From the NCBI GenBank assembly GCA_023898345.1, contig CP060218.1, forward strand, positions 767,777 through 831,776: DNA of 64,000 bases. Reading direction: 5' to 3'. This DNA comes from Candidatus Woesearchaeota archaeon. Its GTDB lineage: Archaea > Nanobdellota > Nanobdellia > Woesearchaeales > UBA583. The first letter of the stretch is position 1, and each line of letters begins with the position of its first letter. The position numbers were made by a program, and so were the translations under genes. The notes under the pieces were generated by a model. That model was given only the letters and a program-made list of their open reading frames with translations, was not told the origin of the DNA and searched no databases. Shown here piece after piece: positions 1 to 64,000 of this stretch.

Positions 1-905
1 CTAAAAATTTAATCGAATTATTAAAAATAGATTTAATTCGAAATTATGAAACTAGAGAGGAAAATAGTAATTTATTAAAAGGAAAACTATTAATGTCAAA
101 ACATTTAAGATATAATTTATTTAATAAAGCTAAATTCTATTCTCAGTTTGATGAGTTCACAGAAGATAATTCACTTAACAAAACATTTAAGTTAACTATT
201 GACAAATTACTCAAATTTACTCAAAATTCAAAAAATTTTAAATTACTAACAGAATGTAATTTAATCCTTCAAGATGTTACATTAAATAAGCTTTCAATTA
301 ATGATGTTGAAAAAGTTAAATTTACAAGATTAAATAAACAATATGAGAATATATTCAACTTAGCAAAATTATTATTATTTGAAAATTCCATAGATTTAAA
401 TTCTAAAGACACTAAAACATATTCATTAATGTTTGATATGAATAAATTATTTGAGGAATTTATTTTTGAATTTATAAGAAGAAATTTTCAATTTAGATTT
501 GAAAATATTCAATCAGAAAAACCTCAAAAATATTTATTTATAGATTCGCCTAAATTTATTTTAAAACCAGATATAACTATTAATTGTAATAAAGATAATT
601 GTGAATTAATAATTGATACTAAATACAAAAAAGTTAATGATATAAAATCTGACAAATATGGAGTTTCAAGAGAAGATGTCTATCAAATGTTTGTTTATTC
701 AAAAGTATATAACTGTAAAAATATAATCTTATTATATCCTAAATATGAAAAAGAGATAGAAAACGTAGTGTTTGAATCAGAATTTAATTTCAAACTTCAT
801 ATTAAAACTGTAGATTTACATATAGATTTAATAAAAGACAAAGAGAAATTAAAAAGAGAATTAAATACACTATTAAACATAATCCAAAATGACATTAAAC
901 AATAA
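1..905 (+). CDS. PD-(D/E)xK nuclease, McrC-like C-terminal region (5' partial; frame open to window start)
   Basis: ORF 93..905 has no in-frame stop upstream to position 3; motif PDITIN...ELIIDTKYK resembles the PD-(D/E)xK core of McrC-type subunits; 17-nt overlap with the downstream helicase gene. Confidence 0.4.
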   Translation, partial: KNLIELLKIDLIRNYETREENSNLLKGKLLMSKHLRYNLFNKAKFYSQFDEFTEDNSLNKTFKLTIDKLLKFTQNSKNFKLLTECNLILQDVTLNKLSINDVEKVKFTRLNKQYENIFNLAKLLLFENSIDLNSKDTKTYSLMFDMNKLFEEFIFEFIRRNFQFRFENIQSEKPQKYLFIDSPKFILKPDITINCNKDNCELIIDTKYKKVNDIKSDKYGVSREDVYQMFVYSKVYNCKNIILLYPKYEKEIENVVFESEFNFKLHIKTVDLHIDLIKDKEKLKRELNTLLNIIQNDIKQ

Positions 906-3900
906 CCAAAAAAAAGCAGTTGAAAAGATAAAAGGACCAACTATAGTTCTAGCTGGAGCAGGTACAGGTAAAACTTACACAATAGTAGAAAAAGTAAAGC
1001 ATCTTGTTGAATCAGGTGAATATAAACCTGAAGAAATTTTATGCCTAACCTTTTCAAATGAAGCTGCAAACTCTTTAAAAAATAAAATACAAGAAGGGTT
1101 GAAATCTTTTAAAGTGCCAACTGTTAGAACTTTTCATGGTTTTTGTTTAGATATTCTAAAAGAAGATTCAAACTTACTAAACATAGACAACGGTTTTGAT
1201 ATTCTTCTACCTGATGATGCTAAAGTATTAATGCACAGAGAATTAAACATCTCACCTTATTGGTCTAATAGATATGTATCAACTATATCAAATGCTAAAG
1301 ATTTTGGAATAGAAAAAGTAAAGATAGAAGAATACTTCTTAAAAATAAAGGAACACTTAGCACAAAACTATGATATAAACAATATCGACGAAATAGCAAA
1401 AGAGAAAGAGTTCGACCTAAATACAATTCATCTAGAACCAAATACTAAAGAGATAAGAGCATACAAAAAAGAGATCAAAGAGTTCTTAGAGTTATACAAA
1501 GAGTACGAATCATTTAAAGAGTTTCTTCAAGTCTGGGATGATTTTGAACAATTAAAAAAAGATAAAAACTTTTTAGACTATGGAGATCTAAATCATTTTG
1601 TTTTACATTTATTTAGAAAATTTGGAGCAGATAAGTATACAGATAGATATAAACATGTAATTATAGATGAATTTCAAGATACAAATAAAGTCCAATTTGA
1701 ATTAATAGAACATATTGCAATAGATCACAAAAACATAACAGTAGTAGGAGATCCAAATCAGAGTATTTATGGATTTAGAGGTTCATATAAAGAGAGCTTT
1801 AATCATTTCATGAAAACTTACAATGCAACTGAAAAAGATGAAGTTAAATTAGAAGAGTCCCACAGGTCTACAAATAGAATATTAAATATTGCTCATGATT
1901 TAATTAAAAATAATTATGAGAATCAAGAAGAATGTTTTAAGACATTTAATGCAGAAAAACACGAAGGAAAAAAAGTTAAAATAATTGAGTCTGTTAATAT
2001 GGCAGAAGAAGCAAGAGTAATTGCTGACATAGTTGAAGAAAAATTAAAACAAGGAACTATTGCAAAAGATATATGTATTTTATTTAGAACTCACCGGCAA
2101 GGAGATTACCTAAAAGAGTATTTAAGTTCAAGAAATATTCCTCTAGCTCAAGCAGGAAAGACTAATCTTCTAAACAAAAGAGAGATTAAAACTACTATTT
2201 GCTATCTCTCAATGTTAAACAATCTAGTAACAAGAACTGCAACAGGAGAGCAAGGTTTATGGTCTTTATTTCATTATAAAAACTTTCTTTCAATGGAAGA
2301 CTCATTAAAAATAGGAAGATATCTTAAGAAGAACAAAGACAAATCTATTGATGAAATATTAATGTTTGCAATTAAAGAGTTAGACTTAACTCAAAGTTCA
2401 ATTAAGATAATTAAAAATATTTTAAGTAAGATAAGAGAACTTCACAAGAGATCAAACTTGCCTCTTGAAGAGTTAGTTTTAGAGATATATGAAATTACAG
2501 GATTAAATAGAGCTTTCTCATATCAAAGAACTAATGAGAATGTTGAAGCTTTAATGAATCTTAAGAAATTTTATGATATTGCAAAATCTTTTAGAGAGTT
2601 TCATGGAGATAACTTAAACAACTTTATAGATTATTTAGAAGTATTAAGAGAACTAGGAGTATCAATTGATGCAAGTGAAATTAAAAATGATAATGCTGTA
2701 AGATTTATGACTATTCATGCATCAAAAGGTTTAGAGTTTGAGACTGTAATCGTCTCAAATTTAGCTGAGAAAAGATTTCCAGTATCAAGAACTCAAAATG
2801 AACCTCTAATTCCAAAAGAGTTACTTCCAGACTTAAAACTTTATTTAGAAAAAAAAGGAGAATTAACAGATAAAGAGAAAGAAGATGTAATTAAGAATTA
2901 CGAAAAAGAGATGCTTTTAATTGAGGAAAGAAGGCTCGCTTATGTTGCATTTACAAGAGCAAAAAATGAATTAATATTAACATTTGCAAGAAGTTATGAT
3001 AAAAATCCTGATTCAAATGAAGAGTCTATATTTTTACAAGAGATAGGTTATGATAATTGGAACTCATCTGAAGAGAAAATAGAAAATGAAAATTTAGAAT
3101 ATATTAAAGATGAACAAGAATTAAATACTTCAGTTGCACCAACTTCTCCAAAAGATAAATTATTAGATATTTTAAAGAAACAGATAGTTGAGAGTTTAGA
3201 TAGTGATGATATTAATACTATATTAGATAATATTTCGCAATATAGGACAGTTAAAGAAGAAAAAATAGTTAATCTAAACAAGATGTCAGAAAAAGATTTA
3301 AATAATCTAATTGAGAAGGCTAAGACTAATTTCTCTGGATTAAAATTTGACAAATCTATGATAACACTATCACCATCTGCTTTAATAGATTATAGCGAAT
3401 GTCCAAAAAAATTTGAATTATCAAGAATACTACAAATGCCTCAAAAAAATCAATTTTCTGATGATACTGATGCAGCATCTATTGGTTCATTTGTTCATCA
3501 AGTATTAGAAGATGGAGTAAATAATAAATTCAAATCTGAAAAAGAGTTCTTAGAACACTCTAAAGAGCTAATGAAAAAAGAAGAGTATGAAGGAATGCCT
3601 CAAGATGAAGTTGAGACAATGATTAAAGTATTCTGGCTCAGAAACAAAAATAAATACAATGATAAGTCGCAAACAGAGATTGGTCTATCTATGGAACTTG
3701 ATGGCTTTAAATACTTTGGACTAGCAGATAGAGTAGATGAATTAGAAGATGGAACACTTGAAATTGTAGATTACAAATCTAATAAATCAGCAGTTGATAC
3801 TAAAAAAAGAAATTATCAATTAGGTTACTATGCAATTGCATGTAGAGAATCTATGAAAAGAGAACCATCTAAATTAACTCTTGAAATGTTAAAGTTAGAT

Positions 3901-4113
3901 AAACCTTTAGAAATGTTTGTTGAAGGAAATATTGTAAAAGGTCCAGATGGTAGAACAAAGCCATTTAATCTTGATGAACTAAAAGAAGAATTTAAAATGT
4001 TAGCAAATAAAATTGCAAAAGATTTTGAAAGCGAGTTTAAAGTGAGTGATAATGAGAATGCCTGTAGGTTTTGCGGACTTAAATTTTATTGTCCAAAATA
4101 TAGTGAGGATTGA
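889..4113 (+). CDS. SF1 UvrD/Rep-type helicase fused to C-terminal RecB/Cas4-like PD-(D/E)xK nuclease with Cys cluster
   Basis: Walker A LAGAGTGKT, Walker B VIIDEFQD, C-terminal EIVDYKSNK, QLGYYAIAC and CRFCGLKFYCPKY motifs in the 1074-aa translation. Confidence 0.75.
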   Translation: MTLNNNQKKAVEKIKGPTIVLAGAGTGKTYTIVEKVKHLVESGEYKPEEILCLTFSNEAANSLKNKIQEGLKSFKVPTVRTFHGFCLDILKEDSNLLNIDNGFDILLPDDAKVLMHRELNISPYWSNRYVSTISNAKDFGIEKVKIEEYFLKIKEHLAQNYDINNIDEIAKEKEFDLNTIHLEPNTKEIRAYKKEIKEFLELYKEYESFKEFLQVWDDFEQLKKDKNFLDYGDLNHFVLHLFRKFGADKYTDRYKHVIIDEFQDTNKVQFELIEHIAIDHKNITVVGDPNQSIYGFRGSYKESFNHFMKTYNATEKDEVKLEESHRSTNRILNIAHDLIKNNYENQEECFKTFNAEKHEGKKVKIIESVNMAEEARVIADIVEEKLKQGTIAKDICILFRTHRQGDYLKEYLSSRNIPLAQAGKTNLLNKREIKTTICYLSMLNNLVTRTATGEQGLWSLFHYKNFLSMEDSLKIGRYLKKNKDKSIDEILMFAIKELDLTQSSIKIIKNILSKIRELHKRSNLPLEELVLEIYEITGLNRAFSYQRTNENVEALMNLKKFYDIAKSFREFHGDNLNNFIDYLEVLRELGVSIDASEIKNDNAVRFMTIHASKGLEFETVIVSNLAEKRFPVSRTQNEPLIPKELLPDLKLYLEKKGELTDKEKEDVIKNYEKEMLLIEERRLAYVAFTRAKNELILTFARSYDKNPDSNEESIFLQEIGYDNWNSSEEKIENENLEYIKDEQELNTSVAPTSPKDKLLDILKKQIVESLDSDDINTILDNISQYRTVKEEKIVNLNKMSEKDLNNLIEKAKTNFSGLKFDKSMITLSPSALIDYSECPKKFELSRILQMPQKNQFSDDTDAASIGSFVHQVLEDGVNNKFKSEKEFLEHSKELMKKEEYEGMPQDEVETMIKVFWLRNKNKYNDKSQTEIGLSMELDGFKYFGLADRVDELEDGTLEIVDYKSNKSAVDTKKRNYQLGYYAIACRESMKREPSKLTLEMLKLDKPLEMFVEGNIVKGPDGRTKPFNLDELKEEFKMLANKIAKDFESEFKVSDNENACRFCGLKFYCPKYSED

Positions 4114-4114
4114 A

Positions 4115-4519
4115 ATGGCATTTAAAGAAGAATTACATTTTATTTTTTTGGGAATCTCAACAATATTAACATCATTTTTATTAGATTATTTATTTAATTA
4201 TGCTGAGATTTATTCGAAAATAAATTCAATTATTGCATTAGTATTATTTGGTTTGTTCTTAATTTTTATGACTAAACTAGTTTTGTTTCCAATAACAGCT
4301 TATTTTAATAAATTATTTTTACCTAAAGGATATAAATCAAGAAAATATCTTGATATTAATAATGATTTTAATCTACCAAGCACATCTATTATTACAATAT
4401 TTATTATAGATAATGTTTCAAGTTTATATTCATTAGATTATATTTATTTAGTTATTTTAGTTATTCCTATATTTTTAATAATTCATTATCTAAATGAAAA
4501 TTTCGAGATATATAGTTAA
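4115..4519 (+). CDS. Small integral membrane protein, hypothetical
   Basis: ATG at 4115 directly after helicase stop; multiple hydrophobic helices in translation. Confidence 0.4.
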   Translation: MAFKEELHFIFLGISTILTSFLLDYLFNYAEIYSKINSIIALVLFGLFLIFMTKLVLFPITAYFNKLFLPKGYKSRKYLDINNDFNLPSTSIITIFIIDNVSSLYSLDYIYLVILVIPIFLIIHYLNENFEIYS

Positions 4520-4578
4520 TCATGTTCATATTGATAAATGAACTCTAAAAAAATTATAGATGGTATGTAAAATAAAAT

Positions 4579-4761
4579 TCAAAACTCCAACAAATAAAAA
4601 CCTAAAGCACTTTTACCAATAATTGTGCATTCTAAAAATTTCTTTTTTAGTAAGTTTGGATTTATTCCCTTAGCAGAAACTCTAAAAGTCTCATATTTGT
4701 CATTTAAGAGGAATTTTCCTCTCTTCTCAGATTCAAATTCCATATATTTTGTCGTTTTCAT
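4579..4761 (-). CDS. Hypothetical small protein (60 aa)
   Basis: ORF only; position between membrane protein and integrase. Confidence 0.2.
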   Translation of the reverse strand: MKTTKYMEFESEKRGKFLLNDKYETFRVSAKGINPNLLKKKFLECTIIGKSALGFYLLEF

Positions 4762-4897
4762 AATATTCTAAAATTTGGTTATTTTTAACACTTTGCAAAG
4801 ACTATTAACTTCAATTTAAGCGATTTACACTCAAAATAATGAGAGAAATATTTCAAAACAAGTCTTAGTCTTAAAATGTCAAAAAAGTCTTCAAATA

Positions 4898-5809
4898 TCA
4901 ATGTCTAATCACCTCCAACACTTTTTCATATTCTTTTACTGCAATCTCTTTTTTATTTAAATAATGAGTCATCCCAACATTTTTTGAAGTTGACCTTCCA
5001 GATATGAAGTTTGCTATTTCAATTGCAACTCCTGCTTTAACCATTAAAGTAAATGAATACTTTCTTAGATACTTTAAATGAACTATTTTCTTATTATCTT
5101 GGGTATGATCTACAAATCTATTGAAGTATGTTTTATCAAATTTACCAATATGTTCTTTTAATTCATTATATAATTCTAATGTAAAGAATAGATAATAAGA
5201 TGATTTCTGACCTCTTAAATAGAAATTATTGTAAGTAACTATGCCGTTTTCATGTATTTCTATGTTCTTTTCATCAAAATTTTCAAAGAAATGTTTAACT
5301 TCTGTTGTCCTAGCTGTTGTTTCAATATAGAATCTATATAATAAATAATGTAATCTATCATATTTAGATACTTCTTTTACAGAGTTTTTAATCTCCAAAC
5401 ATGTAGGAATATAAGTATCAATATGAACTTCATTGTGAATTTTAATTCTTCTTCGGATGTTTTCAATTATATCTAAGTCTAATATATCAAACTCTTCTAA
5501 GTAATTCAGCCATACTCTAATTGCAACTCCTCCTTGTCTTTTGTTAATTTTTTCAAGAGCAATAGCATTTTTAATCTCTTCAATGGTATTAACACTAATC
5601 TCTTCAAACAATTTAGTTAGACAATTAAAAACAGATACTGCGTAAGTTCTTGTGAACTTTTTTAAAGTATATACTTTATATTCATTTTTTGTCTTAAAGT
5701 ATATACTTTTTAATTCTATAAAATTTTGATTTTTTGGCGTAAAATTTTCTAAATTTTGAGAAATTTGCTGTTGATTAGAAATTTGTGAGGAGGCGTATTT
5801 GCCCCCTAG
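4898..5809 (-). CDS. Tyrosine recombinase / integrase (N-terminus uncertain)
   Basis: C-terminal HLKYLRKYSFT...GRS...GMTHY resembles the H-x-x-R ... Y catalytic region of tyrosine recombinases; track ORF runs on to 5980 through the tRNA, which is unlikely to be coding; no in-frame ATG after the tRNA, first TTG is much further in. Confidence 0.55.
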   Translation of the reverse strand, partial: LGGKYASSQISNQQQISQNLENFTPKNQNFIELKSIYFKTKNEYKVYTLKKFTRTYAVSVFNCLTKLFEEISVNTIEEIKNAIALEKINKRQGGVAIRVWLNYLEEFDILDLDIIENIRRRIKIHNEVHIDTYIPTCLEIKNSVKEVSKYDRLHYLLYRFYIETTARTTEVKHFFENFDEKNIEIHENGIVTYNNFYLRGQKSSYYLFFTLELYNELKEHIGKFDKTYFNRFVDHTQDNKKIVHLKYLRKYSFTLMVKAGVAIEIANFISGRSTSKNVGMTHYLNKKEIAVKEYEKVLEVIRH

Positions 5810-5812
5810 AGA

Positions 5813-5894
5813 CGCCAAGACTGGGATTTGAACCCAGAATTCCGAAGGAACTACATTAGCAGTGTAGCGCAATACCGAGTTATGCGATCTTGGC
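5813..5894 (-). tRNA. tRNA-Ser (anticodon GCU)
   Basis: Manual fold of minus strand: acceptor GCCAAGA/TCTTGGC, anticodon stem CTACA/TGTAG, loop CTGCTAA, long variable arm TTCC..GGAA, T-arm CTGGG-TTCAAAT-CCCAG, discriminator G. Confidence 0.8.
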
Positions 5895-5923
5895 ATTAGG
5901 TCTCTTTTTTTAGTCGCCGCCGG

Positions 5924-5958
5924 ATTAGCAGTGCTGCGCAATACCGAGTTATGCGACC
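5924..5958 (-). repeat. Partial duplicate of tRNA-Ser 5' half (32/35 identical to 5855-5889)
   Basis: Direct repeat attagcagtg(ct/ta)gcgcaataccgagttatgcga(c/t)c about 30 bp 5' of the tRNA on the same strand. Confidence 0.6.
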
Positions 5959-6041
5959 TCAGCTCGATGAAGATAAACAAGTAAACTTGCTATCAAAAAG
6001 TGATAAGCCAAATCTCTTTTAAAAGATTTTGCTTCTTCCCT

Positions 6042-7946
6042 TTAAGGGAAGGACCCTCCTGCTTTGTACTTTGGAGTTCTTTGAGGGGACGTGAGACGCA
6101 GATCTTCACTCATAGCAGCCCCTTCACGCACTGTCCCTTCCATTTTTTTTGTTTCTATTAGCTCTTTTACACTTTTTTGATCTCCCGTGAAATGGGGATT
6201 ATTAAGCATTTCTAGAAAAAGAAACTCCCAACAAAGCATATTATGAAGTGTGAAATACTCTTTATTGAGCAGTTGTTTTGCGTTTGTTGAAATTTTTTTA
6301 TACAATTTCTCGTCCTTAAGGAGCTCGTACATTCGTTGTGCAACCAGCTCACAGTTGCCTGTTCCTACAATAAAACCTGTTTCCCCATCTTTTACTTGTA
6401 AAGGAAGTCCGCCACTTGCAGACACTACAACTGGTACTCCCTTTGCCAAACTTTCTGTAACTTTAACTTCAAATCCTTCCTTATGAGATAATTGCAATGC
6501 TAGTTTTGCTCCTCGAAGAAGAGTATTAAGAATTCTGTCTGATGGCGGAAGAAGAGAGACTTTGACGTCTTTTTGGAAGGCTTTGTATTTTGTGGAAAGG
6601 AGTGTTTTTGTTTCTGTATAAATTCTCTCTCTGTCGGGATCGTCAATTGAACTGTGCCCTGCAATAACAAGTTGAGGAATAGAACATTTCTCTTTCTTTA
6701 ATTTTTTCCTTAGAAGGGCATAACTTTTAAGAAGATCTGGAATTCCTTTTGAAGGATCAAATCGAGCAACCTGAATAAGATACTCTCTTGTCGTATCTAG
6801 TTCTTCTTCTGCATGTTCTCGCTGTAATTTGTTAAATACACTATAATAATAAGCCATTTGTTCAGAACTAAGGTCTTTGTTCAGCCCATCGTAAGGATCT
6901 GTTGTTGCTGGCATCAGAACTGTTTTGCTTTTTGCAACGTTTGAAGGAATAAATTCAAGCATAGGATGACTAATATAAAGATCGGCTAGTTCAAGGTTTG
7001 AGGAGATAAAATGCCAAGTTTTGTACTGTGGTGAGTTCTCTTTTGTTGCAAGAGTGCTTTCGATTTGAATGTGGGAGCGATAAATCACTTTGCATGTGGG
7101 ATTGATCCCCTTTATCCATGGAATGAGTCCACTTGGTTGTGGATCATCAATAACTACAATGTCTGCCTGATGAATGAGTGGCCCGAACATTTGAGCATTG
7201 TCTTCACTCCACTTCCTGAATTTGCTTATCTCTTCTAAAGTTAATTCGACATTTTTTGGCGCCACATTTTGAAGAATATTGTGAAACTTCTTCTTTGTAA
7301 TTTCAAAAATTTCTTGGTCTGCTTTCTTTGTATGCCAACTAGCATTGATCCCGAACATACGCATTGTTCTGATGAGAGCATGACGCATTAAAGCTACTCC
7401 GCCACCCCGAGGGGTTGAATTAATGAAGACAATCTTCTTTCCTTTGAGAGCCTGAGCATAGCGTTTAACATCTTCAAGTGTTCCTTTATTCTCGTGTTCT
7501 TCCACATATCTTTTATCGACAAGATCTGTTACTTCAACTTCATTATATTTGCCAAGGCGGACAATAATATGGTCGAATTCATCAAATCGCTGCATAAGCT
7601 GCTTTGCTAATTCTTGCGACAGAAGGGAACACTGAGAGATTACCTCTTTTCTTTTTGTTATAAAGGGAATAATATCAAGTTCAAGCCAAATTTTTGTCGC
7701 TAGTTTTTCAAATTTCTTTTTATTCCCTTCAATTTCTAGAGCAACACAGCGAAATTTATTTTTTTTCAAATAACTCTCAATCCAGTCAAAAATGACCTCC
7801 TCAACATTCTTCTTCCCAAAACTTACTTCTTCATTTGCTGCAGGGATTTGTCGTGAAAGAATAGAACAGTATATTTTCGTTTTGTTCACTGCAACTCCGA
7901 TATAGACAGAGGGTTTTGGCTCAGTATGTTCTTTTTGTCCTGCCAT
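6042..7946 (-). CDS. Glycosyltransferase, GT4-like (trehalose synthase/phosphorylase-like)
   Basis: NSTPRGGGVA motif and C-terminal EGFEVKVTESLAKGVPVV region typical of retaining GT-B glycosyltransferases. Confidence 0.5.
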   Translation of the reverse strand: MAGQKEHTEPKPSVYIGVAVNKTKIYCSILSRQIPAANEEVSFGKKNVEEVIFDWIESYLKKNKFRCVALEIEGNKKKFEKLATKIWLELDIIPFITKRKEVISQCSLLSQELAKQLMQRFDEFDHIIVRLGKYNEVEVTDLVDKRYVEEHENKGTLEDVKRYAQALKGKKIVFINSTPRGGGVALMRHALIRTMRMFGINASWHTKKADQEIFEITKKKFHNILQNVAPKNVELTLEEISKFRKWSEDNAQMFGPLIHQADIVVIDDPQPSGLIPWIKGINPTCKVIYRSHIQIESTLATKENSPQYKTWHFISSNLELADLYISHPMLEFIPSNVAKSKTVLMPATTDPYDGLNKDLSSEQMAYYYSVFNKLQREHAEEELDTTREYLIQVARFDPSKGIPDLLKSYALLRKKLKKEKCSIPQLVIAGHSSIDDPDRERIYTETKTLLSTKYKAFQKDVKVSLLPPSDRILNTLLRGAKLALQLSHKEGFEVKVTESLAKGVPVVVSASGGLPLQVKDGETGFIVGTGNCELVAQRMYELLKDEKLYKKISTNAKQLLNKEYFTLHNMLCWEFLFLEMLNNPHFTGDQKSVKELIETKKMEGTVREGAAMSEDLRLTSPQRTPKYKAGGSFP

Positions 7947-8111
7947 TTTTTATCTTAAAGTTACTTGAGTTAATTTTTTTTTTAAATGTTCTTTTTAACC
8001 AAGGGAAAGAAAAATCTCTCCGAATTTTGAAAAACCTCTATAATTCTCAAAGAGTTTTTAGAAACCACACTATCAAAAAAATACTTAAAAGCAATAAAAA
8101 ACACTTTTGAC

Positions 8112-8765
8112 ATGAAGCACGAAGACATCATTGAGAAAACAGTAGAGTTTGTAAAAAGAGAACTCGACGGAGCAGAAGCAGCACACGACTGGTGGCATAT
8201 TTACAGAGTCTGGAACTTGGCAAAACACATAAACAAGACAGAGAGTGCTGATGTCCTAACAGTTGAACTGGGTGCATTACTTCACGACATTGCTGATGCG
8301 AAGTTTCATGAGGGAAATGAAGATATTGGGCCACTCAAAGCAAGAGAATTTCTCAGTTCATTAGAGATTGATGGAAAAATTATTGAGCATATTGAAAACA
8401 TTATTAAGAACATATCTTATCGAAAAAGCCTCGAGGGACAAGACTTCAAATCTTTAGAGCTTGATATTGTACAAGATGCCGACAGACTTGATGCCATAGG
8501 AGCAATGGGTATTGCACGAACATTTACTTACGGAGGAAGCAAAGGCCGCGAATTGTACAACCCAAACATAAAACCGAATCTTTCTATGACAAAAGACGAG
8601 TACAAAAAAAGTACGGCGCCATCACTCAATCATTTCTACGAAAAGCTTCTTTTACTCAAAGACAAGATGAACACAAAAACAGGAAAAAAGATGGCAGAGC
8701 ACAGACACAAAATAATGGAAGAATTTCTTACAGAATTTTACAAAGAATGGGAGGGGGAAGTTTGA
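8112..8765 (+). CDS. HD-domain phosphohydrolase
   Basis: H..WWHIYRV, LLHDIAD and DADRLDAIG motifs. Confidence 0.7.
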   Translation: MKHEDIIEKTVEFVKRELDGAEAAHDWWHIYRVWNLAKHINKTESADVLTVELGALLHDIADAKFHEGNEDIGPLKAREFLSSLEIDGKIIEHIENIIKNISYRKSLEGQDFKSLELDIVQDADRLDAIGAMGIARTFTYGGSKGRELYNPNIKPNLSMTKDEYKKSTAPSLNHFYEKLLLLKDKMNTKTGKKMAEHRHKIMEEFLTEFYKEWEGEV

Positions 8766-8773
8766 GGTGTTCT

Positions 8774-9829
8774 TTATTTCACTTCAATAATCTCACTGCA
8801 CAGCGCCGCCAAATCTTTGTCCACGTGTTGCCCCGTCATAATACATTCATCCTTTACTTTGGCTAAAACAGAGTTCACATTCTTTTTATCTAAAAGTTTT
8901 CGTTCGAGAGCATCTAGTAGTTCATCTGCAACAACGGGAGTACGTTTTCGAAGAGCTGTCTCCAAAAGTTGCATTGCTGCTTTTGCCTCTCGGATGTCCT
9001 GCTCACTCGTCCCTTCTCTGTACGCACCCCGCATTCTGTCGTAACGCGAAGATCCTGTAACTGCAAAATCGAAATTTCCATAAAGAGCATTTTCACTGGA
9101 CCAACGTTTTAAGGCTATGAAAAAGTCACGTTCTGGATACAAGGGGTCTGCTTTGTCGAAGTAGATTAACTTTGGACTTTTCTTTTCAATAAATGATAAG
9201 ATTAGTCGACCAAAGGCATATGATGATTTTCCTCTCCCATTTCCTATAATCGCACTTAAAGACTGTTGTTTGAAAGGGTTCCCTTGCTTTTTGTACACAA
9301 TCTCACTTGTAAGTTGAAACTCTGAACTTAAGATATCCTGCTCCTTTTCATTAGAAGAAAGAAATACGAATTCTGTTCTTGGACTACGTCTACGAAGAAA
9401 AGCTAGGAGCGGAATCTTCTTTATAGTCTGAAGGGAGCAATGGTCAAAAATTACTAATTCGTATGTATCAAGCTGCCGCCAGAAAAAAGAAACATCTAAG
9501 TTTGAAAACTCAACCTGTGGAATAATACTTTGTGAAAGTTTAGTTTCATCAAGAAAGGTGTACAAATCAATACGCATTCTCGGTAAAGAATGAACAAATT
9601 TTTGGTTCAAAGAAATATTTTCTAGAAACTGGTGTAATTTTCTTGCATTTTTCTTTTCAGAAACAAAGGCCGTCCTCAAACCTAAACTCGCTCCCTCAAG
9701 AAGAAGACCAACGCTTAAGGGAGAAAGCTCAGAACTTGTCCTGTCCTGAAAATACCTTGATTTTGCTAGACTTCTTTCAATCATACAAGGCCTTTTTTGT
9801 AGGGCTATATAAAAATATGCGTGTGTCAA
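8774..9829 (-). CDS. Hypothetical protein with CobA/CobO-like P-loop segment
   Basis: IIGNGRGKSSYAFG resembles the GNGKGKTTAAFG loop of corrinoid adenosyltransferase-like proteins; weak. Confidence 0.3.
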   Translation of the reverse strand: MTHAYFYIALQKRPCMIERSLAKSRYFQDRTSSELSPLSVGLLLEGASLGLRTAFVSEKKNARKLHQFLENISLNQKFVHSLPRMRIDLYTFLDETKLSQSIIPQVEFSNLDVSFFWRQLDTYELVIFDHCSLQTIKKIPLLAFLRRRSPRTEFVFLSSNEKEQDILSSEFQLTSEIVYKKQGNPFKQQSLSAIIGNGRGKSSYAFGRLILSFIEKKSPKLIYFDKADPLYPERDFFIALKRWSSENALYGNFDFAVTGSSRYDRMRGAYREGTSEQDIREAKAAMQLLETALRKRTPVVADELLDALERKLLDKKNVNSVLAKVKDECIMTGQHVDKDLAALCSEIIEVK

Positions 9830-10726
9830 TCCCGAAAAACTCCCTTAAACAAATGTTTAAATTCAGAAGAGATAAATCTTATTTTTATGGAACATTCTGA
9901 AGCCCTAGAAATTATAGAAACTTATGATTTAACTCCTGGACAAAGAGAATTTCTTTTTGAAAGGGCTCCTTCTTATGCTGATTCTACTTCGAATTTTCCT
10001 GCTCTTTATTCGCTGATTGCAGAAGCAGTCTCTTTCTTGAAACAACCTCTCCCTGAAAAAATGGGATTAAGTTTGGAAATGCGTCTATCTCCTACGGATG
10101 AGAGAACTTTAAAAGATGTTCTTGGTTACGAAGCACCCAGAATATTTGAACATGACATTCAGTACAGAACAGAGCAAATACGTAACATTTCACGTTTTTC
10201 TTTAGAAAAAAGAATGTCTTTTGATTTGTTAGAATTTTTTACATCTCTTGTCCTTCACAGTAGCCTAGAACCTGAAGACTATCAAAGGCTCCTCGAAACT
10301 GTAAATCCTGAAAAACTCTTAGAAATTTCATCTCGTTTAAAACAGGTAAAAGAACGGATTTTTGATAAAGAAGAATACTTTCTTAACATAATAGGAATAA
10401 AATCTTTTGATCCATTACAGATAAAATTTCTAAAACAAAGAAACTATAATGGAAATCCTTTAGCTTTTTTTAGAGAATATTTTCCTCTTTATCAAGGAAT
10501 GTCTAGATCAGAATTAAAGTCTTTTGACGTTGGTCTATACCAAGCACTGCGTTTACATGGACAAATACACTTGGCCATCCCAAGGAATAAAAAGAAACCT
10601 TCAGAATCAGATATTGCGCGAATTCAACGAATTTTTGAGTCTTATAATAGAAACAAAAGAGAAACTGCCCGTTTTCTTGGTATTACTAGCCAAACAGTTG
10701 CAAAATATATTCGTCCACAAAAATAA
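9821..10726 (+). CDS. Hypothetical protein with C-terminal helix-turn-helix
   Basis: C-terminal RETARFLGITSQTVAKYI resembles a Fis-type HTH; start codon uncertain. Confidence 0.35.
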   Translation: MCQSRKTPLNKCLNSEEINLIFMEHSEALEIIETYDLTPGQREFLFERAPSYADSTSNFPALYSLIAEAVSFLKQPLPEKMGLSLEMRLSPTDERTLKDVLGYEAPRIFEHDIQYRTEQIRNISRFSLEKRMSFDLLEFFTSLVLHSSLEPEDYQRLLETVNPEKLLEISSRLKQVKERIFDKEEYFLNIIGIKSFDPLQIKFLKQRNYNGNPLAFFREYFPLYQGMSRSELKSFDVGLYQALRLHGQIHLAIPRNKKKPSESDIARIQRIFESYNRNKRETARFLGITSQTVAKYIRPQK

Positions 10727-10773
10727 CTCCTTTTTTCTCCTCTCCTTCCACTTTGTTCGTTTGCTAGATAACG

Positions 10774-10805
10774 TTCTCGAAGTTAAAAACTTCTGCGGAA
10801 TACTA
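10774..10805. repeat. Conserved imperfect-palindrome repeat, copy 1 of 4 (GTTCTCGAAGTTAAAAACTTCTG.GGAGCA)
   Basis: Near-identical cores at 10774-10805, 33735-33790 (interrupted), 40544-40576 and 57352-57384. Confidence 0.6.
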
Positions 10806-10874
10806 TATACTAAGAAAGAAGTATAACTCTTTAAAACACTTACTATCTTAAAACTTCCTTCTGAGCTATTTTTC

Positions 10875-11234
10875 TTATTTGTCCTGAAATACTCCCTTAA
10901 CTTCAAGCTGAAAACTTTCAATCTCGCCAGGAACCTTGTCTTTTAGAAAATCCAAATTCTCCAACTCAAAGTGAACGATCTTTCCCGTCTCTGTGCACTC
11001 GAAATGACAATGACTTCTTTTTGTAGAAGAATAAATAGTCTTTCCTTGACAGGTGTACGAATAAATCTGATTCCTTTCTCTCGCATCCTTGAGGAAACGA
11101 TAAATTGTTGCAATACCTATTTTTTTATCGACTTTTGCGACTTTCTCTAACAAGGCTTCAGCATTGAAAAAAGTTTTTGTCTTTCTAATCTCCTCCTCAA
11201 TAACTTCCTTTTGTCTTGTTTGTCTGCTTTTCAT
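10875..11234 (-). CDS. Fur-family metal-responsive regulator (likely Zur)
   Basis: Fur-like DNA-binding N-terminus and HCHFEC/CQGK metal sites; adjacent to zinc uptake genes; ATG at 11234 preferred over track TTG at 11255. Confidence 0.7.
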   Translation of the reverse strand: MKSRQTRQKEVIEEEIRKTKTFFNAEALLEKVAKVDKKIGIATIYRFLKDARERNQIYSYTCQGKTIYSSTKRSHCHFECTETGKIVHFELENLDFLKDKVPGEIESFQLEVKGVFQDK

Positions 11235-11235
11235 C

Positions 11236-11258
11236 TTATTGAGAATCAAAGTCAATTA
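11236..11258. promoter_or_regulatory. Candidate Zur operator TTATTGA-N9-TCAATTA between TATA-like box and regulator start
   Basis: 7-bp inverted repeat spaced by 9 bp; same motif upstream of both zinc operons. Confidence 0.45.
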
Positions 11259-11573
11259 TTTTATAAGACTTGCGAGAAACAGAAACAGAAAAAGCACAGA
11301 AAATACAAATTTTTAAATCGAGTTCCATTTTTCCCAAAAATGAAAACACATTCTGATTTTTTTCCTCAAAAACAAACGTATAGAATACTTACAAAAACCT
11401 TATCTCTTTACGAACTCTCAACCCTAAATCCAGCAAAATACAATTCTCTAACACTCAGACTTCTAGGAACACTAAACCCTGACTGGAAACAAGTTGAAAA
11501 CAAACTATTAGAAAAATTTTTAGAAAGCTATTTGGAAATTCCTGTCTCCTCATGCACAAATAAGAGAAAAAAT

Positions 11574-11714
11574 AAGTAAAGAAATCGCTAAAATATGCCT
11601 ATCCCAATCGGAGCAGAGCTCCGGGGCATTACGGCAATTTTCAAGACGCGATTTCTAACTCCCAGCTGGGTGGTCGCAGCAGAGCTGCGGGGTATAAATA
11701 CCCAGCTAAGGAAT
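11574..11714 (+). repeat. 141-bp intergenic repeat, copy 1 (about 98% identical to 31333-31472)
   Basis: Manual alignment: two substitutions and one 1-bp indel; contains palindrome CCCAGCTGGG and internal direct repeat GCAGAGCT(C/G)CGGGG. Confidence 0.7.
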
Positions 11715-11836
11715 CATTGGAACAAGAGCCCAGAGTACAGCCTTACTATCTCCTCTCCCTCAAAACAAATCCTTGAACTCTCACAAAGAAGAAGATATAG
11801 ATTTTGAAAGAATTTTTCTAATAATTGTCCTGAGAG

Positions 11837-11870
11837 TTATTGATAATAAGACTCAATAATATTTATAAAA
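11837..11870 (+). promoter_or_regulatory. Candidate Zur operator (TTATTGA-N9-TCAATAA) plus TATA box TTTATAAAA for the first CobW-type gene
   Basis: 34-bp block identical to 14208-14241; TATA about 25 bp upstream of ATG 11892, implying a leaderless transcript. Confidence 0.5.
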
Positions 11871-11891
11871 TTCCTTCAGTTGCACTTGAAC

Positions 11892-13175
11892 ATGGAAAAC
11901 AAACTCCCCGTTACACTCTTAAGTGGCTTTTTAGGCTCAGGAAAAACAACACTCCTCAATCACATTCTCCACAACAGAGGAAATCTAAAAGTTGCCGTCA
12001 TTGTAAACGACATGTCAGAAGTAAACATCGATGCAAACTTGATTAAAAATGGCGACGCCAAACTTTCGCGGACAGAGGAAAAACTCGTCCAAATGGAAAA
12101 TGGTTGTATCTGTTGTACACTGCGAGAAGACCTTCTAGTAGAAATAAAAAAACTTGCTGAAGAAAAAAAATTTGATTATCTTGTTATCGAAAGTACTGGC
12201 ATAGCAGAACCCCTTCCCGTAGCAGAGACCTTCACCTTTGCCAACGAAAAAGGAAACTCCCTCTCCGACTTTGCGCGCCTCGACACCATTGTAACCGTCG
12301 TTGATGCCTTTAATTTCTTCAATGATTTTTATTCAAAAGAATCTCTCAATGAAAGAGGAGAAAGTTTAGGAGAAGAAGACGAAAGAACCATTGTGAATCT
12401 GCTTGTCGATCAAATTGAATTTTCAAACGTAATCATTCTCAATAAGATTGAAAAGTTACAAGAAGAAGAAAAAAAGAAAATTAAAGCAATTATCAGAAAT
12501 CTCAACAGAGACGCCAAAATACTCGAGACCTCCTACTCAAAAGTAGATTTGAAAGAAATCATACATACAAAGCTCTTTGATTTTGAAAAAGCAGCTCAGG
12601 CTCCTGGATGGCTAAAAGAATTACGAGGAGAACACACTCCAGAAACAGAAGAATACGGAATTTCTTCCTTTGTGTACAGAGCGCGAAAACCTTTTCACCC
12701 AGAAAGATTAAAGGCCCTTTTTTCTGCTAAACTTTTTTCAGGAATTATCAGAGCGAAAGGATATTTCTGGATTGCTACAAGAAACAACATTGCTTTAACT
12801 TTGGCGGTTGCCGGAAAAATTCTAGAGTACAGCGTTGCAGGTTTCTGGTATGGGACAATGCCAAAAAAAGAAATTCAAAAAGACAAGGAACTTTGGGACT
12901 ATCTAAAAACAGTCTGGGAAGAACCATTTGGCGACAGACGACAAGAACTTGTGTTCATTGGAACTGACTATAATAAAGAAGAAATTATGAAAGAACTCGA
13001 CAAAGCACTTTTAACAGACGAAGAAATGAAAGTATCTCCTCAAGAATGGAACACCACCTTTACAGACCCCTTTCCAAAATGGGACATCCCAGAAGAAAGT
13101 GAAGAAGAAGCAGAGAAAAGATTTCAAGAAGAATTGGAAGCTATTCAAGAAGAAAAAGAAAAAATCTTAGGATAA
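11892..13175 (+). CDS. CobW/COG0523-family GTPase, putative zinc metallochaperone
   Basis: [10 protein letters not shown]-loop, CICCTL motif, CobW-like C-terminal domain; ATG 11892 preferred over track TTG 11880. Confidence 0.8.
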
Positions 13176-13177
13176 AA

Positions 13178-14191
13178 ATGTCTTCTTCACCTTTTCCAGA
13201 TACAAGAATCCCTCTTATAATTGTAACAGGATTCCTAGGTTCAGGAAAAACAAGCTTTGTCAACCACATTCTAGCATCACTTACAAACAAAAAAGTTGTC
13301 GTTATAGAAAATGAATTTGCAGAATTAGGTATTGATTCTCGTATTATCAAAAAAAGTAAAGACTCAAAAATTTTTGAACTAAACAATGGCTGTATTTGCT
13401 GTTCTATGAATGGAGAATTGGAAGGCGTTTTTGCCGAGATAGTAAAAAACAAAGAACACTGGGATTATGTCATCATAGAGACGACAGGCGTTGCAGACCC
13501 TTCTCCCATAATCAGCAATTTCTTTTCAAATCCTTTGCTCTGTGAAGAATTTAGACTAGACTGCATGTACACACTTGTCGACTGCAAAAACTTTTTCAAA
13601 CAAATCCAACGAGAATACGAAACAAAAAAACAAATTGCCTTTGCGAACAAAATACTCCTTAACAAAATAGACCTTGTTGAAGAAGAGGAAAAAGAAAAAA
13701 TAAAAAAAGAAATCTCAAAACTCAATCCAGATTCACAGATAAGCGAAACAACACACGCCAAAATTCCACTTCAACACATTTTTGAAGAATCTGCCTTCGA
13801 TATTTCAGATCTTAAAAAGATAAAGAATTCTTTCCAATCCTTTAGTTTTTCTCCCTCTCTTGCACCCTCAGTTCTGACAAAGCCAGTACAAAGTCACGAC
13901 ATACAGTCATTTGGCATTTCCAGTGAAGGCGAAATACTTCTCCCAGAATTTGACTTTTTCATAAGAACACTCATAGAGCTCAAAAGAAATGACTTGTACA
14001 GAACAAAAGGCATCGTCAATCTCAAAGGAGCAAATCAGCCCCTTATTTTTCAAGGAATTCATGATGCCATAGAATGGTTTCCCGGTCCACCATGGGGAGA
14101 AGATGAAAAGAGAGAAACAAAAATGATTTTTATTGGAAAAAATTTGGATAAGCAGGACATTGAAACTGCATTTAAGAAAATTCTTCACTAA
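13178..14191 (+). CDS. CobW/COG0523-family GTPase, second paralog
   Basis: [10 protein letters not shown]-loop and GCICCSM motif. Confidence 0.8.
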   Translation: MSSSPFPDTRIPLIIVTGFLGSGKTSFVNHILASLTNKKVVVIENEFAELGIDSRIIKKSKDSKIFELNNGCICCSMNGELEGVFAEIVKNKEHWDYVIIETTGVADPSPIISNFFSNPLLCEEFRLDCMYTLVDCKNFFKQIQREYETKKQIAFANKILLNKIDLVEEEEKEKIKKEISKLNPDSQISETTHAKIPLQHIFEESAFDISDLKKIKNSFQSFSFSPSLAPSVLTKPVQSHDIQSFGISSEGEILLPEFDFFIRTLIELKRNDLYRTKGIVNLKGANQPLIFQGIHDAIEWFPGPPWGEDEKRETKMIFIGKNLDKQDIETAFKKILH

Positions 14192-14206
14192 AAGTTTTAT
14201 CTCCTG

Positions 14207-14240
14207 CTATTGATAATAAGACTCAATAATATTTATAAAA
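14207..14240 (+). promoter_or_regulatory. Candidate Zur operator (cTATTGA-N9-TCAATAA) plus TATA box for the znuABC operon
   Basis: Identical to the motif at 11838-11871; ATG at 14261. Confidence 0.5.
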
Positions 14241-14260
14241 TAAAATACAAATCTTAGAAT

Positions 14261-15235
14261 ATGAAAAAAAGTCTCGTTTTCATTATGCTCCTTATCGGAG
14301 TTCTTCTTGCATCATGTAGCAGTACAAACACAAGCCAACAAAGTACAAAGCTAGCTGATGAAAACTCTCTCTCTGAAAAACCGACAATCGTAACAACCTT
14401 TTATCCCGTCGAAGAAATTTCCAAAGCTATTCTTGGCGACACAGCAAATGTCGAAGTTCTTGTCGGCTCTGGCGTCGAACCGCATTCGTACGAACCAACT
14501 CCGACACAAATCATAGAACTTTCCAAAGCAGATTCCTTTGTCACCATGGACGGAATGTTTGAACACATTGAAGAAGCAATTATAGAAGCAAACCCAAGTA
14601 TCAAAGTAATTCCGGCAACTCAAAATCTCCCTCTTTTGAAAAATGAAGAAGAGGATGAACACGATCACGAAGATGAAGAACATGACGAGCACGAAGAAGA
14701 AGAGCACGAGCATGATCACGGGGAATACGACCCGCATGTTTGGCTTTCTATTGAGAACATGAAAACGATGACACAAGACGTTCTCGACCAACTTATTGTT
14801 TTGTACCCCGAACACAAGGACATGTACGAAGCAAACGCCAAAGCCTACGAAGAACAACTCGACGAACTTGAAACCCAATACACACAAACACTCAGCAATT
14901 GTTCACAAAACATCATCATCGTCAATCACAAAGCCTTTGCCTACCTTGGACACGAATACGGATTTGAACAAATTTCCGTTGCAGGATTCACGCCAGAATC
15001 AGAACCAAGTCCAAAAGCAATACAAAATGTCGTAGACGAAGCAAAAGAACACTCCCTCAAATATGTATTTTCAGAAGGACAAATAGACCCAAAAACAGCA
15101 CAAACAATTGCCGATGATATAGGAGGAGAAGTACTTGAACTTTACCCTATCAAAATGAACGAAAACCAAAACTACTTTTCCATCATGAGAACAAACTTAG
15201 AAAAACTAGCAATAGGACTAGAATGTTCAAATTAG
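14261..15235 (+). CDS. znuA: Zinc ABC transporter substrate-binding lipoprotein (ZnuA-like) with His/Asp/Glu-rich loop
   Basis: Signal/lipobox-like LLASCSS, acidic His-rich loop EEEDEHDHEDEEHDEHEEEEHEHDH, cluster I substrate-binding fold. Confidence 0.8.
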   Translation: MKKSLVFIMLLIGVLLASCSSTNTSQQSTKLADENSLSEKPTIVTTFYPVEEISKAILGDTANVEVLVGSGVEPHSYEPTPTQIIELSKADSFVTMDGMFEHIEEAIIEANPSIKVIPATQNLPLLKNEEEDEHDHEDEEHDEHEEEEHEHDHGEYDPHVWLSIENMKTMTQDVLDQLIVLYPEHKDMYEANAKAYEEQLDELETQYTQTLSNCSQNIIIVNHKAFAYLGHEYGFEQISVAGFTPESEPSPKAIQNVVDEAKEHSLKYVFSEGQIDPKTAQTIADDIGGEVLELYPIKMNENQNYFSIMRTNLEKLAIGLECSN

Positions 15236-15268
15236 TTTTTTAAATAGAAAAGGAAAAGGAAATCTAAG

Positions 15269-15967
15269 ATGCAAGAACCAATAATTGAAATTAAAGATTT
15301 AACATATTCTTATCACCAAGAACAAAACATACTCGAAAACATCTCTCTTTCCATACACAAAGGTGACTTAGTTGCCATTATCGGTCACAACGGCTCCGGA
15401 AAATCAACACTCGTCAAACTTATAGCAGGCTTGCTCGAACAAAAAACAGAAAGCATAACACTACGAGGAAAACTCTCCTACATTCCACAAAAAGTCAGTT
15501 CAGACAACAACTTCCCCGCCAAAGTAAAGGAAATCCTTGACCTCGAATGCTGTGATTGCAAACTACGTGACGAAGTCCTCAAAAATTTAGGAATAGACGA
15601 GTTTGTCGAAAAACAATTCAAAGTTCTCTCTGGCGGCCAACAACAAAGAGTCCTTATTGCACTTGCACTCCTTTCAAATCCAGACATCCTCATTCTCGAC
15701 GAACCGACAGTTGGCGTGGATACAAAAACCCAAGAAGACTTTTACAAATTGCTCAAAAAACTCCACAAAGAAAGAGAACTCACTATCCTCTTTGTCACAC
15801 ACGACACAGGAATGATCTCTGATTACTTCACAAAAATAATTTGCCTAGACAATAAAAAAGCGCACATGGACGAAGCAAAAAACACAGACAAAGTTCTCCA
15901 CTCTGGTTACGGAGAGCACTTCCACGAAGTCCATCATCACCACCACAAAACAAAGGAGAGCAACTAA
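15269..15967 (+). CDS. znuC: Zinc ABC transporter ATPase (ZnuC-like) with His-rich C-terminal tail
   Basis: Walker A GHNGSGKST, signature LSGGQQQR, Walker B ILILDEP, tail HFHEVHHHHHK. Confidence 0.8.
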   Translation: MQEPIIEIKDLTYSYHQEQNILENISLSIHKGDLVAIIGHNGSGKSTLVKLIAGLLEQKTESITLRGKLSYIPQKVSSDNNFPAKVKEILDLECCDCKLRDEVLKNLGIDEFVEKQFKVLSGGQQQRVLIALALLSNPDILILDEPTVGVDTKTQEDFYKLLKKLHKERELTILFVTHDTGMISDYFTKIICLDNKKAHMDEAKNTDKVLHSGYGEHFHEVHHHHHKTKESN

Positions 15968-15968
15968 G

Positions 15969-16766
15969 ATGTTTGAAATACTAAGTTACGAGTTTATGCA
16001 AAGAGCACTTTTGGGAGGAATAATTATTAGTACAGCAAGTGCGCTCATAGGAGTTTTTCTTGTCCTCAAACGACTTTCACTTTTGGGAGATTCACTCGCA
16101 CACGCTTCCTTTGGCGGCATTGCACTCGGCTTTGTCACAGGCTGGAACCCCCTTCTCACAGCACTCGCCTTTGTCACGCTAGCATCACTTGGCATCGACA
16201 GACTTGTGAACAAACTTAAAGTGTACGGAGAAAGTGCAATTGCTCTCATGCTCTCCTTTGGAATGGCACTCGCACTCCTACTCATAGGAATTGCAAAGAA
16301 AATGGACTACAATATCTTCTCCTATCTTTTTGGTTCTATCCTCACGATAAACTCCTTTGACATTGCACTCGCAGCGACAGTCTTAGCTCTCATTCTCATC
16401 TTTTACTTTTTCAACTACAAAATTCTCCTTTATTCAGCCTTCAATCAAGACATAGCGCTCGTACGAAACAAAAGAACAAAACTCATTGACAAACTCTTCA
16501 TCATGCTCAGTGCAGTAACCATAGTCATTTCCATAAGAGCCGTCGGAATCCTTCTTATCTCAGCACTTCTTGTCATTCCAGCACTCATTGGACTGCGCCT
16601 TTCAAAGTCTTTCAAATCCACAATTTTCATCGCCATACTCAGCTCTATCTGTGGCGTTCTTTTGGGAATCTTTCTTGCCTACTACTTTGATCTGCCTGCT
16701 GGAGGAACCATTGTCATGAGTCTGCTCTTTCTCTTTGTCCTGAGCCTTTTCTTTGGGAGAAAGTAA
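15969..16766 (+). CDS. znuB: Zinc/manganese ABC transporter permease (ZnuB-like)
   Basis: Polytopic membrane protein immediately downstream of the ATPase; 1-nt gap. Confidence 0.75.
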   Translation: MFEILSYEFMQRALLGGIIISTASALIGVFLVLKRLSLLGDSLAHASFGGIALGFVTGWNPLLTALAFVTLASLGIDRLVNKLKVYGESAIALMLSFGMALALLLIGIAKKMDYNIFSYLFGSILTINSFDIALAATVLALILIFYFFNYKILLYSAFNQDIALVRNKRTKLIDKLFIMLSAVTIVISIRAVGILLISALLVIPALIGLRLSKSFKSTIFIAILSSICGVLLGIFLAYYFDLPAGGTIVMSLLFLFVLSLFFGRK

Positions 16767-16804
16767 GAACATAGACATTTAAATTCACAAACACGACAAA
16801 GCTT

Positions 16805-18001
16805 ATGGGAGTGTACGAAGCTGAAGACGACAGCAAACTTCTTCTGAACTGCGCAAAGGAATATCTTACTAAAACAAACAAAGAAGAGCAACTCGACATT
16901 CTTGAGATTGGCGTCGGCTCAGGATTTGTACTTTCAGAACTAGCAAAAGAATTTCCACTGCACAAGTATTTTGGATCAGATATTAACAAGGACGCGCTGC
17001 AAAGTACAAAGCAGCTTTTTCAAAAGAACAAACAGAAAGTCACACTTAAACAATCAAATCTCTTTGAGAAATGGAAAAAAAACAAGTTTGACCTTATTCT
17101 TTTCAACACGCCATATCTTCCCCTTGAAGATGAAGAGAACTTTGAAGAGTTAAGCATGGAAGACAAAGCACTGTACGGAGGCAAAGAAGGAAATGAAGTG
17201 ACTCTTGACTTTCTCAAAGCCTTACCTTCACACCTCAAAGAAAAAGGAAAAACACTCATCATTACTTCAAGTCTAGCAAAACCCGAGCGCATAGAACAAA
17301 GAGCAAAAGAACTTCTCCTTGAAACAAAAATAATCAAAACAAGCCCATCATTTTTTGAAGAAATACTCTGCATAGACATCAAAAAAACATACCTTCTAGA
17401 AAAGCTCAGTAAAGAAAAAATAACAGAAATAGACTATTTTTCAAAAGGAAAAAAATCACAAGTGTACAAAGGAAAATTCCACAAAAAAGACATCATCATA
17501 AAATTAGGAAAAGAAGACGATTTGCAAGTGGAAAAAATCTTTCTCAAAAAACTTGAACATACAAAGTTCACGCCAAAACTCATAGGAAAACAATATTCCG
17601 GTGCAATTCTCATGAGCTACGTCAAAGGAGAAAATATTGAGCAATTTCTAAAAAACAACACAAACAAAAAAGAAATCTCTCAGATTCTTAATTCCTGCCT
17701 TGCACACTGCTACACTTTGGACTCACTCAAGATAACAAAAAAAGAAATGACAAACCCATACAAACACATCATCATCGACGACAAAGCAAATGTAACATTC
17801 ATCGACTTTGAGCGCGCCTTGTACAACGACAATCCCAAAAACACGCGCCAGTTCTTGCAGTACCTTTGTCGGCAAAGTAAGAATTTACAAAAAAAAGGAA
17901 TCGTTCTCGACACAGACAAGATACGAGAACAAGCAAAAGCACACAAAGAAAAACCACAAAAAATCAGACTCCAAACATTTCTTGAAAATAAAATCACCTG
18001 A
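16805..18001 (+). CDS. Fusion protein: N-terminal HemK/Mtq2-like SAM methyltransferase and C-terminal Bud32/RIO-like small kinase domain
   Basis: GVYEAEDDS and FNTPYLP (NPPY-like) motifs N-terminally; kinase-like IIIKLG, HIIIDDKAN and IDFERA C-terminally. Confidence 0.5.
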   Translation: MGVYEAEDDSKLLLNCAKEYLTKTNKEEQLDILEIGVGSGFVLSELAKEFPLHKYFGSDINKDALQSTKQLFQKNKQKVTLKQSNLFEKWKKNKFDLILFNTPYLPLEDEENFEELSMEDKALYGGKEGNEVTLDFLKALPSHLKEKGKTLIITSSLAKPERIEQRAKELLLETKIIKTSPSFFEEILCIDIKKTYLLEKLSKEKITEIDYFSKGKKSQVYKGKFHKKDIIIKLGKEDDLQVEKIFLKKLEHTKFTPKLIGKQYSGAILMSYVKGENIEQFLKNNTNKKEISQILNSCLAHCYTLDSLKITKKEMTNPYKHIIIDDKANVTFIDFERALYNDNPKNTRQFLQYLCRQSKNLQKKGIVLDTDKIREQAKAHKEKPQKIRLQTFLENKIT

Positions 18002-18169
18002 AGAAAAACAAAGAAAGAATAGTCAGAGCAATTGCAATTCCCTTTTTCATATCAAAATGTTCCTTGTATATGAAAATCGACAAAATAATGGGAACCAATA
18101 AAGAAAAAGAATTAATGGTATATACAACTGCCAAATTTCCTTTAAGTGCAAGTGTAAAAAAATAAAACA

Positions 18170-18847
18170 TCAGAAAATAGAAAACACCATTAAGCATTCC
18201 AATGAGTTTAACATCTTTTTCGGAGTGAACTTTTTTTCTCCCATTTTTTTGAAAGTAAACAAAGAAAAACAAAGACCAAAAAGAGGAGTTAAGAAAATAT
18301 ACAAATAAAAATTCAGGTTGTCTTCCATAATAATCTTTCCTGTTGAAGAAGCAATAGTTGCTAAAAGCATCCCCAAAAATAAGAGAAAAAGGCCTTTCTT
18401 CAAATTACTCTGACGACTACTTTCTTTCTTGTTAATCAAAAGAAGAGGAACAAAAATTCCCAAAACAATTCCAAATATCTCACTAGAACTAAGGCTTTCC
18501 TTAAAGAAAAAAAGACTCACGACAGTAACTAAAAGAGGGCCAAAGGTTTTGTAGAGAGGAAAATAGAGCGTGGTGTGAATGCAACGCAAACTTTCAATTC
18601 TGGTCAGTGTTGCCAAAAAGTAGAGAAAAGCATTCAGAAAGGCTAAGAAAAAAATAAAGAGAAAAGAAGAGAACCCAAAATCTAAATGAAGGAAGAAAAA
18701 AATTCCTGCCAGAAAAGCACCTGAAAGATACGTGTAAAAGCTAACTTGTGAGGAGTCATGATTTTTCTCTGCCGAGACTTTGAGAAAAAAAGAATACAAG
18801 CCTGAAAACACAAAGGACAACAAAGCGAAGAAGAACCACGATTCCAT
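18170..18847 (-). CDS. Polytopic membrane protein, hypothetical (possibly continuous with ORF 17994..18272)
   Basis: Hydrophobic helices throughout; adjacent overlapping ORF suggests a frameshift or alternative frame. Confidence 0.35.
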   Translation of the reverse strand: MESWFFFALLSFVFSGLYSFFLKVSAEKNHDSSQVSFYTYLSGAFLAGIFFFLHLDFGFSSFLFIFFLAFLNAFLYFLATLTRIESLRCIHTTLYFPLYKTFGPLLVTVVSLFFFKESLSSSEIFGIVLGIFVPLLLINKKESSRQSNLKKGLFLLFLGMLLATIASSTGKIIMEDNLNFYLYIFLTPLFGLCFSLFTFKKMGEKKFTPKKMLNSLECLMVFSIF

Positions 18848-18951
18848 AAACTAAAGGAGTTGAGAAACTAGGTTTAAGAAACTTTGTGATGTGCGAAAAA
18901 ACAAAAGTCGTACACAACAATATTTATATAATCCAAAAGAAAACAAAAGCC

Positions 18952-20094
18952 ATGGACTACAAACAACAAAGCATAGCCCTTCACAAGCAGTACAAAGGAA
19001 AACTAAACATTTGCAGCAAAGTTCCCATCGACAATAAGTTCGACCTTTCAGTAGCATACAGCCCGGGAGTTGCAGGACCTTGCCTTGAAATACAAGCACA
19101 CCCTGAACAAGCAAAAGAACTTCTCTCTGCAAAAAGCACCGTCGCCGTCATAACAGATGGAACAGCTGTACTTGGACTTGGAGATATTGGACCCGAAGCT
19201 GGTCTTCCCGTAATGGAAGGAAAATGTGCACTCTTCAAACGCTTTGGAAATGTTGATGCCTTTCCCATTGCCATAAACAGTAAGGACACAGAAGAAATCA
19301 TTCAAACAATAAAGTTAATTGCTCCAAGTTTTGGCGGAATTAATTTAGAAGATATTGCAGCACCACGTTGTTTTGAAATTGAAGAACGACTCAAAAAAGA
19401 ATTAGACATCCCGATTTTTCATGACGACCAGCACGGAACAGCAATAGTAACTTTAGCAGGACTCATCAACGCAATCAAAGTCACAGAAAAAAGTACAGAC
19501 GCAAAAGTTGTTATCAACGGAGCAGGGGCCGCCGGAATAGCAATTGCAAAACTTCTTCATCTTTACGGATTTGACAACATGATTCTTTGTGACAGTAAAG
19601 GAATAATTAGCAAGCACAGAGAAGATCTCAACGAAGCAAAAAAGGAAGCACTCACTTTTTCAAACGAATATCACATGCAAGGATCTGTACACGACGCGCT
19701 CAAAGGAGCAGACATTTTCGTTGGCGTCTCAAAAGGTAATCTCCTCAAAGTAGAAGACATACAAAGCATGAACAGAAATCCAATTATTATGGCAATGGCA
19801 AACCCAGATCCAGAAATTACGCCAGATGAAGCAAAGAAAGGAGGAGCAGCAATTGTCGCAACTGGCCGCTCGGATTACCCAAACCAGATTAACAATGTCT
19901 TAGTTTTCCCCGGAATTTTCAAAGGAGCATTTGAAAGTAACGCAAAAGAAATTTCTGATGAAATGAAACTCGCAGCTGCCAAAGGACTCGCAAGCCTCGT
20001 ACAAAACCCAAGTGCTGACAAAATCATTCCCGATCCCTTTGACGCTGGCATTGCTGAAGCTATCGCAAAGGCTGTGAAAGATGCTGTGAAGTAG
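18952..20094 (+). CDS. NAD(P)-dependent malic enzyme (short form)
   Basis: VAVITDGTAVLGLGDIGPEAGLPVMEGKCALFK and GAGAAGIAIAKLL dinucleotide fold; ATG 18952 preferred. Confidence 0.8.
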   Translation: MDYKQQSIALHKQYKGKLNICSKVPIDNKFDLSVAYSPGVAGPCLEIQAHPEQAKELLSAKSTVAVITDGTAVLGLGDIGPEAGLPVMEGKCALFKRFGNVDAFPIAINSKDTEEIIQTIKLIAPSFGGINLEDIAAPRCFEIEERLKKELDIPIFHDDQHGTAIVTLAGLINAIKVTEKSTDAKVVINGAGAAGIAIAKLLHLYGFDNMILCDSKGIISKHREDLNEAKKEALTFSNEYHMQGSVHDALKGADIFVGVSKGNLLKVEDIQSMNRNPIIMAMANPDPEITPDEAKKGGAAIVATGRSDYPNQINNVLVFPGIFKGAFESNAKEISDEMKLAAAKGLASLVQNPSADKIIPDPFDAGIAEAIAKAVKDAVK

Positions 20095-20105
20095 ATCAAA
20101 AGAAA

Positions 20106-21284
20106 ATGTCTGCAAGTATTGATCCCATTCTTCCTCTTCTTATTACCATTTCACTTTCCATAGTTTTTATTAGTCTTCTCTTAAAAAAATTCAAACAACC
20201 TCTGGTTATTGCCTATATTATTGCAGGTCTTCTCATAGGTCCTTATGGACTTGGACTCCTAACAGATATTAGCACTATCACTCATCTTGGAAACATAGGG
20301 GTTGTTCTTCTTCTTTTTTTTATTGGAATGGAAGTAAACTTAAAGAAACTGCTTTCAAACTGGAAAGTTGCTCTTATTGGAACACTTTTTCAAATCTGTT
20401 TGAGTGTTTTCTTTGTTTATCTTTTTTCTCTTTGGACAAACTGGGAATTGAAAAGAATTCTTTTTCTCGGCTTTGCTATAAGTCTTAGCAGTACAGCTGT
20501 CGTTCTCAAAATTCTGGAGGAATACTCTGAACTCGGTTCAAAAACAGGACAAAATGTTTTGAGTATCTTACTTGTTCAAGATATTGCAATTGTGCCGATG
20601 CTTCTTATTCTTTCTTTTCTAGGTGGAGAAAAAATAAGTTATACTGATATCATAATCGAATGTATTGGTGCAGTCATCATTATTCTTTTTGTCATTTGGC
20701 TAATTAAAAAAGAAAATATTAAACTTCCCTTTTCTGCAACTATCAAAAAAGATCATGATTTGCAAATATTTTGGGCTTTACTTCTTTGCTTTGGGTTTGC
20801 CCTTATAACTGGCCTTTTTGGTCTTTCAACTGCATTGGGAGCATTTATTGCAGGAATTGTTTTAGGAAGTGCTAAGGAAACTAAATGGGTTATACAAAAT
20901 CTCCATCCTTTTTATATCTTGTTAGTTGCACTCTTTTTTCTCTCGGTTGGAATGCTTTTAGATCTGACGTTCATCCTAGAAAATTATGTAGTCATTTCAA
21001 CTCTCGTTGTTGGTGTTTTTTTGACAAACACTCTTATTAATGCAATAATTCTTAAAGTTCTTAAAAATTCCTGGAAAGAAAGTTTTTATGGTGGTGCTTT
21101 GCTCTCCGAGATTGGGGAATTCAGCTTTGTCCTTAGTGCAGTTGCTTCAAGTCTTGGTATTATTTCAACTTTTGGGTACAACTTAACAATCTCGGTTATT
21201 GCTCTTACTCTTTTATTCAGCCCTCTTTGGATTGCCATGTTTAGAAAGATTCTCTTAATTCACACGCGAAAAAATGAAAATTAA
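20106..21284 (+). CDS. Cation:proton antiporter (CPA/Kef-type)
   Basis: About 12 TM helices, typical CPA2 N-terminal region IAYIIAGLLIGPYGLG. Confidence 0.7.
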   Translation: MSASIDPILPLLITISLSIVFISLLLKKFKQPLVIAYIIAGLLIGPYGLGLLTDISTITHLGNIGVVLLLFFIGMEVNLKKLLSNWKVALIGTLFQICLSVFFVYLFSLWTNWELKRILFLGFAISLSSTAVVLKILEEYSELGSKTGQNVLSILLVQDIAIVPMLLILSFLGGEKISYTDIIIECIGAVIIILFVIWLIKKENIKLPFSATIKKDHDLQIFWALLLCFGFALITGLFGLSTALGAFIAGIVLGSAKETKWVIQNLHPFYILLVALFFLSVGMLLDLTFILENYVVISTLVVGVFLTNTLINAIILKVLKNSWKESFYGGALLSEIGEFSFVLSAVASSLGIISTFGYNLTISVIALTLLFSPLWIAMFRKILLIHTRKNEN

Positions 21285-21831
21285 AAAAAAACTCAGAGGA
21301 AAACGTATTCATTTACAAATAATGGATGCATCTATAGAAAACGCAGAAAAAAAATTTTTAGAAGTTGATAGGAATAGGGCACATCTTCAACCTTGGCTAG
21401 AATGGGTAGATGAAACAAAAAGAATTGAAGATTCACTGCGCCATCTGTTTGCTTGTGAAAGTGAAAGAAAAAAAGGGAAAAAAATAGAATATGGAATATA
21501 TTTAAAAAAAAAATATATTGGAAATATTGGAGTTTTTGACATTAGTAAAAAACATAAATCTGCTGAAATTGGATATTGGCTTTCAAAAGATTTTATAGGC
21601 AATGGATACATGAAAGAAGCTGTTGAACTTGTTGAGAACTATTTCTTTGAAAGCTCTTTTCTACATCGTTTACAGATAAAATGTGATGAAAAAAATCTGG
21701 CTTCTGCTGCCGTTGCCCGAGCTTGTGGGTATCAACTTGAAGGAATTTTACGAGGAGAGAGTTGGAACCCTTATAGCCAAAGCTTCAGGAATACTTGTGT
21801 TTTTTCAAAATTAGTATCTGACCACAAGTGA
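21274..21831 (+). CDS. GNAT-family N-acetyltransferase
   Basis: RimL-like architecture, IGYWLSKDFIGNGYMKEA motif region. Confidence 0.55.
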   Translation: MKIKKKLRGKRIHLQIMDASIENAEKKFLEVDRNRAHLQPWLEWVDETKRIEDSLRHLFACESERKKGKKIEYGIYLKKKYIGNIGVFDISKKHKSAEIGYWLSKDFIGNGYMKEAVELVENYFFESSFLHRLQIKCDEKNLASAAVARACGYQLEGILRGESWNPYSQSFRNTCVFSKLVSDHK

Positions 21832-21844
21832 AAAATCTCACTTT

Positions 21845-23779
21845 CTACTCTTTTTTCCCTTCAAGTTCAGCTTTCATCTCTTCCATTTCATCACGCAGAC
21901 GAATCGCTTCCTCAAACTTCAACTCTTCCGCAGCGCGTTTCATTCTCGCTTCAAGTTCAGCAACTCTTTTCTCCACATCCTCGCGCGCCAAATGTTTAGT
22001 TCCCTTAATCGAACGCTTTTGTTCAGAAACAGACTTCAAAACAGTTCGCGGTACAATGCCATGCTTTTCGTTAAAGACCATCTGCGCCCTGCGTCTGAAC
22101 TTTGTTTTTTCCATTGCCATTCTCATGGAATGCGTAACTTTGTCGGCGTACATAATAACATGCCCTTTTGCATTTCTTGCTGCTCTTCCGATTGTTTGGA
22201 TAAGAGAACGTTCGTTTCTGAGGTAGCCTTCTTTGTCGGCGTCCAAAATGCACACCAAAGAAACTTCTGGAATGTCTAGTCCTTCTCTCAAAAGATTAAT
22301 CCCCACAAGAATATCATATTCATGAGCACGAAGCTGACGGATAAGCTCAATTCTGTCGAGCGACTCTATGTCGGAGTGCATATATCGAACACGAAGACCT
22401 TCCTTTGCAAGAAATTGCGTAAGACTCTCTGCCATTTTTTTTGTAAGGACAGTGAGTAAAACTCTCTCTCCTTCTGCAATTCTCTTCTTACTTTCAGCAA
22501 TCAAATCCTTAATTTGTCCTTCAATTTTGCGAACTTCAACTTCTGGATCAAGCAAACCCGTCGGACGAATAATTTGTTCAACAAGCTGTCCAGAACTCCC
22601 AATCTCATAATCTCCCGGAGTTGCAGAAACAAAAATAGTGTGCTGAAAATACTTTTCAAATTCTTCAAATTTCAAAGGCCGATTGTCAAAAGCAGAAGGA
22701 AGCCGAAAACCATAGCGAATCAAATTATCTTTTCGGGAGAAGTCTCCTTTGTACATGGCATGCGCCTGCGGAATAGTCTGGTGTGACTCGTCAATAACGA
22801 GAAGAAAGTCTTTGGGAAAATAATCCAAAAGACAGTACGGAGGCTCGCCTTCCTTTCTCCTATCAAAATGACGAGAGTAATTTTCAATGCCAGTACAATA
22901 ACCAACTTCCTTAATCATTTCAAGATCGTACTTTACTCTTTTTCGCAAACGCTCAGATTCAAGAAGAGGAAGCTCTTGCAAACGCTCCTTAAGTTCAGCT
23001 TCTATATCCGCAAAAGCAGCGTCATGGCGACTTTCATCAAAAACAAATTGTTTAGCAGGATAAAAAATAAAAGAATCCAAACTTGCTATTTTCTCACCAG
23101 TTACAGAATCAATCTCCGACAAAGCTTCAACTTCGTCCCCAAAAAACTCCACACGAATTATTTGATTGTCGTATCCCGGAATCACATCAATAGTGTCTCC
23201 TCTTACCCGAAAACGTCCAGACTCCAAAAAAGAATCATTGCGTTCATAGAGCATTTTCACGAGCATCATCATAAAAGCAGTTCTCCCAATATTCTGCCCG
23301 ACAGACAAAGCAGCACTAAGCGCCTTAAAATCATGGGGATTACCAGCACCGTAAATACAAGAAATAGAAGCAACAACTATCACATCATTTCTTGAAAGTA
23401 AAGAAGAAACAGCTCGCAAACGCATCTTTTCAATTTCAGCATTTACCTGAGCTTCCTTCTCAATGTAGGTGTCTGTTGTCGGCAAGTAACTTTCAGGTTG
23501 GTAATAATCATAGTAAGAAATAAAATATTCTACGCGATTTTCAGGAAAAAATTCTTTGAGCTCTGCATACAACTGAGCCGCCAAAGTTTTATTGTGAGCC
23601 AGAACAAGTGTAGGCCTTTGAACTTTCTCAATAACATTAGCGACGACAAAGGTTTTTCCCGAACCCGTAATACCAAGCAAAGTCTGTCGAGGATGCAAGG
23701 AGAAGCCTTCAAAGAGTTTCTTAATCGCTTCTGGCTGTCCCCCTGCTGCTTTGTAGCGCGCATGAAGTTTGAAATCCAT
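21845..23779 (-). CDS. uvrB: Excinuclease ABC subunit B
   Basis: GITGSGKTF Walker A, helicase motifs, C-terminal UVR domain EELKFEEAIRLRDEM. Confidence 0.9.
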   Translation of the reverse strand: MDFKLHARYKAAGGQPEAIKKLFEGFSLHPRQTLLGITGSGKTFVVANVIEKVQRPTLVLAHNKTLAAQLYAELKEFFPENRVEYFISYYDYYQPESYLPTTDTYIEKEAQVNAEIEKMRLRAVSSLLSRNDVIVVASISCIYGAGNPHDFKALSAALSVGQNIGRTAFMMMLVKMLYERNDSFLESGRFRVRGDTIDVIPGYDNQIIRVEFFGDEVEALSEIDSVTGEKIASLDSFIFYPAKQFVFDESRHDAAFADIEAELKERLQELPLLESERLRKRVKYDLEMIKEVGYCTGIENYSRHFDRRKEGEPPYCLLDYFPKDFLLVIDESHQTIPQAHAMYKGDFSRKDNLIRYGFRLPSAFDNRPLKFEEFEKYFQHTIFVSATPGDYEIGSSGQLVEQIIRPTGLLDPEVEVRKIEGQIKDLIAESKKRIAEGERVLLTVLTKKMAESLTQFLAKEGLRVRYMHSDIESLDRIELIRQLRAHEYDILVGINLLREGLDIPEVSLVCILDADKEGYLRNERSLIQTIGRAARNAKGHVIMYADKVTHSMRMAMEKTKFRRRAQMVFNEKHGIVPRTVLKSVSEQKRSIKGTKHLAREDVEKRVAELEARMKRAAEELKFEEAIRLRDEMEEMKAELEGKKE

Positions 23780-23833
23780 AAAGAAACAAAGGAAGTAAGC
23801 TTTTTAAAGTCATCTCTATAACCAAAAAAGTAG

Positions 23834-23908
23834 GAGCTAGTAGCTCAGCTTGGTTAGAGCGACGGACTCTTAATCCGTAGGCCGCGAGTTCGAATCTCGT
23901 CTAGCTCA
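23834..23908 (+). tRNA. tRNA-Lys (anticodon CUU)
   Basis: Manual fold: acceptor GAGCTAG/CTAGCTC, D-arm GCTC..GAGC, anticodon stem ACGGA/TCCGT with loop CTCTTAA, T-arm GCGAG-TTCGAAT-CTCGT. Confidence 0.85.
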
Positions 23909-23928
23909 TTAAAAAATTCTCCTTATGC

Positions 23929-24561
23929 TTATTCAACCTTCTCAAAGATTTTCTGTAAAAAAGCTCCAAATTTTCCTTTAGGTTTTTCGGTCTCTTTTTT
24001 CTCTATTTTAGGAGCAACGGGAAGCTCTTCTTCTTTGTCCTCCTCATCTTCACTGTCATAATGTTCTTCAATAACAGGTTCAGAACGCAGATTCCCTGTT
24101 TTCGGATCAATGTTTGGAATGATGTCATTTCCTACACTTCTTGTTTTCCTCGGAGTAAATCTTTCAAGTTCTCCTTCGTCTTCGTCATAATACTCGTTTT
24201 TTGTAGTACTTTTTTGTGGTGTAGCAGAAATAGTCTCAAAGGTAATAGGAATTATTTTCTCTCTTTGTCCTTTTGGGCATACCTTATGAATTTCTAGCAT
24301 CTCTGGCGTTGGTGGACTCATACAAATAACTTGGATGGAACAAGAGGAAATATCAAAACCGCTGTGCATAATCTGAAAATTTTCTGAAATAATATAATCG
24401 ACATAGGTTTTCAATTTGTGTGTAAAAAGCTTATATCGTTCTGAAGGGTCAGTAATGCTCCCTGAATCAAGAATTTTAAAAATCAAAATTTGCCCATCCT
24501 CAGACTCGCTGATAACATCAATTTTGCTTGTATGTTCGAGTGTCATACTACCCTTAAGCAA
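23929..24561 (-). CDS. Hypothetical protein with acidic C-terminal tail
   Basis: ORF only; no recognisable motif. Confidence 0.35.
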   Translation of the reverse strand: MLKGSMTLEHTSKIDVISESEDGQILIFKILDSGSITDPSERYKLFTHKLKTYVDYIISENFQIMHSGFDISSCSIQVICMSPPTPEMLEIHKVCPKGQREKIIPITFETISATPQKSTTKNEYYDEDEGELERFTPRKTRSVGNDIIPNIDPKTGNLRSEPVIEEHYDSEDEEDKEEELPVAPKIEKKETEKPKGKFGAFLQKIFEKVE

Positions 24562-24594
24562 AGCTGATTTTATAAAGTTTCTGCCTCTTTTTTC

Positions 24595-25530
24595 TTACTT
24601 CTTTGCGGCTGCTTTGCGCAAGCGATTCATGACTGCTTCCCCAAAACCTTTTTCTTCTATCTCTTGAACAAAAATAATTTTGTGTCCTTTGGCATCAGCG
24701 CTTCTAAAATCTGCAAAAAGAGAATGGGCCATTTCTTCTGCATTGGAATATACTAAAACAAGGGGACTTTCTTTTTGTTTTTTTGCTAGAAGTTCTCTTA
24801 TGTCTTTCTCTTCTTTGAAAAGGATAACTTTGGCTTTTGGTGAGTAATGTTTATACTTCATTCCTGGCGATTTATATTCTTCGAGTTTAGTTGTCTTTGT
24901 CGTGATGCTGCCAATACTCTTTTCAATCTCCTCTTTTGTTATTTTCCCCGGACGTAAAAGGGTTGGTGGCTCTGTTGTCATGTCTATTACTGTTGACTCT
25001 ATTCCTATGGGCACTTGACCTCCGTCTAAAATACAGGAAATTTTTCCCCTTAAATCTTCTCTGACGTGCTCTGCCTTTGTCGGGCTGGGTCTGCCTGAAA
25101 GATTTGCTGATGGCGCCACAATTGGAACATTTGCTTCTCTTAGTAAGGCAAGTGCACAAGGATGAGATGGCATACGCAGGGCAACATAGGGCAGATTTGC
25201 ACTGACTATTGCGGGAACAACTTCTTTTTTTTCAAAAATAATGGTCAGAGGTCCTGGCCAAAATGTTTTCATTAATATTTTGCTTTTCTCAGAAATATAA
25301 GTTACCAATTCTTGGATTTGCTCTTCTTTAGCAATATGTACTATAAGGGGATTATCTTGGGGTCTTTTCTTTACTTGAAAAATTTTCATAACTGCTTCTG
25401 GATCCAAAGCATTGGCTCCTAGCCCGTACACGGTCTCTGTTGGAAAAGCAACTAGGTTTCCTTGTACGAGTAACTTTGCTGCCTGTTTCAGAGAGCCTCT
25501 TTCAGAACAAGAAAAGATTGATGTTTTCAT
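24595..25530 (-). CDS. L-threonylcarbamoyladenylate synthase (Sua5/YrdC family)
   Basis: YrdC-like N-domain FPTETVYGLGANA plus Sua5 C-terminal domain. Confidence 0.8.
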   Translation of the reverse strand: MKTSIFSCSERGSLKQAAKLLVQGNLVAFPTETVYGLGANALDPEAVMKIFQVKKRPQDNPLIVHIAKEEQIQELVTYISEKSKILMKTFWPGPLTIIFEKKEVVPAIVSANLPYVALRMPSHPCALALLREANVPIVAPSANLSGRPSPTKAEHVREDLRGKISCILDGGQVPIGIESTVIDMTTEPPTLLRPGKITKEEIEKSIGSITTKTTKLEEYKSPGMKYKHYSPKAKVILFKEEKDIRELLAKKQKESPLVLVYSNAEEMAHSLFADFRSADAKGHKIIFVQEIEEKGFGEAVMNRLRKAAAKK

Positions 25531-25536
25531 AAAAAA

Positions 25537-27621
25537 TTATTCATCAGGAACACAAAGCCAATGATATGTGTATGTATCTGTTGAAGGCGTTCCCGTTTCA
25601 CAATTTCCTCCTCCATGACCAACTGCTTCTGATTTAATCATTGCTTTAAAGTATCTTCCTTGACTATAATATCCTGTTCCAGGAGCTGGTTCTGCAGTAT
25701 ACCCAGCCTTACAATTATATGTCGTATCAAGAGAAGGAGAAACACAAGTTAGTGACTTTGGCTGTGCTTCTTTCTCCTCAGCAGTACAAGTATAGCCACA
25801 AGCACAGCAGCCCCAAAGTTGTTTATAATCTTTTGAATAAGTTACACCATAATTACACTTTGACCTTCCATCTTCACAACCCGCACTAGTGTCGCAATAT
25901 CCTGCAACCTCAGTTGTGGCTTCCCCACACGTATCTTTGTAGTAAAGATTATTGTTGGAGCAAATCTTATCAGAAGTTTTTGTACATTCCTCTGGATCGG
26001 GTTCTAGAATTGGTATGCCGCTATCATCACCGACACCAACACATCCCTCCGGTACAGGTTTACCAGCACAAGCGGTCCCCGTCATATCAAGTTCCCACTC
26101 ATTTTCTCCAACATCTTTTATACAAAGAGACTCATCCAACTCCCCATAAGGTTCCATACACTCTTCCCAATAAGAATCGTCTTCAGTACTCGCAGAACAT
26201 TCATCTGGGACATCCTCTATTGCTAAACAGTAAGAATTGTCTACAAATCTACCTGAAGTTGTAGTTGCACTTTTATTTATACAATAAGGAGTATAATCAG
26301 GAGCAGCACACATCCAGTAAAAGTCAGGGTCATCCTCAATTGCAGAACTGCCACAAACACTCTCGACGGAAGGCTTGGAGCTAGGATTACAAAATTTATC
26401 TTCTCCTAAACGCCCCGTTCCTTTTTCTAAGCAGGCAACTGACTTCCCATCCTCAGCGCAACCCCATTGAAAATCTTGGTGTTCAGTACAAAAACCTTTT
26501 GAAAGAGTTTCACAAAAAGTGTCAGAAACTATCTTGTTATTTTCATCAAGACAAAAATAAGAGGGTGTATTCCCAGAATTAGAATAAGCACACACCCATC
26601 TTACAGAAGTATGACACGCTCCAGCAGCATTAGAACTTTTACGATCCCCATAGACATCAATACATTTTTGTCTATCAATCTCAGATTGTGTCTTCTTATC
26701 AACACATTTGTATGTCGTTGAAAGAGTTCCTCCATTACAGAATTGATTTTTCTTCCATTCGAATGTGATTTCTTCTCCTGCAGAGAAGTCTGTAAAATGA
26801 AGAACATAAGCGCTTGCAATGTTATTTACTTTGTCAACAGTTGTTTCAAGAGAAACCCATTCCCCGTTTTCATAGTATTTTATAACGAGATTATCTTCAT
26901 CAACAACTTCAGCATCAGAATATTTGAAAGATAGCTTTGCTCCGGGAGCCGCAAATTGAGTTCCATCCGGACCAAAGTCATAAACTTCTCCTACAAACAA
27001 AAAATCTCCACCATTTGGAGCTGGTGAACGAGTCACACTTAAGGAAGCAGAAGTCTGACCATTCGGAAAGGTAATTTCTGTTCCTGCTGGAATTTCCAAA
27101 CTAGCATCTGCATGCTCTACAATTTGGACATTCTCAGAATTGGACACAACTGCTCGTGAGGTGTAATCTAAAACTTCAGGACTTAAATATGCCCCTTGCC
27201 CTGCAAATTGATTAAATGTGTCCGTACAACTAATGTTAACTGCGCCATCATCTAATTTGAGAATTTGACAATTATAGCCACCATCAGCCCCTTCACCATT
27301 TTGTAAAATAATTTCATTCGAACTGACTTCACAATCAAATCTTCGACACCCTAAAACTTCTTCTCCCTGTCGCAGACAAAGCTCTTCTTTGTCGTTATTG
27401 TAAATTTCATACTCTGCATTAATTTTTGAAATTTCTAGATTGTAGCTTTGCAAATTTGCAGAGATATCGCAAGTATAGGTAACAAGCTCTTCCATTGCTG
27501 CGAATGCGGCATTCAAATCTTTTTTCTCAAAATCAACTGAAGCATTCTGAAAAGTAAGAATGACGACAACGAGAATCAACAAGATTGCAACAAGACCTGT
27601 AACATTTGATGTTATATTCAT
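25537..27621 (-). CDS. Cysteine-rich secreted/surface protein with N-terminal signal anchor
   Basis: N-terminal hydrophobic segment then a long Cys-rich ectodomain with many paired Cys. Confidence 0.45.
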   Translation of the reverse strand: MNITSNVTGLVAILLILVVVILTFQNASVDFEKKDLNAAFAAMEELVTYTCDISANLQSYNLEISKINAEYEIYNNDKEELCLRQGEEVLGCRRFDCEVSSNEIILQNGEGADGGYNCQILKLDDGAVNISCTDTFNQFAGQGAYLSPEVLDYTSRAVVSNSENVQIVEHADASLEIPAGTEITFPNGQTSASLSVTRSPAPNGGDFLFVGEVYDFGPDGTQFAAPGAKLSFKYSDAEVVDEDNLVIKYYENGEWVSLETTVDKVNNIASAYVLHFTDFSAGEEITFEWKKNQFCNGGTLSTTYKCVDKKTQSEIDRQKCIDVYGDRKSSNAAGACHTSVRWVCAYSNSGNTPSYFCLDENNKIVSDTFCETLSKGFCTEHQDFQWGCAEDGKSVACLEKGTGRLGEDKFCNPSSKPSVESVCGSSAIEDDPDFYWMCAAPDYTPYCINKSATTTSGRFVDNSYCLAIEDVPDECSASTEDDSYWEECMEPYGELDESLCIKDVGENEWELDMTGTACAGKPVPEGCVGVGDDSGIPILEPDPEECTKTSDKICSNNNLYYKDTCGEATTEVAGYCDTSAGCEDGRSKCNYGVTYSKDYKQLWGCCACGYTCTAEEKEAQPKSLTCVSPSLDTTYNCKAGYTAEPAPGTGYYSQGRYFKAMIKSEAVGHGGGNCETGTPSTDTYTYHWLCVPDE

Positions 27622-27644
27622 GTTTTCGTTTGCAAAATAAGAAC

Positions 27645-29072
27645 TTAAAAACTTTTGTCACCACCCCTGTTGCTTTTTCGATTTCTTTTTCTTTGGAGCT
27701 CAAGCCTTATCTTGTAAAATTTCTCAGCCTTTTCCCAATTCTGAATTTTTGAATATAATCGAAAGAGTTCACTCAAGACTTCTTCTTGCTCTTCGTCTTT
27801 TTCAAATATTTTTTCATATTCTGAAATGGCCTTTTTCACTTCTTGTTTTTCTTTGTACATACGGGCAAGTTCCAAATGAGCGGGAATGAACTCAGGATTT
27901 TCTTCAAGGGCTTTTTCTAAATTTTCAAAAGAGGCTGTTATTCTATCTAACTGTTTTAAAATAGTAGCTTTGAGAACGAAGTATTTTGCTTCGTGAGGTG
28001 AAATCTCAAGTGCTGAATTCGTACAGGTAAGAGCTGATTCTAGATCCCCTATTTTCTTTAGAAGAATGGCTTTTTGGTAAAAAACATATGAATTCTTTGG
28101 ATCTAATTCTTGGGCTTTTGAAAAATATTCTAAACTCTCGAAAGTCTTTCCTAACTCTTGAGCAAGCATTCCTGCATAACAAAATGTCATAGCGTCATTT
28201 TTTCCAAGTTCAATTGCCTTTTTTATATCCCAAAGGGCAACTTCAAAAAGTTCTAATTTTCTTCTTTCTCTTGCTCTGTCATAATAGGCATCGGAAAATT
28301 CTGGGTCTAGAAGAATGGCTTTGCTAAAACTACGGACAGCTTCGGTGTGTTTTCCAACTTTCTTATATATTTTTCCAATATAATAATGTTTGCGACTGAG
28401 AACCTTTTTGTCTTGACTGTCTCCTTCTGCTTCTAATTTTTCTTTGTACTGCTGAATTTTATGAAGTGCATTTTTTTCTTCTTTTTCTATTAGTCTTTCT
28501 TCAAATGCTCTTCTTTTTTTTTGTCTTCTTTCTAGTTCTTCTGAATTCACTATTGGTTCTTTCTTTGTAAATAAGGTTCTTGTTGAAATTTTCTCGATGT
28601 TTTCTTTTTCAGCAAGAGAATTAAACTCATGCAGAGTTTTCAGTACGGGAGAATTTTCAGTCTCTTCCTTTACTTCTTCCTTTTTTCTTTCAAATAAAAC
28701 GCGTTTTTTTTCTCCGTCTTTTTCTTCAGATTTACTTAAACTTTCAAGAAGGGTTTTTATTCTTTCAACTTCTTTTTCATATTGTTTTCTTTTGCTTTTA
28801 TTTTGTAAATCTTCCTTGTAAATATGAAGTGCGTCTTCAAGATCTTTCTTTGCTTCTTCTTTCTCTCCTAGTCCTTTGTACGCTAGAGCACGTTTGTAAT
28901 AGATTTCTAAATTATTCTTATCACTTTCAAGGGCTTTATTATATTGTTCAATGGCTCTTGTGTAGTCTCCAATGTAAAGATAGGCATTTGCCTTTGAAAG
29001 ATAAAGGGAACTTAGATTTTCTTTTTTTGTAAGGTTCTTTTCTCGCAACCAAGTAAAAAGAGAAAATGCCAT
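27645..29072 (-). CDS. TPR-repeat protein
   Basis: Repeated TPR-like helical hairpin patterns (AxxYYxxAxxY...G). Confidence 0.6.
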   Translation of the reverse strand: MAFSLFTWLREKNLTKKENLSSLYLSKANAYLYIGDYTRAIEQYNKALESDKNNLEIYYKRALAYKGLGEKEEAKKDLEDALHIYKEDLQNKSKRKQYEKEVERIKTLLESLSKSEEKDGEKKRVLFERKKEEVKEETENSPVLKTLHEFNSLAEKENIEKISTRTLFTKKEPIVNSEELERRQKKRRAFEERLIEKEEKNALHKIQQYKEKLEAEGDSQDKKVLSRKHYYIGKIYKKVGKHTEAVRSFSKAILLDPEFSDAYYDRARERRKLELFEVALWDIKKAIELGKNDAMTFCYAGMLAQELGKTFESLEYFSKAQELDPKNSYVFYQKAILLKKIGDLESALTCTNSALEISPHEAKYFVLKATILKQLDRITASFENLEKALEENPEFIPAHLELARMYKEKQEVKKAISEYEKIFEKDEEQEEVLSELFRLYSKIQNWEKAEKFYKIRLELQRKRNRKSNRGGDKSF

Positions 29073-29073
29073 T

Positions 29074-29889
29074 TTAGGAAAGTGGACTTTTTATTTTTTT
29101 GAGCTGTTCACTACTCACTTTTGTGTAGATTTGTGTTGTCGAAAGATCTGCATGCCCTAATAATTCTTGAATTTTACGTATATCAACTCCTGCTTCCAGA
29201 AGATGCGTTGCAAAAGAGTGTCGCAGTGTGTGAACATGAGCTTCTTTTTGTAGTCCTGCCTTTGTCTTTGCTTTTTGCATGGCGTATTGTACAGACCTTG
29301 GGGTCAGTGGTTCTCCCTTTTTGTTCGTAAATATGAAAGCTGCTGGATCTTTGCCTGCTGCACATTTACTTAAATCGTCTTTGAGAGTATCGGAAAGAAT
29401 TGTTAATCTATCTTTTCCTCCTTTTCCATTACGTACCCAAACAATACCTTCGTTTACATCAAGATCTCTTACTCGAAGATGGATGGCTTCACTGAGTCGT
29501 AACCCGGAGGAATAATAAAGTTTGAGGATGGTTCTTTGTCGAATGTTTGATATGGCTGAGAAAAGTTTGTCGAGCTCTTCTTTGTTCAGAACAACTGGAG
29601 TTGAACGCTTCACCTTGGGGGTTTTAATCTCAAAAGAATTTCCTAGCAGTTCATTATATGTAAAAAGAAGGGCTGCCTTAATCAAACCTAATGTTCGTGG
29701 CGAAAGCTGTTCTTCGGAAATTTTTTCAGCTAGAAATGCTTTGATGTCGTCTTGGGTAATCTGTTTTGGATCTTTTTGTATGAAATCTAAGAAGTGTTTA
29801 TTGTACAAAGAATACATTTTGAGTGTTTGTTTTGAAAATCCTCGGAGCTTGAGTTCCGTTTCTATTGTCTTGAGGATATTTCCTTCCAT
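29074..29889 (-). CDS. Tyrosine recombinase XerA/XerC/XerD-like
   Basis: R..HTLRHSFATHLLEAGVDIRKIQELLGHADLSTTQIYTKV catalytic region. Confidence 0.8.
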   Translation of the reverse strand: MEGNILKTIETELKLRGFSKQTLKMYSLYNKHFLDFIQKDPKQITQDDIKAFLAEKISEEQLSPRTLGLIKAALLFTYNELLGNSFEIKTPKVKRSTPVVLNKEELDKLFSAISNIRQRTILKLYYSSGLRLSEAIHLRVRDLDVNEGIVWVRNGKGGKDRLTILSDTLKDDLSKCAAGKDPAAFIFTNKKGEPLTPRSVQYAMQKAKTKAGLQKEAHVHTLRHSFATHLLEAGVDIRKIQELLGHADLSTTQIYTKVSSEQLKKIKSPLS

Positions 29890-29974
29890 GAAATTCCTGT
29901 TTTCTTTTTCATACTTAAAATATAGGAGTACCTGAACAGTTGTTATTCAGTTTTCAACTTTTTTTCTTTTTTTT

Positions 29975-31174
29975 CTATTTTCCGCTGACAATTTCAACAA
30001 TGTCGCCAAAACTTAGTATGTGATCTTTTCCAACCATCATTTTTGTTCTCACGTTAATTGCTTTGATGAAATTCTTTCCAAAATCTGTATGTAAACGATA
30101 AGCAAAATCGAGAGCTGTTGCTTTTTCTTCCATTAAAAAACAATCTGGCAAAACATTTCCTTTACTGTCTTCAAGTTTTGAAACACCGCCCGGAAAAATA
30201 GGTTTCATTTTGAGCAAGTCAAAAACAGCCGCATTCAAAGTTTCCTGTACGCCTGTCGTTCTCATTTCTTGCAGTGCTTTGGAAATGATTTCCAATCCTT
30301 TTTTTTGATTCTCATTGAGATTTTCATTAAGAATTTCAAAGTTTCCTTCACCGGGTATGTAGCGAAGTATTTGCTTTTCTTGTGCTTTTCTCAAGTTGAA
30401 CTCGTATTCTGCCATAACGGGAATAATTTTGTGCTGAGGAAATTCTTCTTTAAGTATGTTAAGCTTTTTTTCCCAGAGTTTGTTTTCTTGGAGAACATCA
30501 CATTTGTTTGCGGCTATTATCATGGGTTTGGAAAGTTCGCGAAGCTTTCTTGCTAAAGAAAAGAGTTCTTTGGAGATGGTGGTTTTGTCAATGCCTAGCT
30601 CCGACAAAGCTTGAAGTATGTGTCGTTCTTTGATGTTCAGTCCTGAGAGAACATTTACGAGAGCATGTTCTATCTTCATATCTTGCATTCGTATTTTTTT
30701 GTCGATGTTTGGCCAGTTTCTTTCTATAATATTGTAAAACCAGTGGTCAAGTTCTGCTTCCAGAAAGAGAATGTCTTCCGCGGGATTGTAACTATTTATT
30801 TCTACGGGTTCTCCTTTTTCATTTGTTCCTCCGCTGAGATCAATAATATGAATTAGAGCATCTGCTTGTCTTAAATCGTCTAGAAATTTGTTTCCTAACC
30901 CTTTGCCTTCATGAGCTCCTGGAACAAGCCCTGCAACGTCAATAATTTGAACGGGAACAAAACGAAACTCTCCTGCTACATATCCTTCTCGGGGATTTGA
31001 GTGTTTCTCAAAGTCTGTTGCTGGATCTTTTATTTTCACGTATCCTATTGCTTCGTTGGCGTCAATTGTTGTGAAGGGAAAATTTCCTGATTCGGCGTCT
31101 GCTAGTGTTAGAGAACGAAAAAAAGCAGATTTTCCCACATTTGGTTTTCCTACAATTCCTATGATCATGAACAA
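29975..31174 (-). CDS. YchF/Obg-family GTPase with C-terminal TGS domain
   Basis: GIVGKPNVGKS P-loop, GLGNKFL, NKCD, C-terminal TGS-like segment. Confidence 0.7.
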   Translation of the reverse strand: MFMIIGIVGKPNVGKSAFFRSLTLADAESGNFPFTTIDANEAIGYVKIKDPATDFEKHSNPREGYVAGEFRFVPVQIIDVAGLVPGAHEGKGLGNKFLDDLRQADALIHIIDLSGGTNEKGEPVEINSYNPAEDILFLEAELDHWFYNIIERNWPNIDKKIRMQDMKIEHALVNVLSGLNIKERHILQALSELGIDKTTISKELFSLARKLRELSKPMIIAANKCDVLQENKLWEKKLNILKEEFPQHKIIPVMAEYEFNLRKAQEKQILRYIPGEGNFEILNENLNENQKKGLEIISKALQEMRTTGVQETLNAAVFDLLKMKPIFPGGVSKLEDSKGNVLPDCFLMEEKATALDFAYRLHTDFGKNFIKAINVRTKMMVGKDHILSFGDIVEIVSGK

Positions 31175-31332
31175 GAAGATACATGAGAACTTTTAATATT
31201 TTTGTGCAGGAATGGTCTTAGAAAGTTATTGAGAATGGTCGAAAAACCTCAATTTTTGATTTGGTTTTTGATCTTCTCAAAAGATAAGCTCGTAAAACCT
31301 GCAAATTTGAGGACTCGTTGCTCTTGTCTCAC

Positions 31333-31472
31333 AAGTAAAGAAATCGCTAAAATATGCCTATCCCAATCGGAGCAGAGCTCCGGGGCATTACGGCAATTTT
31401 CAAGACGCGATTTCTAACTCCCAGCTGGGTAGTCGCAGCAGAGCTGCTGGGTATAATACCCAGCTAAGGAAT
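31333..31472 (+). repeat. 140-bp intergenic repeat, copy 2 (matches 11574-11714)
   Basis: See copy 1; same orientation, about 20 kb apart. Confidence 0.7.
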
Positions 31473-31497
31473 TATGTAGGTTTTTTGTAGCTCTCCA

Positions 31498-33483
31498 TCA
31501 TTCTCGGACTTGCCGAAGAACAACGACGCCGTAGGGAGCTATGCTTGAAAGTTCTACTTCTCTGTCTAAAAGCTCAAAACTTGTACTTGCGTTATTCTCA
31601 AAAACAGCAGGGTAACTTACCAATCCAAAACCCGCATAGCCAAATTCATCAGAATTAAGCACTAGTTCGTACTTATTCTTGTCTGTAAGTCCGACTTTGT
31701 AGTTGTAGTGCCGCCAGCTCGACAAATTAAGAACAATTACATACTTTGAATCATCAGAACTTCTCTCTATCACAAAAACCTTATTTTTCTCATCAACACT
31801 CAAAACCTTTCTCTTATCAACATGAAGCGGCCAAAATGCTTTGTCGTCCATTATCTCATTAACGCGCTTTTTGTACTGAAGAAGATTACGACTCGCCTCA
31901 TTGTATGTCAGATGCCAGTGTACAGAGCTGTCATGTTCAAAGGTTCCGCTTTGCATAAGAAAAGTTTGAAGAAGATCCAAAATTCTCCCTTCTTGGGTAA
32001 AAGCAATAAGCGCTTCCATGACTTTTATTTTTCCTAAAGCATGAATATGATTGTGTGGCTGTTTGCATGTCATAGCGTCATACGCATACGAACCCGTCGC
32101 TCGCATTTCCATAAGTCCGGCCGCCGCATCATGATTGTGAAAATCGCTGACTGTCGAATTAGATTGTCCCCACTCTTTTTCAGAAATAATGTCTCTAATT
32201 TTCCAAGGGCTAATTTCGTTTGCTGCCTTTGGCATGTAATCCGCATGAAAAAAGTAGGTGAGACGAGACTCATTGTATGCCGTTGCGCCCAAAGAACGAT
32301 CACTGCTCTCAAGAGGCGTCACCAAAAGTTTGGCATTGTCCTCATAAAAATAATGAGCTTCAAAATGAAGAAGTGCTGCTGGATTGTACGCATAAAGCGA
32401 CGACGTTAACTCCCGAAGAAAAACTCTCCCATTTTGCCTTTCTTCTCCCTCTCCTGTATCACCATAACGCAAAATGCCATCGACATTGTCAATACGAAAG
32501 CCGTCAATTCTGTACTGCTTGAGAAAATGCAGACAACTGGAAATAAAAAACTCGCGCACAAAGGTATTGTCAAAATCAAGTCGTTTCGTTCCCCAAGAAG
32601 TCTCATCTTTTAGATAAAGATCTGTCCCGTTATCCTTCTTCCAAACTTGAAGGCCATTCTCTTTGCAATCTTGTCCAAAAATAGAATAATCTTTGAAGGG
32701 CAAATGTCCGAGCACAAAGTCCCCAATAACAGCAATTCCTCTTTCATGAAATGCATCTACCATGCGAGCGAACTCGTCTGGCGTTCCCCAATTCTTCTGA
32801 ATGGCAAATTGAAAGGGAACAAGATAACGGAATTTCCAATTTTCCCCATCGATACTTTGAGCAAAAGGAAGAAATTGAACTGTGTTAAAACCAAGCTCTT
32901 TTATACTATCAATAACGCCGGACTCACTAATAAATTTATAATAATTTTTTGGATGAACATCCTTGCCGCAACGACTTTGTTTGTCGCTGTAATGGGTAAT
33001 TAGTCCGGGAAGGTCTGTTTGGAGAATTTTTGTCGAGCGAGTAAAGGTGTTGATTGTGTTTTGCTGCTGCCTGTACGAGGAAGGATCTTGAAAATCCCAG
33101 AAGACACTGTTGCCCATGTCGTCAAAATATGACGCTGCCGGATCTTGAAGAATGCGTTTTCCTTCTAAATCGACAACAAGAAGTTTGTACGCCGCCTTGT
33201 GTTTGACGATGTTTGTCAAAGTAAGAGTTGCAAAAATGTTATGTTCGTCGGAGCTGAATTTGTACTCTCCTAGTTTGTTCAAATCCTGTTCCCAATTGTT
33301 AAAATCCCCGATAAGATAAACATAAGCTTTACTATCTTTCAAAAGAGAGAACTGGACACTCTTTGCACTCCCATCTTCATTTCTTTCAAGCACTTGTGGT
33401 CCAAAACGACTTTTCCAGCTCCCCATGTCCTTTGTCGGCGTCTGCTCATGATAGCATTTCTCCCACTGGTACTTTTCGTCCAT
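31498..33483 (-). CDS. Alpha-amylase family glycoside hydrolase (GH13-like)
   Basis: DGFRIDNVDG and VIGDFVLGH motifs resembling GH13 catalytic regions. Confidence 0.5.
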   Translation of the reverse strand: MDEKYQWEKCYHEQTPTKDMGSWKSRFGPQVLERNEDGSAKSVQFSLLKDSKAYVYLIGDFNNWEQDLNKLGEYKFSSDEHNIFATLTLTNIVKHKAAYKLLVVDLEGKRILQDPAASYFDDMGNSVFWDFQDPSSYRQQQNTINTFTRSTKILQTDLPGLITHYSDKQSRCGKDVHPKNYYKFISESGVIDSIKELGFNTVQFLPFAQSIDGENWKFRYLVPFQFAIQKNWGTPDEFARMVDAFHERGIAVIGDFVLGHLPFKDYSIFGQDCKENGLQVWKKDNGTDLYLKDETSWGTKRLDFDNTFVREFFISSCLHFLKQYRIDGFRIDNVDGILRYGDTGEGEERQNGRVFLRELTSSLYAYNPAALLHFEAHYFYEDNAKLLVTPLESSDRSLGATAYNESRLTYFFHADYMPKAANEISPWKIRDIISEKEWGQSNSTVSDFHNHDAAAGLMEMRATGSYAYDAMTCKQPHNHIHALGKIKVMEALIAFTQEGRILDLLQTFLMQSGTFEHDSSVHWHLTYNEASRNLLQYKKRVNEIMDDKAFWPLHVDKRKVLSVDEKNKVFVIERSSDDSKYVIVLNLSSWRHYNYKVGLTDKNKYELVLNSDEFGYAGFGLVSYPAVFENNASTSFELLDREVELSSIAPYGVVVLRQVRE

Positions 33484-33691
33484 TACTTCTTGTAAGAGTT
33501 TCGCTTTATAGTTTTTATTTTTTCGACACAGTGAAAAAATTCTGTTTTGAGGTTGAAGGAAAATTTTGTTCGGCGCCGCTTTCAGTGATAGAAGACTTCA
33601 AAAAAAACAGATACTTGCCCTAAACATTTTTTAGCTCCTCTTTTGAAAAAGTAAAAGATACTAGAATGAATATAGTTTTCCACAAAAATAA

Positions 33692-34912
33692 TTATTTTTG
33701 TCTCTCTTCCAGTTTCTTTGTTCGTTTGCTATAGGGTGTTCTCGGAGTATAATACCCAGCTAAGGAATTAAAAACTTCTGCGGAGCACCATAGAATAAAA
33801 AACAAAACCCCTCCCATGATATAAAACCCGAGTTTGTATGAAGTGTTCATAAAAAAACCGATACTAAAAACAAGAGAAAAATTAAATACCATCGAAATTT
33901 GTCCTTTAATAGAAAGAATAGTCGCTTTGTACCTCTTATCAGCAATATAATGCTTTAGTAAATATCCATCGACAAATGTTCTTCTTCCCATTTCATATGC
34001 TCCAACAAGAATAAGAACAAAAGCTACTACATAAAAGGAATTTGAAAAAGCAATAATAAAAAATGATAACGGAAAAAAAACTGTGTCGAAAAGAAGAATT
34101 TTTTTGATAGGTAAACTTTTTTCAAATCTTCCCAGATTTTTCCCCATAAAAAACTGAAGAAAAGCGGACAAACCCAAAACCACACCAAGTGCTACAATTG
34201 GAAAGCCAAGTGTTTCTAAATATGGAAATATAAAATTTGTTTTTGCAATAGAAAAACCTGTAATTGCTCCTGTAAACGTTGCTAAAGGCAAAAATAACGT
34301 TCCTTTAACTTCCTTGAATACTTGTAACAAAGAGATATGCTTTACTGATTTTTCAGGAAGTGTTGGATTCACAAGAGACAAAGCAAAAAGAAAACCAATA
34401 CTATCAAAACCTAACCCAATTAGGAGGGGAGTTTCTAAGCTAAGCTTTGTCGTATACGGAATAAGAGTAATAAGAACTGCACTAACAAGTGAAGCATAAG
34501 CAGTTATTTTGGTACTGATACTCATAAACTCATCTTCTTTTTTCAAACTTACAAGTGTTTCATGAAGAAATGCAGCTCTTGTGCCAGACTGGGCGGCAAA
34601 GGATAAGGAGGTAAAAATTGCTCCTAAAACAAAAAAAAGTAAAGAAGCACCATAGAGAAAACTCACTACTGCTAAAATCATAAATAGTTTAGCTAAAACT
34701 AGCATTTTTTTATGTCCAATTTTATCTGAGATGTATCCACTTGGAATTTCAAAAAGAAACTCTGCCAAATATCCCATTCCAGACCAAAAGCCGATTTGAA
34801 CAGCATTTGCGTTTGGTAAAGTTAAAAAATATAGAGAAAGAATTGGAAGATAATACCTTCTCTGTGTAAGCTGAAGAATAAATAATTTCCAGATATTATG
34901 CTGTAATTCCAT
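33692..34912 (-). CDS. MFS-type transporter (C-terminal about 30 aa likely read-through of an intergenic repeat)
   Basis: About 12 TM helices; 3' end overlaps the repeat block at 33735-33790. Confidence 0.6.
   Translation of the reverse strand: MELQHNIWKLFILQLTQRRYYLPILSLYFLTLPNANAVQIGFWSGMGYLAEFLFEIPSGYISDKIGHKKMLVLAKLFMILAVVSFLYGASLLFFVLGAIFTSLSFAAQSGTRAAFLHETLVSLKKEDEFMSISTKITAYASLVSAVLITLIPYTTKLSLETPLLIGLGFDSIGFLFALSLVNPTLPEKSVKHISLLQVFKEVKGTLFLPLATFTGAITGFSIAKTNFIFPYLETLGFPIVALGVVLGLSAFLQFFMGKNLGRFEKSLPIKKILLFDTVFFPLSFFIIAFSNSFYVVAFVLILVGAYEMGRRTFVDGYLLKHYIADKRYKATILSIKGQISMVFNFSLVFSIGFFMNTSYKLGFYIMGGVLFFILWCSAEVFNSLAGYYTPRTPYSKRTKKLEERQK
33735..33790. repeat. Composite repeat: hairpin-family element interrupted by a 22-bp fragment (33747-33768) of the 140-bp repeat
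   Basis: gttctcggag + gtataatacccagctaaggaat + taaaaacttctgcggagcac. Confidence 0.55.
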
Positions 34913-34985
34913 TTTTCTTTTTTCTATAGTTCTAAAACAAGTTTTGGTTTTGAAGAGCTAGCCTTGCATACAGCTGACCCTTAAA

Positions 34986-35453
34986 CTAAAGTAATACATA
35001 CTTTTGGCTTTCTTCGAGAACTTCGCTTATTTGAAGAAATCTCTTAACAACTCCATCAATTGTCTGAATTTTTGGTTCAAACTCCTCCAATTCAGAAAGT
35101 TTAACCCATTTGTATTCAGAATATTCTTCATTTATTTCAATTTCACCTTCTTCAAAAATTCCATAATAATGTGGTAAAACCATGGAGGTCCCATTTTTTT
35201 TAACATAAAATTCATTCGTAACAAAATCAAAGAATACTTTAATTCTACACTTAGTTCCTAATTCTTCTCTTTTTTCTCTTCTTACTCCATTTTCTAAAGA
35301 AGCATCAGAGGTTTCCATCTTCCCTCCCGGAAATGAGAATATCCCATCAAAATCGGCTTCGCCTTTTCTTTTACATAAAAGAATTTTGGTTTTATCTTTT
35401 GAAAAAATAACTAGTTTTTGGCAATATTGAAATAATGTCTCGTCTTCTCCCAT
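34986..35453 (-). CDS. NUDIX hydrolase
   Basis: Nudix box GGKMETSDASLENGVRREKREELG. Confidence 0.75.
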   Translation of the reverse strand: MGEDETLFQYCQKLVIFSKDKTKILLCKRKGEADFDGIFSFPGGKMETSDASLENGVRREKREELGTKCRIKVFFDFVTNEFYVKKNGTSMVLPHYYGIFEEGEIEINEEYSEYKWVKLSELEEFEPKIQTIDGVVKRFLQISEVLEESQKYVLL

Positions 35454-35587
35454 AAGAAACCTTTTTCAAAGAATATTATAAAAATTTCGAAAGACTTCTT
35501 CGTGAAAAAAATCTGGAAATCCAAAAATTACTTTTGCAGTGCACAATATCTTTGTTTCCCAAAGAGTGTTCTTTTTTTCGTAGCTCC

Positions 35588-36217
35588 TCATTGTTCTTTC
35601 TTTTCTTTTTCCTTTTTTTCGTCTTTGAAAAAGAAATCGTGCTTTCTTGCTTCTTCCATAACATCTTCATATAATTCTTTTATTATTGGATTAAGTATTC
35701 TTGGTCTTTTATTGGCATCTATTTTTGTATATGTAATTTTATGTTCTTTCCAATCTCTTCCTTGAGAGAGAAGATTTTGCACCATAGGCTGGAGTTTGTC
35801 GATGGAATAGACTATTTTACTTTCCTCACTTTTTCTTTCTTCGTATTCTTTTGTTAGTTTTTCTACTCGTTCTCGAATCGTTGGCGGAAGTTTTTCTAAA
35901 AGTTTTATGAGTGCTTTTTTCTCTCTCTCCTCTTTTGTCTTAAGTGCTTCTTTGTCAAAGATAAAAGTATCTCCGGCATAGAGTTCTGCAAGGTCATGAA
36001 TAATTGCAAACTCCAACATTTTTGCATAATCAAGTTCTTCTGAAAATTCTTCTTTGAGGAGAATGAGGTACATTGCAAGGTGCCAGCTGTGTTCGGCGTC
36101 GTTTTCGTAGCGATTAGAATGAGGAAGATAAATTTTACGTTCAATAGACTTAAAGGCATCAATTTCTTTGAGAAAATCAAGTATTTCTTTTCTTCTTTCT
36201 TTCTTCATCTTCTTCAT
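35588..36217 (-). CDS. HD-domain phosphohydrolase (YfbR-like)
   Basis: HSWHLAMY and IIHDLAELYAGD motifs. Confidence 0.7.
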   Translation of the reverse strand: MKKMKKERRKEILDFLKEIDAFKSIERKIYLPHSNRYENDAEHSWHLAMYLILLKEEFSEELDYAKMLEFAIIHDLAELYAGDTFIFDKEALKTKEEREKKALIKLLEKLPPTIRERVEKLTKEYEERKSEESKIVYSIDKLQPMVQNLLSQGRDWKEHKITYTKIDANKRPRILNPIIKELYEDVMEEARKHDFFFKDEKKEKEKKEQ

Positions 36218-36291
36218 TTAAAACTTGTAAAAACATTTAAACTTTTACAAAAAGCAGAATTAGTTTCTTGGGTAAATCGGACAAAACTTCT

Positions 36292-36843
36292 TTATCCTGC
36301 GGGATGATATGGCCCTGCCACAGTCTCAAAATTTCTTTTTTCCCATTCTTCTCTTAAACAGGATCTAAATTCTTTTGAAATAGTAATCCCATCTTTATGG
36401 AAGGCCATTCTGATTTGAGGTGATTCTGGAAGCACATTAAAAGAAGATTTTCCCCAGTAACGGTAGGTTTCTCCCTCAGGACTTCTGTCAAAATTCCCTA
36501 GCTCTTTCAGTGCAGGAGAAGAGGGCCCACCAAAGATGAATGTGTCAGTTAGTCTCACCGTTTTCTCTGGAGTTTCCTGCGTTAAGGTAAGAACTGATTC
36601 CCCTGCATCCCAAGGAAATGTTACTCTTACACTGTAATTCCCACATTTTGAAGAACAGAGAATATAAGGAGCCCCATTCTTTGTTCTTTCTTCAAAACAA
36701 GTGTTCTTTGTTGATACAAGCTCTCCCAAGAGAGAAGCTACTTCTGCAACATATTGAGATTGAATTTCTGTTTGCTCTGCTGCTAGAGATATACCCGAAC
36801 TTAAACTTAGAACTCCAATTAGGGATACAAGTTGTTTTTTCAT
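36292..36843 (-). CDS. Secreted hypothetical protein
   Basis: N-terminal signal peptide-like segment MKKQLVSLIGVLSLSSGISLA. Confidence 0.4.
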   Translation of the reverse strand: MKKQLVSLIGVLSLSSGISLAAEQTEIQSQYVAEVASLLGELVSTKNTCFEERTKNGAPYILCSSKCGNYSVRVTFPWDAGESVLTLTQETPEKTVRLTDTFIFGGPSSPALKELGNFDRSPEGETYRYWGKSSFNVLPESPQIRMAFHKDGITISKEFRSCLREEWEKRNFETVAGPYHPAG

Positions 36844-36946
36844 TTCTCATTAGTAACAAGTCTACAAATATAAACCTTTATCTTGTGCTCTGGCAACGAA
36901 AACAGAGAAAGTTTAAAAAAATTCCTCAAGCACTACTTATCTGAAC

Positions 36947-38191
36947 ATGGTATTTGAGGTACTCAAAGGAACAAAAGACTATGAACCTGCACTGCAAATT
37001 GTAGTGAATGAAGTTGTTAGCACTCTTGCAAAAAACTTTGAGCGACATGGTTTTCGTCCCTTTGAAACACCAACTATTGAATATTTTGAAACACTGACAA
37101 ACAAGTACGACGAAGACAGCGAGATTGTACAGGAAATCTTCAAAGTCATGGATAGAGGTGGAAGAACTTTGGGCCTACGCTACGATTTGACGGTCCCGCT
37201 GTGTAGATACATTGCTCAAAAAAAGCAACTCAAACTTCCTTTCCGTCGCTACCATGTAGCTAAAGTTTTTCGGGATGGACCTACAAAACCGGGTCGTTCA
37301 CGAGAATTTATGCAGTGTGATGCTGACGTTGTTGGCATAGAAGGTGTTGAAGTTGAAGCAGAACTTCTTTCTATGTTTTATGAAGGATACAAGAAACTTG
37401 GGATCAATGCAATTCTTGAGTTGAACTCAAATAAAATTCTTAGGGGGGTCTTTCTTCAATTTGGTTTTGAGGAAAACGATTTGCAGTCACTCATCCTCAG
37501 CACTGACAAACTGAAAAAAATTGGTATGGACAAGGTTCTTGCTGAGATGAAATCTCAACATTATGATGAAGAAAGGGCAAAAAAAGCTCTCCAACTCCTC
37601 TGTGAAAATGACATAAAAGAACTGAGAGAAAAAGCTCAAAATCCTCTTCTTGTACAAGGAGTGGAAGAACTTTCTTCTCTTCTCGCTTTGCTGGATGTTT
37701 TGCAAGTTCAGTACAGAGTCAATCTTAGTATGTCAAGAGGACTAAACATTTATACCGGAAATATCTGGGAAGCCTATGATAAGGATGAGCACATTAGTTC
37801 TTCCATTGGCTCTGGTGGTCGCTATGACAACGCTATTGGAAACTTCATTGGCGACGGACGTAGCTTTCCTGCCGTCGGTGTAAGTTATGGTATTGTCCCC
37901 GTTCTTGAATGTCTCAAAGAGAAAGAGCACAGAGAGGGAGTAACGGACATTCTTGTCATTCCTCTTGACGAAAGTTTAGTTCTTCAAGCACTTTCTCTTG
38001 CAAAACTGTTGAGAGAAGAAGAGCAGAATACCGAAGTTTTTTATGGATTTAAACTTAAAAAAGCATTTGATTATGCAGACTATTTGGGTATAAAACAGCT
38101 AGCAATTTTAGGAAAAAAAGATATCGAGGGTGGAGTTTACACTCTAAGAAATCTTCAAAGCAAAGAAGAAAGAAAAATAAGTTTTAGTTAA
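36947..38191 (+). CDS. hisS: Histidyl-tRNA synthetase
   Basis: Class II motifs FRRYHVAKVFRDGP..GRSREFMQCD and GSGGRYDN. Confidence 0.75.
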   Translation: MVFEVLKGTKDYEPALQIVVNEVVSTLAKNFERHGFRPFETPTIEYFETLTNKYDEDSEIVQEIFKVMDRGGRTLGLRYDLTVPLCRYIAQKKQLKLPFRRYHVAKVFRDGPTKPGRSREFMQCDADVVGIEGVEVEAELLSMFYEGYKKLGINAILELNSNKILRGVFLQFGFEENDLQSLILSTDKLKKIGMDKVLAEMKSQHYDEERAKKALQLLCENDIKELREKAQNPLLVQGVEELSSLLALLDVLQVQYRVNLSMSRGLNIYTGNIWEAYDKDEHISSSIGSGGRYDNAIGNFIGDGRSFPAVGVSYGIVPVLECLKEKEHREGVTDILVIPLDESLVLQALSLAKLLREEEQNTEVFYGFKLKKAFDYADYLGIKQLAILGKKDIEGGVYTLRNLQSKEERKISFS

Positions 38192-38886
38192 CTTTTTCTT
38201 GGCTAAGAAAAATGATGAGTTTTTGTAAAGTACACGATGCTCTCGAAAATTGATGTCCCTAGAGCAGTAAAAAGAGTCAAGTAAGCAAAGAAGATAAAGA
38301 AAAGCATTACTTGCTCCATCCCGGAAGCAGAACTATTATGGATAAACTGCAAATAAAAAACAGAGGCTGCCACAAAGGACCCCGAGGAAAGAAATGTGTA
38401 ATATCTCGCATTTGAATGTTTTTTCATATGTCAGGATCTAGAATGATAATATATTAACTTTTGTAATTCCTCAAAAGAAGTATTGAGCAAATTTTTTCTA
38501 AAAACTCTTAATAAATGGAAAAAAATTCAAAAAAATTCAAAAAAGATTAAATTTTTTCCACAAAAATCAGCCTCAAAAGTCCTAACACACCAGAGCCAAA
38601 CTTTTTTTCTAGCTTGTGCTCTTGCTTACTCTCTCCAAAAGTAAAAATTGTTTAACCTTCTTCTTTCTTAAAGACATCCTTCCAAAACTCTGTTTTGAAC
38701 GATAGATTTTTTAGACAAGGCATCTCTGTTCTCTTATGGTTGAAATACTATTCAATGAAAAACTTGGGAATTACACATTCAAAAAAGAGATTGATAATGT
38801 TCCTTCTGTCAAACGAGTGCCTATAAAATTCAAGGCCGAGGACAGTACAGCCCGCTTCAGAAAAGAAGACTTACGAAAAGAACTCC

Positions 38887-40509
38887 TTACTGCAAAGAAG
38901 CAACCTTTCGAAGATAAGCCTTAAATTCTTCCATTACTTTTGTTCGGCCATATTCAACAAATTTCACAGAACCTGCTCTTTCGTGTCCGCCACCTTCTGC
39001 TCTTGTATAAGGATGTTCTCTCATAATTTGTCCTGCAAATTCCGGAATAGAGATCCGAGAAATTCCGTCGCTCACGCGAACTGTCAGAAAGGTCGAACCA
39101 GAGGTTGCTGTAACAATTGGCTTGTCAAGTCCTTGTTCAAAAATCTTGTGAATATGATTTGTTGTTTTTCCAACAGCAGGATATTCCCCCCTATTTGTCC
39201 CTTTTTCTCCATCAAAGTGAATAAGATAAAAAGGACCAAAATCTTCTTTTTCAGCATAATATTGTGCAACTTCTTCAACTTGTTTGTAACGCTTTTCGAG
39301 CTCAGGAGCAAGGAGTTGGACAATTCTTTCTTGTGCAGCCTTATTTTTTCCAAAAAGATCGTCAATAAATTCTCTCGATTCCTGAAATCGCAAGTAATGA
39401 GATTGCATATCGACAATTTCCCCTAACTTTGCCATGTAGTCCTGTGTATAACCTTCCGCCTCTGCTTGTACTATGTACTGATCTTTCTCTGTACCATCAC
39501 AGTGATCGAGAATAGCAGCCATCGCAGGAATAAGAACGGAGTTTGTGTGTTTGTCGTGAATGAAGTTTGCAAGTTCAAAGCCAAGCATTCCTGTACAAAC
39601 ATTCGAGTCAAACCCTTCAAGATAAGGATTGATGTGGGCTTCAATATATTTGTCAACTTCAACTTTTCCATCTTTAACCTCTCCTGGATAATGATGATCA
39701 ACAACAACAATTTTAGCGTCATACAAAAGCATCTGCTGCATTGCTAGAATATCTTCTTGTGTCGAACCATTGTCTGTAATGATAATGAGTGGGGGCTTAT
39801 ACCCGTTTTTTACTTTGTCGCGAAGCCAGTAGCATAAATCTTTGACTGCATCTTCGTATTCATAGAATGGAGCTTTTGAGGGCGCACGTCTGTATAATTG
39901 ATACTGAGACAAAAGATCGTTTCCGGTTATTTCATCCATAAAGGACAGTATTGCTCTCTCTATCGTAATTGCTGAAGAATACCCATCACAGTCGGCATTG
40001 TGTCTCAAAAGAATGGGGCGCCCTTCAAGAACTGCCTCTCTAATGATACTTGCAACCTGTACAAATCTCGGCTTAAGTTTTTCTAAAACTTCAGATTGGA
40101 TGGAAAAAGATGTTGAGACTGGCTTTACTTTGTCGAGCTGCTGTTTATCTATTGCTTTTTGGAACTTTGCACTGTCTTTGCTACTTAATTTTTCCATAGA
40201 ATATGCTTCTCCTTCTATGCTGTCCTTTCGCTCTCGAACTTCAAAGCCAACTTTGACGTCGTCTTCCAACTCAATCTCTGGATATGCTCGTGCTCCTGGC
40301 CTTAGGAAAGCTTTTAGCGTAAAATTCGCCGTCCCGTCATTAAGGACCATGAGTGTTGGCCCTGATGTTTGCTTGATCGTTTTTACTCGTGCTTGAAGTT
40401 CGAATTTCTTTCCAACATCCTCAGAAGTAATTTCTCGAAATGTTTTTGTCATTATTCTTTTGAGTGAGGGCCCGTTTATAAGATTACTGTCTATTCTAGT
40501 TGTCCACAA
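38887..40509 (-). CDS. Archaeal RecJ/GAN-like DHH-family nuclease with N-terminal OB fold
   Basis: DHH motifs RHNADCDGYSS, ITDNG, VVDHH and DHHA1 GGGHERAG. Confidence 0.75.
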   Translation of the reverse strand: MWTTRIDSNLINGPSLKRIMTKTFREITSEDVGKKFELQARVKTIKQTSGPTLMVLNDGTANFTLKAFLRPGARAYPEIELEDDVKVGFEVRERKDSIEGEAYSMEKLSSKDSAKFQKAIDKQQLDKVKPVSTSFSIQSEVLEKLKPRFVQVASIIREAVLEGRPILLRHNADCDGYSSAITIERAILSFMDEITGNDLLSQYQLYRRAPSKAPFYEYEDAVKDLCYWLRDKVKNGYKPPLIIITDNGSTQEDILAMQQMLLYDAKIVVVDHHYPGEVKDGKVEVDKYIEAHINPYLEGFDSNVCTGMLGFELANFIHDKHTNSVLIPAMAAILDHCDGTEKDQYIVQAEAEGYTQDYMAKLGEIVDMQSHYLRFQESREFIDDLFGKNKAAQERIVQLLAPELEKRYKQVEEVAQYYAEKEDFGPFYLIHFDGEKGTNRGEYPAVGKTTNHIHKIFEQGLDKPIVTATSGSTFLTVRVSDGISRISIPEFAGQIMREHPYTRAEGGGHERAGSVKFVEYGRTKVMEEFKAYLRKVASLQ

Positions 40510-40543
40510 GACTCATTCTTTTTGTCTCTTCCCTCTCACTATA

Positions 40544-40576
40544 GTGTTCTCGAAGTTAAAAACTTCTGAGGAGCAT
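40544..40576. repeat. Hairpin-family repeat, copy 3
   Basis: gtgttctcgaagttaaaaacttctgaggagcat in the divergent intergenic region. Confidence 0.6.
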
Positions 40577-40644
40577 GATAAGAAATAACCTGACTATGCA
40601 ACCTAGAAGAATTCTTATAAAGAGACAAGAATTGCTTATGCTTT

Positions 40645-41127
40645 ATGACTGTTGAAAGAACGTTTGTCATGATTAAGCCCGATGGTGTACAGCGAGCCTT
40701 AGTTGGTGAGTTGATTTCTCGTTTTGAAAGAACTGGCCTTAAGCTAGTAGCAATGAAATTTGTCCACGTTGATGCGGATTTTTCTAAAAAGCATTATGCT
40801 GAACATGTTAGTAAGCCTTTTTACAAGGGTTTAGAAGACCTCTTAGTCTCAGGGCCTGTTGTCGCAATGGTTTTTGAAGGTGCAAAAGCAATCTCACTTG
40901 TGCGAAAACTCGTAGGTGCAACAGAACCTGCATCCTCGGCACCAGGAACAATTAGAGGGGACTATGCACATATGAGTTATGGAAGAGCAGACGCCAAAGG
41001 AGTGGGAGTCCCTAACCTTATTCACGCGTCAGACAGTACTGAAAATGCTCAGAAAGAAATCCACCTCTGGTTCTCTGAAAGTGAACTCTTTGATAACTAC
41101 GAAACAGTTCATCAAAAATTTATGTAG
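40645..41127 (+). CDS. ndk: Nucleoside diphosphate kinase
   Basis: [22 protein letters not shown] active-site region. Confidence 0.9.
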
Positions 41128-41184
41128 TTTTTTTCTTAAAAGCTTCTTCCCCTTCTTTTTGAAAGAGAGATGTTTCCATACATC

Positions 41185-41586
41185 TTAAGTTATAATAATT
41201 TCAAACTCACTACTGTAATAGTTGGCTGTCTTGATAATTACTGGGTATGCGGTTACATTGTGCAAGGAGGCAGTGCACCCATTAAGAGAAATATAATATG
41301 TTCCAAGTGTCGACAAATTTTCGGGACTGGAAAGACATTCAATATGATCAATTGTTATCGATTCAACAAGCACATTAACATTAAGAGAATTTTTCAAAGT
41401 AAGAACATTATTCTTTATACTTTCAACTTCAAGTTTTCCTCGGGCATTCTCGCGATTAGTTTCTTTCAGAACTGTCCCTTCAAAATCAGAATACTGCATT
41501 TTGAGAAGAAGGAAGGAAAAAGAAACTATCAGAAGAAGAAGGAGCATTCCTACGACAGGTAAAACTCCCTTACGTGTAACTTCCAT
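41185..41586 (-). CDS. Membrane-anchored protein, possibly archaeal type IV pilin-like
   Basis: N-terminal RKG followed by a hydrophobic stretch resembles a class III signal peptide; weak. Confidence 0.3.
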   Translation of the reverse strand: MEVTRKGVLPVVGMLLLLLIVSFSFLLLKMQYSDFEGTVLKETNRENARGKLEVESIKNNVLTLKNSLNVNVLVESITIDHIECLSSPENLSTLGTYYISLNGCTASLHNVTAYPVIIKTANYYSSEFEIIIT

Positions 41587-41678
41587 TTTGTTGTTTGGAT
41601 CTTTTTTGCTTTAAGTTGTTTTTTCTCTACCTCACAGTCCCAACAAAAACACATAAGAGTAAGTCTTTCAAAAAAACT

Positions 41679-44261
41679 ATGTTAAAAATAGAGAAGATAA
41701 GCCCCAGCGTCAAACTTATTTCGGCTCTCGACCCAAACCTCCAAGTCTTTGACATCATCATGCATACAAAGTGTGGAAGTACATACAATTCCTACATCAT
41801 CGACGGAGGAGACGAACTTGCCCTCATTGACAGCGCCAAAGAACAGTACATTGATGAATACTTCAAAGAACTCGAGGCAATGTGCGACATAAGAAAAATA
41901 AAATATCTTATCGCGAATCACACAGAGCCAGATCACAGCGGAGAAATGGAAAAACTGCTCTCCTACATGCCATGGCTCACCATTGTCGGCACAGCAACAG
42001 CAATCTCCTTCCTCAAAGACATCACAAACAAAGACTTTACAAGTATAGAAGTAAAAGAAAACACCAGTTTGAAAGTCGGCAACAAAACACTTTCTTTTTT
42101 CATTGTCCCCTACCTTCATTGGCCAGATTCCATGTTCACATATCTTGAAGAGGAAAATCTTCTTTTTACTTGCGACGTGTTCGGAGCTCACTACCACACA
42201 ACGCAAGTCTACGACGACAAAGTAGAAAGCCAAGCTGACTATGACGAAGCATTTCGTTACTACTACGATTGTATTTTTGCTCCTTTCAAATCCTATGTTC
42301 TCAAAGCATTAAAACAACTGCACAACAAGAGTTTTGCTCTTCTTTGTCCTTCGCACGGCCCCATCATTCGCAAAAACAAAGATCTTGTACGTTCCCTCTA
42401 TTACGAGTGGTCTGTTGAAGAAGAACTTGATTTGAACTCCTGCGCCATTGTGTACACCTCCGCTTACGGTTACACAAAAGAAATGGCAGTTCTGCTTTCT
42501 GAGGAAATGCAAAAAAAAGGTTTTCGTACAAGTCTCTTTGATTTAGTTAGTGATTCCATGGAAGAGGCCATTCAAAAAACCCATAGTTCTGGCGCGCTTC
42601 TTGTAGGAAGCCCAACCATAAATTGCGATCTTGTGGAACCCATTCAAGAATTTTTACAAAAACTAAGTCCTTACAAGTGCGCGACAAAGTTAACGGGAGC
42701 CTTTGGAAGTTATGGCTGGAGTGGAGAAGCTGTTTCCATCATGGAAGCAAGACTTGCACAACTGAAAAGCGAAGTGTATCGTCCGGGCATTAAAATAAAA
42801 TTCAATCCAAACTCTCCCGATAAAGAAGCACTTGTACGAACTTATGGCGAACGCTTTGCAGAAAAACTTCATTCTTTTAACAAGCTTGCAAAAAAAGCAC
42901 AATGGACACAGTTCACTGTTGGGAAATGGCGCTGCTTAGTTTGTTCAGAAATTTTTGAGGGAGACCAACCTCCCCAAGTTTGTCCTGCCTGTGGAGCTCC
43001 ACAAGATCAGTTCATAAAAATTGAAAGTACGCAACACCAGTTTATCTCGGAGAAAGAAGAACACTTAGTTATCATCGGGGCTGGAATTGCAGGAATAAGT
43101 GCAGCACAAGGTGCCAGAAAAACAAATCCAAAAGCTCACATCACCATTATTAGTGAAGAAGAGGAAGAACCATATTACAGAATTTTACTTTCCAAAAAAA
43201 TTGGGGAGGCACTTGACGCACCACTGCAAAAAAAAGAATGGTTTGAAAAAAATAATATCTCTCTAATCCTAGGAAGAAAAGCAGAAAAAATAGATATAAA
43301 CACAAAAATAATAACACTCAACGACAAAGAAGAGCTTCCTTACACAAAGCTAATTTTGGCGATGGGCGCAGGAGCAAATTGCATTTTGCCACAGGGAAAA
43401 AATATCGACAATGTTTTTACTCTGCGAAATAAAAAAGATTTTGACAGTATTAATAAAGCACTAACAGAGAACACAGACAAACATGCTGTTGTTATCGGAG
43501 GGGGAATCCTCGGAGTCGAAATGGCACTTGGTCTTAAAAAACAAAATTATTCTGTCTGTATTGTCGAACTAGCGCCAAGACTTATGACTAGACAACTTGA
43601 TGAAACTGCTTCTCAACTTTTAGAAAAAAATCTCCGTGAACAACAAATTGAAATATTCACATCAGAGAAAATAAAACTCTTTCATACAGATGCGCAAAAC
43701 AAGCTTTGTTCTGTAGAACTGGAAAGTGGAAAGGTTCTGACGTGTTCGCTTGCAATAGAATCTTTGGGAGTTTGTCCGAACACTTTGCTTGCGATCGATG
43801 CCGGCATCACAGTACAAAGAGGAATTGTCGTTGATGAAAGAATGCAGACAAGTAAAGAAGATATTTTTGCATGCGGTGACATTGCCCAAATAAACGGAGT
43901 TTGTGTTGGATTGTGGGGCGTAGCACTTGAACAAGGCAAAGTTGCAGGGGCTTGCGCAATGGGCGATGAGAACGCTTTTTACCACCAAAAAATACTTGCA
44001 ACAACGGTTAACATTAATGGCTACCATATTTTTTCTCTTGGCGATCTGGGACAAAAATATCCTTCCTTAGAATACCAAACTCTTTCTCTAAGCGATCCGC
44101 AAAAAAAAGTTTATCGAAAGTTTTACTTCAGGGAGGACCAGTTTGTCGGCGGCATTCTTATGGGCGAGACATCCAAAGCGACGCAGCTACACATTGCACT
44201 CGAACGTAGCTCCACTATGCAAAGCTTTCTGGACGCGCATTTTCTGAACGAGAGCGAGTGA
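41679..44261 (+). CDS. Flavodiiron protein fused to rubredoxin and NAD(P)H:rubredoxin oxidoreductase domains (class F-like)
   Basis: Metallo-beta-lactamase-like HxExDH region, flavodoxin-like middle, rubredoxin CxxC...CPACG, FAD/NAD folds IIGAGIAG and VVIGGGILG; ATG 41679 preferred. Confidence 0.75.
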   Translation: MLKIEKISPSVKLISALDPNLQVFDIIMHTKCGSTYNSYIIDGGDELALIDSAKEQYIDEYFKELEAMCDIRKIKYLIANHTEPDHSGEMEKLLSYMPWLTIVGTATAISFLKDITNKDFTSIEVKENTSLKVGNKTLSFFIVPYLHWPDSMFTYLEEENLLFTCDVFGAHYHTTQVYDDKVESQADYDEAFRYYYDCIFAPFKSYVLKALKQLHNKSFALLCPSHGPIIRKNKDLVRSLYYEWSVEEELDLNSCAIVYTSAYGYTKEMAVLLSEEMQKKGFRTSLFDLVSDSMEEAIQKTHSSGALLVGSPTINCDLVEPIQEFLQKLSPYKCATKLTGAFGSYGWSGEAVSIMEARLAQLKSEVYRPGIKIKFNPNSPDKEALVRTYGERFAEKLHSFNKLAKKAQWTQFTVGKWRCLVCSEIFEGDQPPQVCPACGAPQDQFIKIESTQHQFISEKEEHLVIIGAGIAGISAAQGARKTNPKAHITIISEEEEEPYYRILLSKKIGEALDAPLQKKEWFEKNNISLILGRKAEKIDINTKIITLNDKEELPYTKLILAMGAGANCILPQGKNIDNVFTLRNKKDFDSINKALTENTDKHAVVIGGGILGVEMALGLKKQNYSVCIVELAPRLMTRQLDETASQLLEKNLREQQIEIFTSEKIKLFHTDAQNKLCSVELESGKVLTCSLAIESLGVCPNTLLAIDAGITVQRGIVVDERMQTSKEDIFACGDIAQINGVCVGLWGVALEQGKVAGACAMGDENAFYHQKILATTVNINGYHIFSLGDLGQKYPSLEYQTLSLSDPQKKVYRKFYFREDQFVGGILMGETSKATQLHIALERSSTMQSFLDAHFLNESE

Positions 44262-44369
44262 GCTTTCTTCAATGAAATACCAGACCAAGAAAGCTTTGAA
44301 AAAATTATAGCTTAATCTTTATAGATTTAAACCTAAACTATATAAAATATTCGGGCCCACAAAAAGAAA

Positions 44370-47300
44370 GTGAAAAAAATCTTACTTTTCTTAATCACAA
44401 CCCTCTGTACATTAACAAGCATTTTTGGAATCAGCACCCTTACAAGTTGCCAAACAATAAATGAATCAGGAGAATACATTCTTGAAAATACAAGCACCTA
44501 TTTTTCAGGAGAAGACAAGCCTTGTTTTACTATTAACTCCAATAACATTTCTTTAGACTGTAATGGAGAAACAATCTTAGGAAGTAACCTTAACTCAGGA
44601 ATTCTCATTAATGCTGTACAAAATATTACGATTAACAGTTGTAAAATTTCAAACTTCACGAAAGGACTTACACTCCAAAATTCAAATTATTCCACCATTA
44701 ATCGTGTAGAGAGCTCTAACACAGATACAGGAATTTTCATCATAAATTCAAACGAAATACTCATTTCTCGTTCCACCATAAAAAAAACAAACACCTCTCT
44801 TCAGATAGACAACACCACATCACTACTCATTCTTGATTTTTTTACTCAAGAAATAAAGAAGGGATTAGCTATCTCAAACTCAATTTCTCCCTTGATAGAG
44901 AATTTTGTCGTTCTAGAAGCCGACAAAGGAGCAACAATAACAAATACTAAAAATCTTTCACTCAAGTTCTTTATTGCTGAGAAAACAGGAACTGGACTGT
45001 ATGTCGAAAATGTAACTCTCTCAAATTTCTCTTCTGTATTTTTCGAAAATATTTCAAACATTGCATTCATAGTAAATAAATCCTCTAAAAATCTTCTCAA
45101 TTACAGTATCAGTTATGCAGCAAATAATGGTTTTTTATTCCAGAATTCAAACAACAACACTATTACAAATATTTCATTTTTAGAAACTTCTAATCTTAGC
45201 TGGACAGTTTATTTTTCAAATTCGGCAGATAATATTTTTTTTGCAAACGATTTACAAACAAAAAATAAAATTATTCGTACTAATAATGAATCTCAAAATA
45301 TTTGGACTTATTCAGTAAACGGGACATCTTATGGAAACTATTGGGACGATTTTCTTTGTTTCTCTTATGAAAATGAGAGCAATGCAAAAGCATGTACAAA
45401 TCCCTCTGTTTATTTAATCTCAACTTCAGAACAAGACATTGCCCCACAAACTAAACAAAATAAAAAGAATGCGTTTTTACTTACTGAATACAGTCGGCAT
45501 CCTTTGAACTACAATAAAAGCCTCGAAAGTATTTTTGATTCTATAACTTACCAAAATTCAGCTTCTTTGGCTTATAATACATGGAATAGTTTAAGTGGAA
45601 ATTTAAGTGGAGAAATAAAGCAGAATCTTACTTTAGATAATGGCAAGTTTACCATTCTAAATACTTCTGAAAAAATCCAAAAGGGACTATACTACAATGC
45701 ATCAGAAGAATTTCTGTCATACAAAATAGAAATCTCAAATCTTAACTTTACTAAAAATTTTGAAAATGAAAATAAAGCAAAAATAAATATTATTGGAACT
45801 CCAATAATGCTGCTTGGTAAACAATATGCCATCTTACAATTTAAGAATCAAAGTTCTTTTTTCAATTCCCTTACAATTGGAGAAGCCAAAGGAAAAATTT
45901 TCATTACAGAAAACTCAATTCAAACTCTAAACCTTAAAAACTCCCAAGTAAATATAAGCCTGATTACGGTATCAGAAAAAAATAAAGTACTTGCAAAAAT
46001 TAATGAGCAGTATATTTTTTTCAACCTCTATGAAACTTTAGAAATCGACAATTATTATTTCACACTAGCATCACTCCGTTTAGCTGAAACCGAGAATGAA
46101 AAAACAGTGGCAGAGTTTATTATTTCAGACAAAATCATAGAATTAAACGATTCTCAATACGTTAAAGTAAATGGTTACGAACTTAATGAAACAAATTTTG
46201 AAACTAATTATATTGTTACTTCAAATTTTTCAGAGGAACTTTCCCAAATTGATATAAAATATTATGTAAAAAATGAAACCTTCCTCTCTGAAAATCAAAG
46301 CTTAGAAGACATTGTTTTTTCCTCCTTTGCAATTAGCTATGAAGGAATAAACCCTCTAACATACTCGACTTTAGACATAACAACAACAAATTCCACAATC
46401 AATTTTAATGGGACATTCAAAAATAATATACAAATCCCAAATGAAATCACCTTAATAACAAACAGTTCAGAAAACTCTCCTCTCTATTTAGGAACAAGTT
46501 CAAAACGAGTATATCATCAAGGATCAGATTTAATAAATATACCTCTCCTATTTCAAGAAAATTCATTAAGGGGTATAGAATATCTTGGAGGCACCACTAT
46601 TGGATTTAATATCACAACACTACCAACAGACATTCCAGAAAACCTCATCCTATTTAGACTCTACGATCAAGACGAATTTTATCTGTACAAAATAAATTCC
46701 ATTAACACTACAAACAAAACGATAAATTTTAGTGAAATTTTGACTTCCCGCTCAACAACATTAAACATAGGTGAACTTGAAAATCAACTCATCCCTAACC
46801 TCAGTCCTGGAACAATTTTCAATAACTCTGACACATTCTTTCTTAATCTTTCAAATTTAGGAAATCCAGATTTGCCACTCACTAATTTTTTCTATGTGAA
46901 TTTTCTTGAATCTGAAACTGAAAACTTTAATTCAACAACAAAAACAGCCTTTCTTAACTTTAGTTATGACTTAAATAAGATTAGCCTAGATGAAAACTCC
47001 CCGAAACCAGATGACTTTTTTCTCTCTTTTTTAAGAGCAGAAAATTCTTCTGAGAATATTACTTGTTATATTGAAAATCCAAATCTTTTCCTCTTTCAGA
47101 AAAAATTTAACAACGGAACAGAATATGAATCTTACATTGATAACTACGGCACAGAGATTTTTATTAACTCATTAAAAAAAGATACTGTAAGACTTAACAT
47201 CCCAGAAAAAGAAGTTCAAGCAGTAGTGACCCTGTATTTTGGGGAAGAAAACACAACACAAGTAAAAGAAATCTTTCCTACTCCTAATACTTCGCTACTC

Positions 47301-49607
47301 AGTTCAAACAAAGTAAATACTTCTTGGTATCTCCTGTGTAAAGAAAATTGTACTCTTGATTCCTTCGCCATCTTTGTAATAGAAGAAAATCTCACCAATA
47401 CTCCTCGAAACTTAAATATTTTTTATTCTGCAAATCAACTTTCACCAAAGCTCCTAGAAATTTCTTTTGATACCTCCTATCTTCAGGGTTATCATTACAT
47501 TATTGCCAACCTTAATTTAAGCAATGGAAGTCAAGAAGTATTTACAGAATATTATTTTAATACTTATGAATATAATCTCACAAGTCTAAAAAACAAGATT
47601 CTTTCAGACGAAAATTTACTTCTAAATGTCTCTTTTGTTTATGAGCCAGTTAAAGAGATTTTCAATCCAGATAATAGAACATATTTTCTTTTATCATACT
47701 ATAACCTAACAACTCAAAATTATGAACATGTTAAATTTGGAAGTTATGAAATTCCCATAAGCAAATCCGGGGTTTATAATTTCACCCTTTTAGGATATCC
47801 TGATTCCTATCCAAAGCTAGGAAACTATTCTCTTTCCCTATTTACAAAAGATGCAAACCAAAAAGAAAAGCTTCAGTTTTCTGTGTATGAAAGAGCACCA
47901 AAAATAACTTCCATATCATTAGCAAATAATTCAGTAATCTCCTCTTCAAATCGAGGAGTCAAACTCATCCTCGGTTTTGATTCAAAAGTTTACAATCTCA
48001 GTTATCAAAATCTTGTTACGGGAAAAAACTATACTTTCTATAGCGAGAACCCCACTGAAATATGGAATATTAGTTTACTGTCAAACATAGGGGTGAATGT
48101 TCTAAATTTAACATTTGCGAATAAATATGGCCTCAAAAATTCCACCGTCCTAAATTACACACTAGTTTTAAATTTAAATGGAAGCAGTAATGATTCAGAT
48201 GGAGATGGAATTAATAACTCCGACGACAAAGTTTTTGGGAATAACTCAAACATTTATACAAATATAGAAAACCTTTCCTTACGAATAAACAATAGTGAAA
48301 ATATCAGCAAGATATTTAATTCTTCTTTAAACATAAGCCTATTTCGAGAAAATAGAAAAATTATAGAATTTGAAAAGAATTTTGCTAATGCTACAATAAA
48401 TTTAACAGAACTTGTAATAAGAGACACCAGAGAAGATAATCACTCCAGACTACTCATTTCAGGAATTGAACTCGAAGATAAAACAAAAAATCTCTATTTC
48501 GATTTACTAGGCGATACTGGCAAATTTGCATCTCTTTGCATAAAAGATGAAGACATTGAAGACTTCTCCGAAATGTCAATAAACTGTACCGGTTCAAATG
48601 AACTATATATTGCAGAAATCCCTTCGATAGTTGGAAACTATACCATTTCATACATAAATGCTTCAAATTCAACTGTTGAAATAACTGGTTTGTCTCACAG
48701 TGCTGTCAGCCAAGTTTGTACTGAGAACTGGACATATTCGGTTTGGTCTCCTTGCACAAACACTGTTCAAACACGAACAGCCACAGATTCAAACGCATGT
48801 GGTACAACAAACTCGCGAGAAAACTTAACACAAAGCTGTTCAGAAAGCAGTTCTGGAGGAGGAGGTACAAGCAGTTCTTCAAGTTCTCAAAAAAAAGAAA
48901 CTCCAGAGGATTCTAGTCAAAATGTAGAAAAAAATATGTTAAATCTCCCACCTAAATTTCAAGAACACTTTCAACTTTTAGTAAATGAAAATTCAAATCT
49001 TAATAAGAACTTAACAGGAATCAAAAAAATAACAATAAAAGAGAAGTCCTCAAATAAAACTATTCTCGAATTTGAGTTTAATTTTTCTTCAAGATTTCTT
49101 AATCTAAGCACAATAGAAATCCAGAAAGGAAAGCAAAGAGACAAAAACTACATAATAATTAAGGGCATAGAGTTATTCGGAGAAACAAAGATTCTTCACT
49201 TAAAAAGAAACAAAAACTCCTCTTTTGTTTGCATAAAAGATGAAGAGATTTCCTCCATATCAGAAATTTCTGAACAATGTGATGAAAAAAGTGAGTATTT
49301 TCTTCCCTGTGATTCTAGAGAATATGGAGGATATATGTGTAGAATAGAGACAGAAGAGTTTGTCATCTCAGGTTTACGACATAGTGCTGTACTTGAGAAA
49401 GAAAACCCAATAATAACCACAGAAGAAAAGGCAATTCAAGAAAAACAAATAGAAGTAAACAAAACAGTAACAGATCTTACTCCTGAAGTTGATAAAGTAG
49501 AGGATAAATCTCGAAAAATGCAATTAATCTTGTATTTAATTGGGGGAAGTATTCTGACTATTGGATTACTTGTAGTAATAATTTTACTCATCGTTAGAAA
49601 AAAATAA
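44370..49607 (+). CDS. Giant surface protein (1745 aa): signal peptide, parallel beta-helix-like repeats, C-terminal TM anchor
   Basis: N-terminal signal, repeated N.T/S-rich beta-helix-like segments, internal duplicated domain, C-terminal hydrophobic helix then RKK. Confidence 0.6.
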   Translation: MKKILLFLITTLCTLTSIFGISTLTSCQTINESGEYILENTSTYFSGEDKPCFTINSNNISLDCNGETILGSNLNSGILINAVQNITINSCKISNFTKGLTLQNSNYSTINRVESSNTDTGIFIINSNEILISRSTIKKTNTSLQIDNTTSLLILDFFTQEIKKGLAISNSISPLIENFVVLEADKGATITNTKNLSLKFFIAEKTGTGLYVENVTLSNFSSVFFENISNIAFIVNKSSKNLLNYSISYAANNGFLFQNSNNNTITNISFLETSNLSWTVYFSNSADNIFFANDLQTKNKIIRTNNESQNIWTYSVNGTSYGNYWDDFLCFSYENESNAKACTNPSVYLISTSEQDIAPQTKQNKKNAFLLTEYSRHPLNYNKSLESIFDSITYQNSASLAYNTWNSLSGNLSGEIKQNLTLDNGKFTILNTSEKIQKGLYYNASEEFLSYKIEISNLNFTKNFENENKAKINIIGTPIMLLGKQYAILQFKNQSSFFNSLTIGEAKGKIFITENSIQTLNLKNSQVNISLITVSEKNKVLAKINEQYIFFNLYETLEIDNYYFTLASLRLAETENEKTVAEFIISDKIIELNDSQYVKVNGYELNETNFETNYIVTSNFSEELSQIDIKYYVKNETFLSENQSLEDIVFSSFAISYEGINPLTYSTLDITTTNSTINFNGTFKNNIQIPNEITLITNSSENSPLYLGTSSKRVYHQGSDLINIPLLFQENSLRGIEYLGGTTIGFNITTLPTDIPENLILFRLYDQDEFYLYKINSINTTNKTINFSEILTSRSTTLNIGELENQLIPNLSPGTIFNNSDTFFLNLSNLGNPDLPLTNFFYVNFLESETENFNSTTKTAFLNFSYDLNKISLDENSPKPDDFFLSFLRAENSSENITCYIENPNLFLFQKKFNNGTEYESYIDNYGTEIFINSLKKDTVRLNIPEKEVQAVVTLYFGEENTTQVKEIFPTPNTSLLSSNKVNTSWYLLCKENCTLDSFAIFVIEENLTNTPRNLNIFYSANQLSPKLLEISFDTSYLQGYHYIIANLNLSNGSQEVFTEYYFNTYEYNLTSLKNKILSDENLLLNVSFVYEPVKEIFNPDNRTYFLLSYYNLTTQNYEHVKFGSYEIPISKSGVYNFTLLGYPDSYPKLGNYSLSLFTKDANQKEKLQFSVYERAPKITSISLANNSVISSSNRGVKLILGFDSKVYNLSYQNLVTGKNYTFYSENPTEIWNISLLSNIGVNVLNLTFANKYGLKNSTVLNYTLVLNLNGSSNDSDGDGINNSDDKVFGNNSNIYTNIENLSLRINNSENISKIFNSSLNISLFRENRKIIEFEKNFANATINLTELVIRDTREDNHSRLLISGIELEDKTKNLYFDLLGDTGKFASLCIKDEDIEDFSEMSINCTGSNELYIAEIPSIVGNYTISYINASNSTVEITGLSHSAVSQVCTENWTYSVWSPCTNTVQTRTATDSNACGTTNSRENLTQSCSESSSGGGGTSSSSSSQKKETPEDSSQNVEKNMLNLPPKFQEHFQLLVNENSNLNKNLTGIKKITIKEKSSNKTILEFEFNFSSRFLNLSTIEIQKGKQRDKNYIIIKGIELFGETKILHLKRNKNSSFVCIKDEEISSISEISEQCDEKSEYFLPCDSREYGGYMCRIETEEFVISGLRHSAVLEKENPIITTEEKAIQEKQIEVNKTVTDLTPEVDKVEDKSRKMQLILYLIGGSILTIGLLVVIILLIVRKK

Positions 49608-49699
49608 CACTCCCCTCAGCTTCTTCTAAATATAAACAAAGGACAAAGGACGGGAGTGACAACATAATTTTAATAAACACTTTTTGTCTGAACTTTCCA

Positions 49700-51994
49700 A
49701 TGGCAACGAAATTCTCTATACTGGGCAATGAAAACTCTGTGTTGTACTACAACTTAAACAAACAGTTTTGCGACATAAGTAAAGTTATTGTGACAAAGGA
49801 AATTCTTCTTGCATCTTTTGAAACAGACACAGTTCGTAACTTGTTTGAGCAACTTAAGGAAACAAAGGATGAAGAATACCTCACGCTTGTACAAGAAGCA
49901 GAAAAAGAAGAACTCTTTGACCAAATGATAAAATCTGAACTCACAAATGCAATCAACGAGAAATTACAAGAGATCTCAGATGTGTACATTGATGTCAAAC
50001 TGAATAATTACAGTTTCATGAACTCTGTCTCGAACAACAAACTGCATCTGACGCTGCGCTGTGAATCTTTCTCTCTCACGCGCTATAATGTTGAAAAAAG
50101 TACTCTTGGTTCAAATATTCGAAAATTACTCCACCTTTATCTTCTGAATAGTGCAAATATTTTCCGCAAAAAATTCATCGACAATATTCAACTAGAAGTA
50201 TATACTGCAATCGACATCCACAAGTGTGTGCTTCTCAAAAAAGAACAAGAATCTCTTCTTCTTAAAGCAGCCTTTGGATATCCTTATCAAGAACCTTTTG
50301 AACATACTGTTGGTGATGAGTTTTATTTTTCAAAAGGTGAAAAATTTACATTTTTTAAAAATAATCAAACACATGCGAATGTTCGTGAGCACAGTTACAT
50401 TACGAATCGTGAAATCCACAGTGCTGAAAAGATTCTCTCTAATCCAGAACTTATTGCAATAAATGAAAAAACTAAAAATATTAGTGATGCTCTTATTGAA
50501 TTAATTATCACAGAAAAAGGAGGCATAAAGATAAATCATATCTCTCCCATGCTTGATCAGTTGTATACAAATTCTGAAAATGGGATTTTGTTTCACAAGG
50601 GAACAAACACGTATACAAAGGTTGCACTTCTGAGTATCAGAGATAAATTAACGGAAGAGACAACAAATCCAAAATATCTCTTTGTGCGAAATAATGAAGA
50701 AACTGAAGAATTGCTTGAGAATTTGCATCTTCTTCAGTATGTTGACGGACTTATTTTTACAAATAACTTTTATGTTCCTCTTTTAGATATTATCGGGCGT
50801 GCAAAAAACATGGACATTTTGTACTATAAGGATGCCTTGAAAAGAAGTTTAGAAGTTGAAATTGATTGGGATAAACTTATCATCCATCAAAAAAACGAAG
50901 AGGCTCAAGCAAATCCTTTTGGGGCAATTTTACAAAAAGAAAAGGAATCTAAAGATGAATTGCTCAATAAACTCAAATCTTTTGACTTGAGTACGCCACC
51001 TCAAGCACAAAGGGAAAGGGCAAATATCGAAAAACTTGCTGAAGGCCTCATTTCTTCTCCGCAATCTAGTACTGCCTCTGCAAACAAAGGAAATGAAGCG
51101 CTCTTCTCAATGGCCAGTCCGAAAAAAGGAGAAAAAGTTTCAGCTTTGGGCATGCTCGCAGCAGCCGCACTTCAAAGAAAACCAGCAGATGAAGAAACCC
51201 CTGCGCTTCAGCAAAAACAGGAAGAAAGTCAGCAAAAACTCCAGTTTTCTGATTTTTCTGAAACTGAAAAGAAAGAAGAATTTTTACAAACTGCACCCAA
51301 GGAAGAGCCTTTTGAAGAAGCAGACCCTTATGATTTTTTTGATGTACCAAAAGATAATCGAACTACCCTTCAAAGTCTCAGTCCACCTGAAGACGAAGAT
51401 GATGAAAGTGAACTTTATGACGAAGTGGAAACTTCTGAACCCGCTCAAAAAATTGATCGTTTTGAAGGAGGAGCTTTGGAGTTACAGCGATATGAACACG
51501 TGCTTGCAACGGAACTTCTAACTACTCTTGAATATGAAAATAAACACTATATTGTGAAGGAAAAAGAAAAACTTCTCGCAAAGAAAGGAAAGCTCTATAT
51601 TATTTGTGATGAGGAACCTGAAGAAAATAATCCTCTACACACGTATATTCTCCCCTTACATTTTGCAGGAAACATTCCCGCCAGAAAGAACCATATTTTT
51701 CTTCTCAAGGATAGCGAAGATTTTTTTCACCTTGATGAAACTGAAATAGATACAAATTATATGCTCAATCTTAATGGTATTCGTGAAGAAAGTAAGGAAC
51801 ACTTTTTACGAGCATGTATTGAAAAGATGGGAACTCTCTCCCTCATTGCCTCACGCTCTGACCTTGCACTCGTTGAAAAAAATATTAATGCCATCACGAG
51901 ACTTTATCTTAAAGACCTTGAAACACAAGAGGAAATAGAAGAAATAAAAGAAGACCTACTAGCCTTTGAAAAGCGCTTCCTTATGAGAGAGTAA
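49700..51994 (+). CDS. Hypothetical protein (764 aa) with acidic low-complexity region
   Basis: ORF only. Confidence 0.4.
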   Translation: MATKFSILGNENSVLYYNLNKQFCDISKVIVTKEILLASFETDTVRNLFEQLKETKDEEYLTLVQEAEKEELFDQMIKSELTNAINEKLQEISDVYIDVKLNNYSFMNSVSNNKLHLTLRCESFSLTRYNVEKSTLGSNIRKLLHLYLLNSANIFRKKFIDNIQLEVYTAIDIHKCVLLKKEQESLLLKAAFGYPYQEPFEHTVGDEFYFSKGEKFTFFKNNQTHANVREHSYITNREIHSAEKILSNPELIAINEKTKNISDALIELIITEKGGIKINHISPMLDQLYTNSENGILFHKGTNTYTKVALLSIRDKLTEETTNPKYLFVRNNEETEELLENLHLLQYVDGLIFTNNFYVPLLDIIGRAKNMDILYYKDALKRSLEVEIDWDKLIIHQKNEEAQANPFGAILQKEKESKDELLNKLKSFDLSTPPQAQRERANIEKLAEGLISSPQSSTASANKGNEALFSMASPKKGEKVSALGMLAAAALQRKPADEETPALQQKQEESQQKLQFSDFSETEKKEEFLQTAPKEEPFEEADPYDFFDVPKDNRTTLQSLSPPEDEDDESELYDEVETSEPAQKIDRFEGGALELQRYEHVLATELLTTLEYENKHYIVKEKEKLLAKKGKLYIICDEEPEENNPLHTYILPLHFAGNIPARKNHIFLLKDSEDFFHLDETEIDTNYMLNLNGIREESKEHFLRACIEKMGTLSLIASRSDLALVEKNINAITRLYLKDLETQEEIEEIKEDLLAFEKRFLMRE

Positions 51995-52000
51995 AGAAAA

Positions 52001-52843
52001 ATGCCCACTGAAATATCTTATACCGGAAGTACAGGGGAAGAAAACCAAGTTCTTTTTTGTAGAGGAAAGGACAGTCTTGCCTCTCTAAGACATATTGAAA
52101 AGACAGGAGAGAGAGTTGCAAACTCGGCCCAAGTTCTTGCTCTCCTCTACAAGGGCATTTCTGCTCTTGAAACGTATCAAGTGCAAACTCTTTCTCCGCC
52201 ACAAATTACTCTGACCACTTGTGATGCACTCGTAATCAAGAGAGAGGGCCAAGAAAGATACAAGCTTTATCTCCAACTAGAAAGTCAACTTTTACTGGAC
52301 AGATTAAAACGAGTTTCTCCCACATCATGGAAACAAGGTGCACCCCTCAGTCCCGGAGACTTTGAATCCTTTACAGCTTCCTCTTTCGAACTCAACAGTG
52401 ACGGGCCGTTTTTTCTCCCTCCTCTCTTGAACCTCCTTACTAGGAACTTGTCTCTGGAACCTCTGCCAAATCTTATCTCTGCCATTTGTAAATACAGGCA
52501 AAAACAAGGTTTTTCTGCGCAAATGCTTTCTCTTCTTCCACCTACAGATACTTGTATTGAAGAAGAGGCGCCACTTCTTTTCCCCATCTCTCTTCTTTTC
52601 ACAAGGAGATCTTTCACATTCTTTGGCGGCACTGGACAAAACTTTTCCAATTTAGTGTATGCCCCTACTCTTTACATGCCACATTCCTTAACGTTCGTAG
52701 GAGTGAACCCTCACGAAACTGCTCAAACTTTACTTCAAGCCCGATTCTCTGAACCAAAACAAGGAGTGAAAACATTGGAAGAATATCTCGGAGTGGAGCC
52801 TAGTGGAGAACGGGGAAAACCACCTGTACTTTATTCTTCTTGA
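52001..52843 (+). CDS. Hypothetical protein (280 aa)
   Basis: ORF only; 6-nt gap after upstream gene. Confidence 0.35.
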   Translation: MPTEISYTGSTGEENQVLFCRGKDSLASLRHIEKTGERVANSAQVLALLYKGISALETYQVQTLSPPQITLTTCDALVIKREGQERYKLYLQLESQLLLDRLKRVSPTSWKQGAPLSPGDFESFTASSFELNSDGPFFLPPLLNLLTRNLSLEPLPNLISAICKYRQKQGFSAQMLSLLPPTDTCIEEEAPLLFPISLLFTRRSFTFFGGTGQNFSNLVYAPTLYMPHSLTFVGVNPHETAQTLLQARFSEPKQGVKTLEEYLGVEPSGERGKPPVLYSS

Positions 52844-52898
52844 GCTCTTGAGAAAAGCGCAAAAATTTATAACTAAAATCACTTTTTCTCTAAAACAA

Positions 52899-52972
52899 GC
52901 GCCTATAGTTTAGCTTGGATAGAACGGTCGGTTGCGGTCCGGCTGGCAGGGGTTCAAATCCTCTTGGGCGCG
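52899..52972 (+). tRNA. tRNA-Arg (anticodon GCG)
   Basis: Manual fold: acceptor GCGCCTA/TGGGCGC, D-arm GTTT..GAAC, anticodon stem GTCGG/CCGGC with loop TTGCGGT, T-arm AGGGG-TTCAAAT-CCTCT. Confidence 0.8.
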
Positions 52973-53057
52973 TCGGAAAATCTTTCTTTTCTCTCCACAA
53001 TGTTTGTTACTTTTCTGTAATTAAATAGATTTATACTAAAAATAGGAAAAAAAAGTT

Positions 53058-56000
53058 ATGCAAGAAAAAAATGTAAAACCTCAAAAGCAAAAAATAAAGA
53101 ATACTGTTCTCTCACTCTTTCTCCTTCTCTTTACAAACTGCCTCTTTTTGAGTACGGATGTTTTTTCCACCCATCTCAAAAATGATCTTCCTTATACGAT
53201 TGAGATTTTGGATTTGGGCCAATCTTCAACTTCTCCAATAGAAAAAATCAAACTTACTCAAAATGCTTCTACACTCCTCACATCAGGAAATGCATATCTT
53301 GTACTGCAAACTAGTACAGATAAATCTTCCTTTTGGATGCAAATCCCAAGCGAACTTTCAAGTTCTGCCATAAAAACAACTTACCTCAGACCTTACGAAC
53401 AAGGAAGTCCAAAACTCCTCTCTTCGGTTTGTCAGGCAGAGGCAACACTACAAGAAACGATAAGTACTCTCTCTTCTGATAGTATTATTACGTATACAGC
53501 TTATGCTAATTTTGAAACAAATACAGAACTTGAACAAAGATTAGCTCAATTACAAACAAACTACAAAACTGCGATTGAGAACAATATGTACATGAAAGTC
53601 TTTGCGTATTTAGAGATTACAATAAAAGATGCTGAGAGTGGCCATGAACTGAATAAACGATATCTTCTTCCAACAAAAAGTACGACAGATGGAACTTACT
53701 TCTACAATGCTCAAGTTGAAAATAGCCCGACAAATCTCTATGGAACGTTTGCCCAATTTCAAGATCTTAGCACTTCCACTCACTTTGCTTTTTTCAAGAA
53801 TATTTCTTTAATGAACAATGCGAGAATTCCTTATCAATTACTTAAGGAAGAAAGTTCTCCAAAAACGTTTTCGTTTTCTCTTGCTGAACTCAATCCGTCT
53901 CTCCTTTGGAAAAATAATTCTGTCTACGACCTTACTTTACACCTTATCCCCATAGATGGAAAGTGTGACTTTAATGAAAATGGGATCCTTGAAGAGAATA
54001 GTGAATTCATGGTAACAAGTCTTACTACTGCCACAATTTATCCTTTAAGTAATTCCGATCCTTCCCCCTATAGAAAAATAAAAGTTCTAGGAGAAGGAAA
54101 CATAGCATCCTCCCTTATTGCAAAAAGTCATGAGTGTGGTGATACTCTTTGTACAACATTTCTCTCAACAACTGGAGCTGGTAAAGAGGGGGAATCGTAC
54201 ATTTTAACTGGCATTACTCCTTTTGAATGGACAGCACCGGCAAACAAGGCTCTTTCCTTTACGGCACCAAACAGAAGAGTTTTCTTTTCAGGTCCTTTTA
54301 ATATGAAACTTACATATAATGACGCCAGTGGACAAAGCTACTATCTCCAAAATCTCACTCCTCGTTATCTTACTCCCCAAACTGTACAAAGAATAATTGA
54401 TAGTAAAAAAGACGAACAAAAATATATGAATCTTTTTTTAGGAAAGCAGGCATCAGCGTTTTCTAATTTTGATCTTTTCTTAGACACTTGTTCAGCGCAC
54501 ATCATGGATGAAAGTTTTGATCCAACTACTCATATTCTTACCATAGACGTTCTTAGTAGTCTTGAAGCTTTGAAGAACCCTTGGAATTTCAAGGATATAG
54601 CAGGCTATGAAGATTTTTCAGAATATTACGACATGAAAATTCTTTCTTTCCTAAAGATCTCTAATCCTAGTACGGGTGAGCTAACGTATCTTGCGGCTCA
54701 GGACACCAGCAGCCAGGACTATGCGTATTCACAAGGCGGAGTTGCCGGTACAGACAAGCAATTGGAAACCCTGTTCGGATCGGAATTTCTTCTTCTTAAG
54801 AATAAAATTGCATCATCAGTAGGAACTTACAAGGTTACTAAGGTTAGTGATATGACAACAAGCATTCAGTTTGATCTTTCACCTCTTTATGAGGCTGCGT
54901 TTCTTCCTGAACTGGAGACCCCCCAAATTGAAATTTATGCAATTCCTGTAGATGGAAAATGTGACTTTGATGAGAACGGCCTCCTTGAAGGAACTGAATC
55001 AAAATTAAGTTCTTGGACCATAGAATCTTCTCTGCCTCTTGGCGGCGTACTTGGAACTGAACAAACGCCTATTGAAGTAAAGAAACTTCCTAGAGGGTAT
55101 TCACTGTGGACCACTACGGTAAATGAAGAGACTGCCCAAGAATTAGTCTTTAACAATAAAAAAAATGAAAAAAGACGTTTTGTTCTTCTGTCGAACGGGT
55201 CTCTCTATTTTAAGGATAGGAATGATGAACTCCACTTCATTGCGTTCTCTTCCTTTGTCCCTGTTGAAGCAAATATTTCCATTAACTATAAAGAACTAGT
55301 TGCTGACGGAAGTGAGGAGTTTCTCACGGATCCTAGTATAAATCCCGAAACAAAAGCACCTCTTTACCTAAAAGAAGATACCATATTGAAAATGAATCTT
55401 GTCACTCAGTTTAGAAATAAAGAAGACGCTTTGGAAAAAGTTAACAAGACTCTTACTCTTATGAACTTCTTGGATATTGAAAAAAATCTTACGTACATTG
55501 AAAGCACAAATAGAACACGAGTACTTATTTCAGTAAAAAATGTTCCTCTTTCTTATAGAGAAAATTTAACGATATATGTTGTTCTTCCAAAAGAGGATTT
55601 GCCAAGTTTAGAAAAACTTACTTTGCTTACTAACTCTAAACACTTTTTTGTAAAAGATAAAGACCCTATTATTGGATGGCAGTTTAATTTTAGTGATGAA
55701 AATGAATCGGTCGGATTTGAACTCGAAGGGAATGCCAGTACGGGCACAGTTATTGTGACACAAGACCCTGTTATTTACAATGAAGGAAACCTCCTCATTA
55801 ACTACAGACAAGAACAGTGTAATCCTGATGAAGCTTATCTTTTTGATATCAATGACCTCATTGACTCTCCTGTAAACAGACCGCAAAGTTCGGATCTCTA
55901 CCATATTTGTGTTGGACATACTTCGCACTATTTAACAAATCAAACGCTTAGTTCAGTTCTCAATCTCTTTAATATGACTACGGCTGCGACAGCAAATCTT

Positions 56001-56849
56001 TCTATAACTGGATTTTTTCCGAGTTTCACAATCAACCTTTCAGATCAAACTGACCCTTTTACAACATGGAGTTTTTCCATTGGCAGTCTTAATCCGGGTG
56101 GGTATTCTTGCCTTGGTTCGCTTGAAAACACTGCTAACTCTCTCTTTGGCGATTGTGAGTATACGGAAAATAGAGTGTGGATAAAGCTCAATACGGATGA
56201 TAAATCTCCTCAAACAACAATCAGCATTTCTTCACCGGGCGGCATTATTGAGGCAACACTTAATGCTAGCGATCTCCCAAATCCTGGTGCTTCTGGTGTT
56301 AAGGGAATTTATTATTGCGTGGACGAGCTTGGAGTCTGTAATCCTGATAACATTAGTTCTTTTTCAGCAGGAGAAAATATCACGTTTTCTCTGACGTGTT
56401 CAGGAATTAGCGGCTGCACAAAATATGTTCGTTTCTTTGCAGAAGATAATAAGGGAAATAAGGAAGCTCTTCAAACTGAGACTGTCACAATTTTGGACAA
56501 GGGCTCGAAATGTGAGGCAGATTGTACTGCAAAACCTACACCAAATCGATACCTCAAAGAATGTAATGGCGTTAGTGGATGCAGCTATTATCCTTTTGCT
56601 CCAAATGGTGTTCCGGACGCTGGAGTGTACGTTGCAAATGCCTGCCATTTCCTAACTAAAGGAAGTTATGCTTCATACAATGCTAGCCATGATATTTTGT
56701 GCCCGAATGGACCGGTTATTGCAAAACGTCTTACGAATGAAACTGTTGATACGAAAGAGAGCACTTGTGAACACATCGTTAAAGATAGTTATTTGGTTCT
56801 TGTCAATGGAGAAAAAGTTGAGATGAGTATTCTTGTCTGCCTTTCTTAA
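53058..56849 (+). CDS. Large secreted protein (1263 aa) with internal duplicated domain and Cys-rich C-terminus
   Basis: Signal peptide; repeat IP(I/V)DGKCDF(N/D)ENG(I/L)LE occurs twice. Confidence 0.55.
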   Translation: MQEKNVKPQKQKIKNTVLSLFLLLFTNCLFLSTDVFSTHLKNDLPYTIEILDLGQSSTSPIEKIKLTQNASTLLTSGNAYLVLQTSTDKSSFWMQIPSELSSSAIKTTYLRPYEQGSPKLLSSVCQAEATLQETISTLSSDSIITYTAYANFETNTELEQRLAQLQTNYKTAIENNMYMKVFAYLEITIKDAESGHELNKRYLLPTKSTTDGTYFYNAQVENSPTNLYGTFAQFQDLSTSTHFAFFKNISLMNNARIPYQLLKEESSPKTFSFSLAELNPSLLWKNNSVYDLTLHLIPIDGKCDFNENGILEENSEFMVTSLTTATIYPLSNSDPSPYRKIKVLGEGNIASSLIAKSHECGDTLCTTFLSTTGAGKEGESYILTGITPFEWTAPANKALSFTAPNRRVFFSGPFNMKLTYNDASGQSYYLQNLTPRYLTPQTVQRIIDSKKDEQKYMNLFLGKQASAFSNFDLFLDTCSAHIMDESFDPTTHILTIDVLSSLEALKNPWNFKDIAGYEDFSEYYDMKILSFLKISNPSTGELTYLAAQDTSSQDYAYSQGGVAGTDKQLETLFGSEFLLLKNKIASSVGTYKVTKVSDMTTSIQFDLSPLYEAAFLPELETPQIEIYAIPVDGKCDFDENGLLEGTESKLSSWTIESSLPLGGVLGTEQTPIEVKKLPRGYSLWTTTVNEETAQELVFNNKKNEKRRFVLLSNGSLYFKDRNDELHFIAFSSFVPVEANISINYKELVADGSEEFLTDPSINPETKAPLYLKEDTILKMNLVTQFRNKEDALEKVNKTLTLMNFLDIEKNLTYIESTNRTRVLISVKNVPLSYRENLTIYVVLPKEDLPSLEKLTLLTNSKHFFVKDKDPIIGWQFNFSDENESVGFELEGNASTGTVIVTQDPVIYNEGNLLINYRQEQCNPDEAYLFDINDLIDSPVNRPQSSDLYHICVGHTSHYLTNQTLSSVLNLFNMTTAATANLSITGFFPSFTINLSDQTDPFTTWSFSIGSLNPGGYSCLGSLENTANSLFGDCEYTENRVWIKLNTDDKSPQTTISISSPGGIIEATLNASDLPNPGASGVKGIYYCVDELGVCNPDNISSFSAGENITFSLTCSGISGCTKYVRFFAEDNKGNKEALQTETVTILDKGSKCEADCTAKPTPNRYLKECNGVSGCSYYPFAPNGVPDAGVYVANACHFLTKGSYASYNASHDILCPNGPVIAKRLTNETVDTKESTCEHIVKDSYLVLVNGEKVEMSILVCLS

Positions 56850-56851
56850 AA

Positions 56852-57343
56852 ATGGAAAAAAAAGCTGAAATTCATACTGTCTTCATCTTTATCCTTTCAA
56901 TTATCATGATTCTTTTCATTGGATATCTTGTAACAAAATTTACGCTTACGTTTGTTGAAGATAAAGAAATGAGAGAAAACTCATTAATCTATACACATTT
57001 ACGAGCGGACATAGAAAAAGTTGCTAGTAATTACGGCTCTGAAAAATTTGCTGAGTATAAGGTCTCAAGCAAAGCTCAATATCTGTGTGTTGCTAGTCAA
57101 TCATTCTGTTCACCAGAGGGGACATTGTTACCTGAAAGTACTCTTGAAAAAATTCAAGTTTTATATGAAACTGGATCTAATGTTGTGTTGCTTGATAACA
57201 GTGCAATTCTGACCCACAATAAAATAGAAAATATTAATGCGGATCCTGCTTGCTTTTGTGTAAAAATTAGTAAGGGGATAATCAAGTTGTTTATTGAGAA
57301 TAGGAATAATAAGGTCTTTGTCACGCCATTGGATGATGAATAA
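56852..57343 (+). CDS. Small membrane-anchored protein
   Basis: Single N-terminal TM helix; starts 3 nt after the upstream gene. Confidence 0.4.
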   Translation: MEKKAEIHTVFIFILSIIMILFIGYLVTKFTLTFVEDKEMRENSLIYTHLRADIEKVASNYGSEKFAEYKVSSKAQYLCVASQSFCSPEGTLLPESTLEKIQVLYETGSNVVLLDNSAILTHNKIENINADPACFCVKISKGIIKLFIENRNNKVFVTPLDDE

Positions 57344-57351
57344 GAAAACAA

Positions 57352-57384
57352 GTGTTCTCGAAGTTGAAAACTTCTGCTGAGCAC
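57352..57384. repeat. Hairpin-family repeat, copy 4
   Basis: gtgttctcgaagttgaaaacttctgctgagcac between convergent genes. Confidence 0.6.
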
Positions 57385-57424
57385 TTATAGTATACGAATA
57401 CTCCTAAAACAATAAAAACTTATT

Positions 57425-57441
57425 AAAAAAAAAAAAAAAAA
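57425..57441 (-). terminator. Oligo-T tract (T17 on minus strand) immediately after the S8e stop codon
   Basis: 17 consecutive A on plus strand abutting stop codon at 57442-57444; archaeal termination commonly uses oligo-dT. Confidence 0.5.
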
Positions 57442-57816
57442 TTACTGGACGAAAACTCCGGACAGGTCTCCGCTTTGACCTGGACGGGAAGTTATTCTAA
57501 CATCTCCTTGAGCAGTCTTAACAATACATCCTTTTGTGATAATGTTACGTCTTGTGTAGTTTACATTTGCAGGATTTTGTGCTACTCCTTGAATTTCAAG
57601 ACTAAGGGTTGCCCCGCCTTTATTCACAAGTACTTTCTCTTTACTCAGGAGAGAACGTTTGATGTTACCTCCTCTTACTCTTTTTACTCTCACACGACTT
57701 TTACCGATGTGAGTCAAAGCAGGGTCTGCGCCCAGATCTGAAAGCCTTTTCTTACGGAAGGTAAGGTACTTCCTACCAGATGTTTTTTTTACGGATCTAA
57801 ATTGTGATTTTGCCAT
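57442..57816 (-). CDS. rps8e: Ribosomal protein S8e
   Basis: Characteristic S8e sequence including RRNIITKG and TSRPGQ. Confidence 0.9.
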   Translation of the reverse strand: MAKSQFRSVKKTSGRKYLTFRKKRLSDLGADPALTHIGKSRVRVKRVRGGNIKRSLLSKEKVLVNKGGATLSLEIQGVAQNPANVNYTRRNIITKGCIVKTAQGDVRITSRPGQSGDLSGVFVQ

Positions 57817-57822
57817 TTTTTA

Positions 57823-58401
57823 CTACCTCATTCTTCCTCCATTTGCACGAATACTTGGTCTTGCTTTCTCAGCACCAAATCCTTTGTTCTGAAGTCCTCT
57901 AGATTTTCGACCTGCTGAAGTCAATCCTCGCATAACTCTCTTTGTGTGCTTGTTGCTGCAGTACCTATGCAATTCTTTGTCCGTCATAATTTGAGGATGG
58001 TACACATCAAGAAGAAGAACTTCGTACCAGTAAGAGTATTCATCTTGTCCAACCCAGTAGGAACCAAGAACTTCCATATTTGGATATCGTTTTTGGGCCC
58101 GCTCTTCACAAATCCATTGGTAGTTCTTTGACTGCGCAATTCTTGTTGAAAGATTTCCTCCTGAACGACCTTTCATAATACGAGGGTTGTTTTTTCCACC
58201 TCTTTTAACTCTCACTCGTGTAACAATAACCCCTTGCTTTGCTTTGTACCCTAAAGCATGCGCTCTGTCCGGCCTTGTTGGGTATTCAACACGCTCAATG
58301 GAAAGCCCACGTCTCCATTCGATAAGTCTTTGCCTGTACTCTTCCCCAAGTGTTTCTCTTGGTTTTTTCCAAGCTTCTTTGACATATTTAAGATATCCCA
58401 T
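57823..58401 (-). CDS. rpl15e: Ribosomal protein L15e
   Basis: Characteristic L15e sequence GYKAKQGVIVTRVRVKRGG. Confidence 0.9.
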   Translation of the reverse strand: MGYLKYVKEAWKKPRETLGEEYRQRLIEWRRGLSIERVEYPTRPDRAHALGYKAKQGVIVTRVRVKRGGKNNPRIMKGRSGGNLSTRIAQSKNYQWICEERAQKRYPNMEVLGSYWVGQDEYSYWYEVLLLDVYHPQIMTDKELHRYCSNKHTKRVMRGLTSAGRKSRGLQNKGFGAEKARPSIRANGGRMR

Positions 58402-58942
58402 TTTTTATTTTAACTTCATCCTTTCGGACAAACAATAAGAAGTACAAGATCTAAACTCGCATCAACACGGGTATCATCGCCAGTTTTGAATTGTATTCTT
58501 TGGAAAAGAAACAAATGGAAGTTTATAAATTTCACGCCTTACGACCAAAACAAAGCCCAGAAGAAAAAACTACAAAAATAGGGCACCTAGGTCTCTTTCA
58601 GAAATTTCGGCACTTTGACATGTCATTATTAAAATGTTTAAAGTATCGTTCGAAAGAAATCCGTGCTGTCTTTAGGCTGAGGATGAATTGAATGATAATT
58701 TGTACAACAATCTTGGTATACTCATTTGAAACTCCGTAGAATCCCCTTCTTTTAAGCTGAGAAGTTTGAAGTTTTCTAGCACTTCAATCAATTTTAAAAG
58801 TACAGAGGATTTACAAAAGACTTATCCTTCATAAATATTTTCTAGATTAACCCTGAGACTTGCCAAGGTAAGACCAAAACTGTAACTTTTGAAACTCTTA
58901 GGCAGTCCGTGGACATACCACAATCGAGCAATGTAACTGTTA

Positions 58943-59065
58943 CTTACGAGCAGCGAAAGCCATTGTTCGTGTTCGAGTTAGAAGGACCATTGTTCAAGTT
59001 CAGAGCAAAGGCACCCGCGTTTGCACCATTGTTCCAATTGCCCCCGGACAGGAAAACACCCTTTG
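58943..59065 (-). repeat. DGR template repeat (TR)
   Basis: 123-bp match to 59971-60093; 17 of 19 differences are at TR adenines on the minus strand; TR reads KGVFLSGGNWNNGANAGAFALNLNNGPSNSNTNNGFRCS-stop. Confidence 0.8.
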
Positions 59066-59106
59066 GCTTTTGTATTTGTTTTGATCAGGAATTCCACTTC
59101 CTTTTC

Positions 59107-59481
59107 TTAATATAAATTTGAGGTATACTTCTTTAGTAATCCTCCCAATAACTTACCGAGTAGTTCTGATTTCTCAAGCATTAATAGATATTGATTAAAT
59201 GGCAGAAAATGCAAATCCTTTGCTATCCTAAGAAGAAGTTTAAATTTGTCAAAAAGATAACTTATTTTCCGTAACTGAGAACTCTTATCTTTTTGGTTTA
59301 GTCTTGTAAATTTATCGAGTATGATTAACATTTCTAAAGCTGTTTCATCAATACTCTGCCTCAATGTAAATTTTTCACTCTTAGGGAACCTTGCAAGCGA
59401 AGGATACAAGTTTAGATAAAGATTGTACACTTCATGATAAAGTAAAAAACCATCATCTTTCTTACCACAATTATTTTCCAT
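59107..59481 (-). CDS. Avd-like accessory protein (four-helix-bundle type)
   Basis: 124 aa, size and position between VR and TR; LYP..FPK..LRQ pattern resembles Avd family; similarity judged by eye. Confidence 0.5.
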   Translation of the reverse strand: MENNCGKKDDGFLLYHEVYNLYLNLYPSLARFPKSEKFTLRQSIDETALEMLIILDKFTRLNQKDKSSQLRKISYLFDKFKLLLRIAKDLHFLPFNQYLLMLEKSELLGKLLGGLLKKYTSNLY

Positions 59482-59836
59482 TTTTGTTGTCAGGTTGTTC
59501 CAATTTTCTTATTAGGCCATTCATGTATTTTATACTGTCCTCAAGAGTATTTGAATAATTTTCTTTGAGTATGTTCAAGTCTTTCAAAGTCGATAATTCA
59601 ATTTGAAGTTGTGATAGCAAAATCCTCACCTTGTTGTATATTTGTAACTTTCCTTTCAGAGACCAGTAATTATATCCTGCATTTAAATCGGGGAAAATCT
59701 CTATAACATGAGAGTAAGCTTTTTCGATTAATACTTTATGCCCCGTACTATTTACTCTCAAAGCATCCAATTCTTGAATTATCTTCAAGAAGTTTGGAAA
59801 ATATTCTCGATATATTGGCAAATCAAAAGCATTCAT
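59471..59836 (-). CDS. Hypothetical DGR-associated accessory protein (121 aa)
   Basis: Overlaps the Avd-like ORF by 11 nt, lies between target gene and TR. Confidence 0.35.
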   Translation of the reverse strand: MNAFDLPIYREYFPNFLKIIQELDALRVNSTGHKVLIEKAYSHVIEIFPDLNAGYNYWSLKGKLQIYNKVRILLSQLQIELSTLKDLNILKENYSNTLEDSIKYMNGLIRKLEQPDNKNGK

Positions 59837-59856
59837 TTTTCAGTATAAATTTTTGC

Positions 59857-59903
59857 GAACATGCTTCGCATGTTCTCATCCCTGGGGCGGCATTTAGCCG
59901 CCC
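59857..59903 (-). promoter_or_regulatory. Two perfect hairpins just 3' of the VR (GAACATGC-TTC-GCATGTTC and GGGCGGC-ATTTA-GCCGCCC)
   Basis: Stems read directly from sequence at 59857-59875 and 59885-59903; a GC-only stem stands out in this AT-rich DNA. Confidence 0.4.
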
Positions 59904-59962
59904 GCCAGAACTCCAGAGTACTAGAGTGCCTGAACTCTAAGTTACCATCATTCGTACAATGC

Positions 59963-61303
59963 TCATCGTGCAAAGGAGCAGCGAAAGCCATAGTCCGTGC
60001 TCGAGTGAGAAGGACCATTGTCCAAGCGCAGAGCAAAGGCCCCCGCGCGCGCACCAGAGTCCCAAGCGCCCCCGGACAGGAAAACACCCTTTGACGCACA
60101 ATATCCAGTACAAAAATCGGGATACTCATTCACATTATTATACGCACCCAAAATGTCGTAACCATCGTAATATCTCCCCATTCCTTGATTCGCATTCCAT
60201 CCATTTGAAGGAAGCTTCAAAGTGGGAACAAGACTTGCAACCTTGCCTGTGCCGTCATTGCTATGGTAACTCATCCATTGCTGGTCTCCTCCATGATATC
60301 TGTATGGTGAACCAAGACTCTCATTTGCATAGACCCAAGCGTCAACCCATTCCCAGACATTGCCTGCAAAGTCCCAGAGTACTTCTCCGTTTGACAAGTT
60401 CAAAGTTCTTCTTTGTCCTGCACATGCCCTTCCACTTGTTGTGTCATCACCAGCTACAAAGTTGTTATACGAACCATCACAAGAACTCAGACTATCTCCT
60501 GTCCCAGAGTAGCCATTTCCGTCGTCAGTGTCAGCAGCAAGTCTGCTTGAGGGACTGTTGTCGTTGTGCCCAGAGTACAAGAAACCAGTGCCAACGACAG
60601 AGGAGTTCCAGTTGCTTGCGACAAACTCAACATTGTGTGCAATCGTCAGCCTCTCTTCTTCCGTCATCAAATGAAAGCCAGAACCCAAACTCTCACACTC
60701 TACCTTTGCTGCGTTCCACGTAATCGAAGCCCAAGGTAAACTAGCAGCTTGCGATGTCGCAACACCCCCAACATTCTTTGCTTCGTACTTCATCACACAA
60801 AAATTGTGTGTGCCGAGTTCAGCATTTCCGGGAACGACAACATAGCCGTCCGGACATGGGTTCTCGTACACGTAAGAATTCACATACTCCGTCTTTGAAT
60901 AAATCCTGCCATCCGTCACAACGACAATCTCATTCTTCCCTTCGTTGGCGCAGTCACTCATAGGCAAGACATTCAAAGAATTGTTTGTCAAACCAGAAAC
61001 AAAGCAATCATTTCCGTTAATAGAAACGCTTTGGATTTTAGCATTTCCCTTCACAAAAAGAGTTCCGCCAGACAGACCTTCAACAGAGAAAGAGCCAGAA
61101 GAACTTTGTGTGTCGACATGTGAAAGTGTAGAACTAGAAAAAGATTGGTACCAGGTTTGAAATCCGAGTGCCGCCAGAATAGCAACGACAATCAGCAAGA
61201 CACTAGCGACAACAGGAGAAATAGCTTTTTTCGAAGAGAGACACGAAGAAGACATCCTAAAATTAGACGAGACAAGTTTTGGGGAAAGCTTAGTTCTGTT
61301 CAT
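59963..61303 (-). CDS. DGR target protein: N-terminal TM anchor, C-terminal C-type-lectin/FGE-like variable domain
   Basis: ATG at 61303; TM segment VVASVLLIVVAILAALG; C-terminus ...NVWEWVDAW...GGAWDSGARAGAFALRLDNGPSHSSTDYGFRCSFAR; VR is the last 41 codons. Confidence 0.8.
   Translation of the reverse strand: MNRTKLSPKLVSSNFRMSSSCLSSKKAISPVVASVLLIVVAILAALGFQTWYQSFSSSTLSHVDTQSSSGSFSVEGLSGGTLFVKGNAKIQSVSINGNDCFVSGLTNNSLNVLPMSDCANEGKNEIVVVTDGRIYSKTEYVNSYVYENPCPDGYVVVPGNAELGTHNFCVMKYEAKNVGGVATSQAASLPWASITWNAAKVECESLGSGFHLMTEEERLTIAHNVEFVASNWNSSVVGTGFLYSGHNDNSPSSRLAADTDDGNGYSGTGDSLSSCDGSYNNFVAGDDTTSGRACAGQRRTLNLSNGEVLWDFAGNVWEWVDAWVYANESLGSPYRYHGGDQQWMSYHSNDGTGKVASLVPTLKLPSNGWNANQGMGRYYDGYDILGAYNNVNEYPDFCTGYCASKGVFLSGGAWDSGARAGAFALRLDNGPSHSSTDYGFRCSFAR
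59971..60093 (-). repeat. DGR variable repeat (VR) at the 3' end of the target gene
   Basis: Aligned to TR by hand; all 11 AAY codons of TR are substituted in VR. Confidence 0.8.
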
Positions 61304-61307
61304 TTTT

Positions 61308-64000: not shown

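What the first reader, a model, noticed from the sequence alone, without database searches (positions are those of the whole stretch)
1..4113. Overlapping McrC-like nuclease and helicase-nuclease genes, possible defence cargo
A PD-(D/E)xK nuclease whose frame is open to the window start overlaps by 17 nt a 1074-aa SF1 helicase with a RecB/Cas4-like nuclease domain and 4-Cys cluster. Both lie next to the integrase. The pairing suggests a restriction-like or other anti-MGE module, with the partner (for example a McrB-like GTPase) upstream outside the window.
Basis: inference. Interest (0 to 1): 0.5.

Follow-up and report, generated by a model that had tools for sequence, protein, structure and literature searches.

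The report
McrBC restriction operon with helicase-nuclease
The window opens inside a three-gene anti-virus operon (McrB, McrC and a DNA-unwinding, DNA-cutting enzyme) on a 22.7-kb mobile island in a tiny DPANN archaeon; both parts are known kinds, but this coupling has not been described in the papers I could search.

Summary
Bases 3-905 encode the C-terminal 300 residues of McrC. It overlaps by 17 nt a 1074-aa UvrD/PcrA-type helicase fused to a Cas4/AddB-like nuclease with four conserved cysteines. The source contig (Candidatus Woesearchaeota MAG, 2 mismatches in 14.1 kb) shows the predicted partner: an 822-aa McrB GTPase overlapping mcrC by 8 nt. The operon is therefore mcrB-mcrC-helicase/nuclease.

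It is cargo of a 22,668-bp low-GC insertion that split a tRNA-Ser gene. The two halves rejoin in silico into a perfect tRNA. The insertion also carries two archaeal integrases, a Type I restriction-modification system and a replacement tRNA-Ser.

The helicase-nuclease belongs to the UvrD-Cas4 fusion family, already predicted in 2017 to be an ancillary defence component. In DPANN metagenomes it behaves as a gene-sized cassette. A copy sharing 88% nucleotide identity sits behind GmrSD and before Cas12a. Other copies follow GmrSD, an Argonaute or methyltransferases. A related McrBC operon carries an AddAB-like pair in the same position, and another close McrBC relative has no helicase.

The most likely role is processing or degrading the DNA ends made by McrBC, which is inferred and not shown. 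I rate it a new variant of known kinds, of moderate interest.

The parts
1..905 (+). 3' part of mcrC (frame 3, codons from nt 3; last 300 of 424 residues). The full gene and mcrB lie upstream, outside the window.
   Evidence: Pfam PF10117 E=2.6e-57. The full-length gene in L001 8743-10017 scores PF10117 E=5.6e-76. T. gammatolerans McrC 6ut5_G matches at E=3.6e-34.
564..629 (+). McrC PD-(D/E)xK catalytic motif (KPD ... IDTKYK).
   Evidence: Motif positions. It aligns to the TgMcrC 'KPD...LDAKYR' motif.
889..905 (+). 17-nt overlap of the mcrC stop region with the helicase start codon, suggesting translational coupling.
889..4113 (+). 1074-aa UvrD/PcrA-type SF1A helicase fused to a Cas4/AddB-like PD-(D/E)xK nuclease (UvrD-Cas4 fusion family).
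   Evidence: Pfam. NCBIfam pcrA 1.2e-92 and addA 5.6e-53, both below the equivalog cut-offs. AF2 model pLDDT 81.5. Foldseek finds PcrA 3e-36, AddA 7e-35 and AdnB at TM 0.55.
955..975 (+). Helicase Walker A motif (GAGTGKT).
   Evidence: Invariant in alignment A1.
1666..1680 (+). Helicase Walker B / motif II (DEFQD).
3397..3411 (+). First cysteine of the predicted 4-Cys Fe-S 'iron staple' (ECPKK, Cys838).
   Evidence: Invariant C838. Position.
3724..3831 (+). Nuclease catalytic motifs: ADRVD (D947), IVDYKSNK (D961, K963) and QLGYY (Q977, Y981).
4063..4098 (+). C-terminal CxxCx5C cysteines (Cys1059, 1062, 1068) completing the 4-Cys cluster.
4046..4519 (+). 157-aa hydrophobic ORF of unknown function (gene call 4052-4519), overlapping the helicase 3' end. 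It is not conserved in related loci.
   Evidence: No Pfam hit. No relatives in the other loci.
4579..4761 (-). 60-aa ORF of unknown function.
4898..5818 (-). Archaeal tyrosine integrase (int2). Its frame stays open through the tRNA up to 5980 and has no ATG start, so it may be the C-terminal part of a split SSV-type integrase.
   Evidence: PF16795 4.3e-26. It is 34% identical to int1 at the other end of the island. Frame analysis.
5811..5895 (-). Intact tRNA-Ser(GCT) carried inside the insertion.
   Evidence: ARAGORN. Rfam RF00005, 56 bits.
5924..5959 (-). 5' half of the ancestral tRNA-Ser gene that the island split. The 9-bp core ATTAGCAGT at 5924-5932 marks the right junction of the 22,668-bp insertion.
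   Evidence: Repeat D1, alignment. Joining it to the left half (L171:1318-1372) gives a perfect tRNA-Ser(GCT) in ARAGORN.

Best explanation
The window begins inside a three-gene, translationally coupled operon, mcrB-mcrC-helicase/nuclease. The operon is cargo of a 22.7-kb integrative island in a Candidatus Woesearchaeota (DPANN) genome.

**Shown:**
- The gene identities.
- Intact catalytic motifs in all three proteins.
- The overlapping gene junctions.
- The island and its boundaries.
- The helicase-nuclease recurs as a gene-sized cassette next to DNA-cutting defence genes.

**Inferred mechanism:**
1. McrB hexamers bind foreign, probably modified, DNA through an N-terminal domain of unknown fold.
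2. With McrC they translocate on GTP, and McrC makes a double-strand break.
3. The UvrD-Cas4 enzyme then loads on the new ends, unwinds 3'->5' and degrades the DNA. RecBCD or AddAB does this after restriction in bacteria, and these archaea are thought to lack it (general knowledge about archaea, not checked in this genome).
4. A single cut thereby becomes irreversible destruction of the invader.
For: **Gene identities and motifs.**
- McrC.
- McrB, found upstream in the same contig.
- Helicase-nuclease.

**Operon structure.** The overlaps are 8 nt (mcrB/mcrC) and 17 nt (mcrC/helicase).

**The arrangement recurs.**
- A second genome, GCA_964351975.1, has the same McrB-McrC-helicase-integrase layout, with 69% helicase and 55% McrC identity.
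- A related McrBC operon (McrC 61% identical) carries a non-orthologous AddB-like plus AddA-like pair overlapping mcrC in the same position.
- A third lineage has the helicase 1.5 kb upstream of McrBC.

**Cassette behaviour.** blastn homology between L001 and L091 (87.7%) covers exactly the helicase gene and nothing else. In L091 the gene is flanked by GmrSD and Cas12a.

**Tightly linked upstream partners elsewhere.** These are GmrSD (three contexts), pAgo, a ResIII helicase and an Eco57I-type methyltransferase.

**Neighbour census against a control.**
- Within +-2 genes, 143 non-redundant proteins: GmrSD_N 6, McrBC 3, AAA_5 4, Cas12a 2.
- Genes 5 or more positions away in the same loci: none of these families reaches 2 members.

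**Literature.**
- Hudaiberdiev et al. 2017 (PMC5704561) predicted an ancillary defence role for UvrD-Cas4 fusions next to Type III restriction-modification systems and Dcm.
- The McrBC census of Bell et al. 2024 (PMC11090510) notes frequent McrBC-Type I restriction-modification linkage, as seen here.
Against: - The coupling is facultative. Only 3 of 39 helicase clusters (at 90% identity) have McrBC nearby.
- The McrBC closest to L008's has no helicase and sits among housekeeping genes.
- Many helicase loci show no recognisable defence neighbour.
- The family is strongly conserved (45-55% identity, uniform length) across DPANN phyla. That also fits an autonomous repair enzyme.
- Nothing here shows co-transcription, physical interaction or activity.
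- The neighbour census used a crude ORF caller and reports family counts only. The type IV enrichment rests on about 9 proteins against 2 or fewer.
- The McrB target-recognition domain could not be identified.
Confidence: 0.55

Rival explanations
1. The helicase-nuclease is an autonomous recombination or repair enzyme, the DPANN counterpart of AddAB/AdnAB. Its position next to McrBC and other defence genes reflects compact genomes and insertion hot spots, not a shared function.
For: - High conservation, uniform length and intact motifs across more than 100 DPANN clusters.
- AddA/AdnB/RecB-like fold.
- Many loci lack a recognisable defence neighbour.
- A close McrBC relative functions without it.
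Against: - Here it lies inside a mobile island of foreign GC content (28% against 37% for the host).
- Its start codon lies inside mcrC.
- Homology between contexts stops exactly at the gene ends.
- Type IV enzymes are concentrated within +-2 genes and absent from the distal control.
- There is no conserved synteny with core genes.
Confidence: 0.2
2. The helicase-nuclease is a stand-alone defence gene, a single-protein nuclease-helicase immunity factor or a DNA-end sensor like GajB. It merely co-resides with McrBC in a defence island and acts independently.
For: - It occurs with many different neighbours and sometimes alone.
- PADLOC's best hits are the UvrD-like GajB and DRT helicase models.
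- Cassette-like mobility.
Against: - Overlapping or single-digit-nucleotide junctions with the upstream defence gene occur in at least 8 contexts.
- A two-subunit AddAB-like enzyme replaces it in the same slot of a related McrBC operon, which argues for a role tied to that operon.
- The PADLOC hits cover only the generic helicase core, and no GajA-like partner is present.
Confidence: 0.18
3. The helicase serves the mobile element itself, as a PcrA-like replication or recombination helicase. It would compensate for the decayed MCM gene of the island.
For: - The island retains only a 65-aa MCM winged-helix remnant.
- The related element in L008 has a 345-aa MCM.
- PcrA is the closest solved helicase.
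Against: - Most family members are not in elements with integrases or MCM.
- There are no close relatives in 2.9 million viral contigs.
- The fused Cas4-like nuclease and the defence-gene neighbourhoods are not explained.
Confidence: 0.05

Closest known systems
McrBC type IV restriction system (E. coli K-12; Thermococcus gammatolerans McrBC structures 6ut3/6ut5)
   Same: - McrB AAA+ GTPase with Walker A/B and the canonical NxxD motif.
- McrC with DUF2357 and a PD-DxK nuclease.
- Overlapping mcrB-mcrC genes.
- Linkage to a co-oriented Type I restriction-modification system, as in the E. coli 'immigration control region' and as noted by Bell et al. 2024.
   Different: - A third gene, the helicase-nuclease, is translationally coupled to mcrC.
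- McrB has a ~345-aa N-terminal region with no recognisable domain.
- McrB also has a ~150-aa insertion inside the GTPase domain.
UvrD-Cas4-like fusion proteins of the pfam12705 branch (Hudaiberdiev et al. 2017, PMC5704561)
   Same: Same architecture: a UvrD-like SF1 helicase plus a Cas4-like PD-(D/E)xK nuclease with 4 Cys. Found in mesophilic archaea, in defence neighbourhoods, and predicted to be ancillary.
   Different: The published contexts are Type III restriction-modification systems (Mod/Res) and Dcm/Vsr. Here the partners are type IV enzymes (McrBC, GmrSD), pAgo, Type IIG-like methyltransferases and Cas12a neighbourhoods. No held paper links the family with McrBC. Monophyly with the published clade was not tested.
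AddAB / AdnAB / RecBCD helicase-nucleases
   Same: The fold and domain order match AddA and AdnB (Foldseek E=7e-35, TM 0.51-0.55). The Cys-flanked nuclease resembles AddB. Bacterial RecBCD degrades DNA after restriction (established knowledge).
   Different: It is a single polypeptide with no partner subunit in the locus. Scores are far below the NCBIfam equivalog cut-offs (addA 180 against 708 bits). It is encoded in a mobile defence island, not a repair locus. A true two-subunit AddAB-like pair does occur in the related L173 operon.
CoCoNuT systems (McrBC-derived, with the CnuH helicase; Bell et al. 2024, PMC11090510)
   Same: McrB and McrC homologues operonically linked to an SF1 helicase and extra nucleases. 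CARF-type regulators and a Type I restriction-modification system lie in the same superoperon.
   Different: - The GTPase motif is NxxD, not NxD.
- No Pfam domain of any kind was found in the McrB N-terminal region, and coiled coils were not specifically assessed.
- The helicase is UvrD-like (SF1A), not UPF1-like.
- McrC has an intact nuclease.
- CoCoNuTs are nearly absent from archaea.
Gabija (GajA + GajB)
   Same: GajB is a UvrD-like helicase. PADLOC GajB models hit the helicase core.
   Different: No GajA (OLD-type ATPase-TOPRIM) is adjacent, and GajB lacks the Cas4-like nuclease domain.

Membership tests
McrBC type IV restriction system | McrB-like AAA+ GTPase with Walker A, Walker B and the NxxD signature | tested here: met
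   Upstream gene in the source contig (L001 6282-8750) carries GPPGTGKT, LIIDEINR and MNTSD. Pfam finds AAA_5 and McrB_lid. T. gammatolerans McrB 6ut3 matches at E=6e-71.
McrBC type IV restriction system | McrC with the DUF2357/McrBC domain and a PD-(D/E)xK nuclease motif | tested here: met
   PF10117 matches over 1-318 of 318 positions at E=5.6e-76 for the full gene. The KPD...DTK motif is present. TgMcrC matches at 3.6e-34.
McrBC type IV restriction system | mcrB and mcrC adjacent in one operon | tested here: met
   8-nt overlap, same strand.
McrBC type IV restriction system | N-terminal McrB domain that recognises modified bases | tested here: inconclusive
   No Pfam domain at E<=5. The homologue search returned nothing. 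The AF2 single-sequence model is unusable, with pLDDT 43.
McrBC type IV restriction system | GTP-dependent cleavage of modified DNA | not testable with these tools
   Needs biochemistry.
UvrD-Cas4-like fusion family (pfam12705 branch) | N-terminal UvrD-like SF1 helicase with intact motifs | tested here: met
   PF00580 1.9e-64 and PF13361 3.6e-46. Walker A and DEFQD are invariant.
UvrD-Cas4-like fusion family (pfam12705 branch) | C-terminal PDDEXK_1 nuclease with D, D/ExK, QxxxY and four Cys | tested here: met
   PF12705 6.1e-28. D947, D961, K963, Q977, Y981 and C838/1059/1062/1068 are conserved.
UvrD-Cas4-like fusion family (pfam12705 branch) | Monophyly with the clade described in 2017 | not tested
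   No tree was built with the published members.
AddAB / RecBCD / AdnAB | Heteromeric enzyme with a second helicase-nuclease-like subunit encoded alongside | tested here: not met
   There is a single gene here, and neither neighbour is AddB/RecC/RecD-like. The L173 relative does have such a pair.
AddAB / RecBCD / AdnAB | Reaches the curated equivalog score | tested here: not met
   addA_Gpos scores 180 bits against a cut-off of 708. recB scores 129 against 696.
CoCoNuT | NxD variant of the McrB signature motif | tested here: not met
   The motif is MNTSD, which is NxxD.
CoCoNuT | UPF1-like CnuH helicase | tested here: not met
   The helicase is UvrD/PcrA-type.
Gabija | GajA OLD-family ATPase-TOPRIM nuclease next to GajB | tested here: not met
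   No such gene occurs in the locus.
tRNA-integrated archaeal genomic island | Tyrosine integrase plus insertion in a tRNA gene with flanking direct repeats | tested here: met
   Two PF16795 integrases are present. The 9-bp repeat ATTAGCAGT occurs at both junctions. The two tRNA halves rejoin into a perfect tRNA-Ser(GCT).

The most novel reading that the evidence does not exclude
The UvrD-Cas4 helicase-nuclease is a universal plug-in 'post-cleavage' module of DPANN archaea. It would be a gene cassette that recombines behind whichever double-strand-breaking effector a lineage carries (McrBC, GmrSD, Argonaute, restriction-modification enzymes). It would supply the RecBCD-like degradation that these reduced genomes lack. 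Where it abuts Cas12a loci, it might also feed degradation products into CRISPR adaptation.
Probability: 0.3. Interest if true: 0.65.

Novelty: new variant of a known kind. Interest (0 to 1): 0.45.

Why it matters
Type IV restriction by McrBC is usually treated as a two-protein machine whose cut products are cleared by host RecBCD. DPANN archaea have tiny genomes and are not expected to have RecBCD. A defence operon that brings its own end-processing helicase-nuclease would explain how a single cut becomes lethal for the invader. The same cassette, or an AddAB-like substitute, recurs behind McrBC, GmrSD and Argonaute. That gives a concrete, testable case of modular 'effector plus degrader' defence design. 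It also extends the 2017 prediction for UvrD-Cas4 fusions to type IV systems. If the coupling is not functional, the locus is simply an ordinary defence island.

Tried and rejected
- **Genome-contig scan with the full helicase alignment.** The tool chose generic UvrD motifs and returned only bacterial UvrD genes at ~25% identity (L011-L090).
- **Viral contig scan.** Only two distant hits (24-26% identity), so the family is not typically viral.
- **McrB N-terminal domain.** Pfam at E<=5 found nothing. The homologue search with the N-terminus alone returned nothing, not even itself. The single-sequence AF2 model had pLDDT 43 and was discarded.
- **GC content as evidence that the helicase cassette was recently inserted into the operon.** The helicase is ~27-28% GC in every context while its neighbours are 20-24%. 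GC3 differs little. The difference probably reflects protein conservation, so the argument was dropped.
- **CoCoNuT and Gabija membership.** Both were considered and rejected on defining features.
- **SSV-type split integrase.** The 78-aa ORF at the left end has no similarity to the N-terminus of the other integrases. The idea rests only on reading-frame continuity.
- **PADLOC.** It has no model that recognises this McrC.
- **Plasmid tblastn.** It gave one full-length but distant hit, at 25% identity.


Full report
**1. Observation**

Frame 3 of the plus strand is open from base 3 to the stop codon at 903-905. The 300 encoded residues match Pfam McrBC (PF10117) at E=2.6e-57 over profile positions 72-318 of 318, so the gene start lies outside the window. 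The PD-(D/E)xK motif is intact: KPD at nt 564-572 and IDTKYK at 612-629.

ORF 889-4113 encodes 1074 residues and overlaps the McrC frame by 17 nt. It carries three Pfam domains: UvrD-helicase (1.9e-64), UvrD_C (3.6e-46) and PDDEXK_1 (6.1e-28). In an alignment of 16 family members, the following are invariant or nearly so:
- Walker A and DEFQD in the helicase.
- D947, D961-x-K963 and Q977/Y981 in the nuclease.
- Cys838, Cys1059, Cys1062 and Cys1068.

An archaeal integrase (PF16795) lies at 4898-5818 on the minus strand and abuts tRNA-Ser(GCT) at 5811-5895. Bases 1-5500 are 21-28% GC, against about 37% for the rest of the window.

**2. Upstream extension**

An exact-protein look-up of the helicase found the source contig, GCA_020637525.1 JACJVU010000001.1. 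NCBI names the organism Candidatus Woesearchaeota archaeon. The contig differs from the window by 2 mismatches over 14,113 nt.

Upstream lie the full 424-aa McrC and an 822-aa McrB, which overlaps mcrC by 8 nt. McrB has Walker A (GPPGTGKT), Walker B (LIIDEINR) and the canonical NxxD signature (MNTSD). Its best solved relative is Thermococcus gammatolerans McrB (6ut3, E=6e-71). McrC's best solved relative is TgMcrC (6ut5_G, 3.6e-34).

The unit is a three-gene operon with overlapping junctions.

**3. The island**

A further extension (L171) shows the following, from left to right:
- A 3' half of a tRNA-Ser-like gene.
- A 78-aa ORF.
- Integrase int1.
- RhuM.
- HsdR, DUF6290, HsdS and two HsdM-like genes (a Type I restriction-modification system).
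- A divergent CARF-like/winged-helix regulator (HFX_2341_N, Csa3_N, MarR).
- A GIY-YIG protein and small membrane proteins.
- A 65-aa MCM winged-helix remnant.
- mcrB, mcrC and the helicase.
- Two small ORFs, integrase int2 and the intact tRNA-Ser.

Just beyond the intact tRNA, at window 5924-5959, lies a copy of the 5' half of a tRNA-Ser. I joined this 5' half to the left-hand 3' half (L171:1318-1372) at their shared anticodon-loop core (plus strand ATTAGCAGT). ARAGORN calls the join as a perfect tRNA-Ser(GCT) with fully paired acceptor and anticodon stems.

An ancestral tRNA-Ser gene was therefore split by a 22,668-bp insertion spanning window coordinates -16735 to 5932. The insertion brought its own tRNA-Ser. 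This settles 'defence cargo of a mobile element'. DNA to the left of the insertion is also low in GC, so the wider region may be a composite island.

**4. What the helicase-nuclease is**

By sequence it is closest to PcrA, UvrD and Rep. It scores well below the equivalog cut-offs for AddA and RecB. An AlphaFold2 model built with the 16-sequence alignment has pLDDT 81.5 and pTM 0.73. Its best Foldseek matches are PcrA (3e-36), full-length AddA (7e-35, TM 0.51) and AdnB (TM 0.55 normalised by query length, 0.76 by target length), followed by AddB and RecB.

The protein search found more than 100 full-length relatives at 45-55% identity, mostly from DPANN archaea (Woese-, Nano-, Pace- and Micrarchaeota), and 38% relatives in Methanoperedens.

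The architecture is the 'UvrD-Cas4-like fusion' described by Hudaiberdiev et al. 2017 (PMC5704561). They found it next to Type III restriction-modification systems or Dcm/Vsr and predicted an ancillary role in several defence systems.

**5. Is the link to McrBC real?**

*From the helicase side.* A metagenome scan with the nuclease-domain alignment gave 61 loci in 39 clusters at 90% identity.
- McrBC is adjacent in the window's lineage and in L008. L008 comes from a different genome (helicase 69% identical) and has the same McrB-McrC-helicase-integrase layout.
- McrBC is also adjacent, in a different order, in L139/L140.

In other loci the tightly linked upstream gene is one of the following:
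- GmrSD in L007, L091 and L112.
- A GmrSD_N protein plus an unknown 611-aa protein in L096.
- A pAgo in L105 (PADLOC 1e-40).
- A ResIII helicase in L101.
- An Eco57I-type methyltransferase plus an unknown protein in L109.

The helicase of L091 is 87.7% identical in DNA to the window's. The homology begins 3 nt before the start codon and ends 1 nt after the stop. Its neighbours are GmrSD upstream and Cas12a downstream. The gene therefore behaves as a cassette.

A Pfam census of 143 non-redundant proteins within +-2 genes is headed by these families:

| Family | Members |
|---|---|
| GmrSD_N | 6 |
| N6_Mtase | 4 |
| Eco57I | 4 |
| GmrSD_C | 4 |
| AAA_5 | 4 |
| McrBC | 3 |
| ResIII | 3 |
| Cas12a domains | 2 |
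| AIPR | 2 |
| C5 methylase | 2 |

A control set of 143 proteins lying 5 or more genes away in the same loci has no GmrSD, McrBC or Cas12a among families with 2 or more members. Methyltransferases and ResIII occur in both sets.

*From the McrC side*.
- L173 (McrC 61% identical) has McrB-McrC followed, with overlapping starts, by an 881-aa AddB-like protein, a 941-aa AddA/RecB-like protein and then Cas12a. This is a non-orthologous helicase-nuclease in the same slot.
- L174 has McrBC alone among housekeeping genes, although its McrC is the closest relative of L008's.
- L176 has McrBC plus an unknown 626-aa protein.

The coupling is therefore recurrent, and partly independent in origin, but facultative.

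**6. Mechanism**

*Shown:* three intact enzymes in one overlapping operon on a mobile island, and a helicase-nuclease that recurs beside enzymes which break DNA.

*Inferred:* McrBC recognises and cuts foreign DNA. The UvrD-Cas4 enzyme then engages the ends and degrades them, as RecBCD or AddAB does after restriction in bacteria. That last point is established knowledge, not tested here.

Rival explanations are an autonomous repair enzyme, an independent stand-alone defence gene, and an element-maintenance helicase. They are listed with their evidence in the Rival explanations section.

The specificity of McrB remains unknown. Its N-terminal 345 residues have no recognisable domain and could not be modelled.

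**7. Comparison and novelty**

The locus is a bona fide McrBC system of the canonical NxxD branch. It is not a CoCoNuT, because it has the NxxD motif, a UvrD-type helicase and an intact McrC nuclease. It is not Gabija, because no GajA is present.

The McrBC census paper lists Type I restriction-modification systems, DISARM-like cassettes and methyltransferases as partners, but no UvrD, RecB or AddA partner. No held paper mentions McrBC together with UvrD-Cas4.

This is therefore a new combination, or variant, of two known kinds. It is not a new kind of system.

**8. Verdict**

Gene identities and island structure are certain. The functional coupling is probable (about 0.55) and unproven. Interest is moderate (0.45).

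Noticed in passing
window 5811-5959 and L171:1318-1372 (window -16786 to -16732): An ancestral tRNA-Ser(GCT) gene is split at its anticodon loop into a 5' half (right end) and a 3' half (left end) by the 22.7-kb insertion. The insertion carries a complete replacement tRNA-Ser(GCT) 28 nt from the right half. The more usual arrangement restores the tRNA with an element-borne 3' part.
   Followed up: yes
window 4898-5980 (-) and L171:1309-1545 (-): The int2 reading frame stays open through the intact tRNA and the right half-tRNA and has no ATG. A 78-aa ORF with a ribbon-helix-helix-like N-terminus reads in the same frame through the left half-tRNA. In an excised circle the two would fuse into one ORF of about 380-410 aa, as in SSV-type split integrases. 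No sequence homology supports this.
   Followed up: partly
window 5658-5677 and 5694-5712; L171:1546-1565: The palindromic, TATA-like motif TTTTTTAAAGTATATACTTT occurs twice near the 5' end of int2. It occurs once between the divergent 78-aa ORF and int1 at the other end of the island. It may be a shared promoter or operator, or an integrase arm site.
   Followed up: partly
L091:10826-14737, L111:2603-6475, L173:7920-9428: Cas12a (type V-A) genes lie directly beside the UvrD-Cas4 helicase in L091 and L173 and two genes away in L111. All three contigs are low in GC, and their organisms were not identified. In L091 the helicase sits between GmrSD and Cas12a.
   Followed up: partly
L001:3988-4608 (-) (window about -5125 to -4505); L008:1524-2129 (-); L179:4510-5109: A CARF-like (HFX_2341_N/Csa3_N) plus winged-helix regulator is encoded divergently upstream of the McrBC-helicase operon in both related islands. 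A Csa3 gene also lies near the distant homologue on Methanomethylovorans plasmid pMETHO01. This hints at ligand-controlled expression.
   Followed up: no
L001:6040-6237 (window about -3073 to -2876); L008:3233-4270: A 65-aa ORF just upstream of mcrB matches only the C-terminal winged helix of archaeal MCM. The related island in L008 has a 345-aa MCM there. The element's replicative helicase is apparently decaying.
   Followed up: no
L001:7560-8000 (inside mcrB; window about -1553 to -1113): This McrB clade has a ~150-residue insertion between the EGIKP segment and Walker B of the GTPase domain. It is conserved among relatives and has no Pfam match. It may be one of the specificity inserts mentioned in the McrBC census paper.
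   Followed up: partly
L096:5761-7596, L121:3-308, L134:3508-4503: An uncharacterised protein of about 611 aa, with no Pfam, NCBIfam or PADLOC hit, recurs three times immediately next to the helicase-nuclease. In one case it follows a GmrSD_N protein. It is a candidate further partner.
   Followed up: partly
L171:10001-12978 (window about -8104 to -5126): The Type I restriction-modification system of the island has two tandem HsdM-like methyltransferase genes (497 and 493 aa) after HsdS. A DUF6290 (antitoxin-like) gene lies between HsdR and HsdS.
   Followed up: no

Follow-up and report, generated by a model that had tools for sequence, protein, structure and literature searches.

Mobile elements of archaea and bacteria that integrate into tRNA genes have been described in several forms. 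According to a review (PMC8371274), all archaeal integrations that target tRNA genes restore the targeted gene. In the SSV1-type integrases (SSV1, pT26-2 and TKV-like elements; PF16795), attP lies inside the integrase ORF, the protein includes the translated att sequence, and integration splits the gene, with Int(N) left at one end of the element and Int(C) at the other; members have 40–50 bp or more in common with the tRNA, and an intact tRNA is rebuilt (PMC7253208, PMC8371274). Crossover at the anticodon loop has been shown for SSV1. As summarised in PMC8371274, the pTN3-like integrases of Thermococcales (Cossu et al. 2017) use a tRNA 5′ half as attP, displace the 5′ half of the host gene beside Int(C) and have the gene rebuilt on the Int(N) side; tRNA and integrase lie on the same strand, and tRNA expression is tied to the integration module. 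Classical tRNA and tmRNA islands (Williams 2002; Islander, PMC4383910) place a tyrosine integrase beside the tRNA, have foreign composition, defence cargo and tRNA-derived sequence at their bounds, restore the 3′ part of the gene and leave a displaced duplicate. A different solution, tRNA-dependent lysogeny, is known from mycobacteriophages such as Fionnbharth (Guerrero-Bustamante & Hatfull 2024, PMC10865867): a 10-bp core lies within the host tRNA gene, no functional tRNA is rebuilt, and a tRNA of the phage with the same anticodon can compensate. Finally, Sugahara et al. 2012 (PMC3293823), in work on tRNA fragments left by mobile elements and on split tRNA genes in archaea, described a naturally heterogeneous population with a full tRNA beside a recombinase and, upstream of it, the 5′ fragment of a tRNA of that same kind, and reported a pNOB8-type insertion in Caldiarchaeum that reconstitutes the tRNA.

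The window, by which we mean the whole stretch of 64,000 nucleotides analysed here, comes from a Candidatus Woesearchaeota (DPANN) archaeon (record JACJVU010000001.1, GCA_020637525.1; window position 1 is record position 474,104). It holds one end of a 22,668-bp element that, in the reading we consider highly probable, has cut the host tRNA-Ser(GCU) gene, split its own SSV1-type integrase and brought a tRNA that we take to replace the one it cut. The element resembles SSV1-type elements in its homologous catalytic domain, its tRNA target, its attP inside the integrase ORF, the two-ended split, the translated att sequence and the crossover at the anticodon loop. It differs from them in that the common sequence is 9 bp and the tRNA is destroyed, in that a whole tRNA gene lies inside the integrase ORF, and in its host, a mesophile-like DPANN archaeon whereas theirs are hyperthermophiles. 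With tRNA-dependent lysogeny it has in common the short core (9 bp), the lack of a rebuilt functional tRNA and a tRNA with the same anticodon that could compensate. Actinobacteriophages that use this strategy are bacterial temperate phages with a lambda-like integrase that stays intact and a tRNA gene elsewhere in the genome; the element, by contrast, is archaeal, its integrase is split, its tRNA lies in the integrase ORF 29 bp from the core, and its dependence on that tRNA would hold by analogy. Like the pTN3-like elements as PMC8371274 presents them, it has the host 5′ half displaced beside Int(C), tRNA and integrase on one strand and tRNA expression apparently tied to the integration module, but its Int(N) arm has no tRNA-like sequence. 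The population heterogeneity and the fragment upstream of a full tRNA beside a recombinase recall the case of Sugahara et al.; unlike the tRNA of Caldiarchaeum, however, both halves are orphaned here, with no sign of trans-joining. The break falls at the position typical of archaeal split tRNA genes (Nanoarchaeum). From classical islands, with which it shares the integrase beside a tRNA, the foreign composition, the defence cargo and the tRNA-derived bounds, it departs in having no restoration and a duplication of at most 9 bp.

At the locus itself, we found a tRNA-Ser(GCU) on the minus strand, at 5811–5895 by ARAGORN or 5813–5894 by the Rfam tRNA model (56.2 bits), where an earlier note, made from the letters alone, had placed one. 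The tyrosine recombinase that the note saw 3′ of it on the same strand matched Pfam PF16795 (E = 2.6 × 10−26; 92.9 bits against a cut-off of 27) and, over residues 121–292, the catalytic domain of the SSV1 integrase in PDB entries 3UXU, 3VCF and 4DKS (E about 2 × 10−12; 1.5 × 10−12). It is therefore an SSV1-type integrase and not the chromosomal Xer paralog that the note had allowed for, and alignment to SSV-type enzymes was among the checks the note had proposed. A mechanical ORF (4898..5980, 360 aa) spans both the tRNA and a partial copy of it, as had been reported; the two copies start 69 nt apart, and therefore lie in one reading frame. The partial copy was described as 35 bp with 32/35 identities, 30 bp from the tRNA. 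The copy is real and adjacent, but it extends over 40 nt (tRNA positions 1–39) and the gap is 29 nt (5895–5923). It is identical to the intact tRNA at 35 of 40 positions overall and at 31 of 33 from position 8 onward; the earlier figure is the same match trimmed otherwise. Coordinates of the features are collected in Table 1.

Table 1. Features of the element end and of the adjoining host sequence, in window coordinates except for Int(N), which is given on the far-end contig L096
Feature	Position	Strand	Remarks
Right-hand 4.9 kb of element cargo	1..4897		GC 25.7% vs 36.8% in the rest of the window
McrC C-terminus	93-905	+	Pfam/PADLOC
UvrD-helicase/PD-(D/E)XK nuclease	889-4113	+	Pfam/PADLOC
Membrane-like 157-aa ORF	4046-4519	+	
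60-aa ORF	4579-4761	-	
Int(C), C-terminal 344 codons of the split integrase ORF	4898..5932	-	stop codon 4898-4900; catalytic domain roughly 4898-5420
Palindrome AAAGTATATACTTT, two copies inside Int(C)	5664-5677, 5696-5709		32 bp apart; perfect palindrome
Complete element tRNA-Ser(GCU)	5813..5894	-	acceptor stem GCCAAGA/TCTTGGC; inside the integrase reading frame
Element-derived 29-bp spacer, core to element tRNA	5895..5923	-	translated PAATKKRDLM in the integrase frame
9-bp common core ACTGCTAAT (A31, anticodon loop 32-38, U39)	5924..5932	-	crossover region at attL
Displaced host tRNA-Ser(GCU) 5′ half (positions 1-39)	5924..5963	-	acceptor strand GCTGAGG; severed after the anticodon loop
Host flank, upstream region of host tRNA (presumed tRNA promoter)	within 5964..7946	-	identical in occupied and empty genomes
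TreT-like glycosyltransferase gene (host flank)	6042-7946	-	Pfam TreT_GT1, Glycos_transf_1
Int(N), 87-aa ribbon-helix-helix-like ORF	L096 16319..16056	-	far end; runs into the core in the Int(C) frame

Two retrieved loci carry an intact host tRNA between the same flanking genes and represent the empty site (L003, 5641–5723; L002, 5688–5770), so the window is the occupied form of a polymorphic site; the note had supposed a tRNA integration site and had suggested looking in relatives for an empty one. The partial copy in the window is identical to the 5′ part of this intact tRNA; being base for base the 5′ half of the gene at the same locus in relatives, it is a match far beyond chance. The attL sequence equals attB through the core and at least 78 bp to its left, and the flanks of the occupied and empty sites are identical at 476/476 and 477/477 positions, the latter on the 5′-half side against L002. 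The far end of the element was located via a 68-aa HMA protein; there (L096) the order is the Int(N) ORF, the core, the host tRNA 3′ half and a flank identical to that of L002. The second piece of tRNA 3′ end, for which the note had advised a search of the flanking genome, thus lies 22,668 bp away, to the left of the window. The 64-kb window itself contains no host 3′ half, as the far end lies outside it, and no long direct repeats.

Across attL, attR (L096 16107–16115) and attB, the common sequence is the 9-bp ACTGCTAAT only, corresponding to the anticodon loop extended by one base in either direction. The spacer between core and element tRNA is missing from the empty site, identical in L106 and homologous in L094. 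These junctions show that the element inserted site-specifically within the 9-bp core of the anticodon loop of the host tRNA-Ser(GCU), and that the host gene was cut into a 5′ half in the window and a 3′ half 22.7 kb away, with no tRNA rebuilt at either junction. At attR, neither ARAGORN nor Rfam gave a rebuilt tRNA, and at attL the remainder of the host gene is an orphan 5′ half; the intact tRNA found at a distance of 29 bp is the element's own and not a rebuilt gene. No other tRNA-Ser(GCU) was found in the window or in the retrieved loci. In the arm upstream of the core at attR, similarity to the tRNA 5′ half was no greater than in shuffled sequence, and we rejected the Int(N)-side attP arm as a decayed D-arm of a tRNA (alignment score below the shuffle mean). 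The arrangement is non-classical, in agreement with the note: nothing beyond 9 bp is duplicated and no tRNA is restored.

The integrase-adjacent tRNA, which the note had read as the host gene, belongs to the element and is the sole intact tRNA-Ser(GCU) at the locus. It differs from the host gene in both strands of the acceptor, anticodon and T stems, and is therefore not a host/element hybrid. It scored 56.2 bits with Rfam, against 55.6 for the host tRNA. Across five related tRNAs, all 27 cloverleaf pairs are retained, 9 of them through compensatory changes, and the single difference between the element tRNAs of the window and of L106 is one compensatory T-stem pair.

The note had offered, as an alternative, an integrase of the archaeal style whose gene contains the att site, and this is what the two ends indicate. 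Int(N) and Int(C) stand at opposite ends of the 22.7-kb insert, and across the reconstructed attP they form one ORF of 1,239 nt (412 aa) without a stop; the predicted attP junction sequence is ...TTTTCGTTCGACTGCTAATCCGGCGGCGAC.... The complete element tRNA gene sits within this ORF, 29 bp past the core, and itself includes a second core. Through core, spacer and tRNA the integrase frame has 0 stops, against 3–10 in the other two frames (window, L106, L094, L093), and the stretch from the tRNA to the conserved integrase domain contains no ATG. Because the attP core lies inside the integrase gene, integration splits that gene too: the ends show an N-terminal piece left at the far junction and a catalytic piece at the near one, which joined would make 412 codons. 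Int(N) aligns to the N-terminal domain of the full-length homologues P0011–13; of these, P0011 comes from a replicon-like contig, and its gene is intact and contains a classical attP, the 3′ half of a tRNA in antisense orientation. Recombination of attP with attB by this enzyme would be the reaction behind the junctions, of which only the products attL and attR and the empty attB were observed. The palindrome AAAGTATATACTTT occurs in the window only at the two places within Int(C), and a third copy (L096 16299) lies where Int(N) starts, at the other end of the element; the pair recurs with the same spacing in L094, L106 and L093. We regard these palindromes as candidate arm-type or operator sites.

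To the left, the element runs on for about 16.7 kb beyond the start of the window, which begins inside it. The GC content changes exactly at the partial tRNA, from 21–29% on the element side to 35–42% on the host side. The cargo includes type I restriction-modification methylases with a specificity subunit, McrBC, the UvrD-nuclease and RhuM, and the element carries a second, intact PF16795 integrase; with such defence genes it may behave as a mobile defence island. No virion genes were recognisable in the 19.1 of 22.7 kb that were read, which hold defence and regulatory genes (a possible further difference from actinobacteriophages), and a replication or virion module could sit in the remaining ~3.5 kb (record 461,460–464,991). 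Protein accessions (USN44915–USN44931) place the same element and its flanking genes on a 1.54-Mb record.

Related, independent insertions were found in other hosts. In L106 the integrase is 98% identical, the host flank is different and the host 5′ half has GCCAAGG; in L094 the integrase is 83% identical and the host 5′ half has GCCAAGC. Both have the same junction as the window, ACTGCTAAT followed by C(C/G). Judged by these junctions, one integration module is present in the tRNA-Ser genes of two other hosts besides that of the window, with an identical junction. In L093 (integrase 72% identical) the tRNA is again followed by the integrase gene, with no half-copy upstream of the tRNA and no far end within 11 kb. 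Recent mobility is suggested by sample SRR1171181, in which an occupied-junction contig (L012) accompanies a host-side contig (L006) that ends exactly at the core, an end that would fit an assembly branch between the occupied and empty forms; the complete empty site of L003 comes from the neighbouring run SRR1171179. No circular or episomal attP form was seen in Logan contigs or IMG/VR, and IMG/VR gave no relatives, whether scanned by attP junction, by junction motif or by integrase family. The 22.7-kb Logan contig L009 was considered as a circle and rejected: one of its ends lies at the element tRNA and its length implies host flank at the other, so it is apparently integrated. Among species-representative genomes, an exact-pattern scan gave no match, and a scan based on the Cu-ATPase gave matches of at most 57% identity only, so the source species is absent from that collection.

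Of the other readings of this locus, the most serious accepts the same integration and leaves the integrase unsplit. The integrase would start at the ATG at tRNA position 1 (332 aa, as in some gene calls) and behave as in pNOB8, and the 87-aa ribbon-helix-helix ORF would encode a regulator or excisionase in its own right, whose frame just happens to continue into the core. That ATG overlaps G1 of the element tRNA in the window, L106 and L094, with TTG in its place in L093, and gene callers give products of 306–360 aa; a start there makes a shorter integrase without Int(N) possible. We nevertheless consider this unlikely, as Int(N) and Int(C) share a frame across the core in a joined ORF without a stop, the frame is likewise open and conserved over the 10 spacer codons that precede that ATG, and in P0011–13 this N-terminal domain forms one protein with the catalytic part, an att piece lying between them. 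Much less probable still is a functional split tRNA of the Nanoarchaeum kind, whose separately transcribed halves would be joined in trans and still supply tRNA-Ser(GCU). The break in the anticodon loop, the location of introns and of split-gene breaks in archaea, the DPANN host and a G+C-rich stretch, CCGGCGGCGAC, after the 5′ half would suit it, but CCGGCGGCGAC has no complement beside the 3′ half or elsewhere in the window, and the trailer-leader duplex (−13.5 kcal/mol) is equalled by 152 of 500 shuffles. Moreover, the split is a recent one, present in some genomes and absent from others, and there is an intact replacement gene at a distance of 29 bp.

We give equally little credence to a classical tRNA-targeting island, in which integration would have regenerated the host gene as the integrase-side tRNA, the partial copy being the att scar of an earlier element since lost, close to what the note had proposed for the copy. 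The tRNA is indeed a hotspot, given the 18-nt repeat of the tRNA 3′ end in L003 and the AbiL cassette in L002. However, the intact tRNA is not a hybrid of host and element sequence, its acceptor, anticodon and T stems all being different; the host's true 3′ half is fused directly to Int(N) at the far junction, so that the attR sequence refutes a regenerated gene. Far from being a duplicate that the element made, the partial copy is what remains there of the tRNA that the host originally had, its displaced 5′ half; that tRNA has been destroyed. The adjacency and common orientation of the two copies could also suggest a local tandem duplication or pseudogene of a chromosomal tRNA beside a resident recombinase, with no mobile element, or else an assembly chimera, yet the copies differ in their acceptor and anticodon stems, and the empty site and far end delimit a clean 22.7-kb insertion with 100% identical flanks, which refutes both and leaves them next to no probability. 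The same junction is also found in an NCBI MAG, in several Logan assemblies that are independent of each other and, from another host, in a JGI contig.

Under the preferred reading, of an element that cut the host tRNA and supplied its own, the element tRNA would substitute for the function of the destroyed gene. After integration its transcription would probably start at the host tRNA promoter and run through the orphan 5′ half and the spacer, and normal tRNA end-processing would free it. Such replacement would let integration be tolerated without long att identity, and so short an att requirement would admit the module to tRNA-Ser genes with differing acceptor stems across hosts. In the integrated state the integrase would be broken (“suicidal”), and excision would need an integrase from another copy; alternatively, a shortened Int(C) starting from the ATG at tRNA position 1, or the element's second PF16795 integrase, might serve. 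It is possible, though we hold this tentatively, that the window represents a DPANN family with a tRNA inside the frame of a self-splitting integrase and an att site limited to the anticodon loop, each insertion permanently breaking the host's tRNA gene in two and putting the element's tRNA in its place. Such insertions would drive tRNA gene replacement and horizontal flow of tRNAs between hosts; as a hint of this flow, the element tRNA of L094 is identical at 81 of 83 positions to the native tRNA of the window's host. These elements would also keep supplying orphan tRNA halves, material from which split tRNA genes could evolve. The embedded tRNA might, in addition, be a site at which processing cleaves the integrase mRNA, so that the supply of tRNA is coupled to the shutting-off of the integrase.

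On the evidence of its sequence, then, the element combines the “suicidal” integration of archaea with the tRNA-dependent lysogeny of mycobacteriophages. It is an exception to the rule of gene restoration by tRNA-targeting archaeal elements (PMC8371274), and the same solution, bringing one's own tRNA, is apparently used in two domains, in the archaeon with an unrelated, self-splitting integrase. We found no description in the literature of a complete tRNA gene within an integrase gene in archaea, and a functional-looking tRNA gene within a protein-coding frame raises testable questions about transcription, processing by RNase P and RNase Z, and control of the integrase. The locus is also a natural, polymorphic case in which a mobile element has cut a tRNA gene at its anticodon loop; as it occurs in the superphylum in which split tRNA genes were discovered, a mobile-element origin of such genes becomes a directly testable model. 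The 9-bp requirement may account for the occurrence of one module, with varied defence cargos, in the tRNA-Ser genes of at least three hosts.

The empty sites have features of their own downstream of the tRNA. In L003, an 18-nt repeat of the tRNA 3′ end lies about 100 bp downstream; we considered the ~100-bp scar downstream of the tRNA as the remnant of a related integrase and rejected this, the similarity being not significant. In L002, an AbiL cassette follows the tRNA.

An integrase ORF that reads through a tRNA-Ser gene and a partial upstream copy of it, as the earlier note had described, was recovered by ARAGORN, Rfam, and ORF and Pfam matches. Of the 40 nt in the upstream segment, 35 agree with positions 1-40 of the intact tRNA; the segment has an acceptor strand of its own (GCTGAGG vs. 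GCCAAGA in the intact tRNA) and a distinct anticodon-stem strand (CAGCA vs. CTACA); the similarity ends immediately past the anticodon loop. G+C content is 25.7% in window positions 1-5923 and 36.8% in the remaining window. Because this switch coincides exactly with the partial tRNA, the integrase side is foreign DNA extending past the window's left end.

Features of the window-side junction (attL) and the palindromes flanking the reconstructed attP
Feature	Coordinates	Strand	Basis or context
Host 5′ segment, 40 nt, GCTGAGGTCGCATAACTCGGTATTGCGCAGCACTGCTAAT	5963..5924	minus	directly after host flank
Spacer, 29 nt, CCGGCGGCGACTAAAAAAAGAGACCTAAT	5923..5895	minus	between 5′ segment and intact tRNA
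tRNA-Ser(GCU)	5811-5895 (ARAGORN) or 5813-5894 (Rfam, 56.2 bits)	minus	ARAGORN and Rfam
Intact tRNA, GCCAAGATCGC...TCTTGGCG	5894..5813	minus	3′ of spacer
Integrase ORF	from intact tRNA to 4898	minus	last in minus-strand order
Mechanical ORF, 360 aa	4898..5980	minus	spans both tRNA copies
Perfect palindrome AAAGTATATACTTT	window 5664-5677 and 5696-5709; L096 16299-16312		in Int(C), 32 bp apart; start of Int(N)

In record coordinates, window position 1 is 474,104 of JACJVU010000001.1 (GCA_020637525.1), and the same genes are also carried on a 1.54-Mb record. The closest species representatives are DPANN archaea with at most 57% identity. The integrase is missing from other assemblies that have an identical TreT gene. 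Two related loci, L003 (the complete empty site, from run SRR1171179) and L002, lack the integrase and carry an intact 83-nt tRNA-Ser(GCU), GCTGAGG...CCTCAGCG, between TreT and the copper-ATPase operon. The first 40 nt of this tRNA are the window's partial copy without a single difference, so the segment is the host's own 5′ half and not the att-site scar or duplicate for which it had been taken.

The far end of the element was found via a 68-aa HMA protein encoded in the copper operon, in a locus left of the window (L096, record positions 441,253-461,459). On the tRNA strand, the far-end ORF starts MLKSIYFKKMPKNKITKKKVLITLDLEIVKRLKRSNKPISTHINEVLSKHFL... and runs into ...TTTTCGTTCG ACTGCTAAT GCTGTTCCCTTCGGAATTGCGGGTTCAAATCCCGTCCTCAGCG, where ACTGCTAAT is the core and GCTGTTCCCTTCGGAATTGCGGGTTCAAATCCCGTCCTCAGCG the host tRNA 3′ half, followed by flank identical to L002. 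The window-side junction (attL) equals the empty site (attB) through the core and for at least 78 bp to its left, and the far junction (attR) is the same as attB from the first base of the core; the respective flanks match L002 at 477/477 and 476/476 positions. Only ACTGCTAAT is common to both junctions, and the two cores lie 22,668 bp apart. No tRNA was detected at attR by ARAGORN or Rfam; the host gene is split without being rebuilt. The insertion is recent and polymorphic: sample SRR1171181 yielded both a contig with the occupied junction (L012) and a host-side contig (L006) ending exactly at the core, which would be compatible with a branch in the assembly where the occupied and empty forms diverge.

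The integrase ORF product matched Pfam PF16795, "archaeal phage integrase" (E = 2.6e-26), and the solved SSV1 integrase catalytic domain (E = 1.5e-12). Both junction ORFs read the core as ACT GCT AAT (T-A-N), and when the far-end and window ORFs are fused there, the result is a 1,239-nt frame without a stop, encoding a 412-aa protein. Three full-length homologues (P0011-13) have an N-terminal domain that aligns with residues 10-50 of this protein, and these residues also show a weak, sub-threshold ribbon-helix-helix (BrnA) match. Over the stretch that leads from the core or the tRNA up to the conserved domain, only the integrase frame is open (0 stops vs. 3-10 in the other frames), in the window, in two other hosts' loci with the same module (L106 and L094), and in a relative lacking the upstream half-copy (L093); in the integrase ORF, no ATG separates the tRNA from that domain. 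The intact P0011 gene carries an antisense tRNA 3′ half between its N-terminal domain and catalytic part, which is the classical SSV-type layout with attP in int; its contig also bears a DUF5906 primase-helicase-like gene and lacks a full tRNA. In another homologue, P0018, tRNA-Met runs into Int(C), the C-terminal integrase piece, as in the classical integrated form. These two layouts place the family as SSV-type and the window's element as a deviant member. The earlier note's second reading, an archaeal-style integrase with att inside its own gene, thus pointed in the right direction, though the actual structure is more unusual than either of its readings.

We are highly confident in the structural account, in which an integrase that splits its own gene has also split the host tRNA and holds a complete tRNA in its ORF. 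Recombination took place inside the 9-bp core of the anticodon loop and left two genes split, the host's tRNA gene and the element's integrase gene; no tRNA is rebuilt, and an intact tRNA of the same anticodon is delivered beside the orphan 5′ half. Judging from its sequence, the delivered tRNA probably substitutes for the lost one. It would probably be transcribed from the host tRNA promoter via a 69-nt leader made up of the orphan half plus the spacer, with RNase P and 3′ processing then freeing the tRNA. With so short a core, the element would not need to match the host tRNA beyond the isoacceptor's universally conserved loop. Excision would require integrase in trans, a truncated Int(C), or Int2, a second, intact PF16795 integrase (376 aa; L096 16429-17559) inside the element beside the N-terminal piece, Int(N), and divergent from it. 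Int2 shares 34% identity with Int(C), differs from it at the N-terminus and lacks any tRNA-like stretch; it may belong to a nested element or serve as an excision helper.

The intact tRNA is the element's own and looks functional. A distance of 29 bp separates it from the core upstream, and it falls within the integrase frame, where it is translated as MPRSHNSVLRYTANVVPSEFWVQIPVLAS. It scored 56.2 and 55.8 bits in Rfam vs. 55.6 for the host tRNA, and all 27 cloverleaf pairs are kept across five related tRNAs, 9 of them via changes on both sides; the two bases that differ between the window and L106 are both partners of one T-stem pair. L106, a 132.8-kb JGI contig, has an integrase 98% identical to the window's. 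Its A+T-rich host flank and host 5′ half (GCCAAGG...) both differ from the window, and after that half the junction, spacer and, apart from the T-stem pair, tRNA are identical. Nucleotide identity is 97-99% only between the core and about window position 4700, and at background level beyond. L106 5100-8625 holds the same module with different cargo in another host; by eye, we take ORFs within this cargo to resemble Wadjet JetD (Toprim-like motif YYWGDIDSHGF) and JetC. In L094 the integrase is 83% identical and the host 5′ half is different again (GCCAAGC...), the third seen; the junction is unchanged, the spacer is homologous, and the tRNA is complete. Core, spacer, tRNA and int thus make up a portable integration module that occurs in at least three hosts and with differing cargos. 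The L094 element tRNA (139-220) is identical at 81/83 positions to the window host's native tRNA-Ser(GCU) (L003 5641-5723), and the window's element tRNA is of the GCCAAG type seen in other hosts' tRNAs, which hints that tRNA genes may be exchanged between elements and hosts, in either direction.

According to a 2021 review (PMC8371274), archaeal integrations all restore the target gene, including pTN3-like ones using the 5′ half, and SSV-type "suicidal" integrases split their own gene while the tRNA is rebuilt from a 40-50 bp att; this customary restoration is absent from the window's element. In the tRNA-dependent lysogeny of mycobacteriophages reported in 2024 (PMC10865867), the tRNA is destroyed via a ~10-bp core and a phage-encoded tRNA of the same isotype compensates. 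The sequence-testable features of that system are found here, but the mycobacteriophages have intact lambda-like integrases with the tRNA outside int, whereas the window's element has a split int with the tRNA within its ORF. The arrangement thus combines two known kinds, and our literature search found it nowhere described for DPANN or other archaea. In Caldiarchaeum, a full tRNA next to a recombinase is preceded by a tRNA 5′ fragment, and mobile elements were proposed to cause tRNA gene disruption (Sugahara et al. 2012, PMC3293823); there the tRNA is reconstituted, unlike that of the window's host.

The cargo includes two type I methylases with a specificity subunit, a CARF/MarR-like regulator, McrBC, a UvrD-helicase/PD-(D/E)XK nuclease, RhuM and small ORFs. 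No virion or replication genes were recognised in the 19.1 kb read of the 22.7-kb element, which looks like a mobile defence island. The AAAGTATATACTTT palindromes in Int(C) are the sole occurrences in the 64-kb window, and the pair keeps its spacing in the window, L094, L106 and L093 despite proteins only 72-98% identical. We hypothesize that these copies may be arm-type or operator sites, perhaps bound by the integrase N-terminal domain. A decayed D-arm as the origin of an attP arm found no support.

Just past the element's far end, outside the window, lies a two-gene AbiL-like cassette (L096 13956-15663, equal to L002 6171-7878; AbiLi E = 8.7e-58, AbiLii E = 1.7e-10; G+C 21-24%). In L002 and the window's genome it separates the copper-ATPase gene from the tRNA 3′ end, and it is missing from L003, so the same tRNA locus has a second, independent insertion polymorphism. 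L003 carries an 18-nt direct repeat of the tRNA 3′ end (CAAATCCCGTCCTCAGCG, 5823-5840) about 100 bp downstream of the tRNA, which resembles an att scar left by another, 3′-end-targeting element; its reading as an integrase remnant was unsupported, as similarity to the integrase region was not significant. A 124-nt repeat (98% identical; window 11574-11697 and 31333-31456) includes the motif GTATAATACCCAGCTAAGGAATTA, of which the window has three copies (11693, 31451 and 33747, one at 79% identity). The reverse complement is present at L002 5824-5847, immediately following the tRNA and bordering the AbiL cassette. Possible readings are a small dispersed repeat and a MITE-like end. Window positions 61307-61496 are a perfect tandem array of about 14 copies of the 13-bp unit TCTGAACCCTGTC. 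Finally, conserved blocks such as GTTCTCGAAGTTAAAAACTTCTG are common to the intergenic regions at window 10704-10790, 33669-33755, 40497-40575 and 57351-57383, and may be a repeated host promoter or regulatory motif.

Follow-up and report, generated by a model that had tools for sequence, protein, structure and literature searches.

A 64,000-nt stretch of DNA from a Candidatus Woesearchaeota archaeon (the window) contains four copies of a dispersed, multi-copy repeat with defined ends, here called family 1, which in this DPANN genome is probably a non-autonomous, MITE-like insertion element mobilised in trans. Our comparison of the copies shows that one of them inserted into the 3' end of a transporter gene, where it generated a short target-site duplication and replaced the native tail of the encoded protein. 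The original prediction had described an imperfect-palindrome family at four sites, and related sequence is indeed present at 4/4, with a chance expectation of 0; the repeat family is thus real, but the palindrome makes up only the right-hand third of a 100-nt element. The prediction had missed the insertion with a target-site duplication at one copy, as well as a fragment of a second repeat family nested in one copy.

Results

Anatomy of the family-1 element

The host was recognised as a Candidatus Woesearchaeota (a DPANN archaeon) from the ribosomal proteins S8e and L15e (57442-58401) and from identical or similar proteins labelled Woesearchaeota or Nanoarchaeota. Identical proteins are encoded on GCA_020637525.1 (an 839-kb contig), GCA_020430405.1 and many Logan contigs, and the window has a GC content of 35.8%. 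Its family-1 copies, together with the insert nested in one of them, are as follows.

10706-10805, + strand: full-length family-1 copy, 100 nt (nhmmer E = 8.6e-27), with its hairpin at 10770-10803 and outer arms decayed
33671-33790, + strand: family-1 copy within the 3' end of an MFS transporter gene, 100 nt long apart from a nested insert of 20 nt
33749-33768, + strand: nested 20-nt fragment ATAATACCCAGCTAAGGAAT in the hairpin loop of the preceding copy, matching the second repeat family's 3' end exactly
40494-40578, + strand: family-1 copy, 85 nt, in the divergent DHH/ndk spacer, with its hairpin at 40544-40576
57346-57389, + strand: hairpin-only family-1 copy (right end), between the stop of a 163-aa ORF (57343) and the S8e stop (57442)

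The unit of 100 nt is exact in three aligned copies, namely 10706-10805, 33671-33790 (without its 20-nt insert) and L052:9658-9762, where L052 denotes an unlinked 21-kb piece of the same Woesearchaeota genome that was reached via a paralogous MFS. Profile matches and alignment delimit the same termini (TATAGTCGTCCAC... on the left, ...GCGGAGCACNA on the right). The left end opens with TATAGTYGTCCAC, after which comes an A5...T5 palindrome (in two copies, ACAAAAATAATTATTTTTGT); a pyrimidine (C/T)-rich spacer with TTTGTTCGTTTGC at its 3' end occupies the middle; and the right end is an imperfect hairpin of 45-50 nt with the consensus TATAG-GTGTTCT-C-GAAGTT-AAA-AACTTC-TGC-GGAGCAC-NA. On the + strand, the left module of every full-length copy includes T5-6, usually together with A5 (T5 on the - strand), and the inner inverted repeat GAAGTT-N3-AACTTC (6-3-6) is invariant in most copies. 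The stem comprises 7 + 6 pairs, two of them fixed U-G pairs, plus 2-4 further pairs at its base, in agreement with the G-U-containing stem proposed earlier. By inspection, the left end matches the reverse complement of the right end at 9/13 to 11/16 positions (GTnnTCCRCARAA), a weak terminal inverted repeat with a 2-nt offset that could be a chance match.

The recurrent core put forward in the original prediction holds up as a 22-nt sequence, TTCTCGAAGTTAAAAACTTCTG, at 10774, 40547 and 57355 (at most 1 mismatch; 0 expected in 100 shuffles), and is split at 33735. The 33-nt motif as first typed recurs within 3 mismatches at 40544 and 57352 but neither at 10774, whose outer arms are degenerate (AACGTTCTC...GGAATAC at 10770-10803), nor at 33735-33789, where the loop carries the insert (boundaries ambiguous by 1-3 nt). 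Flanks were said to be shared by some copies, and TTTGTTCGTTTGCTA is found exactly at 10752 and 33717. A chance frequency of the motif is countered by an expectation of 0 for the core in shuffles and by further copies, some outside the window in this genome and others in a second one. At 40494-40578, 16-17 nt of the spacer are absent. Nested insertions and internal deletions are thus tolerated by the element.

All 4/4 window copies lie on the + strand, and L002 (a contig of a second genome, described below) and L052 each have copies in both orientations. The genes flanking the copies are convergent at 10774 and 57352 and divergent (DHH/ndk) at 40544, exactly as claimed; the fourth copy, at 33735, lies between tandem minus-strand genes. 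The description of all sites as intergenic needs amending, since two copies extend into ORF ends: the left end of the copy at 10706-10805 supplies the last 6 codons and stop (YIRPQK*) of a + strand ORF ending at 10726, and another copy supplies the last 32 codons of the MFS ORF (33692-34912). Homologues of the 279-aa HTH protein that the element enters at 10706 are at most 40% identical and variable in length, and do not define a native C-terminus for it.

The element has no consistently open frame, stops and frame-breaking indels between copies affecting all six frames. Rfam models matched only three tRNAs in the window, and over two copies nothing credible appeared at E up to 10. The copies are 7-23 kb apart with no CRISPR family match at the sites, and inspection of the hairpin revealed no K-turn, bulge-helix-bulge (BHB), C/D or H/ACA features. 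Among individual candidates, a C/D box was rejected because ATGATGA at 57333 is an ORF end with the wrong guide spacing, and K-turn, bulge-helix-bulge, H/ACA, archaeal ORB origin boxes and CIRCE were likewise rejected by inspection.

Several features adjoin the copies. A metal-homeostasis cluster at 10875-18000 comprises genes for ZnuA, an ABC transporter, two CobW-type GTPases and a Fur-family regulator; the stop of the regulator gene is closely followed by a family-1 copy, and a family-2 copy precedes the first cobW gene by about 165 nt. Directly after the S8e stop, a run of about 17 A at 57424-57441 (T on the - strand) is likely an archaeal oligo-T terminator, separate from the hairpin. At 40603-40612, four clustered substitutions (CCTGACTATGCAACC -> CCTGGCTAAGGAATC) distinguish the window from L005/L006/L021/L022, strains otherwise about 99% identical, and recreate the terminal motif of family 2 at a point 25 nt 3' of the family-1 hairpin; the cluster could be a conversion patch.

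Insertion into the MFS transporter gene

The copy at 33671-33790 can be read as an insertion event from the sequence on both of its sides.

33662-33670: left copy of the target-site duplication, TAGAATGAA, 8/9 identical to 33791-33799, abutting the element end
33791-33799: right copy of the target-site duplication, TAGAATAAA, whose - strand gives the native F-I-L codons of MFS, abutting the element end
33620-33661, - strand: orphaned native MFS 3' end, 13 codons VSFTFSKEELKNV + stop, displaced by the insertion

The MFS ORF (33692-34912, - strand, 406 aa) reads into the element, which encodes its last 32 residues. Homologues of 385-391 aa (the nearest 387-391) span only some 92% of the 406-aa product now encoded: the alignment holds to ...GGxLFxIL, including the Leu of the native F-I-L codons that is invariant in MFS homologues, after which the homologues end within about 13 residues and the window ORF continues with 32 unrelated residues. 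When the element and one repeat copy are removed in silico, the F-I-L codons join 33620-33661 in frame and restore an MFS protein of 387 aa, the length of its two closest homologues (P0122, P0125). The insertion is absent from the homologous MFS genes of other genomes, and when the translated element was searched as concatenated peptides, the sole match was this MFS protein. These observations establish that the copy inserted into the MFS 3' end with a target-site duplication, given as 7-9 bp because the leading TA may instead belong to the element's end, and that the native 13-residue tail was replaced by 32 element-encoded residues. A duplication is seen at 1 of at least 8 copies only and none is detectable at the remaining copies; recombination between copies would since have erased most of them.

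Distribution within and between genomes

Beyond the window, L052 holds two family-1 copies, one of which (L052:14033-14128) has lost its left outer arm, and one family-2 copy; no copies were gained when the window was extended in both directions by about 9 kb. The resulting density is about 6 family-1 and about 6 family-2 copies per ~120 kb, or some 50 per Mb each, with one family-1 copy roughly every 20 kb. A census of MITEs lists a Woesearchaea genome with 105 MITEs/Mb, a density among the highest for archaea (PMC11602168), and the two families here reach a density of similar order. Every strain of the species that was sampled has the four window copies, and no insertion polymorphism was seen among them. 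An apparent empty site in L029 was rejected as a chimeric scaffold, which follows the window at 100% identity as far as 33841 before entering an unrelated gene that we read as FecR-like from sequence alone.

Among 185,579 species representatives, and setting aside a chance Enterococcus match, the exact core is found in one further genome, the MAG CAYLKB01 (labelled Methanosarcinales, 27.5% GC). It carries at least 4 copies on three contigs (CAYLKB010000023/168/049, our L002-L004), among them a full-length copy (L002:4673-4779) and a copy into which a palindromic sequence is nested (L004), and the MAG and the window have a single protein in common, at 28% identity. In the alignment, copies from different genomes are as alike as copies from one genome, which points to horizontal spread; family 1 would accordingly have moved between lineages. 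These contigs belong to an uncultured Methanosarcinales bin, yet carry a Woesearchaeota-type element; the bin label looks doubtful, or the contigs look like contamination from a DPANN organism. The family is absent from about 50 kb of three relatives whose ndk is 79-84% identical, and the DHH-ndk spacer of the 84%-identical relative has diverged too far to reveal an empty site. Scans for the core yielded one chance match, in a coding region, among metagenome contigs, and nothing or chance matches without the left arm among viral contigs.

Strand asymmetry of the hairpin and regulatory readings

The hairpin is not symmetric with respect to strand. Across eight distinct hairpins, 95% of cells form standard pairs on the + strand, and 21/128 are G-U pairs that would be A-C on the other strand. 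Private transitions keep + strand pairing in seven cases and break it in two, and RNA folding, suggested earlier as a check, gave the + strand as more stable than the - strand in 5/5 copies tested. Double-sided compensatory changes are absent from the 13 core pairs, and the two weak ones at the stem base are equalled in 74/500 shuffles; the asymmetry is therefore suggestive only. It is nonetheless unexpected for a purely double-stranded-DNA transposon end and counts against the MITE reading. The + strand G-U excess suggests some constraint on a single-stranded form, be it read-through transcripts or a DNA intermediate, secondary to mobility.

These same properties (stability, standard and G-U pairing, retention of pairing by private changes), along with a 22-nt core that is near-identical between two unrelated genomes, are what would be expected if the + strand encoded a host-functional structured RNA, such as a stability, processing or protein-binding hairpin in UTRs, whose copies are kept for their function. 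We consider this unlikely: the core shows no covariation and the two compensatory changes at the stem base fall within the shuffle control, copies decay (10770-10803, L052:14033-14128), and orientation to genes is inconsistent, with copies placed downstream of + genes, antisense to - genes or within divergent promoter regions. The absence of an Rfam match and of K-turn, BHB, C/D or H/ACA features in the hairpin likewise speaks against a host RNA. A role at the DNA level, in which a putative dimeric regulator would occupy the perfect GAAGTT-N3-AACTTC repeat as its operator, draws on the invariance of this 6-3-6 repeat in most copies and on the one copy beside a Fur-family regulator gene and zinc-uptake cluster. 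Such an operator is nevertheless most improbable, as the variants AAAAATTTC (L005/L006) and AAAAGCTTC (L052) disrupt the symmetry of the DNA yet retain G-U pairing, conservation extends over 100 nt instead of the 15 bp of an operator, one copy entered a coding region by a datable insertion, and the adjoining genes have no common function. Equally hard to credit is that the copies are transcription terminator or insulator cassettes between genes, even though most lie at gene 3' ends and the left module of all full-length copies carries T5-6 (+) and usually A5. The original prediction had already held that the repeat is not simply a terminator, and rightly so: no T-tract follows the hairpin on either strand (the sequence 3' of it reads TATATAC / CATAGAA / GATAAGA / TTATAGT), a terminator scan returned 0 sites, two or three copies are divergent or promoter-proximal (40494-40578; L004; L052:9658-9762), and the hairpin-only copy lacks the T-tract module altogether. 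In archaea, hairpin terminators are not the rule and oligo-T is the termination signal. Bacterial promoter and terminator logic is thus inapplicable to this archaeal host, and for the same reason matches to sigma-70 promoters were set aside as irrelevant. It is possible that the T5-6 of the left module stops the archaeal RNA polymerase as a side effect on read-through.

A second repeat family and the retro-mobilisation reading

The window also holds a second dispersed repeat of about 142 nt, family 2, at 11574-11716 (+), 31333-31474 (+) and 62593-62674 (-, shortened), with further copies at L031:798-970, L031:7552-7749 and L052:6238-6385. It contains the internal hairpins AGAAATCGC...GCGATTTCT, CGGAGC-AGA-GCTCCG, GCAGC-AGA-GCTGC and GGGTAT-AA-ATACCC and ends in a constant 3' sequence, ...TATAATACCCAGCTAAGGAATTA (also written ...CCCAGCTAAGGAATTA). 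Shorter versions of about 65, 20-24 and about 12 nt share this 3' end, and the last 20-24 nt are the fragment found in the loop of the hairpin at 33735. Family 2 has no Rfam match, and many short-read contigs stop inside its copies.

A diversity-generating retroelement occupies 58921-62533 (-), with an RVT_1 ORF (59963-62533), an Avd-like gene (59107-59481) and template and variable repeats at 58921-59065 and 59949-60093 that differ by 29 mismatches in total, 19 of them at template adenines; one long ORF contains both the RT domain and, at its 3' end, the variable repeat. Within this RT-containing ORF, a tandem array with a 13-nt unit, TCTGAACCCTGTC (61307-61496), has 13 exact copies in the window compared with 4 in L010, L048 and L011, a 117-nt difference between strains that keeps the reading frame. 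At the other end of the window (1-6000), a low-GC (26-32%) island encodes McrBC, a UvrD/PD-(D/E)XK helicase-nuclease and, adjacent to tRNA-Ser (5811-5895), a tyrosine integrase; the sequence immediately upstream of the window (L045) contains Type I restriction-modification genes. At the position of this island GCA_020430405.1 (L031) has different genes, with a family-2 copy at the junction.

One further mode of spread would be SINE-like, with an RNA copy reverse-transcribed into nicked targets, leaving variable duplications and 5'-truncated copies. Such a mode would accommodate the hairpin-only copy with its intact 3' end (57346-57389), the family-2 series (142, about 65, 20-24 and about 12 nt) with one common 3' end, a duplication of 7-9 bp at one copy and absent elsewhere, and a + strand G-U bias that fits an RNA intermediate; a reverse transcriptase gene (RVT_1) is also present within the window. 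We regard retro-mobilisation as very unlikely all the same, given that the sole RT seen is part of a diversity-generating retroelement with its own TR/VR pair, that an A-tail or other 3' priming signature is absent, that just one family-1 copy is truncated and that no promoter is defined. RTs of diversity-generating retroelements are not known to mobilise other RNAs. That both families spread via + strand RNA as SINE-like retroposons in a DPANN archaeon, possibly with the resident reverse transcriptase, is highly improbable in our estimation; if true, it would join the 5' truncation, the single 7-9-bp duplication, the nesting of family 2 in family 1 and the one-strand G-U bias in a single account.

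Discussion

Combining profile searches, alignment and comparison with homologous genes, our work here favours the reading of family 1 as a MITE-like element mobilised in trans. Its size lies within the range of such elements (about 50-500 bp), it is non-coding and dispersed in several copies, and it is present in some genomes and absent from others. The copies would have been made by a transposase supplied in trans, and a staggered cut of about 9 bp would point to a DDE-type enzyme acting on the weakly matching ends GTnnTCCRCARAA as terminal inverted repeats. No transposase with matching ends was found among the Pfam-annotated genes of about 120 kb of this genome, and the IS of relative L040 was rejected as the parent, as its ends (GAGAACTTTTCAAAAC) and 4-bp duplications have no match to family 1.

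MITEs of the SM type in Sulfolobus are archaeal examples of such elements. Family 1 resembles prokaryotic and archaeal MITEs in being short (100 nt), non-coding, multi-copy and mostly intergenic, with nested and decayed copies, a patchy taxonomic spread, one insertion with a target-site duplication and a high Woesearchaeal density as in PMC11602168. It differs from them in its weak terminal inverted repeats, in a duplication limited to one copy, in lacking a parent IS or transposase in about 120 kb and in a hairpin with strand-specific G-U bias.

The bacterial REP/REPIN sequences are palindromes of 20-40 nt with a GTAG head, arranged as inverted doublets and flanking a RAYT gene. With these family 1 has in common a conserved imperfect palindrome of 35-45 nt, an extragenic location, many copies and a plausible single-strand-specific structure; in contrast, its hairpin ends have no GTAG head, its copies are singletons rather than inverted doublets, its palindrome accounts for just one end of the 100-nt unit and one copy shows a target duplication. 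No RAYT or Y1-transposase domain is found among the Pfam-annotated neighbours. IS200/IS605-derived PATEs have subterminal hairpins at both ends and insert without target duplication; family 1 likewise has hairpins at both ends, whereas its dated insertion bears a 7-9-bp duplication. Rickettsia palindromic elements (RPE) are similar in being palindromic repeats of about 100 nt in a reduced genome that lie within ORFs and add residues, but they have no sequence relationship to family 1, whose host is archaeal, and they insert in-frame internally where family 1 swaps C-terminal tails via its own stop codons. Finally, the Correia elements of Neisseria, like family 1, are about 100-150 nt long, occupy gene ends and promoter regions and contain transcription-signal-like sequence; they belong to another domain of life and possess clear 26-nt inverted repeats and a TA duplication, and no sequence similarity to family 1 was found.

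The kind of element described here is therefore well known, an ordinary genomic parasite that opens no new mechanism; the family itself is new. DPANN genomes are very small and gene-dense, so that each 100-nt parasite matters: the two families together make up roughly 1% of the sampled sequence, at least one transporter C-terminus has been altered by family 1, and short-read assemblies are broken by the repeats, with many contigs ending inside family-2 copies. An element common to an unrelated low-GC genome marks horizontal exchange among uncultured archaea, and family 1 could serve as a strain or lineage marker.

Follow-up and report, generated by a model that had tools for sequence, protein, structure and literature searches.

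MDR1 of Archaeoglobus is an archaeal metal repressor of the DtxR family. Zinc control in archaea has hitherto been ascribed to ZntR, also of the DtxR type, which was predicted for the znuABC and COG0523 genes of methanogens by Haas et al. (2009, PMC2770081), who stated that no Fur or Zur homolog could be recognised in the archaeal genomes of that time. Among archaeal Fur-family proteins, SisPerR of Saccharolobus islandicus has been studied by experiment: it represses metal-homeostasis genes, detects peroxide by means of iron, and has dps, nirD and mntH as its targets (PMC11724291). The closest bacterial counterparts are the Zur regulons of B. subtilis, S. coelicolor and E. coli (PMC6103462). 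The zinc locus described here lies at 10875-16766 of a 64,000-nt stretch of DNA from Candidatus Woesearchaeota archaeon (GCA_023898345.1 CP060218.1:767777-831776), the whole of which was analysed and is called the window. As in the bacterial regulons, a Fur-family regulator, predicted to act as a dimer, goes together with an AT-rich pseudo-palindromic box over the core promoter, with znuABC, COG0523 GTPases and other zinc importers as the putative targets and with a box at the regulator's own promoter. The differences are the archaeal host, a box fused to the TATA/BRE position and not to -35/-10 elements, a short regulator (119 aa) without a Cys4 site and with other putative sensing residues, one site that can serve two divergent (predicted leaderless) genes, and targets among which, as far as examined, no ribosomal-protein paralogs occur. 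The locus would resemble MDR1 and ZntR in that an ABC metal importer, as well as COG0523 genes, responds to metal through an operator in an archaeal core promoter, except that the regulator is of the Fur rather than the DtxR family and the DNA motifs differ. Because the same module recurs at genes for zinc uptake, both in genomes of related archaea and in metagenome contigs, the locus looks, as far as sequence can tell, like an archaeal counterpart of the zinc switch that Zur provides in bacteria. We found no published archaeal Zur in the literature; the circuit is an ordinary Zur-type one in an archaeal setting previously undescribed, and it fills the gap left beside ZntR. Nothing is overturned by it, the logic being the familiar Zur logic.

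The genes of the locus are as follows.

10875-11234, minus strand: Fur-family regulator gene, candidate archaeal Zur (119 aa; Pfam FUR PF01475, E=5e-16)
11892-13175, plus strand: COG0523 GTPase, ZigA type (427 aa; Pfam cobW and CobW_C; GCICC motif)
13178-14191, plus strand: second COG0523 GTPase (337 aa; Pfam cobW and CobW_C; GCICC motif)
14261-15235, plus strand: znuA-like substrate-binding lipoprotein (Pfam ZnuA, E=3.7e-78; His/Asp/Glu-rich loop)
15269-15967, plus strand: znuC-like ATPase (Pfam ABC_tran; C-terminal His tract)
15969-16766, plus strand: znuB-like permease (Pfam ABC-3, E=2.6e-65)

This order of a Fur-family regulator, two COG0523 GTPases and znuABC had been proposed in a first-pass annotation of the sequence, and Pfam confirms every gene. 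An exact match of the regulator protein carries the source names Woesearchaeota and Nanoarchaeota (DPANN archaea), and the host is an archaeon; therefore TTTATAAA, found ahead of two of the transcription units, is properly read as a TATA box. DPANN archaea have not been brought into culture, their genomes are very small, and hardly any of their transcription regulation has been described.

The regulator scores 59.4 bits against PF01475 (cut-off 23.1), which places it in the Fur family, and its profile matches PDB chains of Fur, Zur and PerR down to E=6.6e-13. In the AlphaFold model (pLDDT 91.1) a hairpin wing accompanies three helices, and the C-terminal part is rich in beta structure, that is, a predicted winged helix with a C-terminal alpha/beta dimerisation domain, and the listed top PDB matches of the model by Foldseek are all Fur-family proteins (Mur, Fur, PerR, Zur, Nur) at probability 1.00. 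Rhizobium Mur (5fd6) comes first by structure, and by sequence the best PDB matches are Campylobacter Fur. No curated subfamily model assigns the protein, the best NCBIfam models (PerR, Fur, Irr) giving 27-39 bits against cut-offs of 146-200. Neither sequence nor fold assigns it to Zur over Fur, Mur or PerR, and zinc sensing is not readable from the regulator sequence alone, which the first-pass annotation overlooked. In the Fur family two CxxC pairs commonly, though not universally, form a structural Zn(Cys)4 site. The regulator does not have this canonical site, C80 alone being kept of the four positions; among 118 homologs both pairs are present in 12, the C-terminal pair alone in 62 and neither in 44. 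Of the four residues that form the regulatory zinc site of S. coelicolor Zur (D65, C79, H85, H87), two alone have an aligned counterpart, H75/H77 at H85/H87; Tyr58 stands at the position of D65, and C79 is in a gap. An alternative set of residues (C62, H75, C76, H77, C80, H88, D95) is nearly invariant in the homologs. The structural zinc site of SisPerR is degenerate too, with two Cys plus Asp (PMC11724291), though the window's regulator belongs to a different clade and no common box is known. Most records of its own clade bear a DPANN label, and a few are labelled Thermoplasmatota or Bathyarchaeia.

On the side of the target genes, the first GTPase passes the cut-off of the ZigA equivalog NF038288 (618.8 vs 600 bits, NCBIfam) and also has the GCxCC motif (as GCICC), the two marks of a ZigA-type zinc metallochaperone. 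The second is below that cut-off (145.5 bits vs 600), and its best NCBIfam model is PRK11537 (GTPase), at 204 bits under a cut-off of 361. It begins 2 nt past the first, therefore the two GTPase genes probably form one operon; internal operon genes are preceded by GGAG/AGGA, as read from the sequence. The importer has the complete cluster A-I make-up of binding protein, ABC-3 permease and ATPase (Pfam ZnuA, ABC-3, ABC_tran). The metal-binding tracts named in the first-pass annotation are both present in the translations, a His/acidic loop in ZnuA (EEEDEHDHEDEEHDEHEEEEHEHDH) and a His tail in ZnuC (HEVHHHHHK). A His/Asp/Glu loop is typical of zinc-specific binding proteins. The Znu proteins reach none of the zinc equivalog cut-offs in NCBIfam (AztC 170.5 vs 350, ZnuA 131.1 vs 268), the best models for the ATPase and the permease being AztA (153.9 vs a cut-off of 220) and AztB (142.6 vs 280), and MntC-type models also give scores.

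ZIP and cluster A-I ABC importers are able to carry Mn or Fe. The same circuit might then belong to another metal, with a Fur/Mur-like iron or manganese sensor and with ZIP and ABC importers bringing in Fe or Mn, and this reading draws on the sub-cut-off Znu scores, on the MntC-type scores, and on Mur and Fur as the top matches of the regulator. We consider it unlikely, as the first GTPase is above the zinc-chaperone cut-off, the ZnuA loop is present, and the nearest NCBIfam models of the znuA-like protein are the zinc types AztC, AdcA and ZnuA, which outrank the Mn types. The 119-aa protein is read as a Zur-like metal sensor, most probably for zinc.

The first-pass annotation had also reported a palindrome shared by three promoters. 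For this we searched the 64-kb window for the 23-bp pattern TTATTGA-N9-TCAATAA at up to 1 mismatch with 100 shuffles as control, and found 3 matches where 0.06 are expected (at least 3 in 0 of the 100 shuffles). The bit scores below come from a weight matrix for which only other genomes were used, namely 66 of their sites upstream of Fur homologs.

11236-11258, minus strand: operator O1, at the regulator's own promoter (TTATTGAGAATCAAAGTCAATTA, 1 mismatch; 23.7 bits on the minus strand)
11259-11266, minus strand: regulator TATA box (TTATAAAA on the gene strand), 24 nt to the ATG (11234-11232)
11837-11859, minus strand: operator O2, at the COG0523 operon promoter (0 mismatches; 31.1 bits, the top match of the window)
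11862-11869, plus strand: COG0523-operon TATA box (TTTATAAA), 22 nt to the ATG at 11892
14207-14229, minus strand: operator O3, at the znuA promoter (CTATTGA..., 1 mismatch; 24.5 bits)
14232-14239, plus strand: znuA TATA box (TTTATAAA), 21 nt to the ATG at 14261

The matrix ranks O2, O3 and O1 first in the window; the next natural match has 11.9 bits and the shuffle maximum is 17.7. O1 is downstream of the regulator TATA and ends 1 nt ahead of the ATG. O2 is directly upstream of the COG0523-operon TATA at the expected BRE position, and O3, which starts 16 nt past the stop codon of the second GTPase, is directly upstream of the znuA TATA. A TATA-like octamer is found 21-27 nt ahead of the ATG at many other genes of the window, and leaderless transcripts are plausible at these promoters from such spacing. 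At up to 2 mismatches one more match appears (44830-44852), within a 1745-aa ORF (44370-49607), and was taken as chance.

The operator and TATA of the two uptake promoters form a 34-bp block (11838-11871 and 14208-14241) that is 100% identical between the copies, just as had been noted at first pass. Their identity extends to positions that vary in the family (10, 12, -1, 0), as would be expected if a recent local duplication without regulatory meaning had made them. This explanation is scarcely credible, since the identity stops at the edges of the operator-TATA module with unrelated flanks on either copy, both copies are 21-22 nt ahead of an ATG, both score high with the independent matrix, and duplication and function are in any case compatible with each other. 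Related genomes have a divergent fur/zinc-transporter promoter of the same layout, a likeness missed at first pass, so that the blocks are most simply explained as copies of that module.

All three sites have one polarity relative to their own TATA box. The operator lies downstream of TATA at the regulator promoter and upstream of it at the uptake promoters, which had been overlooked earlier, and at O2 and O3 no gene is present on the motif side in the window. Archaeal regulators bound upstream of a core promoter can activate. In bacteria Zur can likewise activate when its box lies upstream of the -35 element (PMC6103462), and the opposite placement in the two promoter classes would suit a dual regulator that represses its own gene and activates the uptake promoters, e.g. 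via the metal-free protein. We regard this as quite unlikely. The operator ends only 2 nt from TATA and therefore covers the BRE position, not a site upstream of BRE; it would be counter-productive for a metal-loaded sensor to switch uptake on; and one site serves both directions in the orthologs. Repression at all three promoters is the reading that we carry forward.

Across the family the consensus is TTTAWAWA, 2 nt, then TTATTGATTcTCATTATCAATAAG, and the palindrome takes the form 8-N7-8 (TTATTGAT-N7-ATCAATAA) with conserved inner positions, which refines the motif first reported. The classic Fur-family box, said to be described by Baichoo and Helmann in 2002, reportedly has the 7-1-7 form TGATAAT-N-ATTATCA. 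Zur boxes of 7-1-7 form are mentioned in the review cited above (PMC6103462). Compared with this box the archaeal consensus is asymmetric around its centre (TGATTcT-C-ATTATCA), with the right half matching exactly and the left half being TGATTcT, and conserved flanks, TTAT/ATAA(G), bring it to 23 bp. O2 and O3 read TGATAAT-A-AGACTCA on the plus strand, where it is the left half that is exact. By its letters the operator core is probably a variant of the classic 7-1-7 box, a relation missed at first pass, and the A-T-(I/V)-Y-R motif of the recognition helix, invariant or nearly so among homologs, is consistent with this resemblance. The closeness of the core to the canonical Fur box, and the fact that the degenerate pattern also matches apparent bacterial Fur boxes in the metagenome scan, may again be counted for an iron or manganese sensor, but unlike the 7-1-7 iron Fur box the archaeal motif is associated with genes that concern zinc.

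The motif is carried by 77 of the 80 orthologous loci, and by the matrix 64 sites across them lie upstream of the Fur homolog, mostly with a gap of 1-4 nt to the regulator ATG. TATA at -9 to -2, positions that are outside the search pattern used, is kept in 75 of 86 orthologous sites. Reading in one direction, across the motif, leads to the regulator, and the gene on the TATA side is a ZIP transporter (PF02535), ZnuA, COG0523 or a CbiA-like ATPase; no identified iron-uptake gene is among the motif-adjacent genes of the orthologs examined, which again speaks against an iron sensor. The ATG of the TATA-side gene is mostly 31-33 nt from the motif edge, i.e. 21-23 nt from TATA, with which the 22 and 21 nt of the window agree, and the fur ATG is 26-29 nt from TATA on the opposite side. 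In 17 of 48 gene pairs both spacings are within these limits, leaving space for a single TATA only. The closest relatives (identity 78% and 70%) have fur divergent from znuABC or ZIP and keep the TATA-motif-ATG layout of the window's regulator promoter. This geometry, as implied for the fur/ZIP and fur/znuA pairs, would match the BRE-TATA-BRE promoter of Pyrococcus furiosus, in which one symmetric TATA gives two divergent transcripts with starts ~50 bp apart (PMC6640164). In Pyrococcus, however, what is made in the second direction is mostly antisense RNA without function, whereas here both directions lead to genes of one putative regulon and the operator is on one side of TATA.

In an unbiased scan of metagenome contigs, 28 of 30 TATA-coupled sites adjoin Fur, ZIP or Znu genes, as compared with 4 of 51 sites without TATA. 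The TATA-coupled motif is thus not widespread at unrelated promoters, and it is present at orthologous zinc loci with ZIP, ZnuA or COG0523 across the TATA. A box in the core promoters of zinc-uptake genes, as in Zur regulons, is found at O2, at O3, in the orthologs and at the metagenome sites, and a box at the regulator's own promoter, a frequent though not obligatory trait of Zur, at O1 and at the 64 matrix sites. Being rigidly tied to TATA, the 23-mer could also belong to the core promoter itself or be bound by some other factor, the Fur homolog being a mere neighbour. This is very improbable: motif and Fur homolog go together in 77 of 80 loci, the motif is a dyad of the kind read by Fur-family dimers, and other promoters of the window have TATA and do not have the motif.

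Given the sites as such, with their conserved sequence, common polarity and zinc-gene neighbours, we think it quite probable that a Zur-like sensor, as a metal-loaded dimer, binds 23-bp pseudo-palindromic sites fused to TATA at a fixed 0-2 nt, and that the three units are derepressed jointly at low zinc. At its own promoter, O1 lies between TATA and the putative leaderless start, where the bound regulator would block recruitment or initiation by RNA polymerase and so autoregulate its gene. The GTPase and znuACB promoters would use the module from the opposite side of TATA, and since O2 and O3 abut TATA at the BRE position, bound regulator would there exclude TFB and TBP. With the operator shared by all three promoters, the three units would be derepressed together at zinc scarcity, and a zinc ABC importer would be made along with two zinc metallochaperones of COG0523. 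The fuller claim is put forward more tentatively, with slightly more doubt than belief: that this is the first defined archaeal Zur system, that its clade has largely dispensed with Cys4, relying instead on C62, H75, C76, H77, C80, H88 and D95, and that a single site, fixed 2 nt away from a TATA box that is symmetric, silences a leaderless transcript in either direction, that of the regulator by keeping RNA polymerase from being recruited and that of the transporter by occluding BRE/TFB. In this fuller claim the module is portable and would have been copied in this genome, which put the COG0523 operon and znuACB under common control. The fixed geometry offers a natural case of a bacterial-type repressor set against archaeal TBP, TFB and RNA polymerase on either side of TATA. 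Also, with so sharply defined a DNA signal any MAG can be scanned to predict zinc-responsive genes, and such scans could reach unannotated ones, e.g. the motif-adjacent CbiA/MinD-like ATPase. On aligning the O2 region across strains, O2, the TATA and the leader were found to be identical and the sequence just upstream of O2 divergent.

Pfam searches upheld each gene assignment of the first-pass annotation, which had described a Fur-family regulator, two COG0523 GTPases and the genes of a znu importer:

10875-11234, minus strand, FUR (PF01475), 119 aa
11892-13175, plus strand, cobW + CobW_C (COG0523), first GTPase
13178-14191, plus strand, cobW + CobW_C (COG0523), second GTPase
14261-15235, plus strand, ZnuA
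15269-15967, plus strand, ABC_tran (ZnuC)
15969-16766, plus strand, ABC-3 (ZnuB)

The first GTPase matches the ZigA zinc metallochaperone equivalog of NCBIfam with 618.8 bits (cut-off 600) and the second falls below this cut-off, both carrying the GCICC metal motif. The metal-binding tracts described earlier are also present, namely a long His/Asp/Glu loop in ZnuA and a His tract that forms the C-terminal end of ZnuC. No ZIP gene and no second Fur paralog was found in the 64-kb window. Close by, downstream of the regulator, lies an ORF (8774-9829, minus strand) whose C-terminal half is a CobA/CobO/BtuR corrinoid adenosyltransferase domain by Pfam and whose N-terminal half of ~190 aa has no domain assignment; the ORF lacks an operator and shows no obvious connection with the zinc genes.

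Three promoters of this locus had been proposed to share a palindromic operator. The pattern TTATTGA-N9-TCAATAA was found at the following sites, listed with their weight matrix scores:

11236-11258, minus strand, operator O1 (regulator promoter), 23.7 bits
11837-11859, minus strand, operator O2 (GTPase operon), 31.1 bits
14207-14229, minus strand, operator O3 (znuA), 24.5 bits

Allowing one mismatch, these are 3 matches in the window against 0.06 expected, and none of 100 shuffles reached 3. The matrix was built from foreign Fur-proximal sites only and scanned over the window with 50 shuffles as control; it ranks O1, O2 and O3 as its top three, all above the shuffle maximum of 17.7 bits. Judged by sequence, the three are therefore independently confirmed by the foreign-site matrix as members of one conserved site family. 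Allowing two mismatches adds one match (44830-44852, 6.9 bits) within the 1745-aa ORF 44370-49607, and the matrix runner-up is at 57291-57313 on the minus strand (11.9 bits); both lie in ORFs and below the shuffle maximum, and were treated as chance. The 34-bp block at the GTPase promoter (11838-11871) is, as the first-pass annotation stated, 100% identical to that at the znuA promoter (14208-14241), with unrelated flanks on either side. The identity extends to the few unconstrained positions, which suggests that the two blocks are duplicates. A duplication without meaning is not the favoured reading; the edges of the block coincide with the module of operator and TATA, and a strain comparison at O2 shows the operator, TATA and leader unchanged beside diverged sequence just upstream.

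Our analysis covered, besides the 64-kb window, one metagenome scan and 80 orthologous loci with relatives of the regulator (45-67% identity, one genome per species). By their deposited titles these loci are mostly Woese-, Pace- and Nanoarchaeota MAGs, with some Thermoplasmatota and one Bathyarchaeia contig (1.4 Mb); a few bacterial labels among them are probably binning errors. With up to two mismatches the operator is present in 77 of the 80 orthologous loci, and 102 matches were counted in 0.99 Mb against ~22 in shuffles. In nearly all motif-bearing loci the motif lies directly 5′ of the Fur homolog, the commonest gap to its ATG being 1-4 nt; that another factor binds the site is accordingly not favoured. 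The consensus of 66 aligned Fur-proximal sites reads TTTAWAWA, 2 nt, TTATTGATTcTCATTATCAATAAG, and the TATA (-9 to -2), the inner positions 8-16 and a G at +24 are strongly conserved though they lie outside the search pattern. It may be noted that tandem operators, 38 bp apart, are found 5′ of the Fur homolog in the Bathyarchaeia-labelled contig (L053, 7922-7944 and 7960-7982) and in a metagenome contig (L121, 7368-7390 and 7406-7428); on these sequences the operator system extends beyond DPANN and its site number is variable. Also, one Nanoarchaeia MAG (L048) has two Fur-family paralogs ~4.3 kb apart (7949 and 12281), each served by a TATA-operator module of its own; ZnuA is the partner of the first and a 262-aa protein that of the second.

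Since the motif is asymmetric, its orientation relative to the TATA can be defined. Transcription of the orthologous regulator genes runs through the motif, and a partner gene lies across the TATA. This TATA-side gene is a ZIP zinc transporter (PF02535) at ~39 sites, ZnuA at 19, COG0523 at 3 and a CbiA/MinD-like P-loop ATPase at another 3. The last, of ~315 aa (L008 4153-5118, L017 5570-6526, L035 5522-6466), is an unannotated candidate for the zinc regulon and perhaps a further metallochaperone. The TATA-side ATG is most commonly 31-33 nt from the motif edge, that is 21-23 nt from the TATA, and in many loci the spacing between the divergent ATGs has room for one TATA only, so that both genes would have to share it. 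One TATA serving two directions would resemble the BRE-TATA-BRE unit shown experimentally in Pyrococcus furiosus, with starts ~50 bp apart (PMC6640164). In the window, the regulator promoter is of the through-motif kind, and the GTPase (22 nt) and znuA (21 nt) promoters are of the TATA-side kind; therefore the 34-bp block is laid out like the divergent fur/transporter module. In the closest relatives (78% and 70% identity) fur still lies back to back with znuABC or ZIP.

Scanning metagenome contigs in an unbiased way with the pattern TTATTGAT-N4-ATTATCAATAA turned up 81 sites, spread over 80 fetched stretches. Of these, 30 have a TATA at the expected position, and 28 of the 30 adjoin a Fur homolog, ZIP or Znu gene, against only 4 of the 51 sites without TATA. 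Therefore unrelated promoters do not commonly carry the TATA-coupled archaeal form. As a probe the pattern is only partly specific, ~60% of the metagenome matches being without TATA and zinc genes. The TATA-less sites mostly have a fully symmetric inner AAT, TGATAAT-N-ATTATCA, which is the classic bacterial Fur box, and a few adjoin long Fur proteins of 159-161 aa. Compared with known Zur/Fur boxes, the operator core differs little from the Fur-family 7-1-7 box, in agreement with the conserved A-T-(I/V)-Y-R recognition helix of the regulator family.

The regulator protein occurs as an exact match in several assemblies under Woesearchaeota and Nanoarchaeota source names, and with a DPANN archaeal host TTTATAAA may be interpreted as a TATA box. 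The TATA precedes the ATG by 24 nt at the regulator gene, by 22 nt at the GTPase operon and by 21 nt at znuA, and a TATA-like octamer 21-27 nt 5′ of the ATG is also found at many unrelated genes of the window. Operon-internal genes (second GTPase, znuC, znuB) have instead AGGA or AAGGAG a few nt before the gene. The earlier proposal of leaderless transcripts is supported by this spacing and by the AGGA/AAGGAG at operon-internal genes, and predicted leaderless first genes would follow the usual archaeal pattern. A sigma-70 promoter/terminator scan found 2 against 2.6 expected, this bacterial model being uninformative for an archaeon. A TATA-like TTTAAATA at 15240-15249 in the znuA-znuC spacer, 22 nt 5′ of the znuC ATG (15269) and without an operator, may be an internal unregulated znuCB promoter or chance in AT-rich DNA.

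Membership of the regulator in the Fur family was upheld by NCBIfam, by PDB sequence and profile searches and by a fold search, in which the top matches listed for the AlphaFold model (pLDDT 91) were all Fur-family structures (Mur, Fur, PerR, Zur, Nur). None of these searches could tell a Zur apart from a Fur, Mur or PerR. Both CxxC pairs of the structural zinc site are missing from the regulator; among 118 aligned homologs 12 have both pairs, 62 the C-terminal one only and 44 neither. Of the S. coelicolor Zur regulatory site, H85 and H87 have aligned equivalents in the regulator (H75 and H77), and D65 and C79 have none. C62 was considered as the Zur-type sensing cysteine and rejected, as it aligns with wing-tip A70 and not C79. 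In the alignment of the homologs C62, H75, C76, H77, C80, H88 and D95 are nearly invariant within the regulator clade, suggesting an unusual metal-site layout. Neither regulator sequence nor fold comparison gave a metal assignment, and the case for zinc is therefore made by the regulon and not by the protein. A metal other than zinc is not favoured.

The operator sites, their conservation, polarity and gene associations are seen directly. For regulator binding, metal identity, sign of regulation and start sites we infer the following. A metal-loaded dimer would bind the box, and two dimers per box are possible because of the 23-bp footprint. At the regulator promoter the box spans the stretch from TATA to start, and binding should block polymerase recruitment. 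MDR1-type archaeal repressors act in this manner. At the uptake promoters the box lies directly next to the TATA, on its BRE side, where binding should exclude TFB and TBP; activation from these sites upstream of the TATA is not favoured over such repression. When zinc is scarce the protein would be released and all three units expressed.

Bacterial Zur regulons (PMC6103462; for the COG0523 link, PMC2770081) follow the same logic as the window regulon. New against bacterial Zur are the archaeal host, the Cys4-less regulator clade and the fixed operator-TATA fusion, which is probably used in both directions. Haas et al. (2009) stated that neither Fur nor Zur had homologs in the archaeal genomes of that time; for methanogens they predicted a ZntR of the DtxR type (PMC2770081). 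Our literature search found SisPerR as the sole experimentally studied archaeal Fur-family protein, and nothing on an archaeal Zur or DPANN zinc regulator. The proposed zinc circuit is well supported and useful for DPANN genome annotation, though unsurprising to a specialist.

The spacer between fur and the first COG0523 gene (580 bp) has a GC-rich patch, which belongs to a dispersed repeat:

11575-11711, GC-rich dispersed repeat, ~137 nt, AGTAAAGAAATCGCTAAAATATGCC...CCCAGCTAAGG
31349-31475, copy 2, 97% identical
62595-62656, reverse strand, copy 3, internal deletion
33743-33768, fragment

By its sequence the repeat looks like a miniature mobile element. It is missing at the same site in strain record DAVJ01000057.1 and present in JACJVU010000001.1, and is therefore an insertion polymorphism. 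Its minus strand folds (z = -3.0). A zinc-related RNA in the patch was rejected, as an Rfam search gave nothing convincing even at E<=5 and the patch is a dispersed repeat missing in another strain. Between regulator and GTPase operon there is also a small ORF (11340-11579, plus strand, 79 aa) without an operator, having a TATA-like TTTTTAAA 22 nt 5′ of its ATG. Among the fetched loci its product has no detected homolog. The gene called at this position in the repeat-free strain encodes 114 aa, and in the window a TAA of the repeat insertion cuts the ORF to 79 aa.
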